A stretch of 64,000 nt of DNA from Tubiluchus corallicola (lineage: Eukaryota; Animalia; Priapulida), in the NCBI GenBank assembly GCA_030141605.1, contig JAQGDQ010000003.1:682001-746000 (forward strand), given 5' to 3'. Below, piece after piece: positions 1 to 64,000 of this stretch (positions within the stretch are counted from its first letter, which is position 1; each line of letters opens with the position of its first letter). The position numbers and the translations under genes were made by a program. The notes under the pieces were generated by a model that saw only the letters and a list, made by a program, of their open reading frames with translations, was not told the origin of the DNA and did no database searches.

Positions 1-1347
1 CATAAAGCGCACTTTCAAGCACAGTGCTTTCAAAATCGTTGTACAGTAAAACGTCATATATACAGATGCACAATAGAAAGCGAAAGACAACTGCAACAAA
101 ACTATGTAGAGCAATTGATCTTTTTATACTGTAATTCTGCTTTAATATCTGTACAAATTACAACTCTAAAGTCCGTGTCACACAGAGCAGAACGTAAGGA
201 GCAAGCCATACAGTGTCTTCCACCTCACAAAAGGCATTTTACGTAATCCTGCATGCTCCTTACTCTAAATAGTAAGGCACTAGAGCAATACGCATATCGT
301 AATAAAAGATATCATGATGCACCATTACAGGCCTACAATAGTATTAAATGAAAACCAGACCCAATCGTAAACTGTAAGTCAAAACAATCTGCTCTTTAAA
401 ACATTGAAAGAATGACTTATGTGAAAGAATTAATACTACACAAAAGCAATTTTGTGTTCCTGTAACTAGTTTTTCGTTGTTACGTGCATTTCGCAATTCG
501 TTACATACATGGGCACTAGTGCCTGGATGTTCGAGAGCTCGTGCCGTGAGCACACCGGTATATTTAAAATTTAAATTTCTATCTTAAAATTTGGCAAGTT
601 TTTGTATATTACACTGAATGTTGTATAGCAGCACTGTACTTCAATTTCTGCATTTGCAAACACGTTCAACACGCTCACAGAATACTTGTACTGTGATGTC
701 TGTTTGTTTGTTCGTGATGTCATCAGTAGCTTCGAAAATTAATACCTTCGTTGGTCGATGGTACATTAAAAGTAGTGAAATATTTGCTAAACTAACTACA
801 ATTTATGTCTACTTTTTTATGTCTACTATGGCTATTTTCCACTTAACTTGAAATCCTGTAGCTGGGCTAACTCAATTATTTCTAGTAAACTTTTCAAAGT
901 GTCAATAAAATGCGCTAATAATATTTTAACTGATGACACCAAAGTTGATATTGCATTCACTCTTCTTTAAATATCAGGCAATTTAAATATTAAGGCTCAA
1001 CAATCAACATACTTTAACAGCCCTAATTATTATAATACAGATAATTTGTGTCACATTGTAGTGATCCTGTAGTACGCACTACAGCTCAAATTATGGAGGA
1101 AAGGTGCACCTTTTACATAAATTTGAATGTTTTTGTAATCATCACTTCCCATCATAATGTATTTAAAGGTAACTATATTTCATTTTTTCTTTCCCATGGT
1201 TTAACAACATACATGATTTACGCCAAATATCTACAAACCAAAATTACTTAGATCCCAATAAAAATAATTATCACAAATGCAAAAACTAAGCAAAGTTTAA
1301 CTTAATAGTCGCAATATGTCTCTTCTTCTCTTTCCCATGATTGAACA

Positions 1348-1520
1348 TTACTCTATACCTTTTTGTCCACTACAAGATGAAACTTTTATGTTACTCTATA
1401 CCTTTTTGTCCACTACAAGATGAAACTTTTATGTTACTCTATACCTTTTTGTTCACTAGAAGTTAAAACTCTTATGCGACTCTATCCTTTTCGTCCACTG
1501 GATGCTAAGTTTTTATGTTA
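1348..1520. repeat. 43-bp tandem repeat, ~4 copies
   Basis: ttactctatacctttttgtccactacaagatgaaacttttatg at 1348, 1391 and 1434, with a degenerate copy at ~1477. Confidence 0.9.
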
Positions 1521-2029
1521 TTATTTAAGCAACAATCGTCTTAAATGCACAACTGATAATGAGTAACATTTCTGGGAGGTGGCAGCTTACCTTGACAACT
1601 TATAGTTGTTTCTCCAACCTTCCTTTCAATATAACGACTTGTGACTTTTCTAGTGTCAATACATGTTGTATAAAATTACAATTTTTAGTTACTCATCTTG
1701 TTATTATAAATGGTGATAAATAAACCCCTCCATCACAATAAGACCCATTACTTAAGAAATTTGCTTAAGTAATGTAATATTCATTTGCTTATTAGAAATC
1801 CATGCTGTATAATGATAATGTACATATTTAGAATTTATATAAGTATCAGATATGGATGCAACGGATCCCCTTTTGCCATTGCCAGATCGGATACGGATCC
1901 GCATGTGCTGGATGCAGTTCCGGATCTACAAATGAATGCAAACAACATATCATTTGTTTAGCCTTTTGTTCATGTGGTTCATGCATAACCTGTCGATTTT
2001 CAGGAATGCTAAAACTGATCACTGAAAAA

Positions 2030-2320
2030 TGTGCCAAAATTAGCACTGCAACATTGTACCAGGAAACCAAAATTGAAGACAAGACTCACAGGAAGCACTA
2101 CTGAAATTGTGTAGTTTGCCAAAATTAAGCACTGCCAGAATTGCGCAGCTTGTCAAAATTGAGCACAGCCAGAATTGTGCAGTTTTCCAAAATTGAGCAC
2201 TGCCAGAATTGTGCAGTTTGCACTGCCTGAATTGCACAGTTTGCCAAAATAGTGCAGCTTGCCAAAAATTAAGCACTGCCAAAATTGCCCAGTTTGCTAA
2301 AATTGAGCACTGCTAAAAGT
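2030..2320. repeat. Minisatellite, ~34-bp unit made of two ~17-bp subunits
   Basis: Repeated ccaaaattgagcactgccagaattgtgcagtttg variants. Confidence 0.85.
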
Positions 2321-3254
2321 GAGCTTCATATTGAAAGAGTCAACCTCAGAGCCTGATTGTTGGACTCACACAATGCCAAAATTGCACATCTATTGCAAAA
2401 CACAGGCATTGTAATAACACAACTGGACAGTCAAATGAGAAGTAATTAAATTCACGTAGACACCTCACTGCTAAAAGTAAGCCTTATTTTAGATCTGCTA
2501 TTCTGGACTAGAACAAATGGAGATAAATGGAACATAGGGTACACCAAGGCTTAGGAAGACAGCACTCAGAGCAATAAGAGAAAGACAGCAATAGGAACAT
2601 TTGCACATTAATCATAGCTATCATTAATCTTGGGACTTGTATCAGAATTGGATAATTTTTACTAATATAAGCTGAAAACTTAATGCACTGGTTTCTGTTT
2701 TTGATACTTGTCTACATTTGGCTTGCTTAAGGGCTTAGTAACACTAATGATCCCAAATTAAGTTGCTCACTAATTTACTAGCAGAGAGCATAATAAAATA
2801 CAAGTGAACTACAACACAGCAACATACACATCTATAAACACGATGTGGTGTCACCAGTTGGCATATCATCATAGCATTATCATCATCATCATTTATCATC
2901 ATAACATTAAACTAAGCATCTAATGCTTTAAAAACAGAAACTATGTAGGGCACATAGCTCGCTAGCCCATTTTCTTAGTAGAAAATAATTATTTGTCCAA
3001 CAGGTAATGAAACGTATCACCTGTCTGTGAAGCGAGACAAAATAAAAAATGATATACCTTAAGCAAATGTTGGAATCGCCTAACAAGCGGGTTTATTTCA
3101 CTTGAAAAAGATTAATATCGAAGCAAAATTTAATATTGGCCAATCTACTAACTCAGAATAAGGTTCTTTCATTACATCAAATGTATAACAAATTATTCAG
3201 CGTGTATTGACGTTTTCAATTATTATTATTAAATAAACAAGGACAACGGACACT

Positions 3255-3313
3255 ACCATTACGGTTAACATCTCAATTTGTGACCATTACGGTTAACATC
3301 TCAATTTGTGACC
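3255..3313. repeat. 28-bp perfect tandem duplication
   Basis: accattacggttaacatctcaatttgtg x2. Confidence 0.85.
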
Positions 3314-3797
3314 TGTCTCTAGTGTCCTACTTGGGCAGCCCATGTACGATGCGTCCTACTTGGGCTAACCCAAGTACGCCAATTGTCCTACTTCGGCTAG
3401 TGTCCTACTCCGCTCCAATACATCTATTCAGCGGTTCACTGGCTCCACTTCACCTTTTCCAAGGTGAGCACAACCTATTGAGTGTGCAAGAGCAGATTAT
3501 TTTCTTTTGACGTCATTATGGTCATTACTGGTTTTGCATACGAGTGTCATCCTGCCCCTTCATTACATTTCATTATAACAGCTCCATGTTTTCTCTTGAT
3601 TCCATAATTTCTCTTAATGCCCTTGCATTCAAGGGTTTCTATTTTTGTTGTTTTTATAGTCTTTTTCCTTACATTATACTTATTTATTATTCTTTCCGAC
3701 TTCTCACAACTTAATGCATGTTCTGTTGTATCTTACTGAATCCTGCACTTAGGATTTCCTTTGTAGTTGCATTTCAATTCTTTCATATTTAATTTAA

Positions 3798-5260
3798 GGC
3801 AGTGACTAAAGGTACGGATCCGCACTCGTCTTTTCTACGATACCGAATACGGATCCGTATTCGTAGCTATTTTTGCAACAAATACACATCCGTGCTTTTT
3901 GTGACATTTACAAAACATACAGATTTTGACCATTTTTACGACATACGGCATTTGACCATGTGCCCTGTACATCATTGAAAATGGTGATATGCCATTATAC
4001 AGCCTGTAGCGGTACCGTTTTTCTTCGTGATATAATAGTTACACTGTAAATATTAATTAGTCTCCTTTTATTGTCTTGCAAATTGTTAGCTTTTATAGAG
4101 TACTGTGTGTTGCATAAGCTACCAATTAATAGTTTGTTTAATTTATTTTGTTTATTGTTACAAAAAACTTCAATATTTTGATGTGTAGTAGGCCAATTAG
4201 CAAGAGTTTAAATCTTGAACCGTTATGAATTTCTTAATGTTGTAATATGACCTACTAGCCCGTATTTTTTCTATAGAGTGTTGTGAACGTCATAACCTGC
4301 TAAACTGTATTTTTCCTTAGTTTGGGATGTGATTCATTGACTTGTCGAACATAGCAAAAATTTTTAGTCTTTATTTGATATACATTAAGTGCAATTTATA
4401 AGAGCTGCTAAATTGTTACATGCACCTGTTGCCAAAATTTATGCTGTGAATCTCATGCGTGTGCAGTGGAATGGCAGCGGATTTTTTAAACTGCCAAAAA
4501 TCTAGTTAAAATATTGGAAACACTGTTTGATTAAGTGTTGAATAAGACGTTAAAGTTAATGAAAGAAGAAATTTTAGTCATAAATCACACGGACTATTTC
4601 GGTGAGATTGCTCAAATTTTATGCCGAGGCTTATTCAATTTTATTATAATGAGTGAACATTTTCATGACAAATAAAGAATTAATATATATATTAAGGTTT
4701 GAAGTGTGAAGGGCATGATATAGTTGAATGAAGTACTATGTACATCATGCTGAGTGAGTTGTCGCTGAAGGTTCACAAGCAAAATCGGGCTCTGGCTAGC
4801 AATTTATTATTGATTCGCAATTATATCTCTTAGATTCACATTAAGAAGCGGTTTTCAACAATAAAGCCAGAGACACATACCAAGCCTAGTTAACTTGTTG
4901 CCCACATTTTGCGGCTATTGCGGATACGACGATATTCAATTTCAATCAATCCGCGGATTTTGGTGAATGGGAATATTTACAGCTACGGATATTCCGGATA
5001 AACAAGAAAGTGATATCCGCCGTCTATGACGGCGATCCGTAAGAAAATGATATCCGCCTATCTCTGATAGCGATCCGTAGTACTAGTACTTAGTAGTAGT
5101 TTCTCGTCAATATCTTTCGCAGTACGGCGATCCGTATTTTCTCGTTTTTATCTTTCGGGGTACGGGTCGATCCGTATTTTCTAGTGAATGCTTTCGAGAC
5201 ACGGATCCGTATTTTTAGTTACTGCAGTCCGGATCCGGATCCATACCTTTAGTCACTGCC
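3798..5260. mobile_element. Non-autonomous DNA transposon (MITE-like), 8-bp TSD
   Basis: TIR ggcagtgactaaaggta(c/t)ggatccg at both ends, TSD TAATTTAA (3790-3797 and 5261-5268), subterminal GATCCGTA repeats, no long ORF. Confidence 0.9.
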
Positions 5261-5639
5261 TAATTTAATTTCCATGTCCTATTGCCAACACTGGACAGGC
5301 AGAATTCTAAAATAAAGAAACCTGTCCTCAAGACAGGTAAACTTAGCAGCTAATCCAGCAAAAAATTACTATATCAGTGACTTGTTTATTACTACTAGTA
5401 ATGCCAGTGACTTGTCAGCATGACTTCTAACAAAAGTTATGATAAGTACAAACCAAATTTTTTAAACTCGTGTGTTCAGCCATATCAGACACGTGACTAA
5501 AATCTCCAATCACAACAGCTGTTACATGATACTTCTTTATTAAAGTAAAAACTCGGCTTTAAATTTAGGACAAATTCTGATCAATTTTAGGAATAAGTCA
5601 CAGTGGTAAAATTTTAACTATTTCTATTATTCCTCGTTT

Positions 5640-6440
5640 CTATAGAAAGAGTTCAATCTACCAAATTTCTCGGTGTAATCCTTCATGAATATCTTGACAG
5701 GGATCTTCATATTAAAAAGGTTAGTCTAAAAATTGCTAGAAATATTTGAATAATTTCTCATTATAAGGCATAGCTTATGTATTGATAATAACATGAATAT
5801 TATACTAGAACATAGCACTCTTTCAATATAGAACTAATTATAAATTGCTTCCGGATTTTTTAATAACCCTATAAGATTGAATATGAAACATAATAATACA
5901 TGTAACACAAATTGTTTTAGATTATGTTCGCCCTTAATTTGGAATCATCTACCTAGCAACATTAAAAATGAATGTACTGTTTTCAAGTTTAAAAAAGGTT
6001 AGAATATAACTCAAATAAAAAATATACCGCTTGTAATTGTTTTTACAAATTTATCATTCAAAGCAATGTGAAGTGAAAACGTCGAAGGAAATGAAGGAAA
6101 AGAAGAAGTTGCAGAAGTAAGAAGAAGTAAGTTCATTTTGGCCCTTCTGAATGTGCCTGTTTCCCACCTCTTTTGCACAGTGCCCTGTTGGTTGCTATAG
6201 CTTATTAATATTACTAAAATGTTGTAGTGATTCTAATCCTTACATCTTGTCATTCTCCATTATTTCATCATCTTTCTCACAGCATCTTTACACTCATTAC
6301 CATTCAGGCTTTAATTCCTTCTCTTTATATGCAACTTCTGCACCCATTATTCCATATACCACCATAAGCTAAAGATGTAATATTGTATAAGATATACCAC
6401 ATCTGTATCAATGGCTCTTGGAATAAATAAACAATAAACA
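5640..6440 (+). mobile_element. Decayed 5'-truncated CR1/L2-type LINE
   Basis: Fragments IERVQSTKFLGVILHEYLDRDLHIKKVSLKIARNI* (from 5642) and IWNHLPSNIKNECTVFKFKK (~5937), ending in an aataaataaa tail. Confidence 0.7.
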
Positions 6441-7599
6441 AATACACGAACAAAAAGTTTTAATGCACTTTCAATATTTAACATACCTCTCACTCCCAAA
6501 GCAAGTTAAGTGTTTTTAAAAAACAGTCAAAATCCAGTATGTAAAAAGACGAATCAATAAGAAAATCGGTCATTCATTAGCTACATAAATATAATTTAAC
6601 CACATTCAAACCTCAGCGACCACCTTAAATACCCTGGAAAGAAATTCGCTTATGTGTAGATAATAATCTGGCTAAATGGAGATACCAACAATTTAACAGC
6701 AGTTTCTGCAAAAACGCCTTTCGATTAATTTATTTGAGAAATAAAAAACAAACAGGTGGATATCAGTGCTATACATCTTTAATGTAATATTATGACTTCT
6801 AAATGGTAAATTAAAAAATAGAAAAGTAGAAGAATAAATGTAGTGAATCTTGAAACTTTAAAATAAATGATCATGTTTGCTTCTATCCAAATTGAGAGTT
6901 TCTAATTTTCCTGAGTAAGATAAACCATGAAGACATTCAACGTCATCGGTATTATCAAAACTTTTTTGAATTCGTTCAAAGCAAGTTATGTGTTTTAAAG
7001 AAGTGCAAACTCCAAGCCTGGTTGACAAAGTTAATGTGAGAATATATCAAAAAAGGGCTATGGTAAAATTGGTTAAGTGGTAAAATTGTGGTATGTAGGC
7101 GGCAGCACGAGTTTTCATTCCTGAAATGTATGTACATTCTTAAAATACATCCCTATTTAATTATCTATTGTAGTAACACATTATGCCATAAGGGCAGTTA
7201 AAGGTATTAAGTGAGACATTTACACATAATAAATACGAACTAGGGCATTCAGTTTGATCGTCAAAAAGAAAAGGAATTGATGAAATACATGTACATATAT
7301 ATGCAATTCATTTTCCATTTTTAAATGGTAAATATCAACAACATAGCTAAAATTATGTGCGTAGCAAAATGAGTCATTAGCATCAGTGGCAGTTCTGATT
7401 TTTATCTCAATGTAATCATGATAAAAATACTCGTGTGATAGTCACTAAACAGTACAAATTTTAACTAATTTTTGAAAATAACTTTCAAATTACTTTTTTG
7501 TCATCAAAAAAAATTATTCTATCTTAAGATACATAAGCACTGCAAGTTTTAACTCATGTCACCCATCAGCTGTTTACTACACTTTTTCCATAATATTTC

Positions 7600-7889
7600 A
7601 TTGTAAATTTGAAGCGGTTATATCATTATTGTCCAGTTTGTCCTAGAGAGGAATAAACGATCTATGGTCAGATTATCATTGATAGTCAAAATAAATGAAC
7701 GGCTGCTTTTATTGGTGCAATCTAAACGTTATCCGTCATTGGCTGCTTTAAAACCGCTAATTTTTGTTTTGAGGTTGTCAAAATCGTTCTCAAATTAAAA
7801 TTTGTTGTTTGTTTGTTATTTTGCGGAGACACTGGAGCCAGCTAAACCAAGACTGTTTCAAAGTAATGAACGGAGAGAGAAAAGTGTAG
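7600..7889 (+). promoter_or_regulatory. Putative kinesin promoter and non-coding first exon (G2/M-type elements)
   Basis: Inverted CCAAT boxes (ATTGG at 7711 and 7738), CHR-like TTTGAA at 7608 and TTTAAA at 7747, MYB-like AACGG/CGGTTA motifs, donor-like AG|GTATAA at 7890. Motif matches only. Confidence 0.45.
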
Positions 7890-9165
7890 GTATAAACACA
7901 AATTTATTACTTGTTTGTAATCTTACGTGTTCTATTTAAAAAAAGTCCCATGTTTATTGCACGTAGACCGTGACTAACATGCAGTGTTGCACACACAATT
8001 TTGTGGCCTCTTGTAATGTCTGTATTGTGAATTTGTTGTCTTTATGTAAAATTTCATGAAATTAACTTAATTTAAGTAGGAGTGGTGTGCAAATTTACCC
8101 GAGTGTGCAAGAAAATTCTTAAAGCACAGAAAAACCCTCCACTTGCATAAAGCTTAAAAAATCCGTCTTGAAATTTTATACTATAGTTATACCACTTGCA
8201 TACTCCCTTTTTGAATGCAGGCCTTGCGTCGGCAGTAGCGCTATATTAAACTTGTAAAATTTAAACTGACCGTGATAACCGTTAGTCGCAGCCATTTTAT
8301 TTTAATGGTAGGTCTTTTGAAACATTTTAGATAACATTGTGTGAAGTTAGAAAAAAATAATTAGAGCATTTGTAGCACACATGTTGCTAACTAAGTAAAA
8401 TTTTAAATTGCTCAATCTTGTCAATAAAATTAAAAATATGTAAAATATGTTTTTTGATTAGTGAGTGGTGTACGCTGGAGTGTAAGACAGCGACATTTTA
8501 CCTATTGGCACGAACATTTTAAATTATTATTTCTAGTTACATAAGTCTTGCTAGCAAGTATGTGAAATGCTAAGTAATATAGATCTGCATGGAAAGTTTT
8601 TTGAGGCGTAATTTAACATTGCTTTTTTTCCGTACTTTATGTTGTGCATATATGAAGTCATGTAATGACGTCGGAACAGTATCGCAGGAGATTTAAAACG
8701 AAAGCAAACAAAAATTCCTTTTAACACGAGTGTGATATTTGCATGAAATTACTGTAAAGGAATATAACTTTTTAAGGCGATTTTTCCAAAAACCTATCAG
8801 GTACCCCTTGCCTTGTCCTTTGAGAGTTGTCTTCACAGTGGAGTTATCGGGCTTTCCTTTGAAAAAGAAAAAGTAGACCAATAAATAATAATAATACTGC
8901 AACCATGCATATTTTATTTCATGAAAAACAACGTGGCATAAAATATAAATTTTCTATAGTGCTGGGTGGATGCTTATGTGACCTCTTATCTTTTGCCACC
9001 CTGTCTCTATTTTCATTTGTTAATCAATGATTATATAATGTACCAGTACCTTATTATGTAAGAAACAAGGGACTAATAAATAAAAAAACTACGGTTAACC
9101 AATTTACTGAAATGTCATGGAATTTCAAAACAAACACTGATCATATATGTTTTTTTCCAGTAATT

Positions 9166-9429
9166 ATGTCTAGTACACAGTCGACAAAATTTTCCCATTC
9201 TGATGAGGAAGGAGAAGCAGTTCCTGATGATGAAGTGACCTTTGCAGACATTCCTGTTGAACGTACCTTGGCTGATGAGTTTTCGGGCTTTCCTTTGAAA
9301 ACTTCCTTGTCTCAGGAGAGCCTTTCTGATGGCTGTGACACAAACACTGATCCGGAAGAGGAACGTATGAAGGTCTATCTAAGAGTTCGCCCATTTACAC
9401 AGTATGAACAGAGGAAATCTTTATCACAG
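9166..9429 (+). CDS. Kinesin-6 coding exon 1 (acidic N-terminal extension and start of motor)
   Basis: Acceptor ttttccag at 9160, ATG 9166, MSSTQ...MKVYLRVRPF...LSQ, donor CAG|GTAGAG. Confidence 0.85.
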
Positions 9430-12400
9430 GTAGAGAGTTTGTTTATTAATGGCTCCAGATTTTTCCTGTAAAACAATGTAAACTAAATAACATTTACTTG
9501 CTTCTGGTTCTTCTTTGTAAAGGTGTGACAACATTAAGAATTAAGTGCTTCATATATTGTGTGTGCTATGACAAAGCAATTGGCAGAAGAGATTTGTCTG
9601 CCAAATTTCGATGTCTTTTAGCTCGTTATTTAGCATAAGTAACAATGTGATAAATCTTTTTTAAAGATACATTTGTTGGGTTAAAGTGTAAAGTTGAGAA
9701 CAGTGCTGTGGAGTTGGTATATTGAATTCCCGACTGAGACTGTTAGAATTTTAGAAGATCTAATTCCTAAAATTTTAGACACCCCAACTCCAACTGCGAC
9801 TCCTGCCATTAAATAATAGTTTGTAGTTCTCTCAATATTTAGCTATAGTGACATTTCATCACTACCAAACAAAATCATGGTACTTCTCTGAATTTGAGTC
9901 TTAATAGTTATAGCTATGCCACTCTGTGGCATTTTATTAGGTATAAGTATAGTGTTGGGTACAATTGTTTTAAAAGTAACTGGAATCGGAGTTTGTTTAT
10001 CTGACAGTAGGGTAACTCCAGACTCCGACTCCAAAGCGCTAATTTTTAACGACTCTGACTCCTTTAGCAATAAATTTACAATAGAAATATATTGTAGAAT
10101 ATATTCTACAATATAGAAATTTTAATTAGATCTGCTAAATAATGACATTGCAGAGAAATTAGAACTGAAATTAATGGAAATTAATGAGTTAGATAAATTT
10201 GTATATTTATGTAAAGGGACAGAATGGTTGAAAAACATAGAACAAAGTTTTATCAGCTATTAGTACTCGTTCATATTTAAAAAGTTTAAGTTAGAGAAAG
10301 CGATAATTAAGATAAGTAACTCTAATAGTTCGAACCAGTTTACAAAATGCTGTAATGTAATTGTCAGTGACGCAGTCCCTGCCTTTTACAAATATGTGAA
10401 CAGAATTCTAAAATTTCTTGAAAGTGATTCAACCATTAATGTGAGCTGTGGAATTTTGGCTTTTAAATATTACACTGGTGTAGCTGGTGCTAGTCGTGAA
10501 CTCTGAATTGCAGTGCTTAAGAGTGTAGGTGATAAAAGAGTTTTAAACTATATATGAAAATTCACTCATCTGGCTAAGCTGAATCAAATTTACATGCTGG
10601 TGTTTTATAAGCTATTAAGTTTATTGTTAAATTCCTGAAGACAGACAAGGTTGGCTAATATGAGTGTACTATATGTCTATGTCTATGTACATATGTTTCT
10701 GGAATCGCATAAAAATAAGCGAACGGCTAATGTACATTTTTGGTATCAGTCCAGTAGACCTGTGTTAATTAAAGCATTTGAAAGAATTCATTAATATTTA
10801 GATTGCATTTGAAATTAATTCATAAATATTAAGACATACGAAAATAAATCAAACACAGCAGAGTTTGATTTTTGTGTTGTTGTCGATGTTAGGTATAAAA
10901 AACCAGGCGATAAAATATCCTGTTCTTCTTCCTTTTTCTAAATCGATATTTTATCCAAAGCATTTTGCTACATTACTCATTTTCATTGCAGTCAGTAATT
11001 GAAATAATGAATGAAAATGTGCTTCAAGTGCAAGCTCCGAAAGACTCGGTCACTTACAAAAACAACCAGTCAACAACGGGAAGAACCCAGTACAAATTCA
11101 GCTTTTCCAGAATTTTTGGTCCTACGTGTTCGCAAAAAGAATTTTTTGATGAAACAATGCTGGGAGTTGTTGGCGCGGCCGTGCAAGGATCAAACCACCT
11201 TGTTTTTACATATGGCGTGACAAATGCTGGCAAAACATACACCATTCAAGGTAAGTGACAAATGCTGGGAAAACGTATACCATGCAAGTTAGGTATATTT
11301 GAGCAGAGTTGTAAAATGTTCCTGTGGCTCGATGGACGTTTGCCTTTGTGAAAAGTAATGTGTTTTTACTGACGTGCACCATGACCTGAGTTACTGATAC
11401 AGAGACATGATTTCGCAGCTGACCAGACATTTACTATTCTAAAGTCACACTAATTTGACTTCTTTTCCCTGTTATTACTAAGTATTGCCAATGTTTTCAC
11501 TGACTCTTCAAGGAGTACTTATTTTGCCGCCATTCCACACCAATTAAATTCTTTTATTTTTGCCAATGATAGGTAGATACTTTTCTTTCTGATAGTACAC
11601 CACAAGTAGTTGATTTGACTAAACGTTTATAAAATCAATATACAGTTTTGGTTACCTTTCAAAATATAGGCTAGATCAAGTTGATTTCAGGTAAGTTTGT
11701 TAGTTCATTTTCTTGTCTTAATTAGTCATTGTAATGTTCTTCTAGTTCAGGTTTTTGTACAGCTTCTTTATGCATGTTGTGTCTTGTATTTTAAGCACAC
11801 TGTATATCTTTATTTCATATATAGTTTTACCTGCAAGTTTTATTATTGTACCTCACTGTTCAGCTGATGAAGTCCACGAGGAACAAAAGCTTCTGAATGA
11901 AAAAATAAAGAATTTTGAAGATATTAAGGGATATTGTAACTTCGTTTTCTCGCTAATCTCAGACGTTTACTGTTGTGAACCTCAGAAGAGCTCTATCTTA
12001 TTTGGGCTTTTAATAATGCTCATCGATTATTTGTTTAAATATTTGCAGGAAATGCCAAAGAAGCGGGTATATTACCTCGCTCTTTGGAGGTTATCTTCAA
12101 TAGTACCCGTGAAAGGCTGTACGATGGCTTAGATTTGAAACCAAAGTATTACAAGAATGTTGTGAGATTAGATAGCATCGACGAGGAACAAGAAAGATTG
12201 TTCAAGGAAAACGTCATGAAATTAGCAAGTGAAGAGGTAGATTGTTTTTGAAGTGTGAAATTATTAATTGTTATTTTTTAAAAAATGCAAGATACTGAAA
12301 AGCATGAGCAGAACTCTGCAAAAGTGCTTCAATAGTCAGTACTGTCCATGGACTCCATGTGTGTGTTAACATAAAAGTAGTTAAGACCTAACCTTTTGCT

Positions 12401-15400
12401 AGGGATACAACAACACAACTAGTAAAGCACGAGCTGACCAAATCCTTATCACATTATGATAGCATTCTTTAGTAGCGTTCTTACCAAACATTACATGATA
12501 ATCCTTTCAATATTCGGAATAGGAAACAACCACTGACAAATTGAGACTGGCAGTTGAGCAGGACTAGATGGGAAAACAGAATACGTCAATTTTGTGATTA
12601 TAATGCCGTTCAATTTCTTAACCATGCGGGGTTACGATGTCCCGAAACTAAATGTACTGACTATATTCAAGATATCAAATTGTATTTTATGTAATGATGG
12701 TTCTTACTTATCACTGGACATATTGTTTTATATGTTGTGTATGTGTTGAACTATAGGTTGTATAAGATGTTGAATTTCTCATTAAGATATATATATATAT
12801 ATATATATATAATAGTACAGAACAATTTAGTACATCAAAATATTGTTCAAGCAATACCAAATCTGTCGTACTCCCAAAATTGGTGCAGAGACCTAATATG
12901 TCTTACACAGCCTGCAATCTTGAAGGGTGTGATTGGAGCAGTGATCTGAAAACTCTGGGATTAATTTTTTTCGATTGAGTTGAATGGCTTACAAATTCAC
13001 TTAATTCATCCCTGCCAAACACAATAGAACTATTGTGAAAGACAGAGTGGTCTCTAAGATAATAAAAACGTGCTATTGATTAGTATTCAACAGGTAAGCT
13101 TTTCAGACATCGGTGAGATGTTTTGGGGGATCTTCAGTTCTTGAGTTCTTCGAGTAAGTGCTCCTTCATACCCCTTAAGAATGCAGGCTGTGTGAGACTT
13201 ATGAGGCTTGCCACACTAAATTTTGAAGGCATGGTAGATTGACATTTGGTTAAACAATATTTTGATGTAATGAACTAATCTGTAATTAATGTTACTCATT
13301 ATTTTTGTACCCCTAGCAAAACGTTACATACCACTCTTTTGTATGTAATTTGCCTTTATGAGTCAAAAATGTAGCTTTTAAAACATTTAGATTAAGATTA
13401 CATAAAATTTTGATATGGCCGTAAAAATACATGAATAACCAGTGATTTTTTGTATTACTCGTGTCGTTTTGCTTACTTAGAGTACATTTGTTAACAAACA
13501 TTTACTAAGAATTCATGTTACATTTACGCTTATTCCACTTAGTAGTAGAATCTATTGTTGTAGGCTATGGAAGTATCATCACTGTCTAGCAGTGTGGAAC
13601 GTGCAAGCCAGGATAGTTCTTCTATAACGGAGCGGTCTTCTACTGCCAGTCAAAACACAATTGAAGGCGTTAGTCAAATAGGTTTGTTTCACGCTTTACT
13701 CATGCGGTATTTGATGTTAACTCATTTAACGTGCATGCAGTTAATGACTTAGTGTGCAGGTTTATTTACTAAATCAACCATTTGGCTTTTAAAAAGTCTT
13801 GCCTGTTTAGAGGTTGATATACATGTTTGTTAAGCAACTTCATGTGCCATAGAGCAGCCACAGTCTGTAATAATGTTAAAAACATTTACTGGGTCATTAT
13901 TGCAAATACCTTGCCAGTTAATGCGGTAAGTCACACTTCTCTCGTATCGTTTTGGAATGTTCTGAACAACGACAATTAAAGCTGGCACATTGAAAGCAAA
14001 AATAGCCCTTCAGGAGCCACACAATTTGAAATGAGTAGCCTGCATCTGTGTGCATTTTGTGTAAAATATTTCTGTGCTGAATGGATTCATTCTTTGGCCT
14101 TTTTCTTGTCTGAATTTCGAATTAAATGCGTATTTTGAAATGTTTTCATACTTGGCATATTTCCTACAGATGAAACACAAGATATTTCAGGCGGAGTGGA
14201 AGCTCAGGAAAGCCTCTTATATTCTATTTGGGTTTCCTTTGTGGAAGTGTATAACGAGTATGTCTACGATTTGCTTGTGCCAATGTCTGCGGGACAGAGG
14301 AAGCGTCAAACACTGAAGCTAGCAGAAGACAATAGCGGAAATACTTACTTAAAAGGTTTGTTTGTTTTACTGTTGTGCAACTTTGTTTGTGCTTGTACAT
14401 GAATAGCAGCCATTTTTTATTGATAAAATCTTGCTATCAGTTGTGAAGATATGGCTATTTATTTTGAGAATGTTCAATTTTTTATTTTGGAGTCCTACTT
14501 ATAAAGCTTCTAATTGAGATTTTGGTTGTTTGTACTGGACTTACATTACTGTACTTTCATTGAATGGCTAATTGGAAGCCTTGACTCAAACATGATGTTT
14601 TTATTGTATGCTAGCACTTGAGTAGAAATTAACTGGACGTTTCAGCAAAAAATATTTATCCATAAACACAAAGCTTGAAGGTGCAATTAGCAACCGTAAG
14701 AAAAGGTTTCGATATTTCACAAATACAAAATAACGAAAAATGGAACACCACCAATGTTTTGTATTTCTGAGTTGTCTAAAGCCTTCCCTTATTAGTGCTA
14801 ATTGTATCATTTCAGTTTTATGTCGACTAAAATATTTTATTTTTCTGTTGCAGCTGACGTGAAGACAATGCTTAAACGTCCAAGTTGATTTATATTCGAG
14901 TGCTAGAATACAATTGTTAAAAGTGACATTTTAGTAGCTGTTGTAGCTGCTACATTTATCTTAAAGTTAAAATTTCCAAGTGAGATCTTTTCAGAAATTA
15001 TTATTTTTATTTATTGTCATACTAATGTAAAAAATACTAAAAGCTTTATATATGCATTTGTATTTTATTTGCCAGGTTTGAAGGAGATCAATGTAATGTC
15101 ATCAGATGAGGCTTACAAGGTTCTTGCTGTTGGTAGGAAGAACCTGCAGATGGCTACGTCTAGTCTCAACCACTGCTCTAGCCGAAGGTTGAATTTATTT
15201 CCATAATCTTTTAACTTTTTTGCTGTAATTCAAATTGTTTTATCACCTTGCAGTGAGTTCTGTACCTGTGCTGTTTCAGTTAAATATTTGTGGTCATACT
15301 GATGTGCTAATCATTAGTGTCAGATGCAGTGCACAACTCAATAATATACAGTTTAAAAATACCAACCTTAGTTTCTATGTCTGATGTTGTACTGAACACT

Positions 15401-18400
15401 TAATGCACATAACAAGCTGTTTCAAAATGGTAACGTTATTTTCTATAGCTGGTGTTGCACTGAACACTAAATGCACATTATAGGCTGTTTCAGAATGGTA
15501 ACATTATTTCCTATGGTTGCACTGAACACTTAATGCACATCATAAGCTGTTTTAAAATGATGACATTTGGGATTTTCAGTAATGAGGTACTTTGTAATCT
15601 TGTCCATATCAGGATTGCATGTTGCACTGAACGGTTAATGCACATATATACGTTTCAAACTAGTAATATTTTTTTATGGCTGACTTTGCTTAGAACACTC
15701 GTCGTACAACATATAGCACACAGATTTTTCACACAAAATTCATTGGCAGCTGATTGTGTTCTTCACACAGATTGGGCTCTGTGAAAAACTTTCTGTGCTT
15801 GAATAGCAATTTTTTTCATTTATATTGCCTATTTTAAGTTAAATGTTGACTGATTTTTGTTAATGTAAATGTTTGTGTTCATTTATTTGTTGTTTTGTTT
15901 TTTGTTGTTTATTCATTTGCTCATTTTTTCATTCATGAGATTATTCATTTTTTTACTCATTTGTTCACTTATTTATTATTTATTCAATCATCGTGATTTC
16001 ACATTATCTCTTATTCTTTTCTTTCTATACTGTTTTTTCTTTAATATTTTTCTTTCTTTCTTTCTTTATTCATAAAAGTCTAATACTCATTCATTTTTCT
16101 AAATTATATAGATAGATTCCAAGTAGCTGGGTGAATTTGAAGTGTCGTCGATGCAACTTGGCTTATGTGATGTGTGTGGTGTATTCAGTGTGATACCAAC
16201 CTTTTTCCTGCTAATATATTTTTACTGTGTCAGTTACAGTGTTTATTTATTGAATTTTTGAAATGGTTTGACCGATATTGTTTGAAATGTGGTGCTTGTG
16301 GTTACAAATGTGATCGTTGCTTAAATAAATGAAGTTCTGTTGTAATTTCAGCCACTGCATCTTTTCGGTGAAAATTCTGCGAGTTGTTAACAAGAATGAA
16401 CCTCACATGTGCCGCGTGAACAGGTAAGTAATACGCTCCATTCTTTTTGTCTGTCATTCAGATGTCACATTTAGGTTTGCCTTGTGCATATTCATATTAT
16501 ACATTTTTCTCACTATGGTGAGTGGGTATTATGATTATGCTACTTGCATTTGTTTTGGTATGTGCTTGTTGTTAAAGTGCTAGTTTGCTATTATAAATGT
16601 GACAGACTCAAATTTGAATAGTTGAAACTTTTTTGAATATCTGAATTTGGTTGTCATTGCGTTATTTTCTGATTACAGATTATCCTTTTGTGACTTGGCT
16701 GGCTCTGAACGAGCGGCTGTGACAATTAATAGCAATGATAGACTTCGGGAGGCTTGTAATATCAACACTTCTTTGATGACTCTTGCTAGATGCATCCATA
16801 CGCTGCGATACAACCAAAGTCACAAGTCAGCTTTTACGAAATTTTATTTTTTATTGCATTAAATGCTATGTCCTCATTCTAAAATATTGAGTTATATTAT
16901 TTTTCTGAAGAATGCTGAAGCAATTGCCATTAGTGCATTATTAACTTTGACTATTCAATTTCTGCCATTATGAGTTGTGACCATGTGTCATAGTATTCTA
17001 AGTTTTGCCTTGTGAAATAGTTAGTGTGGCATTGTCATCTTATGTTCATTGACAAAATTCAGGATTTTTTATGACGTATTTATGACGAATTGTGACAAAC
17101 AGTAGAAGTTTGGGTAACAAATTTACTGTTATCAGTGAGTTTACAACCACTGCTTTAAGGACGTTGAAGCAGCGACCTTTGATAATTCAAGTGATGGTAT
17201 AGAATTGACATTCGCAATGTTAGGAATTTCGGAGCATTTTGGTGCCAGTTTTTATTGTCACTTCAGCCAATAAAGTTCGCATGTGAATCAGCACACTTCT
17301 GCTTGTTTGTTTTGAGGTCGTTTTTAAATTTTTCAATATCATTTTTCTAGAGACAATCCTCGTGTTGTGCCATACCGTAACAGCAAGATTACAAGAATGT
17401 TTCAATCTTTCTTTTGTGGCAAAGGCAAGGCCTGCATGGTTGTAAATATTAGTCCTTGTGCATTGTACTTCGATGAGACGATACAAACATTAAAATTTTC
17501 AGCTATTGCAAAACAGGTGTGTGTACTTTCATTTACTCTATACGCATTATCTAACACTGAAATTAAATTTGAAAAAATTTTAAACTTTTCTGATACTGAT
17601 TGATTTAGCTTTTCAACAATGTTGGTTTTGTTTTTGTGTGTGTGTGCACTTTAGGTTACGGTTATTTCGGTGAGGGAGCCTGAACCAGTGATGCAGAAGA
17701 CCATTCATATTCCCAGCAAAGTGTCACTCATGTTGCAAGATTCTACTAGGGATCGTACAACAATGGAATGGGCAGGTGCAGAAACAATTGAAACTATTGT
17801 GGAAGAGGCGGATGCAGAAAATAATTCTGCAGAAGTTAAGGTAATATATGTTATTTTCTGGACAATCTAGATAGTAGTAAGATCTGAATTTGTCTCTGAC
17901 CTTGTTTCATACCAACTTAATTTCATTAGACTTTTATTTCATTTTCTTGTCACACAGTTTCTGCTTGGACTAAACTAATTTTTTGAAATTTTTTATATTT
18001 CTATTTCAGTAAGTATTTGCAAATTGCACTAAGTATTTATAAGTATGTTTTATAGTCATATCGTACATAAATTTCATTCACTCTGCTATTTCATTGCAAA
18101 ATTCTATTCTTTTTTCCTTGACATACCTCAAAGATTTTTCCTATTTTTTTTCTAAATCACTTTCCCAAAGCAGCATAACTCTGACAAGCTCTGCTTTTTG
18201 AATGTCCTGCAACAAATTTGTGCTTAGACGTTAGTGCGTAGCACACATCATTTCCAATTTCTTATAATAATTAATGATGCATCTGATGAGGTATTTGTTT
18301 CTTGCTTGTGTATTGTGTAGTATATTCTACTTAATTCTACTAGATCTAGTAATTTTATTAATAGATAAATAATATCGGAAATCAGCAAAGAACGATTTTT

Positions 18401-21400
18401 TTAGTATAACCTTTTTTCATTACAGTCATTTAAGAAAGTCAAGACACCTAGTAATAATTGTTTTATGTTTAGCGCTTGCAACTGCTGATCGAGGAGCTTA
18501 CACAAAACTTAATCGAAGAAAAACGCAAGGTTCTGACTATTGAATCAAAAGTACGAAAGGAGTTATGTGACGAATTTGCCGTTCAGCTTACCGAAATAGA
18601 AAATCAAACTACGGAGCGCATTTTAGAAGAACGAGAAATGGCTCAAGAATATGCTGATAGTCGGTGCGTTTTAAACTGTGGCTTATTCTGATGGCTTTAT
18701 GCATTAAGAGAGTGTATCAATTGCAAACAGCGCATATTGTCTAAAACAACAGTTTTCGTAGGGGCAAAGTAATGGAAAAAATAGCCCTACTCTAAAAGAA
18801 ATTGCAAAAAACGTTTTTTGGTGATTTCTTGTGGTATTTGGTCCAGACAGTAACATATCCAAATTAGGAGGAAATTTGGGCGAAAGTCTACCAGAATGCT
18901 GAAAAATGCTCATTTTGCTTCAGAAGCATGAAATTTTCCACAGTGTTCATTATGTGCTTAACGCATTACATAATACTGTACGTGCAATATTCATTTGTGA
19001 AACCATACCATTATTCATACATAACCTTGCTATGTTGTGACAGTACATGCATGTTAGTTGACAAAACAGGTAGACTTTGTTCATAATTCCCAAATGATAG
19101 GGCCCCTATGAGCTGACAAAAGCCATCTTGTCAGCCATCTCGAATGCTATCCCCATGTTGGATAATTTTTGAAAAAACGTTTTCTTGCAATTTTTCAAAG
19201 GTAAGTCAGCAAACTGACTCTACTATTTGTACAGACAGTATAGGTCTAATAAGTGCAATAGAATTGGGTAGGTTGGTAAAAAATCAATGTTTGATAATAA
19301 ACACTACTGCTAATTCCGGAACACAAAGTAAAAATTTTTTTTTGTTTATGTGCACATTTTAACTGCACTGTTAATGGCTAATGTTTAGCTTCAACGCATG
19401 CGCAAAGTAAACAAACTTTTGCCACTTTCTTCAGTTTTGTAGCTGTATGTATAAAAAGATGAACTCTTTCAAATTCAAAAACATTATTTTTAATACAGTA
19501 GTCGCCGCTTAATAGACTCACTTTGGGACCGACGTGTTTTGACCCAATTAACAGATGGGTGTAGTATTACTGCTATAGAAGTATGAGTCATCAGCTTACT
19601 ATGCACTGCAAAGGCTTTTAATCAATTGTAGAAACTAACTAATCCCTAAATTCCTTTGTGCAGTTAAAAATTAGAAGAAAAAAAATTGTAAACCACACTT
19701 TTAACACTGACTCCACTTCACAGTCTTTTCCTGTGCGTCGGCTCTTAGATGCTAGATTCTCATTTTGGCTTGCTGACTACTCAATTTCAGATCGTTTTTT
19801 CAATTTTCTGCCGAAAGTACTTTGGGAATTTTCAGCTGCGCTGCTGTAAACCTCTGCCCTTTCTTTGGAAGTTTATTATACTCCTCTAAAATTTTCAGTT
19901 TCTCCTTAACTGTTAGATCTTTATGCTTATGCTCCATTTTTCAAACTTCTCAACTCTGTGCCCTTATTTGCTGTATGATGTTTACTCTTGTAAGTCACAA
20001 GGAATACTGGCTGATTACTGTACCTGCCTTTTTGACTATAAATTCATTAAGCCTGAAAGGGTGATTTGCAACTAGCGCATCAAAAGGAGACCGCTAGGCA
20101 AGTGATTAAATGTTTAGCTTCCAGAAATTCTTTGGGTAACGAGGTTAATTGCAGTAGGCTAGCGAGTAACAGATTCAGAGCAAAATCGTTAGGCTACCGT
20201 ATTAACGCATGATAAACGTACTTGTTTACAAACAAAACGGTACTTAACATGATTGTTTCTACTCATATAATGCACAAAAGGGAAGTAAAGATAACATAAA
20301 AGTAGGAAAGGCTGTTTGGGCACATACAAATGTCTTATTTTAAGTACGTGAAGGAAAAATATTGAGTCAATTAAGCGAAGTTATTTGAGTCAATTACCGA
20401 TAGTTTTTATTTATATTTGAATAGAAGCGGCCCGTGCCAGGCGTTTTGAGTCAGTTAAGTGATTGAGTCTATTAAGCATCGACTACTGTACAGTTCATGC
20501 AAATGTGGCACATGTTTTGCACGACACCTTTCAAATATTTCTAATTTTCTATAGAATACGTTGATGGGGCTTAAACTTTTCTAACGTATTAAATGTGCTA
20601 TAGTTAATTTTTTTGTAAACCCGAGATACCTGAGATTATATTTTGTATTCAAAAATGTTTAGTAGATGTGTTGTTGTTGTATTAAAAAAGTACAAACCAC
20701 AATCTAAAAAAGTTATTTTCATGTACCTATTATAATGTCGCAATGCGTGTCAATTTTTGTACTTGAAGAATTGAGCTACTTCAGAAATCGTTAAAGAAGT
20801 CGCGCAAGAGAGCTAGAATTACGGAAGAAAGGGAAGACGAACTTATTTCGAAGGCTCTGTTGGATATGGAAACAGCAAGACTGAAGGTTTGTAACTCTTT
20901 TTAAATAATCTTCAACACTCTGGGTTATTTTCTAACTTATTTCTGGCCTTTCAATCTTCTTAAAATTGAGTTATCTGATAATTGACTGTTTTTCATATCA
21001 GTTCACTTACCAGTTTAATAGTATGAATTCTTATTGTGTTCTTGATAGAAGCATCAGATCTAGCTTTTTTTATCTCGTTTCTTCGTTTCTTGATTGTGCA
21101 CTTCAAGAACACTTATTGCGGCATATAGCAGTCCAGCTGCATGTTTGTTTAACCATAAAGTGCTTTGTTTGGTCCTGCTATGTAAAATTACTAAACAGGT
21201 AAAAATATATCACATGTGTAAAAAATTTTATGTGATGGTAGGAGAAAGAACACCAAGTGAGCGTTCTTCAGCAAAAGTTGGAGGAATCACAACGTGATTC
21301 GCAGCTGCAGATTGAGAAGCTGAAATCTGTGATAAAACAGTCAGGACTGGATCGAGCTAAAACAGTTGAGGAAAATTCCAACCTGCAATTTAGATTGTCA

Positions 21401-24400
21401 GATGCTAACACAACTATCAGCAAATTACAGCAAGAGCTCACTAGGTACGTTTCTGTAAGTTTGTTTAAGGTAAGTGAGGTATGCGTGCGTGTGTGTGAAT
21501 GTCAACCACATTTTAGCAGTGCAGCTGTTGACATATCAGCTTTTTCATAATGGAACAGTTACATATGCAGAGTTAAATTATACTTATGTTAGAGTAACGT
21601 TACTTTAATGTAAAGAATTAGTGGTGAGTATTGTTACAAATTTTAATAAATTTCTTACCTTTATCAAAGGCAGTGCTAAGAAACATTTTTTGCAGTGGAA
21701 ATAGTCTGTCGTCACAATTTCAGTGCGAGGAAAATCTGTATTGATTCCGAAAAGGTGGTTAGAGACTTAAAAAACTGAAATATGGAATCTTGGGAAACCT
21801 TTAATGTTTCCTTTACTTTGTTCATAGTGACGTGCTTCCTTTACTTTGTTCATAGTGGTGTTGAATGACTTTTGCTTGTATGTCGGTCCTGTTTTTTTAG
21901 CCTGTTTGACAAGACTAATAGCACGGAGGAGAATGAAAATGAAATGAAAGTGCTTTCATTGGCTGCTGAAAATGAGTCCCTCAAATCCTGCGTTGAAGCT
22001 TCAAACACTCGTCTCACATCGTTAGAGCAAGAACATACTGTGCAAATGGAAGAGATATCACAGAAACTACATGATGCTGAGGAAGAAATTAACAGATTGA
22101 AACAAAGCATAAGTAACCATGAACAACAGGCAACAGCTGAAAACAAAGACGACAAGGTACGTGGTACAAGAGGTACTTAATCAGAATTACCGTAAGGAAA
22201 ATATCAAAAAATAAATGCTATCTGGTGTGATATTTTTCTCTTTTTTTATACCAAATCATAATGGCTGTTGGTCGAACCAATAATGACTACTTAGGATGGC
22301 GAGCCTTGCGAATCAACTAAATTGCTGCCACACTGCCATTCAATGTGAAGCACAGTTGTAAGAAGTGGCTTCCATTTAGATGTTGCATTATTTTTGATAA
22401 TTCTGCATGCCTGGCTGTGACTTGGATGGATATTTATGTTGTTGGTATGCTTAGCCGGGAAGTCGAATGCACAGTGTGAATATTGTGTGACTTCAGCGGT
22501 CGCATTTCTAGTTATGGCACCTGCTTCACAAATTTTCAATCACATGCTCACAAATCTATGCCGTAATTTTTTTATTCGCAAGGTGCGTAAATATTGTAAA
22601 CATATCAGGGTCATAATTTTGTTATATTTTGCCAGAATCTTCGCCATGACTTTTTACGAGAATCCAGAGAATCAAGGTCAAAATTACACATTTCAAGTAT
22701 GATGAATTATAATTATCGAAACAGCAAAGATTAAATTTCAATTAAAGTGATTTATTAATCCGCTATCAGAACTGTCGCCTTTTTTAGAATGAGACGTAAC
22801 ATTTCCTGTTTCGGTCTCCAAGCTATTTAGAATTTTGTTAATTCTTCACTTTGTCAATGAATTCACAATCATCATTTCCTTCATCAAGAAATGTATCACA
22901 AGCATTTGAAACGAGAAGCGCTTTAAATTTATGCAAAATACAAGAAATTTTACTGATAATTTGACAAATTGTCTGCTTAATTTTACACCGTCTGCCAAAA
23001 GTTTGCGTTTTTGTTGGCTTGGCAACGAGCATAGATCCCTACAATTTTTACATACAACTTTGAATGAAAAACGCAGTGCGTCAAAGACACTTGTGAAGTA
23101 ACTAAGTAATATCGCCAGTGCAATGTGACAGCGTGCGTATGCGCTAGCGTAAGGTAGAGAGCAAAAATGTCAGATTAATGCCAGTATTTCTTTATTTTTT
23201 AACGTTCAAGTAAAACCTGCGCTAATCTAACCAGATTCGCAGAAAAAGGCAATAGCGCCAATGTTTACTCGAATGGATTCGCATCGAAATTCTGGCTCTG
23301 TACATTGTTACAAGTTTTGGTTCTGATTTGCATGTATGGATAAAGCAGCATCTTTTTTGAGAAGCTCGAGTATGTTATAATGTGTTTACTACTTGGGAGT
23401 GTAGTAACTTACCACTTTCGGATAATTACTCTGAAGCTTTTCGTGAATTTTTTTCAAGTATTTGTTGCATTTTATAGGGCGGGAATAGGCCTGATTCTTC
23501 CAATGACTTTTTACATTCTGAAATCATAAATGAACTGCAGCGGCAAATTCAAGATGCTAAATCAGTGCTTCTTGAAAAGGTAATGAAGCAGTAGATGATT
23601 AGATTGAGTTTAAATTTAATGATTAACTGTGTTCAAGAGTGGATATTTGCATTACAGTATGAAAAGTATGAATATTTTCAAATAAAAATATTTTATTGTC
23701 AAAATGTAATTAAACGTGAATTTTTAAGTGTCAATAATAAATTGCTGTTTTTGGCATCATGTAATAAATTTGTTTAGGACATAATTCAAGAATAACACTG
23801 TAGGGAATAGTTAAATTGATATAACTGGATGCATGTACAAATTGTTTTTTTAGGAAGCTGAAAATATGGAATTAAACGAAATGTTACAAGAAGCAGGAGA
23901 AACATTCCAAGAAAAAGATTCAAATATTAAGCAGCTGGAAAAGACCATTGAACAGCTGAAAACACTGCTTAACCAGCAAGAAGAACGACTAACAGCACAG
24001 GTATGCTAACACTTTAACCTGAAACAAATCATATACGTCTTGGTATCATGAATTTGGCAAATTATTTTTATAAAGATTTGCATACTTTTGAGCTCATTTA
24101 GGAAACTGCTAACTACACAACTGTTTAAGTCAACTGAAAAAAGATATTAAAGTGGCTAAAGTTAAAATGTTATTTTTATTTTACGAAGTGCAAAAATCAA
24201 TGTTGCCTAAAGTCATTGTGCTTAGCTAAAAACTGTATTTCAGATTTCCTTCAGTGTCATAATTATACTTTTCCGTACATAATTCTTGCAGTCTGTAATT
24301 TGAATATGGGGAAACTAACGTAATATGTTATTAAATAATTTTATTTTTAAATTTGCTGTATGAACTGTCACTTCTCTTTTAGGAAACAGCAATGAATGAG

Positions 24401-27400
24401 CAACAGATTCTCGAAGAGCAAACCAGCCAGGCTCTTCAAATGGCAAATAACAAGCTCAAGGATAAAGACGAAGACATCGTTCTACTTAGAACTAGATATG
24501 GTGTGCCCGAAGGTAGCTTAGTTAATACTGGCCTGAATTATGTTAATGAAGCAGTTGATAATATTCCTACTATAATTAAGAATAGAAATAATGTTTGTGG
24601 TAGTGGTTTTGATTCTCATGTAACAAATGAAGTAAGTTCCGTGCCAAAAATTGTCATATCTGCATATGATGACGACGACGAAGTGTTTCCTTGTCAAAGT
24701 CGTCACGAAATTGTTAAGTCTGTTGACATGCAATCACAACTTTCAGTCAATGCTAATAATCATTTACTGCTTAATGACACTTTGCCATTTGGTTCTTATG
24801 CTGAGTCTGCAGATAATTTTGGACTGCAAACAGAGAAGGAAGTTGTTGTCAATGTGTCAAATGAAAGAAAGATTGTTAAGGATAGGTGTATAGTAGCGCT
24901 GCCTGAAGCTAGTGTCTACTGCACTGTTGATCTTTCAATTAAAGAAAACTTGCACGAAGACACAGAAGAGAATTTACAAAAGCTTGGCAGTTCTGTTACT
25001 GATAAGCCGCCAGAAATAATAACGAACTCTTCCAACGATGGTAGTAGTGACCCTAATCATGACATCAATAGAAAAGAGAAAGCTAGTGAGGAACAAGATA
25101 TAACCGATTCCTTAGAATGTAATGCATGTGTGTTAAGTAATAATAGTTTAGATGTTTGTGACAACAGCATCCAGGAACAAGTAGATGAACAACTTGAACA
25201 ACAAGATTTAACAAATGCTGTGGAGTGCGACACTAATGCAATAAGCAGAGATAGCTTGGAAGTTGAAGATTCTCATGATTCAATTGGCGTATCCTTGCAA
25301 AAAGTGAACACAGAGTTTGGTTGTAATGGTGCCTACAGAGAAGTAATCAGTTGTTCTGTGAAATTAAGTAGACTTACTGATCTAAAAAATAATCTTAACC
25401 TTACTTCTGGTCATGGCAAAGTAAGTGGTGCTGAAATTGTGGCAACACTGGACACTAATCACGATGGTGAAGAAACGGACGAAATTAGTATGCCGGCGCA
25501 TGAAGATAATTATGATGACGAATCCGGCCATAAGCACGTGATTGGAGAAGAATTAAAAAAAGTGAACGATTCTGCTAAAGAAACACCAATGAAAATAGAA
25601 GCAGGAGAAAACAACGTTGGCAGTGATGTGCCTGTTAAGGTTTCTTCAGAAAGAATAGAAGTAGACTCGGATAATATGAACAAAAACCCTAATAAAGAAA
25701 CTGCAGAAAAATCTGAAGCAGAAGTTAATGAAAGAAACTGTGACATAACTGGTGGTATAAAGAGTAGGGAAGCAGACATGGTTGACAGAAACAAATACTC
25801 GGTTGAGGAAACTCCAACGAGTGAAAAAGCAGATATTGATGAGAGGAGTAAGAATTCCAGTAAAAAAAGCTCAGAGAATGTGGAAGCAAATGTGCATGAT
25901 ACGATTAAGGGCAATGTTAGACAAACTTCAGACAAAGTGGAATTAAATGTGGATGCAGAAGTAAACGATGCAAAAATTAAGAAAATGTGTTATGTGGAAA
26001 TAAGCCCATTGTTGAAGGGGGTTGATCCAATGCAAACAAACAAGTTAGGTACTAGTCCAGAATCTAGAATGTCTATGCCAAGTACGGAATTTAGAGAAAC
26101 TCTTATGTGTCGTGGCATCAAAAGAAGTAGAGATAAGAGTGCACCTATTATCAGTACAAAATCTCTTCTTGTGCGTTATGGTGATGAGAATGTGGATGAG
26201 CCTTCACCAAAGCTTCAAAAAACTTCATGTAGCCGATACAACCAAAAGTCTTCCAAGTCGACAACGAGTTTATCTGATAAAAGTCGTGTCATACGAAAAA
26301 TTTCTTTTGATAAGAAGCGAAGAACTAGAGCCAGCAAAATATCAGACGTAAAGATGATTAAAATTTTAAAACAGTTAGAATATGATGAGGGTGAATCGAC
26401 AACAGTAGGCACTAGCAGCTCAGTAAGTAAAACAAGTGATAAACGTTTATTTGACAATGTAGGTAAGGAAAATGCAATTCCGCAAGTGAATAAAAATCTA
26501 CAGGTTCACCATTTGCAGGTGGAAGACAAGGCATTAGTTCCTTCCAACAAGCTTTTACACACGCCCAAGAGTGCTTTTAGAGCTAGTCCTCAGACAAAAA
26601 TTGTGCGCGAGAATGAGAGGCCCCCTCCTTCGCCTTCTGCTGGACTTGCAGTAATGGAAGAAACTCTTCACTTGTCCTCGTCACCAAGAAAAGTAACCTT
26701 CAGGCACACTAAAGCAAGCAGGTTGAGAATATCAAAGTCTCCACTTTGTGGTGGTTCCAAGTCTCGTCTTTGTGTTTCACCTGGACAGCGGAAAAATGTC
26801 AAAATCTGTCAGCAGAAAAGATCATTGAGAAGAAAGTCATCACTAATGATTAAGAGAAGATACAATACAAGATCTCGAGCAAAGTGATTTTGTTCTGCAG
26901 TCCAGCCATAGTTGTCAGTGAGAGGTAGAATAGTTTGCGCGCTAGCTGGCCAACACACACATGTAAAGCAAAGCTTATATTGTATGAATTTGAATATATC
27001 GTATGTTATGCATTTTACCTAAGGCATTAGTTTTCATGCTTAAAACTAAAATTTTCACGCTAATGAATAATTGGCACTTTTTCGTTTGAATATTACTCAT
27101 ATGCTTTGACTAAACAAACTTGTCCTTTGGTAATTTCTTAAAGTATACTTAGACAATTTTCTTAAGAATACTGTTGCAGGATGTTTTAAGTTTAATCTGA
27201 CATATAAACTTATCATTATACTTACCTACACACTTTCTGGAACATCTTTCATATTATCCATGATTTTTTTCCTCTGAGACATGGCGTCACATTAATGTAC
27301 AAATAAATAAATAATTTCATTTTAATAGGAAGTGTACAAAAATATTTTTGCATTTATTAATGGTGATCGTAATGTGCAATGTTTCCTCATCTGTTATTGT

Positions 27401-30400
27401 ATGGATAGCGCTGTGTTTATCTTAACATGCAACGCCAGTTTGTGTAATTATAGTCGTTTAGAATCAATCATAGATTATCTTACTCAATTAATTTGTAGCT
27501 AAACTGAGGTGGCTTTACAAAAGCATTGAATAAGAGTATGAGTAAAATTTTTTGTTGTGTTTTTTAACTGCCACACATTGGTCATTTATCTGTGCATTAT
27601 CTATGATGACTTACATCATTGTGAAATGTTTTCCCTTTTTTGTGTATATTTTGTATTGAAAGTTTATATTACATTTCTGTAATTTTCTTAATAGACAAAT
27701 TATTTTTCATACAAGGCTATGCAAGAATGTACAGCATCATTTGATTTTGCTGAACACATGAGCATTTGAATCATGTTGCAGAAATTTATATTGTCTAAAT
27801 TTAATATTGTGCATTCAATGTTGCTGTATAATGTACATTTTAGAAAGTATATGTATGAAACAGCTTGCTTTGTTTACATGTACTATAGTTACTTGCATAG
27901 CTGAAGAATTAATAAAAAAACTATTTTTCTCGTTACTACCTCTTTACTTAATTCGGTTGCATATATGATTGATCATTTGACGTTAATTGTAGTTGATTTA
28001 TTATGTTATTATTTACTTCTACTCCTATCTCCAGGTGTCTTGCACAAACTCATTGTTCTGTATTAATGTGTTATACTTAATTTGAATTTACTAAAAATTT
28101 ATGGCTGAAACGTTCTTTGGTTTTGTAAAAAGAATTGTTATATGGTGCACTTGTCAGTTATAATAAACTCACGTTTACGTTTTAATTATTATAATATCAT
28201 AATTACTGTTGTACGTTGTATTTTACCTAAGCAGCATTTTCTTTTAAGTCTTCACCAGTGATTCGTGCATATGTGAAAATGAGAAAACTTGACTTACAAC
28301 GATGAGTAGGTTTTTTATTAACAAATTGTATGCATTGTCTTGAAAACATTTTTCTAACAAAGTCTCTAACAGTATTGAAAATGCTGACTAAGATAAAATA
28401 CTATACGATACTTGGCCTAGTTCTTTATCAGTTTTTCTCATTTCACAGATGCACTGGTCACAGATGATACAAACAAAACATACGATCAGCTCAACACCAC
28501 AAATGCCTTACTCGAAAAGCAAAATACCAGTATGGCTGAACAGCTTGAGGGTTTATCAAAGCAGCTGTGTCGTTACGTGGATGAAAATGAAGTGTTAGAA
28601 AAGAAACTGGAAACTGCACTGTCCAGGTAAGATCTTTTTTGAAGACTATGTATATAAATAAACTTAGCACTCAACATTAATTTGACAGTTAGATGCTCAG
28701 TTAGATGACAGTTAGATGCAACTTGTTCGTATCAGTATGGATCCTAAAAGTTCCACATTATCCCCTACTAGTGGAGTGACAGCACAGTTTTTTGTCCACA
28801 TTCTGTACCAGTGGAGCAAACAGCACTGTTTCTTTTGTCCACGTAATTCTGTACCAGTGAAGCAACAACAGTTTTTTCCAAGGAATTTAAGCTGCAATAA
28901 TATTTCATACTTTGTGTTTCCTTGAGTGATTTTTATTATGTTAGAAGTCGGCAAAAAAGAGATGAAAATGCTGCTTGATTGTTGATATATGATGCTCAAG
29001 CAGAATTTGAAAAAAGCAAGCAATTTAGTATAGTACTGATAACTGAAATTTTTTATATCATTGAGTTTAAATTAATGTTGAATCAGATAAGGCAAACACA
29101 TTTAGCCAGCTGCATTTGTTTGTTATGCAGATGTAGAGAGCTAGAGGAACAAAAAGTTGAGATGGAGAACAAGGAAACTTGTATGTCTAAAATTGCTGAT
29201 TGTGAAAAGAATGTGGCAGTGCAGGAAGCTGTATCTACACTCGAGTCCGAAAAGCATAATCTGCTTCTTCACATTAGTGAACTACAAAACGAACTTGCTG
29301 CAGGAAAAGATGAAATAGAGACTCTAAATAGTTTGTTAACTGAATCCCAAAGTTCAGCATACGATACTAACAGGCAGTTAACAGCGCTCATGAGTCAGCT
29401 AGAAAAGATGAAAGAGCAGGCTATGGAACAACTTAAATCTGTAGAAGTGATGAAGGAAGAAAATGAGAAGCTGATTAATGCAAATAAAACTCGAGAGGAC
29501 GAGTACCAAATGCAGGCAGAGTCACTGAGAAATGAAATTGAAGAGTTGAGAAATCAGCTTGCACAAGGAGGAAATGAATCGAGTCAGGTGATGTTCGAAG
29601 AAGTGCATATGTTGAAATGCCAGGTTTGTGATTTGCAGTCTGCATGCACAATGCAGTCGGACATGATTTCAAAAGCAAATTCCAAAACAGAGTGTATACT
29701 CAAAGAGCGTGATGAAATTAAACTGAAATTCACAGAGTTACTGGCAGAAAATGATAACTTGTTGCAAAGGACAAAACTAATATCCGGTGAAACGCAAGAA
29801 CTAAGTGATAATCTAAACGCTGTTACTAAAGAGCGTGAGCAGCTGTTAAAGGAAAAGAGTGAATTACTGAGAGAGAATAATTTGCTGACAGTTACTATTG
29901 CTTCATTGAAAACAGAGGGGAGATCTTTGTTGTGCGATAAGGAAAATGAATTAGTTTCTCTTCGGGAGCAGGTTCACATGCATGAAAAAGAGCTGGAATC
30001 AGCTAAAGAGCTGTGCGAAAATTACAAGGCGAAAGCTGACATGATAACAAAAGAAATGGAGTGCCAGAAAAATGCGTGGATAGAAAGTGAGGAAAAAGTG
30101 CAGGAAAAAGCAAAAGATATAGTCATTAAGTTAGCAAATGAAAGAAAAGCACACACTGAATCTAAAACTGAACTGGAGAATGTTATGGATTTGGTTTCAA
30201 AAAAAGATGGCATCATTAAAGAACTTGAAGCTAGTTTGAGCAATTTGAATCAAGACTTGGCAATGAAGGTGGAGAATGTTGAAGTTACTCGAAAGGAAAT
30301 TGAAGAACTTCGCTCAAAGCTGAATGCGATGGCGCGACAGAAAGAAGATGAAATTTCTTGTGTGCATGAAAAACTGGAGTCATCACAAGCTGCAGAAAAA

Positions 30401-33400
30401 ATGCTGACTGAAAAATGTGTTGAATGTCAAAAACAAGTGGCTAATCTAGAGAACAAAATAGAAGAGTTCCGTCACTCAGAAAAGCAGTTTAACGTAATTG
30501 AAGAACAAGATAAAATTAAACTTGGCACTTTGGAAAAAGAATTGGATGCATTGAAACACACAAATGAAAATTTAGTTGAGAGGGATGAACAAAATGAAAA
30601 GAAATGCTTGACATTACAAATTGAGATAAACCAGCTAAATAACACTATAGACAAACTGAAGGAAACAGAAAAGCAAAATGAAAGTCACAGTGCTGAACTT
30701 CAGAAGGAATTGATTTTGGTGAGACAAATTGAGCAGAGAGCTCAACAACTTAATGATGATAAATGTTTGGCTCTGCAAAATGAATTAGATGAGTTCAAGC
30801 AGCAAGTACAGATTCTCAGAGAAACAGATGAACAAAGTAAAACTCGTATTGCAGAACTGGAGAACATATTGGAAGCATCGAAACATGCCGCAGAAAATGT
30901 AATTGCTAAAGATCAAGAGAACATTAAAAAGTGTTCAACTTTGGAAGTAGAACTTAGTAACCTGAAGCAAAAACTTGCAAGCCTCAAAGAACAAGATGAG
31001 CAGAGCAAAAAGCAAGTAGTAGAGTTACAAAATGAGCTTTTTGTATTAAAGGAAAGAGAAAAAAGCTTCATACTGGAAGGAGAACAAAGTAAAGAAAAAA
31101 TATCTGAATTGACTAGACAGTTGGAAGAACTGAAGCAAAATGAACAAAATCTGGTTGAGTCAGCTGAGCAAGCTAAAAACCACCTCAGGGAAGTCAACGA
31201 GAAAAACTTAGAACTTAGTAACCTGAAGCAAAAACTTGCAAACCTCGAAGAACAAGATGAGCAGAGCAAAAAGCAAATAGTCAAATTACAAAATGAGCTT
31301 TGTGTATTAAAGGAAAGAGAAAAAAGCTTCATACTGGAAGGAGAACAAAGTAAAGAAAAAATATCTGAATTGACTAGACGGTTGGAAGAACTGGAGCAAA
31401 ATGAACAAAGCCTGTTTGAGTCAACTGAGCAAGCTAAAAAGCAGCTCAGAGAAGCCAACGAGAAAAACGAAGCCGAACTTGGTTTTTTGCAAAAGCAGCT
31501 GGAAACTTTGAAATATGCAAATGATGAACTGATAGAAAAGAAAAGTGACGTGTCGAAACTAAACGAAAGGTTAAAACTGGTGAGTATAGCATCTCTTCAG
31601 TCAAACCTCTTTATACCGCCTACTTTGGGTCTAGAAAAAAGTTGGCATTATAGCGAGTTTGGCATTATAAAGGGGGCGTTATAAATTCTTTATAATAACC
31701 TTTATAAAATCTCAGACTTTTAAAGGTCAGACTTTTAGTTACTACCAAAATTACCGAAATTATGAATAAAAAATTTCATCTCTCTTTTTTTTTTAAATTT
31801 GTAACACTATATATGATAATCGTATATGTTCATTTTGTTGCCAAAAATTTTGGAATATCTTATATTGAATTCTGTTCCTGTTGTTTTAAAATTTGCCAGG
31901 AAGAGGAGAAGATATCAGAACTAAAACAAACAGTTCGAGATTTGGAAGAGGAGGTAAAGCGTAAGGACATCAAAATCAATAACAAAGTGATGGCTATTGC
32001 CGACCTCAAAAATGAGAATGAGTCAAAAACAATCAAACGAGATCTTTTAACAAAAGGTAAGTGTTTTTGTCTTTTTTATTCTATTTTTTTATTGATTATA
32101 TTCTTACATTTGTGCATGTGTTTCCAAAGTTCCAACTGACTATTAATGCCTGTGGTTCTGTGATCAGTGCCGTGAAATCATTTTCTTAAAGTATTCATGT
32201 CTATCATTTATGGTGATTTCAGATTTGTAAATTTGTAAAGCCAGGTTTTGACGGGCACACGACCGTTTCACAAAGACCAAATTTTTTTTAAAGTCTAACA
32301 GCCACCAAAAAATTTATGCACCATGTTTTGTCGTCCAGGTCGCAACTCATTTGTGCAAAGTTCCAAATAATTGTGCCGCTTTCTTGAGACTTTAGGGTTT
32401 TTTCTTGGGGACTGTGTGACATCCTCGCGAGTAAGTTGGATCATTTCACTACCATTTCAGCAGACGAAATTTTTGTAGGAAAAAATGCCAGACAATCGAG
32501 GTTCTCCAAAATGTCACAAAATGTTGAAAAATAGTCGCAAAGCCATCTCAACATTTTCAAAGGCATCTCAAAATGCTGACCAATGTTTTTGTGTACTCCA
32601 AAATTGTTGACGAATGTCACGAATAATTGAGAACATTGTGCGCATGTTGGCGCATCTTTAGACAACTTTGCAACATTTTGGAGAGGTTTTGACGAGGTTG
32701 GGGAACTTTTGGAGCATGACTATCGGATAGTTGCTGAAACCCCATGAAATCCTAGCTTAAATCAAACATGGTAAAAACTGCTTTGTTCATGACATGTGTT
32801 CTGCATTATGGGAGTTCCTTAATTTAGCTCTAGTCCTCAACTCTGAAGGCTCCCATTTATCGAGTTGCTAAATGCTAACCTGCTTACCAGGTTTCTGTTA
32901 CGTAATTGTATTAATAAAAGTGGTTTCATCTACTAATATGTGTAGACAGGTTAACATGTTTAAGTCATTTAAATTGCCTAATTGTACCTTGATTGATTAT
33001 ATCATGTGTAGATAATTTATTAATGCTTAACTCCCATTAATAAAGATGAATATTCAGCACGTTAATATTATATATATTATTACTTAACTCGTAGTCCCTG
33101 CCAAAGAGCCCTAACTCAAGCTGACAGAATACGTAGCATTTGATAATGAATAAATCACTAATGTATGACATTTGTATGAGTAACATAGCAAACATGAACA
33201 CAGAGAGAAAATAAATTTCTGCTGGCTTCCATTGTTGCCGGGTTTTCATATAACTTATTCATATTTGTCTTAACTATTTTCTTCTTTCTATAAAGATGAT
33301 AATCCACTAAAAGCAACTGTTATGAATTGCCGATAAATAGAATTGTACTAGTTTTTGAAATAATTAATTTTATGCGGGTTAATCTATATGACATCGATTC

Positions 33401-36400
33401 AGAAGGCATTTTTGTCATTTGTTGCATCTTTAGATGTTGCAGAACAAGCAGAATTGATCAGCCAGTTAAAAATGTTGGCCACAGAACAAGAAAGCACAAT
33501 GGAGATTCAGGATAAAGCTTTGAAGGATAAAGAAAATGAAGTTACAATTTTGCAGAATGGTATGTTCTAGTTATGTAATTAATGAAATACTTTTCAAACT
33601 GTGGTTTTAACAGGTTTTCTGAACTTTGAAGAGTTAGTTCGTCAACATCGCATAACGACAATTCTGTTGCAGTTCTATCTGCTGAAACAGTGAATTAAGG
33701 AAATGTGTGCTTGTGTCTGTGTGGTGTAGTTTGACAAAAGGCAATGCTGCAAGCCAATGTACTTGTCTGTTTGAGGAAACTGGAATTTATTGAACTTAAC
33801 AAGAAATTTTCATCAGAAGTTTTCTTATCTTAAGCTAAACTTTTCTTTAAGAATCTAGTCTATTCTGTGCCTTCAAATGTAAAAATTGTTTTCAGACTGA
33901 GATGGTGATGATGTCTACATATGACTTGAAGGGATGAATGCAAACATTCTGGCATTCTTGTGTTAAAATCCCAAACTTGGTTAATTTGGCAAAGCCTAGT
34001 GTAACAAAATTTAAAATATAAATACGTTTAGTTAATGGCTCAAATTAACCGAGAGTTCGTCATGAAACGTTAGGCTAAAATAAGAAAATTAGAAATCTAA
34101 ATAAGTTTAAAAAGTTACAATGAAGGTGCAAATGTAAAATAACTATAGATTCTGTAATTTCTAGTGCAAGATTTTACAGAATGCAAGAAATTAATTGATA
34201 TACATAGTCTAACTGAGTTTCAGGTTGTCGTGTTATCCAGGTTATCCTGTTGTCCAGGTTATATACACTGTCCATATATTGTTGCTTTTACACTTCAGCA
34301 ATGTGACTACACACGTAATTCCAACTTCATATACTGATGATACGGTACACTGCTGAAGTTCAAATTATGGCGATAATTGCATTAATGCAGACTGTAAAGC
34401 ATAGAATAAAATATTAAAAGCCTTGCATCAACAAATAAATTTGAAAACCATCTCTAGTTTTGTCGATTATTGTTATTGTTGTTGTTGTTGTCGTCGTTGT
34501 CGTCATCGTCGTCATCATCATCATCATCATCATCATTATTATTATCATTGTCATCATAATTAATTATTGTCCTAGACATGAAGAAGCTGGCCGACGATTA
34601 CGAACAGAAACTCAGAAAAATTACTGAAGAAAAGAAGTCTAGCAGCCAGCTTGCATCTGCTCTTGAGGAGAGCAACAAAGAATTGAAGGAGCTGGAAAGA
34701 TTATATGCAGGTATATGTAATACCAAATCATGGGTCATTGTCTCGTTTTGCAGTCTTTTTAATCCTCGTTTTACAGTAACGTAGTTTCTGTTGGGTTCAT
34801 ACATGTACTAACAACTTGCTGAAAACTTGATGTCTCATATTTTTATAGACCCGACGTAAAATAACGTGTATTTTGTGTATCAATCAATATGTTTGTTATG
34901 TGTTAGCTGGTCTTTTTATTTATACTATTCTTGCAGAAAGTCAGAAGCAATTGGAGACTTTAAAGTTGGAGCAGGACAGTCATATGGAAGCCAAAACATC
35001 CTCTCTACAAGAACAAGTTGCTAGCAAACAGAAAGAAATTGACAGTCTCAGTCGCGAACTCCGTATAAAAGAAAGACAAAAAGAAAAACTTTGCGAGGAG
35101 AACAAAGAAAAAGATGTTAAAATGCAGGTATGGGATGTTTACTTTGATTTCTCTTTTATTTTTATAAATCTGGTCTTGGTGACTGAAGTCGAGTATTGAG
35201 AGGCATGAGTGTATTTCTATAACTGTTGTTTCTTCTTATTGTGACTACAAGATTATAAATAATGCATGTGCTGTTCGCTGTTGACCAACAAGCCTAGCAG
35301 TTTACCAGTGCTGCTAGTGAGTGTTTCTAGACAGTCTGAGCCCGAAGGTTCCCCTGAATGTGTGTAGGGATCAATTGTATGATAAACTTATTTTAACTAT
35401 GCAGTATTTATAATATCAAGTTGTGTTCTCAGTAGTCAATGGCTGATTTTAATAGCAGCTTCAAGAAACATGACAATGCTTCGGTGATCAACGTATTCGT
35501 TTTGAAAGATCATTAACGGTTGACAGGAATGAACAATGATTTCATAATTTACAAAATTATTCACACTTTATTTAGTTTTATGATGTTTCGTATTTTGAGT
35601 ATTCTTAATCAAGTGCTTACAGCAGATTTAACTGTGTCAAAAAATAAGTAAAAGAAATACAATTTTGATGCTTATATTTGCGTTCCAGTTTGCGGCTTTG
35701 CCGAATTGTTATTTATACAATTCTTCATCAAGGCGTTTAGTCGCACTGATTATGAAATTCCATTGTCTCTCTACTTGGTTTACCCATGTATACTGAGCTG
35801 TGATGCTACATGACAACTAAAAACCTACTAAACATTAATGTTTATTTCAGAAATGGAAAGAAGAAAGAAATGAGATTGTTGGTAAACTGGAAACAGTGTT
35901 GAAGGCACACTCGGCAGACTTGCGAACGAAGACAGCAAAAATTCAAGAACTAGAAGATTTGCTCAACAGTGGCGACCAGGTTAATATCCTTGCCACATTT
36001 TAAGTTATAATTTGCTTGTAGATGCTCTTGCTTCACTACATATCTCAACAGCTCCTGATTTTACACCAAAGAAGAAATCTACTGAAGTTATAATATTGAG
36101 GCAATAGTTGTCCTAAACATATATTTGTATATGTATGCAAGGAAACAGGACAGTGAACTGTACCGGGTCAGTGCTTTTGTTCTGAAAAGACTACTTTTAT
36201 GACTGTTTGTTTGTTTGTTTTTTTTACATTCAGTTTTGGGTTTTTGTTTTCGTTAGTTTGCGGCCTTTGCTATTTTATTGTTTTTGTTTACCTTATTTTA
36301 TTTTATTTTTATTTTTTTGAAATTATTTTACATGAAATAATTATTTAAAGGAAACAGTATAATTTTTCAGATCTTGCTCATTTTTAAGTACTGTTTAAAA

Positions 36401-39400
36401 ATTTAAATTTTAAATGTACTGCTGTGCTCATGTATGATATCTCACACGTGTGCACTGAATCATATCTGAACTGAGCGGTACAGTGCCTGCTTATTGTGCA
36501 ACACGTTTCCAAGATGCAGACGCTAGTATCCATCTAACTAGTGAATAAGGAAATGGATGTAACAACGAAGAACTTGCCGCGCTAATGCGAAATTAATTTT
36601 CTGAGGTAACAATTCTTTTATGTAAGTCATTCATGAAAAAAACAAAAAAAAACAATTTTATACATTAGATATTTTGAGCAAAGTTTTAGATTGGGTCCTG
36701 TTTTCCTTTTAACATGTAATGTTTTATTCCCATATGTTTAATTCCTTTTTTTAAAAATGAATAAAACTGCTTTTTTAATTTATTACATTATCACCTGAGA
36801 TTACTGACTGTAGTCACATGATTAATTTATATTTATGGTTAGGTTAACGTTCTAAAGCAGCAAATAAGTGAGAGTGAAGTGACTATAGCAAATTTGAAAA
36901 GCAAGTCGCAGCTTCAACTTGAGAAAATAGACCATTTGGAAAAGCAGTTGTCGGTGAAGGAGAAAGCCGTTGCATCAAGTCACACTCCTATGACTAGGAG
37001 TCGAAAAACTCGCCATGCCTTGCAAGTTGTGGAAGATGTAGGTGATGTGGACTCTAAAAAAGAGGTTTGTGCTATATTGTGCTAAAGATGGTTCTTAACT
37101 TCTTATTTTATTTCTCAGCAATTAGCCAAAATCTGTCTCAGTAAAAGCAAATGTACAATAAACATACTGTTTTGTCAGATCAGGAAGAAATACGATGATC
37201 ATCTCCCAAACAAATTCTAACTTTCAGTTTTGGAAATGTGAGTGGCCCATTCATTGCATATAGAGACAAAGAACTCGAGCTTGAATAATGAACTTGGCTG
37301 TTTTTGTAGTCCGGACTTGTTGTGATGTCAGCCTTCTACTAACATGAACAACTATTGAAATGACTCGTATTAATACACTCGAGAATATGTCACAATAAAT
37401 TTTCACTTTTTTAGGATGCCACACTTAGTCAGCAGTTGATGGAGAAAGGCAAAGTGGTTGAAAATCTGAAAATTGAATCTCAGCATCAAGCTGAGACAAT
37501 AGCTCGTTTAGAAGCAGAGCTGTCAGAAAAAGCTAATGCACTTGCAGCGTCTTGTACACCAGTAACAAGGGGACGGAGAACGAGACATGCTCTGAAACTT
37601 GCAGAAGATGATGATAGTGTTGATGTGTTACGGAAAGAGGTAGCAATACTTTTTAACGTATGACATTTCGTAATTCAATTCAATTCAATTCAAATTTATT
37701 TATTACCTCATACAATTCAATAGGGTGTTTTGCTTAAATATGGTAGTTAGCCATAGAAAATAAACAGAAAGAGGTCGGGTGGTGAAAAACCTTCAGGTCA
37801 CCTGACATCCACCCCTTAGTACTCAATTAATAGTGTTGATGAAATTTAAACAATGATGTTAGTGACATTTGGAGAGGAACATATTGGTTTTTTTTATGAA
37901 AAGATACATTTGGTCATAAAAAATTCAATTGTTTGAGCATTAGTATTATGGTGTAGTATTAAAAATAAATTGTAAGAACTATCCATTGTACGAGCAAAAC
38001 AATGGTAGCAAAGTTGTCAATAAGTAACAAAACATTAAGGAATTCGGCAAAGCAATATATAAAGAAATGTTAAAAAATACTCAGAAATTTTGCACAAGCC
38101 AGTAAAAAAACTCAGCAGAGCAATAAAGCAACGAAACAAAAAAGTAAACTTCATTCTAATGTACAAAGTTAATCTAATGTATTACCCAGGTATGCTTTAA
38201 AGATCTGTATTAGCAGCAAACTACAAAGGTGGATAACATATAATTGAATGCTTAGCAGGGACAATTCTTAAGTACCATAACATACTTTCAAAACAAGGGA
38301 AATAGGCTCCAGGATAAAATGCCAATAATCAGTCCAGGCAAGGTAAGCAGCCAAATTCAGTAATCACTATATACACTATATAGTGAATGAAACCACCCAG
38401 AAAAAGTATTGAACCCTGCAGTCATCCATCCATTTGTTGACCAGCTTTGTTATTGCTTAACTTGGTTATGTTTGACCATCATCATACAAACTTGTTTTGT
38501 GTGGTTTACAAGGAAATGCTATCATTGCTAAATTTTGTTTATTTTTATTTTAGCTGGAGAAGGAAAGAGAAAAGGTTGCTACATTAAGGAAACAAGTCAG
38601 TGCTAGCTTACGCAATGAAAATGACTTGAGAGGGGCAAATTCGCAGTTGCAGAGTCAAGTTATGCAACTTGAGGTCAGTGCTCAGTTAGATTAAAGTGCT
38701 TTAAATTATATAGTTATATATGTATTAATATTAAAATGATTAAAAGTTTCACCTCAGTTTTAATCTTGTTTAATCTATGGCAGTCTTTGTTAATTAGGCC
38801 TAATAACAATAGACATTTGAAATGAGCTGTAAAATGTGAATTTTCTGTAGATAATTCACTAGTTGTGATTAAGATCTTGGCTTAATAAGAAAGATGCATG
38901 TATGCAGTATCCATGCGTAAAATGATTTCTCATAACAGTATATGTTAGAATTTATTGAGTAAATGCAAGTTGCAAATTTACAAGCTTTGTAAGAACAAAT
39001 TACTGTCTGTGGTTTGTTCTAACAAATATACGTGTTGCACTGATGTTTTCAGAGTAAAAAACAGTGTTTGTGATGCCCGTTTCGTGGCCTTTTTTCTATT
39101 AGGTTTGTGTAAACCTTAGGGTTAAAACTTTTCAAAGATTTATTGTCGCTGGGGCATAAGTAACTACTTAGTACTGGCTGGCAGTTATACATGCTTTTTT
39201 AGCATCTCGTTTTTTCAAGTTCTGTAACAAATTTTCACTTTTCCACACAAATATCTTGAGCGAATCAGCATTTGAAAGTTAAGCCTGCATATTTAAGTTG
39301 GCATTGTTTTAAAATGAGATTTTTGGGATAATAACATGTTAAATTAGATTTAAACTATTGGTTTTGTTTAGAGCGTTGATATTATTTTTTGTATTTATAA

Positions 39401-42400
39401 TTGCAGACTGCTAGAAGCTACAAATAATTGCCAAACCATATACTGTTATTTCAGCATCTTATTTTATAGACTTGGTGTAGTACTCAGGTATATTAAGACT
39501 ACGATCAGTGTACATTGAGTACAACTTAAGAGTGATATGTGAAAACATAACACATATGTTTCTATAGAAGTGGAACATGAAAACACTAAGGAACATGTCA
39601 CAATCATGGTCTTACGAAAACTCTGGTCTAAATGTTTTACCACAATACAAACATTCACCTTTCTTTAAGATTAAGATTTAGAAGGAGATGCATCGCAGAA
39701 TCTTCTACTCCCTTCATTGTAACTCCATGACTGTCAGAAATTTGACATCCAATTCGCTCATTTACAATGCAACTTTTGTCGCTGTACTTTGCTTTTTTTT
39801 TTTGCTGTGCATAATTCAGTAACAATTACTGCTTTTTATGAGGCTTACACTTGGTATTATATTTTAGGAGAATGTGAAGGACTATTTTGCTAGCGACAAT
39901 GTTCAGGAAGAGACAGAGCCCCGTTTACAAATAGATGTTACACCTGCTCAGGCAAAAACAAGTGCAACAAAAAGCAGGTCGAGGAGAAAGCAGATGACAG
40001 AAGAGGTTTTTTAATTAATTTAAAAAATTTTTGAGCCCAAATCTTCCAAGTATCAGTAAAACTGTTAATTCGTTATCATAGTTAATATAAACATAGCAGT
40101 CAAACTGATCCAGGTTGTGTAATATAGGGTTACTTGTTTATTGAACTCTTTTTGCGCAACTGCCTGCATATGTCATTTAGAATATCATTTATTTTTCAAT
40201 GAAGTTTCCCAAAAATTTAGAATATGGACAAACTCTATTGTGACATCACAATATAAGAATTGGCTAAAAACTTGTTAGATGAACATGGACGGGCAAAAAA
40301 TGCAATTAATTCTGTACACTCTATTTTGAGTTACAACTCACAACTATTGAGATATAAATATAACAACAATCAAAATGTGGATAATGCTAAAATTGCAATT
40401 TCGCAGTTGTCTTTAAGTGCTCTTACAATGTGACCACAATGAGTAGAATCATGTATTATTTGTGAAAGATATTGTGAACTCAATCAAGCATAAATAGTTT
40501 GAATTTTTGAACAGAAATGAACTTAACCTGATACTGATATGTCAAAATGAACTTATGTAATGTATTATTTTTTATAGTACTCTCCTTGACTAATTATTTA
40601 TTGTCCGTTTTTGTTTAAATTATTATAATGTGTAAATATTCGTATTTTTCTATGCTACTAAGAAATTTAATATTGTACAGCAATTCCAAAATAAATAGTA
40701 ATGATAATAATAAGAATGAGAATCAAAATCAATATTAACTTACCAGCCCAAAAATTGCTAGTTTATTAAAATCTATTCTTAACAGTCATTATATCTCTTT
40801 AGAGACGAAAATGAATTGAGCATAAAATTACAGCAACTTGCAGGGAAGCTTTTACTTTTTTTAAAGACTTTTGTCCAGTTGCTTACCACTTTCGACAATA
40901 TAAGGGAAAACAAGAACAATGACAATGTGCTGCTCTAGTAAAAAGAACTCTAAATAGAGCTGCTTATTCTGTCATTTCTGATCTTAACCATCAAGTTTCA
41001 CTCATTTTGAAAGCATTCTAAATGAAAATGTAATTACATGAGCTTACTTGAGTTGCCTTCCAGATTAAGCCAAAGCAGGAGTGCAATGTTTTTTCCTATT
41101 AAAAGCATGTGATTTTGATTATCATCGAATGTTGGTTTTTAATGACGTCAGATTACAATGTTATAAGCTTATAAGCATTCCTACTGTTGTGAAATACCAA
41201 ATCTTGTTAAATGGAAGTTTTGTTAACTTAGCTCTTTTAGTTTACAGTTCACTTAGTGAAATACTTGTTTGTTCAGGGTGAAAATAATGCAGATGAGGTT
41301 TTTGAAGTTTTTGGACAAAAACCTATTCGGTCGTCGAAGAGAACTGCCCTGTCTAAGATCGGGCACATTGTGAACAACAACAGTCCAATTACTAAAGGTA
41401 CATTTAAACTTTATTGGTCCGTATATTATAAACTTTATACCTTGAAGTTGAGTTATTAACTCTGCATTTTAAATCATAGTCACTGTAAAGTTGCCTAGAA
41501 GATTCAGAAATGCCTCACTTCGAACCAGTTTCTTTATTTGCCATTGAAATTTCCTCTTCCATCGAATTTTTATTGCAATAAATTTGCATTATTTCTTATT
41601 GTCATAATATTAGCTTTATAGTCAGATGTTCATCAAATTTAAATTAGCTTTTTTGTTTGAACTTGCACATGCATGTTTGAATGCAAAATGAAATCAGTTT
41701 TTGAGTAAGTGCTCCCTGCTTGTTTTTGCAAGGATCTAATAGCTACTCGTGTTTGTTTCATTTCTACATAAAGCTAATATAAATATTGGGTTTAGATGAA
41801 GTAAAAACATTGTCCTGCTGCTGTTGCAGAAACAAAACACACGACCAGTGTTTTATAAATAGCTTAGCGGAAGCATTAGTATGCTTAAAGTATTGTAATT
41901 AGAATGCATTTAACAAGCCTGTTATTTTCTTAGTGATAATCCGAATCACAGATTTAGTTTTTTCTTTCTATTTAAAAAGATCTGTTATTTGCATTAGCTT
42001 TCCTGTTATATTTCAAATGAGTAATGATTACAGTATTTAACTTAATTCTGTAAATTTTAATAACATTGTTTGGTTGTGAATAAAGTAATTATGGTTTGTC
42101 ATAACTTGAAAAACTCATAGAATATGCAATTTGCAAAATAATTCTTGACTTTTTCGGGCAAATCATTCATTTGATTTGCATGTTCGTTCCCAAGAACGTT
42201 CGAATCTTAACTAACTTTATAAACTAGCCTAGAACCTGTCTGTCAAATACATATGTTTAACATGCTGAGTGCATAACATAATCAATACAGACTATTAACA
42301 GTCAAGTGTACTTTCCAAGCATCTGTCTCTCACACGATAAATCAAAATCCAAAAAAACTTGCGGGGAAAATTTGCAAAACCCTCATGTTCAACCCAGCGA

Positions 42401-44567
42401 ATCGCCTATTAATGCTGAACTAACAAGTCGATGTAAATTCAATCAATAGCAATTATTTCTACTGTGTACATTTTTGACTCAATATTTCTAACAGGATGTC
42501 ATTGATCGTTGACGTTCACTGCACATAAAAATTAATGAGGCCATCCTGGTAAGCCCTTGAGAAAAATACACAACGTTAATGTGACATTTTCTCGGCAGTT
42601 CGCAGGAAAAGTTTATCGAGGAAGATACTGCAGTGTATAAATGATGCATTAACGATTTGCCAAATGAAAGTAGAGCATATTAAAAGTTTTATAATGTCAA
42701 CAGTTTTGTTTGAGCACCACCTTTTGTGTTGGTGATAAAACTTTGCCAAATAATAAATGATGCAGTGATAAGGTTAGACATGATTAGAGAATCTTCTAGA
42801 ATGTTCTGAAACTGTCATGCATCTGAATCATAAAATACAAGTAGACTTTTTGGATAAAGGGACTGTCAGGTATTATCTGTCTTACTCAAGTAGGTTTCTA
42901 CAAATTTGAGGTCAAGAAATTATTTAGCAAATGATACGATCACACATAACCATGAGAAAGAGCAGTTAATTTTGAATAAAGAACACTTGTTTTAATATCT
43001 CGTATTGCTGCCATTTGCAGTTCGTAGGGCCATTAATAGACGAGGGCATGATTCATGTTGGTTTCTTAATGGAAATGGAATCAACTTATTTTTTCCGAAC
43101 TTCTTATTTCCTTATTTCGTTAAGATGGTTTCTGACAACAAAAAGTGAAAAGAATTTTAAAACAAATTAAATAGAAAAACGTATTGATTAAATATTTAAA
43201 AAGAAATGTTTATATTTACTTGTGGTAATTTTTAAATGCAATGGGCTATCATTCCCTCACACCGTGTAGTCTGTTTTGTTGAAATTTTGAATTGTATTTC
43301 AGTCTAGATACACTTCTAATATATTCTTAAATTTTGAATAGCAAAGAGACTTATCACTGTAGCTGTTTCTGCTGTGTCACCAGAGAAGGATAAGACACTG
43401 TCTACCGAGTTTATGCAACCCCAAGTGCCCCTTCCTCATTCAGAAAAGAAAAAGAGGAAGCTCTTCAAAACGGATATTTCAGCTCCGCTGGAGATGTCTC
43501 CCATGGTAAGTTGTATTTGCAAGCACGTTTTGTTCATTTTGAATAAATTTGCCGGGAGGAAATGGGTGAAAAGATTATTGTGTGACTGAGGCACATTTAC
43601 AATAGCTACGTCTTTTTTCCATTTAATGCAGCTGAAAAGCTTTAATGTTTCATGCCATGGAGAAATTGCGGGAAGTCTGCTCAGCAAGGACATAATTACT
43701 TCTTTGTGCTCGCAGTGTAAAAACAACTACCTTTCACAAATCTGTCAATAAAAGAGAATTGGACAGATTATGGTAAAAAAAACATGCACATTTGCAAAGG
43801 CTTACTTGATTAAATGTAATAGTATTATTAATTATGAGTATAGACTGTTTCACATGCTGTCTTCCATATGAATCAAATTTGTAGTCATTTTTCTCTTCGT
43901 TAAGGAGATGCTCAGTTATAGTTGCAGTTGTCTGTCTTTATTTTTTCTGCAGACTGGCACTTTGTAAGCTGTGATTTAGCACTCGATTGCAAGACCTACT
44001 TAATATACATGGTTGTGGCAGCACTGGGAGCTAGCTCGTTACCGAAGATAATCCTTCTAAAATAAGACACTGAATCGGCAGTTGCTGGATGCATTGAATG
44101 CACTCCCACGTTGTCTGAGGCAGTATAGCAAATGAAACTGGCTTCCTTTCACACACCTATCTATTTTTTGACCCAGCCTCTGCAATTCTCAACTTTGGTC
44201 AAACATTGCTAAATACTGTAACCACTCAGGTATTTTTCAAAATTCAAATAGATAGATAGTTACGTTGAAAAAAACCTACAGTTACTTTTGCTTTTCTGGA
44301 AATATCCATTAAACAACCAAAATTGCTAGTCATCTCTGCTTTAGATTTACGAAATCATTTGTTTTTCATAATAACACAAGAAGTTGACAAAGTCTGTTGT
44401 TAAATATGCCAAACGATTGATAACCTGTTAACTGATAATAAAATAAGTTTGCACCGCACATGTTTAATTTGCTACAGGTTTTTGCTGCAAATAGTTCTGA
44501 AAGTGCTTCTGCCCAGACAGATCCTCATGAAATAGTACTAAAGAAGTTACGCATGCGGCGAAAGTAA
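9166..44567 (+). CDS. KIF20B: Kinesin-6 family motor, KIF20A/KIF20B (MKLP2/MPP1)-like, long isoform, 31 coding exons, ~2425 aa
   Basis: Hand-spliced exons, all GT-AG and phase-consistent: 9166-9429, 10992-11250, 12049-12236, 13564-13681, 14170-14355, 15076-15187, 16352-16423, 16679-16825, 17351-17516, 17655-17840, 18473-18663, 20769-20886, 21242-21444, 21901-22156, 23478-23579, 23854-24000, 24383-24500, 28449-28626, 29131-31579, 31900-32056, 33434-33559, 34576-34710, 34937-35127, 35851-35979, 36843-37064, 37415-37639, 38554-38673, 39868-40005, 41277-41397, 43342-43505, 44478-44567. Motor motifs: MKVYLRVRP, P-loop GVTNAGKT, GILPRSL, long kinesin-6 loop-6 insert, VSFVEVYNEYVYDLL, switch I NHCSSRSH, switch II DLAGSER, VPYRNSKITR. 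Tail motifs (KWKEERNEIV, LSKIGHIVNNNSP, KLFKTDISAPLEMS, HEIVLKKLRMRRK) resemble vertebrate KIF20B from recall. Probably the single invertebrate co-ortholog of KIF20A/B, so the symbol is approximate. Confidence 0.9.
9701..10041. mobile_element. hAT-like MITE with GACTCC subterminal repeats
   Basis: Imperfect TIR cagtgctgtggagttgg / ccgactccaaagcgcta; multiple (c)gactcc motifs. Confidence 0.55.
10992..11250 (+). CDS. Kinesin-6 exon 2 (P-loop)
   Basis: SVIEIM...FSFSRIFGP...FTYGVTNAGKTYTIQ; ttgcag acceptor, AG|GTAAGT donor. Confidence 0.93.
12049..12236 (+). CDS. Kinesin-6 exon 3
   Basis: GNAKEAGILPRSLEVIFNS...; phase 1 in, phase 0 out. Confidence 0.9.
12880..13218. mobile_element. Degenerate foldback/MITE
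   Basis: acacagcctgcaatcttgaagggtgtgattggagca (~12905) is an imperfect inverted repeat of tgctccttcataccccttaagaatgcaggctgtgt (~13159). Confidence 0.55.
13564..13681 (+). CDS. Kinesin-6 exon 4 (Ser-rich loop-6 insert)
   Basis: AMEVSSLSSSVERASQDS...; needed to keep phase between neighbouring motor exons. Confidence 0.8.
14170..14355 (+). CDS. Kinesin-6 exon 5
   Basis: YSIWVSFVEVYNEYVYDLL...LKLAEDNSGNTYLK. Confidence 0.92.
15076..15187 (+). CDS. Kinesin-6 exon 6 (switch I)
   Basis: GLKEINVMSSDEAYKVLAVGRKNLQMATSSLNHCSSR. Confidence 0.92.
15385..15660. repeat. Degenerate ~62-67-bp tandem repeat, ~4 copies
   Basis: Recurrent tgttgcactgaacacttaatgcacat...gctgtttcaaaatggtaac. Confidence 0.8.
16352..16423 (+). 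CDS. Kinesin-6 exon 7
   Basis: SHCIFSVKILRVVNKNEPHMCRVN; AG|GTAAGT donor. Confidence 0.9.
16679..16825 (+). CDS. Kinesin-6 exon 8 (switch II)
   Basis: LSFCDLAGSER...RLREACNINTSLMTLARCI. Confidence 0.93.
17351..17516 (+). CDS. Kinesin-6 exon 9 (end of motor)
   Basis: VVPYRNSKITRMFQSFFCGKGKACMVVNISP...ETIQTLKFSAIAKQ. Confidence 0.93.
17655..17840 (+). CDS. Kinesin-6 exon 10 (extended neck region)
   Basis: VTVISVREPE...TMEWAGAETIETIVEE; phase 0-0. Confidence 0.85.
18473..18663 (+). CDS. Kinesin-6 exon 11 (first coiled coil)
   Basis: RLQLLIEEL...IESKVRKELCDEFAVQL, matches the conserved KIF20 E..IR.E...EF segment. Confidence 0.88.
19496..20488 (-). mobile_element. Internally deleted pogo/Tigger (Tc1/mariner superfamily) transposon
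   Basis: 25-bp TIR CAGTAGTCGnnGCTTAATAGACTCA with TA on both flanks. Minus-strand relic from ATG 19937: MEHKHKDLTVKEKLKILEEYNKLP...(frameshift)SQSTFGRKLKKR...EVESVLKVWF, a CENP-B-like HTH N-terminus. Confidence 0.9.
20769..20886 (+). CDS. Kinesin-6 exon 12
   Basis: RIELLQKSLKKSRKRAR...; AAG acceptor, phase 2 in, phase 0 out. Confidence 0.78.
21242..21444 (+). CDS. Kinesin-6 exon 13 (coiled coil)
   Basis: EKEHQVSVLQQKLEES...; donor AG|GTACGT. Confidence 0.82.
21901..22156 (+). CDS. Kinesin-6 exon 14 (coiled coil)
   Basis: tttttttag acceptor; SLFDKTN...ENKDDK; AAG|GTACGT donor. Confidence 0.85.
23478..23579 (+). CDS. Kinesin-6 exon 15
   Basis: GGNRPDSS...ELQRQIQDAKSVLLEK; phase 0-0. Confidence 0.8.
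23854..24000 (+). CDS. Kinesin-6 exon 16
   Basis: EAENMELNEMLQEAGETFQEKD...; phase 0-0. Confidence 0.85.
24383..26887 (+). CDS. Composite exon 17: short internal form (to 24500 or 24512) or read-through alternative terminal exon encoding a ~795-aa disordered tail
   Basis: Acceptor ttttag at 24382, in frame with the upstream exon. Phase-1 donor candidates at 24501, 24513 and 26463 all fit the 28449 acceptor. The frame stays open 2.5 kb to TGA 26887. AATAAA at 27302/27306 and 27911. Confidence 0.82.
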   Translation, partial: ETAMNEQQILEEQTSQALQMANNKLKDKDEDIVLLRTRYGVPEGSLVNTGLNYVNEAVDNIPTIIKNRNNVCGSGFDSHVTNEVSSVPKIVISAYDDDDEVFPCQSRHEIVKSVDMQSQLSVNANNHLLLNDTLPFGSYAESADNFGLQTEKEVVVNVSNERKIVKDRCIVALPEASVYCTVDLSIKENLHEDTEENLQKLGSSVTDKPPEIITNSSNDGSSDPNHDINRKEKASEEQDITDSLECNACVLSNNSLDVCDNSIQEQVDEQLEQQDLTNAVECDTNAISRDSLEVEDSHDSIGVSLQKVNTEFGCNGAYREVISCSVKLSRLTDLKNNLNLTSGHGKVSGAEIVATLDTNHDGEETDEISMPAHEDNYDDESGHKHVIGEELKKVNDSAKETPMKIEAGENNVGSDVPVKVSSERIEVDSDNMNKNPNKETAEKSEAEVNERNCDITGGIKSREADMVDRNKYSVEETPTSEKADIDERSKNSSKKSSENVEANVHDTIKGNVRQTSDKVELNVDAEVNDAKIKKMCYVEISPLLKGVDPMQTNKLGTSPESRMSMPSTEFRETLMCRGIKRSRDKSAPIISTKSLLVRYGDENVDEPSPKLQKTSCSRYNQKSSKSTTSLSDKSRVIRKISFDKKRRTRASKISDVKMIKILKQLEYDEGESTTVGTSSSVSKTSDKRLFDNVGKENAIPQVNKNLQVHHLQVEDKALVPSNKLLHTPKSAFRASPQTKIVRENERPPPSPSAGLAVMEETLHLSSSPRKVTFRHTKASRLRISKSPLCGGSKSRLCVSPGQRKNVKICQQKRSLRRKSSLMIKRRYNTRSRAK
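27302..27916 (+). promoter_or_regulatory. Intronic poly(A) signals for the read-through kinesin isoform
   Basis: AATAAA at 27302, 27306 and 27911, downstream of TGA 26887, in a T-rich, TGTA-rich tract. Confidence 0.5.
28449..28626 (+). CDS. Kinesin-6 exon 18 (long isoform resumes)
   Basis: Strong acceptor tttttctcatttcacag; (D)ALVTDD...KLETALS; AG|GTAAGA donor. Confidence 0.85.
29131..31579 (+). CDS. Kinesin-6 exon 19, large 2449-nt coiled-coil stalk exon
   Basis: Lies within the 901-aa ORF; E/K/L/Q-rich heptads; acceptor ttatgcag, donor CTG|GTGAGT. Confidence 0.9.
30948..31468 (+). repeat. In-frame 261-bp (87-aa) tandem duplication within the stalk exon
   Basis: gaacttagtaacctgaagcaaaaacttgcaa at 30950 and 31211; the two units are near-identical. 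Confidence 0.92.
31598..31680. mobile_element. Single Tigger/pogo-like terminal fragment
   Basis: cagtcaaacctctttatacc followed by repeated ggcattata; no matching opposite end seen. Confidence 0.35.
31900..32056 (+). CDS. Kinesin-6 exon 20
   Basis: EEEKISELKQTVRDLEEE...; AG|GTAAGT donor. Confidence 0.85.
32239..32757. mobile_element. PIF/Harbinger-like MITE
   Basis: Imperfect TIR agccaggttttgacggg / cccatgaaatcctagct with TAA on both sides. Confidence 0.5.
33434..33559 (+). CDS. Kinesin-6 exon 21
   Basis: DVAEQAELISQLKM...; phase 1-1. Confidence 0.82.
34465..34568. repeat. Compound trinucleotide microsatellite (GTT/GTC/ATC)
   Basis: Read directly; abuts the acceptor of exon 34576. Confidence 0.85.
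34576..34710 (+). CDS. Kinesin-6 exon 22
   Basis: DMKKLADDYEQKLRK...; phase 1-1. Confidence 0.84.
34937..35127 (+). CDS. Kinesin-6 exon 23
   Basis: ESQKQLETLKLEQ...KDVKMQ; phase 1-0. Confidence 0.85.
35851..35979 (+). CDS. Kinesin-6 exon 24
   Basis: KWKEERNEIVGKLE..., resembles the KIF20B KWREERDQLV segment. Confidence 0.85.
36843..37064 (+). CDS. Kinesin-6 exon 25 (duplicated exon A)
   Basis: VNVLKQQI...SHTPMTRSRKTRHALQ...KKE; phase 0-0. Confidence 0.82.
37415..37639 (+). CDS. Kinesin-6 exon 26 (duplicated exon B)
   Basis: DATLSQQL...SCTPVTRGRRTRHALK...RKE; phase 0-0. Confidence 0.82.
37672..37820 (-). mobile_element. 3' end of an L2/CR1-type LINE or SINE
   Basis: Minus-strand aataaatttgaattgaattgaattgaat tail preceded by a GC-rich stem-loop-like segment. 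Confidence 0.5.
38554..38673 (+). CDS. Kinesin-6 exon 27
   Basis: LEKEREKVATLRKQV...VMQLE; phase 0-0. Confidence 0.82.
39868..40005 (+). CDS. Kinesin-6 exon 28
   Basis: ENVKDYF...PRLQIDVTPAQ...RSRRKQMTEE; phase 0-0. Confidence 0.75.
41277..41397 (+). CDS. Kinesin-6 exon 29
   Basis: GENNADEVF...ALSKIGHIVNNNSPITK; phase 0-1. Confidence 0.8.
43342..43505 (+). CDS. Kinesin-6 exon 30
   Basis: AKRLITV...KKKRKLFKTDISAPLEMSPM; ATG|GTAAGT donor. Confidence 0.85.
44478..44567 (+). CDS. Kinesin-6 terminal exon 31 (long isoform)
   Basis: VFAANSSESASAQTDPHEIVLKKLRMRRK*. Confidence 0.85.
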   Translation, partial: VFAANSSESASAQTDPHEIVLKKLRMRRK

Positions 44568-47500
44568 GAACTTCAAAAAGACTCAGTCATCGAGGAGAAA
44601 CTAACTACGGGATACAAGTAGACGAACTAACATGCTACTTTGTCTTCCATTGTGTGTACAAAAAATTATCCACTGCCCCGTTGGTATAATGTAAAATCAT
44701 CGTTGCTATTTACGATTAGTTTAATTTAGTTGCACTACATAACTAACTTATTACGTTTCACCATAAGTAAGCGCCAGCTAATTCAGGCACTGAGCATTTT
44801 TGATGTTAGTGACGTTGTGCGTCAGACTTAATGAACTTTGTCGTTTGTATGTACTTCTGTATGCTGCCCTTTATGTAAAATAATATATTTAATCAGTCAA
44901 ACTTTTGATTTGATGTTTTCTGAAATTGAATGAAATCTGTGTGCGTTTGCAAAGACAATACAGAATTCTAAATTAATGAAGAATAACATATTTACAAACA
45001 CATTAGGAAGCATTTTAATACACTAATTTCACACAAAAATACGTATTCTTCCTCCTGTTCCTCTTATACAGTTCCATTAACAATTAAACACTGCTAATGG
45101 CTTTTTTCTTACTAACATTTCACTTGAATAGATCATTTACATATAACTAGGATATATTGTATGTATTTAATTGTTAATCATTAGGTTTATCTGTAATCAC
45201 TGGTCTCTTTTAACCAGTCACAATATATTTAGTCAAGATACTACAGCTGTATGTTATGAAGTAAATTTAAACAATACTACTGAACAATTCCATGACTTGT
45301 TTATGTTCACACTTAGTTTAAAGGAAAACAGGGCCCAATATTAGACCACAGATCGAAGTAAGTTCACGGTCTGAAATCTAAAATGTAAATATTGCATTGT
45401 TTTAAGAATGACTTTTATTCAAGAACTGGTCAAATTTGCTTAGTTTTTCAATGTAGCATGTTTACAGGCAGACATAGTTTTTGTGGGCAACAATTCTCAT
45501 TTCTGGGAAATAAGTTACGCACATATGTTTTACGAAATGAGCACAAACCAGTCATAATGTCGAGGTAGTTTTTCACGGCATCAAATCAAATGCAAAATGT
45601 CAATGTATTTATAGACCTAAAAAAATTTCTAGGTCAGTATTGAAACATAAGAAACATTTTTTGGAAACTATGTGTATTATAGGCAATAAAAGATGGTATT
45701 TTAGTCCACAAGTCAAAATAAGTTACTGTTTATAAATTGTCCTGTTTTCCTTCAATAGGCATCTTAATATTCATCAAATGACAAGAGCTTCAAAAACATT
45801 CTGACATTTCACATACATTAAGATTTGTAAAATTTAAATGCATGAAATTCAACAAAATGAACAAGTTGTAACACAACATTGTGCGGCTGGGAAGCAACAT
45901 ATCTTTTGTCAAGCAGATTATGAACCACTTTACACTTGAATAAATTTAGGGCCTTGCAGCCAATAATTTGTAACATACATTCTCAGAACTTTCTTTATAA
46001 ACCAATTAACAATTCCTGCAAATGCGCACATTATCAACGATGTGTGCAACAAACGTCTCCGTATCTACAAATTTAAAAAGTGACTACCAAAACATTTACA
46101 GGCTTTGCAAAGCCAACAACGTAGGACATTTACTTCAAAACTGCAGCAAATCATCTCATCAGACGGCAACATTAGACAAGATTCGGAGCTATACTTTATC
46201 ATCAACTCAACTTGTTCACCTTTATCATAGAATAAATCTCTTCTCATTTGCTACGTAATTTACTTTTCACAAATCATAATAACACAGCAAGCACATCGCC
46301 TGCTCGTAATTCCCATGTTCTTACGGAGATATTTCATATAAGGCAAGAAAATTACCATTCGCAAATGTCTGTCACTGTTGAACATTACTAAGAAACCAAA
46401 TCACATATTTCTTCGTCAAACAAAACATAACCACTCGTGGATCAATAGGACATCGTACTTACTTTGAATGTAGCACAACAAAGTAACATATAACCAGCAA
46501 ATTCATAACCATTACTCAGCATCAGACTCGACACTATCATTATACACTTGCGTCACCTACTATCATAATAATCAAGTGAATTCAGCATATAATTTCATTA
46601 TATGTGCGTGAACACAGCGCAACATTAGTAGTACTCCTTAGAAACCAACTGTTTCAAATATTATTACAGAATCACATTGAATAATTACAATAATTATTAA
46701 TCACAATAATGCTGCTACAATAATTGTTTGTATATGCAATGCTAACAGACGTTACACTAGTAATTCGAAACCTATATAACACAGGTAGGGCTGGAACATC
46801 AGCTAAATACTATAGCGAAGATGACGTACTTAGATCTGCTTACGACAGTTGACCATTAAAACAATAATTATGTTGCTAATACAAGGCAAGCAAACAATAC
46901 AATGTACTAGAGGTAGATGATAAATGTTGACCCTGGTAATACGACAATAATTGCTGGCAATTAAAATAATAAGCCATATACTGCAGGCAATCTATAAACA
47001 ATTATTACGGTTCATATAACCATTTTATCTGCCTGCACTTCCATTCCATTCGTATCACTGTTACAAGCCCTCTGAACAAGTCTGGACTCTGAGACACAGT
47101 CTGACAAAAATTCCTAACTAAACAATAGCCTACAGAAAGTATACATCACAGCAGTTCAGGGAAAAATAGTTAAACTGAAAGGTACAGCTTGTTAATCATA
47201 AAAGCTGCATTATCAGGAAGTGTTGGTTGGTCCTAAAGCCAAAAGCCACAGGTGGATAAGAACTGCAAAAAAGTCATTTCTTGCTTTGTCTTTGTCTATG
47301 CATATTGAGAACAACTTATGCATTTTTAAAATGTCCAGATGTGTGAGAGAAATGGAACACATACATACATTAATCTTTATTTACAAGTTAAAGACAGACA
47401 GACAAAGATGTGACAAGAATTTCATTAAGAAAATGTCGTCCTTGAATTCTACCAGAATTCATGCTAAATTACCTACCACATATCAAAGCATAAAAAATTT

Positions 47501-50085
47501 ATTGTAGAAGCAAGATTATTCAATGAAACGTCTACCCAGGCCTAGACAAAACATGTTGCATTGCACAAAGGCGTGACAATAAAAGATCAACATGACAAAG
47601 CTCAAATTTTGTTAAACTTTCTATAGTCCAAACTAATTTATGCTTGTTCTTAATTTTCAAATAATAGGCCACTACTTAGCCAATGTCCAAGAAATTTTAT
47701 TTCAATTCTATTTATGTCTAATGCACTAATGCAAGCATTAGTTTTTGCAAGTCCCTTTTGAACCAACTTTAGAGTTACGCCTTGCAGTTTTAACATGGAG
47801 GCAATTCCAAAACATGGGAACAATGCATAAAAGATAAACACATTTAGAATGCAAGCACAAATATTGACTATTGACAAATGATAATTATCGCTAGACAGCA
47901 AAGACCTACAGACAATCTATAAAAAAGTAATAATGGGCACAAGAAAAATAATATTGTCATATAACAAACACACCATTAGACAGAAAAACACAAACAAAGA
48001 AATGACTGAAACATATTCTAAAATTTACCAAGAGAATTACTGCAAAGTGCACATATGAAGTGATTAAGCCTTTGCTTAGGCACTATGTGTTACCCTTTTT
48101 ATATTCTCTGAATGACAACAAACTAAAACTGCTATTATAATCCTGGCTTTAAAATTAGTGAAATGAATAAGAAATTGATAAATAATATTTAGACATGCTG
48201 ATTGTTAATTTTACAAATGGAAATTTTTTTTCTCAAAAGTGGCTCATTACACCAACTGTAATGGCTATTATAATCGACTAGGCTTTTCTGAATATCACGT
48301 ACGGCCCAGATTTCATGCATCTTATTATCTAGTGCACCATTTAAAGAAACTGTTAAAGGCACAATGAGGGAGAGTACCAATTTAGGAAATGAAAGACTCA
48401 AGTTTCTTAATGCCTGAATTCTATGCTCCAACCCAAGACATCTGATTAAACAGAAAGCAAACAATTATTCCTAGCTGTTCAATGTAATCCATAAATAGCT
48501 ACTAAAGAAAACAAAATGAAACAGATACCACTTCAATTCTGTGAGCGAAAAACAGAATACTGTTGTAAAGAAAGAATCAGGTGATACGCTTTTTTATAGT
48601 AACGTTCGCATAAATACAACTTGCAACTATTTCTAATCATGTCCGTTCTGGCATGAGTATCTTCAATCTCTTTATTATACAACTATACACATATACACTT
48701 CTTATTTTCTGTCATTATAGTATAGTCTTTTAAATTATAAATACCTAAAACATTGTATCCAGAAAAAGATTGCAAGAAATCTGCAAAAACGTGTTATTAA
48801 TGGTTAAATTGGCAAACAGCAGAAAATGCAGACAACTGTCTAAAGCACTGGAAAAAGTTGTTTCCAAACACAGCGCTGGGAAAAAAATCACAAAGAAGTT
48901 TATCCCAAGAAGAAAATGATGTTAAATATCTTCGTGCAAAAATAAGAGCAAAAAACAAGTAAGATTACAACATTAACAAAATCATTGAGATTACAAATAT
49001 TATCACATTTAATAAACAGCCTACTCACTTTACCTTAAACTATACCTAAATAACTGGGCAATTGCTCAGCCAGCACCTAGTCACGCAAACACTAGACGGC
49101 CCACACAACCTTTTGTCTCCTTTCATTGTAACCAACATTATTTACAAACACTACATTTTTGTTGCAGCTTCGAAACATTACATATTCATTGCAACTTGGG
49201 ATTACACTTTACAATGCTACAAGTATTTTGTCAGCAGTCAAAATGCCTATAATTATGTTAAAAGAAAAAAGATATAGAGAGACATTGAGCTAAAAGTCAA
49301 TGTAATATGTCATATAGATGTTATTGCTGAACAGGAATAGAAACCAAATATCAAGTGTTCTACTGCTCTTTTTCAAAGGACTGACACTACACAGCATAGG
49401 TACTGTAAATAAAAATTTTAGCATTATTGATTTAATCAAACAGTTGTACATAGACCAAATGTTTTTTTTAAATTAAGCATTTAAACATCAGCTTCAAATT
49501 TCTAAGAAAGTGCTTTGCAGCAAAATAGCCAACTAAGTTTTGGAAAAAACTCTGTAGCAGCCAAATCAATTAAAACACACTTTGTGGAAAAATGGCAAAA
49601 TTAATTTTGTGAGAGAAATATTACGTTACAATTAAATGACGAATTTGCACACTAATCTAGTACACATATTACTACATTTTCAATTTTCTAACTGAAAGAA
49701 TGACCTCCATGTACACATTAAGTACTCAAATCAAAAATAACAGAAAAACTGTCAGTAAAGCATAATAATTGTTCAAAATTTGCAATATGTACACTCTCAG
49801 ACAAATGCATGAACTATAGATGGTTCATTAGAAATTCGATCAGACGTCTTGCATACACATACTAGGTTGCCTACATTGATATTTCTTTGGTAAACTGGTG
49901 AGTGTCAAATCTGACTACAAGCAACCAGTGCTTTAGCCAACTCTGCACCTGGCAGCATTACACGTATACATATCATAATATGTGAACATATATATAATTA
50001 TTTATGTAATAAGAAGTATTAATGTTTAAAATAACTCATCGTATGCATGGATCTTGACTTAACTATCTTTGAAGGTTGAAGATGT

Positions 50086-50214
50086 TCAGTTGTTCTCGAT
50101 CAATTCAAGGTCAAGGTCGCTGAACTGGCAGTCAGGAGCTTGGCTGTTCTTGTCAGTTTCAATGTCACTGTCCTCAGTTGTTGAGCCACCTTCTGGCTTA
50201 GATGGTAAAGCCTC
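50086..50214 (-). CDS. FAM53: FAM53-like terminal exon
   Basis: EALPSKPEGG...FSDLDLELIENN*. Confidence 0.88.
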   Translation of the reverse strand, partial: EALPSKPEGGSTTEDSDIETDKNSQAPDCQFSDLDLELIENN

Positions 50215-53200
50215 CTAAATTAGCATAATCATAACATTTATATGCATAAAAAACTTCTAAGTGGCTGTAAATATGAATTTTTTGTGCACAGTATTTGCAA
50301 AAAAATTGGGAAATTTGTGTGGATTCCTTTTGAAAAGTTTCTTTAAAAGACTCTTGCCTCTCACAAAATGAAACTATGCCTACTCCGCACTAGTATTGTA
50401 CTCAGTTATGTAGTTCAACACCAGAAATAAATTCGGGTCTCCCCATCTTAAGCTTTGCAAGTTTTGAAAAAAGTGGCCAAAAATTACAAGATTCTCTTCT
50501 CGCTGTTCTAGACAACTGAAAAACTAACTTCTAATGAGATGATGGGAAATTAAGTGCAGTTGTTTGTCAAACTCTTATCAACATGCAAACCTGGATAAGA
50601 CTGGCTGATAAAAAAGCAAAAATCAGCTTCACGTTACTAATAAATAACAAACTAGAGTATCATTAAAAATAATAAACACTAACATCGCAAAATGCAAATT
50701 TTGTTCAAAGTGTCTGTAATCAAACAAGTTTGTGCTTGCTCTTAACTGGCCTGTTTAACAAGAAATATCTAATGCACCGAAGCAAACATCAATTTTGTAA
50801 GCCTTCGTCAGTCTTTATCATTGCACTTGGAACATGGGGGAAATTCTAAGACAAGAGTACAAAGCATAAATAAATACATTTAGAATGCAAGCACAAACAA
50901 TTACATACTACATATACACAATTTTTTGCACTAATTTTGCTGCAAATTTTTAACGCTAAAATCTTGATATTTTCATACCTGTTGTGGGGAATTGTCACTA
51001 TCAAACTGCACAGGCATGTGGCTAGGTTCAAGTGGTGAACTAGCTATGGTGTTTAATTCTGGATGCTGTAGAGTAGGCCTTAAACACTAATAAAAATAAA
51101 TTTTATCATGAATATAAATGAGAATGAATAATTACACTAGAACTAAAAGCTAACAGTTGTGTATCACATGTAAAAAAATATCATTGGTCTAGCTGAATTA
51201 AATGCCTGACTTCTCGGCAAGTAAAATGTTTAACTAGTCATCAAACATATAACGCAGATGTGACCCATCAATATTAATGAATTATTACTCTTCTATAATA
51301 ACCACAATATTTACAAAAGATTATGACATTAGTTAAGTAGAACTGTTAGTTCATAAGGTATCATGAAAAATTGATATGAAATGCATGCAATAACTGAAGA
51401 AAGGTCTCAATCTCGAATGTTCCCATCCCTTTGCTTCTGATCCAGAAACAAAAAAAAGGGATTGTGACCCTTGTTATTAAGTCAAACTGGGGCAACTTTA
51501 GTTGTTATTGCTTGTGAAATATGCTTATGTTACATACAGAAACACATTAATTATGTGATGCATGTAGTAGATACTCACATGAAAGTTTGTTATTTCTGCT
51601 GACAAAATTGGAGACCAACTAAATGAAGTCTGTAAAAAGTGTCATCAAACAATAATTAGTATATAAAAAGTAATATAAAATTGGTGATACAAAAAGTAAA
51701 ATACAACACTGACGAACACAAAATTTTATTAACGACCTGATACAAAACAAATAAGACCAGGCCCTGTTAAGTGGAAAGCCAAGTCCAACATGGTATCATA
51801 TGTAATCACTTAATAGGATAGGTATTCTAATTACTCGTTGATTCAGTATAACCTTTATCCTACAGAAAAATGTGAAATTGGCAGTGCTGTACAGTGTAAA
51901 AGCTGAGCGCTGAAATGAAATGTCAAAAAAGGAAAGGGAGTCTACACAGCGATTTTGGTTTTCAATGTCGTTTCATAAAAGCAGAGATTCGTTTTGACTC
52001 TGCAGAGGCAATTCAAGTTCCTCAGGTATTTTAATCACAGTGACCAGAAAGTTGTCATATTTATATGTAAACTTATCACATAGTAATTTATGTAATTACA
52101 TACCCCTGTCATTTTGTAGAAGTCTATAGAAGGACGATGCTTTTCCTTTGCTCTCCTCCTTTTCATATTTTTCTTCTGCGACACACACGGTTGTGACTGA
52201 GTACGTGCTAGACGTTGTGCGTTAGCACACCTGCAAGCTGCCCTACGTGCACTATTTAATGAGATGTGATCCTCTGATAGCGACAGACTACGAATTTTGA
52301 AGTGATCTTCTTCAGTTGAATCTAGAGGTCGAGAAAATCTGCAGATATCGTACGGCTTACTGGTAGCCGAAGAGGGTCTGGGAATTGGAGACCCGCTAGG
52401 GCTAATACCGCTGACACCAAAGTTTGGTGTGCCCAGTAATGACCTAAGCTCAGCCGATCCTAGAGAACCATGCAGTGAGCTGGGTTTGTGTAGACTACCT
52501 GTATGACCACAAAACAATTTGTGCGAATTGCTGTTGTGCCCAAACATGTCGCCACTAGTGTGGCGCTCGCGACAGAAAGCTGTGTCGCCGGAGTAGTGTC
52601 GTTCACGGAAGAAATCGCGGTGCATGAGAGGCCTGACATCGCTCCAGCAAGTACAATTACCCTGAGATAAAGACTGCATGCTATCCTCATGATAGCAGCA
52701 GGGAGTGGACAGAGATCGGCAGTGGCGTTTCTTTGGTGGCGCTGATGAATGTGCAAATCCAGTATGAGATTCTTCTAAACTCAGTTGTGACTCTAGTGAT
52801 TGGTTGAGGTGCCCTTCATACTGCTCAGCAAGTGGACCTTTGTGTACATTGCTAGAATAGTAATCTGAGCTCTGTCCACTGTCATCTGTGCCATGCCCAA
52901 TGTGCAGTTCTTTTTGCAAATTGCTATCATGAAGATTTGTGTCCTGCCCAGTGTCCCTCATCAATGATGCCTGATGCTGCTCACTATGTTCACACACGAA
53001 TGGAGTCCATTCAATTTGCCGGCTTTTATCTGTAAAAAAACATTGCTGAAAAATTGCCACCAATATAAATGTCATCCCTCTGGAAGTAAGGCCAGGTTTA
53101 TGGGCACAAGTCAGGGAATATAATACCTATCAAAGTCAAGAAGTTAGATGGATGACTGTCAGAAGGTGGAAAATGTCTATGAGTGGTTTCACCTATCATA

Positions 53201-53795
53201 CTGCCACCTACCATTTACATCGTTGAGGGAAGAAGTATATGCATATTGAGAAGCGGCTTCTGGTCCTACCACAACAATTTACACAGGCCCCGTCTTTGAA
53301 TACTAAAAGCTTACATGCATAAAATTTTAAAACTGAAGTCCCAGTAGCATTACAGAAAAGCTTCTATGATAATCCATTGGTAGCTCAGCCCATTGGTTGA
53401 TTAAATATGGTAAGCCGTCAGCTCACTGTTTCTAACATAGCTTTACACACACTTAAGATGTAGATAATTGCAGCTGAAATTTGCAGTTAGTTAGGGTCAA
53501 GTTATTATTTTTTGAAAATTATCTACATTTTTTGAAAAAACAGTGAGCCGAGGGACATGTCAACTAGGTGACAACTGGACTGAAAAGTCATTGGGTTGAG
53601 GGAAGTTAATAAAAGCAGAAAATTGAATTACTTGTTTTTATGACAGAGAAATCTGGGAATAACTTTCATTGGACAACTAGATTTCTATGTCTAATATCCA
53701 GAAATTTACAAATACAAAGATGTAATAAACTTACCAGCTAGAGAGAATTTAAAGACATTGTTTCCAGGTGCAATTCCATGAATTGTTGTCGACGT
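50086..53795 (-). CDS. FAM53: FAM53-family protein, 5' end unresolved
   Basis: Minus-strand exons 53795-53735, 53029-52104, 51629-51579, 51065-50979 and 50214-50086 are phase-consistent (~417 aa, no start found). Family motifs recalled from FAM53A/B/C: APPKKRHCRSLS.P, PRPSSATS, RTQSQPCV, KRRR...RPSIDFYKMT and the C-terminal DLDLELIENN*. Confidence 0.85.
52104..53029 (-). CDS. FAM53: FAM53-like main coding exon
   Basis: Lies within the 346-aa ORF; acceptor tttttttacag, donor GGG|GTATGT; holds the KRHCRSLS and RPSIDFYKM motifs. Confidence 0.9.
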
Positions 53796-54851
53796 CTGGA
53801 AAAGAAAAAGCAGAGTTATAGGCTTGCACCAAGTACAAATGACAGAGAATAAAAACAATATGAGCTAATTTCCTACAAACACCTTTGCATTAAATTAAAT
53901 CCCGTAAAATTTGACCTGGGAGCTCTCATGCTAAATTCAGACTGTATACTTAAAATATTTGATAAAAACGAAGGGAAGTTACCACAGCTTTGATCGTACT
54001 TTTGCACGCAATTTCAGAATGAATTGTCTCCTGAATACGGAATTCAACAATCGTGTTTTATATCCAAGACCGTTTACTGGTTATATGTTTGCTATAAATC
54101 AGAGTCGAACATGCTGAGCAGCATAAATTCAGTTTACAACACAATCGATTTCAGTTTAAGTGCTTAGCTTGCTTAGCGTAATTATGCCCCCAACGTGACG
54201 TCAGAAGTTCAATCGCAGGCGCCTGTCAATAAGTAATCAATGCTTTCAATCAGCTGCAGCTAGTCCTCGTAAAATGGTCACGTTCTGCCGTGTTTATAGC
54301 CCGCCATCTAATCATCTTTAGCGACCACTGGAGAAAACTCTTCGCTTGATTTTACAATGACCTGAAGGCCCCTATTAACTATTCAGCATGAGAACACACA
54401 CGGAGGGAAGCTCGTCTCATTACTTAACTAACACCACATTCATTTTTCATATCACGCAATAATCAACATAGTGCTGAACTGTCAACGCAACGTGTTTTTA
54501 TGGTCTAATGTATTTTTCTTCAACCCTCAGTAGATGAAGTTACATATACACCGATACTTTACCTCAGGTAAATAACCCGAAACCTTCGATAAGGCATCAC
54601 GTAAGAGCACTTTAGCTCCCAGAATCCAACAAGTTTGAAACAGACCATTCGTTACGCAGTTGGACATTCCTTACATGTAATCTATGCGCAACCACGCGGA
54701 CATTAAACTTTCACAACACATACAGTGATTAGAAGCCGTAAGACCTCTACTCCTTTATACACTAGTGTACAACTTAAGCCAGCTTTCAGAAAGTCAGTCA
54801 TTCAACATTTGTCAGATGGATGTACACGTCTAAACAGCATAGTCTGTGTGA

Positions 54852-55204
54852 TGGCGTGTTCAGACAAGCATACACGCATGATTACATGCATACACACATA
54901 CATACCTTTCTCTCGCGAGTATTAGCCCTCACAGCGCAAAGTCTCAAGTGAGAACATCTTTGCGAGTTACTATTAGCAAGTTATTGCAAACTGTCCGGCA
55001 GTTGCTGCGAGTTAACTTTCAGCGAGTTACTATCTAGTACGAATGCCTCTGCGACTTACCCTCGACAATACTCGCATCGAACAGGGAGGTGAGTATCAGC
55101 TTGCGCTTATTGCCGGAGAGTAACTAGCAGCAAGTTTTGCTCTCCAGTCTGAACGCACTTTCGAGTTACTTGGCGAGGAAACTTGCTAGTCTGAACGCGC
55201 GCCG
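54852..55204. mobile_element. Harbinger-like MITE
   Basis: Imperfect TIR ggcgtgttcagacaagca / tgctagtctgaacgcgcgcc; internal gcgagtta repeats. Confidence 0.6.
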
Positions 55205-56410
55205 TAAGGCAATCATCAAACATTATATAATCCGGCAGATAATTCGATGCTAAACTGCAAAACTAGAATACTTGGAAAAATATTAAAACGAAAACATTTA
55301 CATTGGGAAGATTTCAACTTAGCTAAAATCTCTGAGAATGAAAACGCTATCAGGTCACGGACAAAAGGGAAAGAACACGCTCGTGGATACTATCAATGAG
55401 TTTGATATGGCTCAGTCTGTAGAGAAATAATGGGAGTTTAATGAGCTTACTGGATTTGTTCATATCGACAATTCTACTTGTCTACCTGTCATATCGACAA
55501 CATCTGCCGTAAGGCAACCTCTTATGTCGAGAAAGTACTTTACAAAAGCTACCAGTACTTGTAAATTTCTGCATGAAATCAATTCAGAATCACATCAGAC
55601 ACAGACAACAAATGGAACAAATTCCAAGCGAAAACAAGTCTAGGATGAATCAAAGCGTTTCCTCCAAGATAAAATCTACAAAGAACATTGCATTTGAGTT
55701 TGCGTTTCCAGAGAGTTGAAATCAGTTCAGAGTAACAGCGATCTTAAATTTTTCAAATGGAAAGCAACCAGTTCTTCAAAAGATTTAAAAAATGCACGGG
55801 TAAAGTTTTACAAATTTTGGTCAATGATAAAACCTCTGTGTAAATATCTTTACTGAAGTAGCACACCTTAAAAGTCACAGGTCGGTAACGGTTGATAGTT
55901 TTTCATGGCATATGCCAGCCACGCAGATGGTGCATAGTAGTCACAGCACATACTAACATAGTACATTCTAAATACTAACGTAGCAAAGGTAGTTAAACAT
56001 AACCAATGAATACGGTAATTCATTCTCCGGGCCAACTCTCTCTTGCAGCCTACATGCATGGAAACAAAGATCTGACCTTAATAAATTTATTTTACATTGC
56101 TGGTGTCGCCAGTAATAATAAATAATCGCACGGCATTATCTTTTATAGCATATAATATAGTACACACAAACGCGACTTTATCAATTTTATAACATAAAAT
56201 AGCATCCAAATTATGTTGGTATAAAAATCAACAAATAAGATACATTCAAGAATGTATTTAAATATTTAAGCTTAATAAAATAATTATTTAGGCACCAGTC
56301 ATATTGGTTGTTAAGTTGTAAAATGCAGAGTGAAGGATACTATCACCATATTATGTTATAAAATATATAGTAGAGCTGTACACCAGCAGCAAATGAACTT
56401 TACCACTTAC

Positions 56411-57020
56411 ATCTAATTTAACTCTTGAAAACAAATGATTCCTCTAAAATAGGACTTTCCTGTTCCGTACATCAATCACAATATCACACAATTTTTATTT
56501 CATAATGAAGTGTTTGGGAAAACACAATAAATCCAAAAAAGCACGACTATCAGTTTGTGCACGCGTTATTTCAATTTTATGAATTACACAAATCCGCATA
56601 CGAACAAGATTACACAAACGGTGGCTGTTGCGACCAAAAGCAAAAAGGAAAAACTCTTCTGGAAAATCCTTGTGTGTTTGCAAAGTCTCTTGAGCTAGGA
56701 CATTAACGAAACAGCTAAATTCGTTTTTCAGTCGTCTTTTGTGTGCTGCTAATGAACGCCTAACTCAACGAATAAACGCAGGCTGACTGACTGACTGACT
56801 GAGTGAGACTGATCAATTGATTCTAGGTGATTGATATTATTAATGACAGGCTGATCGGCTGATTACTGATTTTTGACTGACTGGGAAGATACATATATTT
56901 GATCAATCACAGCAGCTCGGCTCCACAGCCTCCGCCTTTCTGACCAGCTAGTTGGCTAATTAACTGGAGCGTACTGTACGTGTAATGACGCGCACATCAT
57001 TTTATTCCAACACTTCCGCC
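56411..57020 (-). promoter_or_regulatory. Candidate FAM53 promoter and non-coding first exon
   Basis: Locally CpG-richer, ETS-like GGCGGAAGTG (minus strand, ~57011-57020), (CTGA)n tract, minus-strand GTAAGT donor at 56410. Confidence 0.3.
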
Positions 57021-58197
57021 AAATACAAAATTTCCATGCACCTTTAAATAAAAAAGATTAGACATACTGAAGAACAATGTCAACGCGAGGGTGAAGTATT
57101 TTATTCGCGTAAGACCCAAAAAATCAGAGTAAGTTGCACCTTGAGAATGCCACTACCAAAGTACTATTTTAAGCATTCGCTTAAATCTACAAGTTTTTTT
57201 AATACCGAGCCCTCGCGCCATTGAAAATCCACTAAAGTGAACAATATTAGTGTAACACGCCAGCGTGACGCACAGACAAAACGTCTCTAGACCAGATCAG
57301 GGCTGTTTACAATACCACTGAGAATCAGGAAAGTACAGAGACAAGAAGCTGACGGAATTACATGCAATTAAGCCACTCTACATGACTGGCAGTTTTACTT
57401 TGAAGAACTGCTAACCAACTAGTGGCTGCGCTTAGGTATTAATCTTCTTCGGTGGCTGAAGTGGCAGTGAAACCCTTGTGTGCTTCATTTCATAATAACT
57501 GGACGAGACGAAGCCAGCCAGGTGGCTCTGACAAATGTAGGAAATTAATACAAGCGACAGTAGGATAGCAGTGATAGATGGCCTTGTACAAGAACTAGTT
57601 GCTGTAGCTAACAACTACTTAACATGGCAAAATAGGTGTGAAGCATAGGATATAATAACTGGAAAGTAGAGTATTTCCACAATGACGGCATATCTAGCGA
57701 ATTCGCGTATGAAATAAGCTCACACTGTTTTTTAAAGCATTCAACGTGTAAATTCATTTTAGCAACCACAATCAGTATAATAGTTGAAAAGGATTCATCA
57801 ATGGGCAAAACGCGGTGTTCAGCTTCGCTGCTAAATTCTTTCATACTAAACTTAACCCAAGACTACGAAACGTGAAAATAAACATGTACGCACACCTCGA
57901 ACTGACCTCTTAACCAGTTATCCGCGCAAGTTGCCATTTTGACTAGATCTATTTTTTACGTTTATGCAGAACACCAGTCAGAAGGAACAATAGTAGTATT
58001 AATATTGTACAAAAAAGAGCGATTATATAGAAGTTGATTATCTGGTAAAATTGCCTTTCGTCACTTAGCTTAAAATTTGCAATCAATAACCTTAAAAATT
58101 GTGGCTGAGAAAGATGTCTTCTAAAAATTGCGCAGCACAAACAAGTTTTTAAAAAATTATTTATACATTTTATTACATTCATGAAAGTATGGTTTTC

Positions 58198-58325
<128 letters not shown>

Positions 58326-58559
58326 CTACTACATTCATGAAAGCATAGTTTGCTTTTATTATTCTATTGTTTATGCAAGTTTTGGTGTATGTGCACTGAT
58401 TCAGTATTTGGTTCAATGCCACTAGTAAACTAGTTTATTTCTATTCTGGGCCACACCATCCCATCCTATCTTGTTAGTTTTATTAGACAAAATTTAACTG
58501 AATTTAGCAAGAAAACTACATAAGATAGAAGAAAGGATGAATCAGATGTGCCAATTGTA

Positions 58560-59330
58560 TCTCTACGATTGTGATGGGACTTATTATTTCCTAGTACAGG
58601 TAAGGGGGAGCATCATTGTAAATAATTTATTTAACTAGTAATTGTCCATGCCTGCATATAAATCATGTTTATTTAATACCGATTACAGAAATACTAAAAT
58701 AGTTTGAAATGAGGCTACATTTTCCATCTAATTGAACCTAAACCAACAGCCCTAAAGTATGCGAAAACAATCAAGCTGTTTCACTGCTGACTTTTAGCTA
58801 GGTTTAAATCAGATCTTTTCATGTTTCCACTGGTGTAAATTATGCTAAACATTTATTATTGATAAATCCATTTGGTAGCATTATAATTCAACTTTTTGCT
58901 ACAAAAGAGGTGACTAACACTGACTTCTCCACCAGTAGTGAATTGACACTGTTAAATGCATCTAGAAGAAAATCTATAAAAACGGCTGCAAGAAACTCTC
59001 ATACGAGTTTGTCAATATTGGACGAAGCCCTGAAGGAAAGGGCTGTTTGTCCAAGACAAGACTTTCAGTTCACAAATGTGATATAATAGTTAAATCGGCT
59101 TAGTTCTGCCACTATTAGAACAGCATCACTGTTCAGCGTGGCTCTTTCCCATTTGAATGATAGTAACTTTAGTTAGGTAATTTTGTATCAATGCCAGTTG
59201 ATTGTTTGTCCAAATCAAGGCAATTCTTACTGATTTGCTGATTAAGAATATAGGAAATCAAACATGGATGTCTCACTGTAGCTTACATAATAACCATATT
59301 GGTGAAGTGACCATATCATCGTACCATGTT
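58560..59330 (-). mobile_element. Highly decayed LINE reverse-transcriptase relic
   Basis: Minus-strand fragments AAVFIDF..AFNSVN (RT motif) and LDLDKQSTGID, with many stops. Confidence 0.45.
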
Positions 59331-59979
59331 GTTTATATATGCAATAATGCTGTCTATATAATATTCGTTTGTTCACTTTCTCTTTGTGAACATAAATCAT
59401 TGTAATAATGTTGTTGAGTGAATCAATAAAAGTCTAATATCTAAAGTACTAGCCATAGAATTTTTGTCTCAGAGTCCATACTAATCCAGATCTATTCACA
59501 AAAAGTGATTCGTTATATATCAGTGCAAACCTTTTAATGTAGAAAGAATAATAGCACGCGTTTTTCTTTTTACTTTTAAACATTACTGTTACTTGATACT
59601 AATTATTTTTGCTCAGCAGCAGCAGTAGAAAAATTTCTTGATCGTCAGATCGTTCTTAATGTTCATGTAAAAAGATAGAAATCTAAACATAACGAAAAAG
59701 CTAACGATATAATAACCGTTTATATTTTATAATTTCTATTACATATAGTTGTGTTATGCCATTTTTTATTCAAGAAAGAAACTGAATTTCTAAAGCTAAA
59801 TTGAATATTGATTAAACCACTTCTTAAAGAACACCATGTACGCTATAATCAAAATTGTAGTTTCATTAGATATTATGAAAAACTGAACGATTGCACGGTA
59901 ACAAAAAGGCTAGAAAAAGACCTGCATTAAACACAACGCACGATTAGGAACAAAGTTAAGCAAACCAAACAAAATTTAA

Positions 59980-60350
59980 ATATTACCTAGATATCAATAA
60001 AGATCTGATTCATCCACCCTGTGTAACCTCAGAAGCTTTCTCTTACAAACACAAGAACTTAATCAGACTTAGGACGGGCCGTCACAACTTAAAAACTGAA
60101 GCAAGAAGAAAAATGCGATTAGCACGTGAAGATAAGACATTGCACTTCATGTAATGAAATAGATGATGAACATTACTTCATTTTTAGATGAGTAAAAACG
60201 GACAATATGAGAAAAGAGTGTAGTTTTTTGTATATCATGAATTTACAACATTTATTAAACGACTATGAAGATGCTACAATAGTCATGGCGATTCTAAATA
60301 AGTATTCAAGTATTCGGCCTGTTGTAAATGTTTACTGTACACTGCCTAAA
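59980..60350 (+). mobile_element. Non-LTR retrotransposon 3' relic (RTE-X-like zinc knuckle)
   Basis: LIRLRTGRHNLKTEARRKMRLARED then frameshifted HCTSCNEIDDEHYFIFR; followed by a trinucleotide tail. Confidence 0.6.
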
Positions 60351-60365
60351 ATTTACTGCTACTGC

Positions 60366-60518
60366 ACACAACAACAACAACAACAACCACAATTACTAAA
60401 CACTACCACAACCACCGCCACCATAATCACAACCACCACCACCACCACTGCCATCACCACCGCTACTATTTACTACTACTACTACCACTACCACTACCAT
60501 TACCACTACCACTACTAT
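60366..60518. repeat. Compound (CAA)/(CCA)/(CTA) microsatellite
   Basis: Read directly; explains the poly-Q/T/Y/H ORF. Confidence 0.9.
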
Positions 60519-63189
60519 TGTTCAAACTCATTTGCCCTGTAATTCAAAAACTCGTGGACGAAATTCTAATAATTGCAACCATTTAAAGAAATCGCTCTAT
60601 TGCTGCAATTACACAGTAACAATTTAATCCTGAAACACGAAAAACTTCTCATTTCTTCAACAGTGGATTTTCCGAACAAGAGCGGGTTTACCAAAGTAAG
60701 AGGACAAAAATTTAAGGCACCACGAGAACTACAGGACATTTTCCCACTGTTCTCCTATGACTATCATTTTAAACACCCTCAATTATCACATCGGAATTTG
60801 GATAGATTGGAACTTATTTTAATGCCATATTCAAGAAAACTATTGCCAAATGAACAGTGATCAGTGTCAATTGATACTATATAATTTACGGTAGATAAGA
60901 TTGCTGCAGAATACGAGAATGAGAAAAGATAGACTTATCTTTTCTACAACGTGAACTAATTTGGAGGTAATTAGAAAGTGAAATCCCATTCGGGAGACAG
61001 CTAACCAGATTTCATGAGATAGCGTGCAGAGGATGCCCTCTTCTGTTACATGCCCAATAATCCTGAAACTGAAAAGGTTCTTTTTTCTTCTACATTTGTT
61101 GTTTTTCCGAACATGAGCAAGTTTAGCAAAGTGGGAGTACTAGCGTGAATCCGTTTTTTCCACGTTTCGCCTATCACCACCTCTCCTGCAAGTAAACACG
61201 GCCGTTTATTACTTCGCATTCTTCTTCAGCCAACTAAAAATTTCTGTTCTTCAGCTTCTACTACACGCTGTAACTCCAACAAAAATTCTCTATTCAAAAA
61301 ATGAATATGAGTACAGATAACGTTACATTCCAAGAGCGTCTATAAAGAAACCCATCAAGTTTTATCTTTAAGACTGCAGACTTCCAGATGCGAATTGAAA
61401 ATTACACGAGCGTAGTACATGGATTTGTTGCCGGCAAGCCTGCTTCTGGATGACCAATAAGCACTTGGCAGAAAAATCTTCCTTGAATTCAGTGTTGCAG
61501 AGATTTTGCACTATAAGACGCGTAAAGATTTTAGTGGTAATTCAAAAGATAGAAGCCATATGATGACAATTTATTATCAAAGCCGCGAACCATTTGGTTT
61601 AAAAAACTTTGGGTAAAATGAGAGAAGAGTAACCCGTGGACCTGTTTATAAGGTCCGTGAGAAGCCTACACCACTAATTTCCACCCACTTAAATAAGGCA
61701 TTTAATAAATAACATCAATTAATACATAAATTTAATTATTTATTTAGCGCTTTTTACTAACGAACTAAAAAAGTAAGTTACCAACTAGTTAAAACACGCT
61801 AGCATGTAGGTAGCCGTCTAGAAATGTAAATGTGATCTGTGAAGTCATAAGTCCTTGCAACTTGTCAGACAAATCTTGGCTACCAGGTACTGCACCATTG
61901 CATTACATGGACGCTGCACTTTATAAATTAACGAAGTTTAAAGGTCAAGCTAAAAAAACAGTGATTGGTAACTTTGACCTATGAATCTGGAGTCACTTAT
62001 TTCCTGTAAGAATGTATCACTATCAGCATCAAACATCTCGAATGTTTCATGCCCCCAGCTAGTATATATAGTTTGAGTTACTGGGCAGAGCCTATCCTTA
62101 CATTCAAACACAGTCCCAGCAGTTTTAATGCATTCTATCTAACCTCTAATCACATATGCAAAAACGCTTTTATCAAATTATGCACGTTCGACTGCACATT
62201 ATGAGACGATCACAAAACACCCTTACTCTCCCCGTTTAGTCATTGTGGGGGCAAAATTTATTTAGCAACTGGGCAACACTGGGAAACCAACTGTCTCCAC
62301 AATGTTTCTAGCCGCTGTTTGCTGGCTTTATCTTACGATGTCTTAATTTTCATCGTACCTCCCATAACCATAGGCCAATTAGCAGTGTAATAAGATAAAA
62401 TAAAAAATATATAGATACATGTATTTTATAAACTACGAGTTATATTTTTCATGTCATTGCACATAAGTATAACGTTAACTGTTGGCTTACGGATAAGAAA
62501 TCTGTAGCAAAACAATAATGAGAGAATCTTTCAAGGATCTAACTGTTGCCAAAATTGGCTTTTTATGAAAACAAGGAAGTGCAGGATAATAGGTTTTCTG
62601 AAAAAATTATAAATTTTTAAAGGTTTTTGTTCGCCAACTGTTCGAGATGTTAATATTCCCACGCTCGTAATTGTTTGGTGCTCTAATTCACTGCTCTACA
62701 CTGAGCGTATAAAAGCAGTTGCAAATACATGGTAAATTTTCCTTCGAGGGGGATTTTGTCGTTTTTTTGAAGAGGCTTTTCATCATTTTTGTAGTGGCAG
62801 ACTCGACAGCAGATTTTGAAATACGCACCGTTGTGCCATCTGTTGACAGAAAAAAACAAACACAACCTCGATCAAAAAGTAAATGAAAATATATTTTTCC
62901 TCAAACGTTGAGTTATAAGCGTGAATTTCTTTTACAAACAACATTAGCATTAAATTTTCAAACTTTTAATTCTGATTAGACCGGGGGTCCCAAAATTTGG
63001 CCTAAATGACGAACAGACCAAATCCAGTGTAAGACTCTCATCAAAATTACTCATACTGAAATAATATTAAAATTCATCAAAATGTAACCTGTTCATTTTT
63101 TTACTGTAGTCTGGCTCTAAATTTAAATCAAGTTTAGTCGAATAATCTGTAACAAATAATAACAATATCCACAGTTAATGTTTTGTAAT

Positions 63190-63560
63190 TTTAACTACTT
63201 TCAAACAAGTTTCTTCCCTTCTTGTATGAAAGAATGGAATAAGCTTGCTGTCGACGTTAGAAATAAATCGTCAGTAAGTAGTTCTAAGAAAGTTCTAATT
63301 AAAACTTATCGTCCTCCCGTTATTATTCTACTGGCTCACGTTACGCTTCTACGTTAACCTGTAGATTAAGATTGGGTACAAATGCTTTAATTTACTTTCT
63401 GTACGAACGCAGCTAATCATGTTCTCCTAAATATTTGTAACAAAAATGTGCAAACAGAAGCTGTTACATTATTTACTAATATGGCCATTTTACAATGCTA
63501 CAAGATTACCTTACTTGAGTAAAGTAACTGATTTAATGCCCCGTATGTTAATTTTAATGG
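63190..63560 (+). mobile_element. CR1-type LINE ORF2 C-terminal relic
   Basis: FQTSFFPSCMKEWNKLAVDVRNKSSVSSSKKVL followed by LTCRLRLGTNAL. Confidence 0.65.
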
Positions 63561-64000
63561 CTTTTTGATGGTCGATAAAGCTAAACTTTTAGTTGCTGGA
63601 TCCGATCCGTTTCCAAAATCTATTAATCAAACATTGCTTAACGAAAGACAAATGCACATTACTAAGGCAAAAAGGCAAATATAGTTAACTAAGAATAAAG
63701 ATTTCATTATTATTATTATATATTTCTTTAAATATATACACGTCTATATTCTCTGTTGCTAGTCATTGTAATTCTTATTGTCTTAGCTAGTCGAAATAAT
63801 AACAGTATGTTATTTAACGTGTCCACCGTTTATTTATCTAGATTATTAATAGATAAGTACACAACTAGCACACTTCCATAATATATTCAGAAAAAATCTT
63901 TGGGTTAAGCAGCTCTAGTTGTTTTATAGATAATTCTGTTAAAAAATAAATACGTTTGTAAAAAACAATATCTATTAGACATAATCTTTACATGCTTTTC

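Follow-up and report, generated by a model that had tools for sequence, protein, structure and literature searches.

The KIF20 gene of Tubiluchus corallicola

Cytokinesis is run by kinesin-6 motors, of which KIF20A is a drug target. Within the 64,000-nucleotide stretch of Tubiluchus corallicola DNA analysed here (the window), a kinesin-6 gene carries a long open reading frame that runs from one of its exons into the following intron, raising the question of whether a single invertebrate gene makes two motors with different tails. Our analyses suggest that it probably does, giving a short and a long form, and that in vertebrates this choice may have become fixed as two genes, KIF20A and KIF20B.

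The gene is a member of the KIF20 subfamily of kinesin-6. Proteins from a GT-AG model of 31 coding exons (Table 1) are stop-free in every form, with 905 aa upstream of exon 17 and total lengths of 1739 aa if exon 17 is left unspliced, 2425 aa via the donor at 24501 and 2429 aa via the donor at 24513. The Pfam Kinesin domain (PF00225) was matched in all three motor exons scanned, the best PDB match of the motor is KIF20A (E 1e-20, with the next kinesin at 4e-10), and KIF20 is the family of every animal protein match that bears a family name. The motor can be aligned end to end with its homologs, whose Pfam motor spans cover ~440 aa against 327 profile positions; the long loop-6 insertion and the long neck of the subfamily were not directly located. 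The LxEAGE segment of exon 16 is also found in invertebrate homologs and in teleost KIF20A, and the C-terminal motif of the long form is common to vertebrate KIF20B.

Table 1. Features of the KIF20 locus, in window coordinates.
Feature	Position	Strand	Evidence
KIF20-subfamily kinesin-6 gene from ATG to long-form stop, 31 coding exons	9166..44567	+	stop-free GT-AG model, Pfam, PDB match, tree
Exon 16, conserved LxEAGE coiled-coil segment, common to both forms	23854..24000	+	profile match, 36 bits
5' portion of composite exon 17 present in both forms, 43 codons + 1 nt	24383..24512	+	same register as the junctions of amphioxus, mussel and clam
Weaker phase-1 donor, in frame, ATG|GTGTGC (2425 aa)	24501..24502	+	5.2 bits
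Likely long-form donor, phase 1, AAG|GTAGCT (2429 aa)	24513..24514	+	7.5 bits; position matches split point elsewhere
Short-form read-through coding tail (1739 aa in total), stop TGA 26885-26887	24513..26887	+	open frame
Mostly acidic, non-coiled-coil tail part, ~670 aa, no homolog found; likely lineage-specific spacer	24513..26536	+	composition, blank searches
Strong phase-1 GT, TAG|GTAAGG; 26463 to 28449 would yield 3079 aa	26463..26464	+	best-scoring of 161 GT in ORF
Basic tail end rich in S/T-P, homologous to the short tails of mussel and oyster	26537..26878	+	local alignment, profile against shuffles
HTKASRLR motif (mussel, oyster: HTKxSxLR)	26705..26728	+	alignment, shuffle test
Terminal YNTRSR (amphioxus, mussel, oyster short forms: KYNLR)	26861..26878	+	alignment, shuffle test
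Putative short-form 3' UTR, candidate AATAAA 27302, 27306, 27911	26888..27930	+	sequence only
Exon 18, phase-1 acceptor, first exon exclusive to long form	28449..28626	+	gene model, acceptor scan
Final two long-form exons with KKRKLxKTDISAP-type C-terminal motif	43342..44567	+	profile match, 59 bits

Exon 17, a probable composite terminal exon

A 5' splice site inside exon 17 can be joined in frame to an acceptor further on, as expected of a composite terminal exon, and the read-through frame of the exon reaches a stop of its own and is conserved at its end. A sequence-only reading of the window had proposed that ~795 codons past the donors are open, more than chance would allow. This is borne out: the frame (24383-26887, + strand) begins with the first base of exon 17 and has 834 codons, of which the 794 past the donors would stay open by chance with a probability of ~1e-27, while the longest open run among 500 shuffles of 24383-28448 (six frames) was 183 codons. 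Synonymous codon use did not distinguish the frame of the tail from its other frames.

The tail was also correctly described as acidic and then basic, and as neither coiled coil nor transposon-like. Heptad periodicity is absent (amplitude 2.4, the long stalk having 6.5), and no Pfam family reached the cut-off. Read depth over the ORF is that of single-copy sequence (8.6-39 in four bins of DNA run X1, against 2400-5300 at one nearby repeat), and no long direct or terminal repeats were found at the ORF. The X1 reads are DNA and cover introns; X2 reads mapped on repeats only. It is hardly credible that the ORF has no relation to the kinesin, being a transposon, a nested separate gene or a chance frame. 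Such an origin would agree with the blank searches, in which the whole tail had no match among 6680 candidates of 1461-4170 aa or in 1.84 billion representative proteins, and neither it nor its last 120 aa gave a usable match in an Atlas search. It is opposed by the copy number, by the lack of repeats and of Pfam transposon families, and by the continuity of the frame with exon 17, no stop intervening; it is contradicted by the match of the ORF's end to kinesin short tails from other phyla, described below.

The two donors named in the sequence-only reading are indeed both phase 1 and each compatible with the acceptor at 28449, but 24513 is not particularly weak: 9 of the 29 other donors of the gene score lower (leave-one-out). 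The long form of ~2425 aa proposed earlier stands as a stop-free model, but it is 24513 that lines up with the split in homologs, giving 2429 aa, and 24501 sits four codons before the conserved split position. The stronger phase-1 GT at 26463 (8.6 bits) had been overlooked. Its junction with 28449 is likewise stop-free, so that the ORF could instead be a large internal exon inserting ~650 acidic residues in the stalk, with no terminal short form. Models from other animals offer parallels, as a Tubulanus RefSeq model has an S/P-rich insert of ~200 aa right after the junction, followed again by stalk, and one Mytilus GenBank model likewise splices out of the tail. Against this, the 140 codons past 26463 are open (P ~2e-4) and contain all of the conserved tail sequence, which would therefore reach the protein only with exon 17 as the last exon. 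Equally strong decoy GTs also occur in exon 19 (one of at least 8.5 bits) and in introns (three in 3.3 kb). We regard an exclusively internal exon as very improbable; the weaker version, in which the 3079-aa form coexists with the other two, is unlikely but deserves some weight.

The AATAAA hexamers at 27302, 27306 and 27911 are present as reported, each with TGTA upstream, and there is a fourth at 28162. Four in 1.56 kb are by themselves no evidence, because the gene's other introns carry 1.6 per kb. The T-rich tract noted earlier has a T fraction of 0.40, and T-richness persists past 27930 (0.42), so it is no marker of the UTR end.

Short and long forms in other animals

Short and long KIF20 proteins part at a common point in four of the five genera compared, coral being the one that differs. 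Short/long lengths are 976/2133 aa in amphioxus, 1009/2334 in mussel, 994/2558 in clam and 952-956/2302-2307 in oyster; the mussel pair is drawn from two Mytilus species that are 96% identical, and one Mytilus pair without an anchor was left out of split-point scoring. The short forms that part as in T. corallicola are XP_071151333.1 of Mytilus edulis, Bbelb_295240 of Branchiostoma belcheri, XP_060582779.1 of Ruditapes and the Logan short proteins of the Magallana cluster, all unannotated or annotated once. Donor 24513 is in register with the amphioxus, mussel and clam junctions, with oyster 3 aa shorter. The first residue after the split is Gly in the short form and Asp or Glu in the long form of amphioxus, mussel, oyster and T. 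corallicola (clam has Gly in both), which fits the prediction of a phase-1 G|GT junction. The short and long proteins of the coral Montipora were rejected as an isoform pair: they part 31 aa after EAGE, and the different split together with their 82% identity leads us to read them as paralogs.

Alignments show homology between the last ~115 aa of the tail and the short tails of mussel and oyster. Alignment of the window tail with the mussel tail scores 91, reached by none of 1000 global and none of 1000 block shuffles, and that with the oyster tail scores 83, reached by 0/1000 and 1/1000, respectively. Against a profile built from the two bivalve sequences the window tail scores 18.0 bits, compared with 8.0 for the best of 2000 block shuffles. 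Mussel and oyster both carry HTKxSxLR and a terminal YNxR, the latter also being present in amphioxus. HTKxSxLR arose in 8 of 200,000 shuffles of the tail's last 120 aa, and shuffling the amphioxus tail 200,000 times gave KYNLR in 36 cases, both motifs having been picked after viewing. None of the amphioxus, clam and coral tails aligns significantly overall with that of T. corallicola (score reached in 296-1000 of 1000 shuffles), and the clam tail, which matches none of the compared tails, may be a predictor read-through. By these comparisons only the basic end is conserved, the acidic ~670 aa being without a homolog.

Seven of the 15 members listed in the oyster cluster (40 in total) are short forms. 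They lie on Logan contigs of 3254-3558 nt that extend 395-687 nt beyond the ORF; with so little additional sequence the contigs are intron-free, and most likely represent cDNA. The amphioxus short model rests on a single GenBank prediction, and all 16 members of the RefSeq amphioxus clusters are long. Absence of the short form from the RefSeq isoform sets examined for oyster and amphioxus points to an annotation gap. No such short form was found in the homolog clusters examined for echinoderms, Glandiceps, Owenia, Lineus and Priapulus. The architecture appears to be old and not peculiar to the T. corallicola copy, and the shared split point in four genera and the bivalve tail homology speak for the earlier proposal that one gene would make two motors. 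What is peculiar to T. corallicola is the length of the tail, ~790 aa against 115-158 aa in Mytilus, Magallana, Branchiostoma and Ruditapes, none of which has the long acidic part.

The tail might alternatively be a decaying relic of an ancestral short form, rarely or never used in T. corallicola and drifting. Differences listed for the tail in X1 comprise 23 nonsynonymous and 5 synonymous changes, about the neutral share, and one X1 contig has five clustered amino acid changes near the end and a 1-bp loss at 26866 that would replace the terminal YNTRSR; the 670 aa without a homolog would also fit decay. The neighbouring true exons 16 and 18 are as nonsynonymous (7 nonsynonymous and 2 synonymous among listed differences), so that in X1 the class of listed polymorphisms did not tell the tail from true exons. 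The 28 listed substitutions create no stops, a weak argument with ~1.3 expected at a random share of 4.5%; the one indel among those listed falls 7 codons from the end, HTKASRLR is intact, and a frame of 794 codons would not be durable without selection. On balance we consider a relic improbable.

A proposed switch

Our preferred explanation is that exon 17 probably serves as a composite terminal exon, giving a short 1739-aa and a long 2429-aa motor. Splicing from 24513 to 28449 would produce the latter with its long coiled-coil stalk, and skipping of this donor combined with intronic polyadenylation would produce the former with its basic tail; T. corallicola presumably makes both RNAs. At the switch, U1 at the donor would compete with 3'-end cleavage within the intron, which is an established mechanism, and the switch may be older than the protostome/deuterostome split. 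Composite terminal exons are well known from the secreted and membrane forms of IgM, where a 5' splice site within the exon and a poly(A) site further on compete and read-through yields a new C-terminus. The T. corallicola arrangement would be of the same type, and differs in having 2.4 kb of coding read-through and in belonging to a mitotic motor. The ~670 acidic residues could be a fast-evolving spacer gained in this lineage. No evidence was found for the oocyte versus soma use suggested earlier.

The basic, phospho-site-rich end may act like the C-terminal region of MKLP2/Subito, as a second contact with microtubules or membranes that is controlled by CDK1/Aurora B. The available text of PMC5940148 reports that the MKLP2 C-terminal region binds Mad2, microtubules and lipids and is an Aurora B target. 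In human MKLP2 the region that binds the passenger complex is residues 636-705 in the available text of PMC7337490; judging by position, its equivalent would fall in the part shared by both forms, so that the earlier wording of "entirely different cargo-binding tails" overstates the difference.

KIF20A and KIF20B

In the phylogenetic tree, which was built without KIF23, arthropod, nematode, tunicate and lamprey sequences, all 16 vertebrate rows fall on one side of a branch with support of 100/99, and KIF20A and KIF20B together are co-orthologous to the single invertebrate gene. KIF20A/MKLP2, like Drosophila Subito, is short with a basic tail, and its motor is the best PDB match; it is a separate gene, whereas the T. 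corallicola short form is a putative isoform with a tail of ~790 aa. KIF20B/MPP1 has the long coiled-coil stalk and C-terminal motif of the T. corallicola long form. The LxEAGE profile scores at least 8 bits in 24 of 40 KIF20A proteins, which end 45-71 aa beyond the match in a basic tail, and in none of 49 KIF20B. Conversely, the long-form C-terminal motif (at least 15 bits) is found in 43/49 KIF20B and 0/40 KIF20A. Because KIF20A stops just past the junction and KIF20B keeps the long C-terminal motif, the pattern suggests that vertebrate duplication may have partitioned ancestral short and long isoforms into the two paralogs. The partition is clean by length and C-terminal motif; tail sequence does not follow, as no KIF20A tail matches the invertebrate short-tail profile (best 2.0 bits).

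Splice isoform separation after duplication, where ancestral isoforms end in different paralogs, is described in the available text of PMC4494069; neither its main text nor that of PMC4417111 mentions KIF20 or kinesin, and the likeness of the KIF20 case to such separation lies in architecture, not tail sequence. The available text of PMC5909929 and PMC9581516 presents KIF20B as specific to vertebrates and its stalk as having evolved in them, whereas we find long forms with the C-terminal motif in cnidarians, molluscs, an annelid, a priapulid, echinoderms and amphioxus. No report of invertebrate KIF20 isoforms was found in open-licence PMC and bioRxiv literature.

We tentatively propose, as a scenario with a little under an even chance of being right in full, that the bilaterian ancestor made short and long kinesin-6 from one KIF20 gene by intronic polyadenylation at this exon, and that duplication fixed them as KIF20A and KIF20B. 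The KIF20B stalk would then be ancestral, not a vertebrate invention, and HTKxSxLR and YNxR would be unrecognised binding motifs of the short motor, placed here after a 670-residue acidic spacer. Should a single invertebrate gene indeed yield both architectures, the division of labour between A and B would predate the duplication and could be tested per isoform in oyster, mussel or amphioxus embryos, with the conserved tail motifs as concrete mutation targets.

Gene model and relationships

The motor exons match the Pfam Kinesin domain, with KIF20A structures the best match by ten orders of magnitude. Exon 17 has a normal acceptor, and from its first base the frame runs for 834 codons without a stop, against a longest open run of 183 codons in 500 shuffles, which bears out the claim of the sequence-only reading that this exon continues as a stop-free frame. 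Left unspliced, the exon yields a stop-free protein of 1739 aa, and each of three phase-1 donors joined to exon 18 yields a longer one. The two donors proposed earlier (24501 and 24513) give stop-free models, but a stronger one at 26463, ranking first among the ORF's 161 GT sites, had been overlooked; the polyadenylation hexamers are present, but are no evidence on their own.

Features of the locus (donor scores from a matrix of 29 other donors of the same gene)
Feature	Position	Strand	Remarks
Kinesin gene model	9166-44567		31 exons; GT-AG ends throughout
Exon 17 ORF	24383-26887		
Donor	24501		5.2 bits; stop-free protein of 2425 aa
Donor	24513		7.5 bits; stop-free protein of 2429 aa
Donor	26463		8.6 bits; stop-free protein of 3079 aa
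RKISF	26294-26308		RVxF-type; ORF residue 638
RKVTF	26687-26701		RVxF-type; ORF residue 769
Tandem duplication	~30960-31480		261 bp, within 2449-bp stalk exon
Intronic high-copy repeats	~19490-20450, 23000-23300, 31600-31690		summed X1 depth up to ~5300
FAM53-family gene	~50100-53126	-	Pfam E 3e-15; adjoins kinesin, convergent

In a tree of 40 rows (first 720 aa), the gene groups with Priapulus (100/100) within protostomes (100/98); because Priapulus is the only other ecdysozoan included, this says that it is the nearest sampled relative, and no more. A branch (100/99) separates the eight KIF20A and eight KIF20B rows from the rest. As for the FAM53-family neighbour, human KIF20A presumably lies near FAM53C.

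Short and long forms in other animals

Homologs were sought with a motor exon (98 matches) and then an amphioxus stalk (68 matches), and 30 clusters were examined; searches with the whole tail gave no match. Short and long proteins diverge at one point, 67-74 aa past the EAGE motif, in four of the five genera compared.

Short and long proteins by taxon
Taxon	Short/long (aa)	Remarks
Branchiostoma belcheri	976/2133	
Mytilus	1009/2334	pair from two species, 96% identical
Oyster	952-956/2302-2307	97-98% identity over ~800 aa in 2 of 3 comparisons; 92% in the third, its alignment entering the tail
Ruditapes	994/2558	99% identical

Past the split, short forms have Gly and long ones Asp or Glu, as a phase-1 G|GT donor would produce; in the clam, both have Gly. 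In the alignment, donor 24513 falls at the split point of amphioxus, mussel and clam and opposite an Asp of Priapulus. For Mytilus edulis, one GenBank model holds the tail and, after it, long-form exons, which places the two in a single locus in that species. The short models of mussel and clam come from small scaffolds of 35 and 306 kb, respectively, and may be predictions cut short; for mussel, unlike clam, conservation with oyster answers this concern. Oyster short forms are 7 of the 15 cluster members listed, on contigs just 395-687 nt longer than the ORF, which we infer to be cDNA. RefSeq amphioxus sets hold long forms only, and length-limited searches of annotated proteins found no short form of this kind for echinoderms, Glandiceps, Owenia, Lineus or Priapulus.

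A Montipora pair was rejected as the same switch, as its divergence point lies elsewhere and it looks like paralogs. In Montipora foliosa, short P0113 and long P0133 share 82% identity and have adjacent accessions on a single contig; they may stem from a separate short/long split through tandem duplication. The Tubulanus RefSeq model P0168 has a ~200-aa S/P-rich insert (residues ~915-1115) directly past the conserved junction, after which the stalk resumes; it may be a tail-internal isoform.

Tail of the predicted short form

ORF residues 719-832 align to the mussel tail with a score of 91 (reached by 0/1000 global and 0/1000 block shuffles), and the oyster tail scores 83 (0/1000 and 1/1000). 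A profile built from these two bivalve tails alone gives the window tail 18.0 bits, against 8.0 for the best of 2000 block shuffles, and only bivalve short forms score higher among the compared proteins. Among these proteins, HTKxSxLR is limited to ten bivalve records besides the window tail, and [KR]YNxR within the last 20 aa occurs in 10 of 286, each a short form. By sequence, the tail end is homologous to bivalve short tails. With the window tail, the amphioxus tail shares only its terminal KYNLR, and clam and coral tails have nothing significant in common. The whole conserved stretch lies 3' of 26463, which favours a terminal over an internal exon.

As described earlier, the tail is not coiled coil but acidic and then basic: it lacks heptad signal, is acidic up to ~codon 500, best read as a lineage-specific spacer, and is strongly basic over the final 120 aa, where six S/T-P sites lie. 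Its depth in the DNA sequencing run X1 is single-copy. The differences listed from X1 include at least 23 nonsynonymous and at least 5 synonymous changes in the tail; those listed for exons 16 and 18 stand at 7 to 2, so this skew does not set the tail apart. One X1 contig lacks 1 bp, which would delete the terminal motif, and also carries five amino-acid changes (all within 26790-26866); it may be a diverged allele or a copy in decay. The RVxF-type motifs, absent from bivalve tails as aligned, are possible PP1 docking sites with Aurora-type Ser/Thr.

Proposed switch

The KIF20 short/long feature is real; for Tubiluchus corallicola it is predicted, with support through homologs. The idea of two motors from one gene, as first proposed, is partly supported and more general than was thought. 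No description of such a switch was found in open-licence PMC and bioRxiv, and neither of two isoform-partition papers names KIF20 in its main text. Composite exons, in which donor use competes with downstream cleavage, are an established mechanism. Here, quite probably, recognition of donor 24513 would give the long motor, and its failure would permit cleavage 3' of 26887 and give the short one. Within the putative 3' UTR, a segment of 17 nt (27214-27230) is complementary at 15 of 17 positions to 26458-26474 (duplex ~-16 kcal/mol), a partner that exists for just 2% of the region in a post hoc test; it could mask donor 26463 in the pre-mRNA.

According to PMC5940148, MKLP2 and Subito have phospho-regulated C-terminal regions that bind microtubules, lipids or Mad2; by analogy, the basic tail end may serve as a second binding site controlled by mitotic kinases. 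The MKLP2 passenger-complex site (residues 636-705; PMC7337490) would, by position, be common to both forms.

Vertebrate KIF20A and KIF20B

With profiles both made from invertebrates, the long form's C-terminal motif was found in 0/40 KIF20A and 43/49 KIF20B, and a strong LxEAGE match in 13/40 and 0/49, respectively. In the 24 of 40 KIF20A proteins where LxEAGE matches with at least 8 bits, the C-terminus lies 45-71 aa beyond the match. This pattern fits a partition of two ancestral isoforms. KIF20A tails, though, have no match to the short-tail profile, so KIF20A may have become short through stalk loss by another route. PMC5909929 and PMC9581516 call KIF20B vertebrate-specific, one adding a stalk evolved in vertebrates; by the tree the gene is so, but its architecture is found from cnidarians to amphioxus.

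Other features of the locus

Across the stalk-exon tandem duplication, an X1 contig links 31041 to 31303, which is either a one-copy allele or an assembly collapse.
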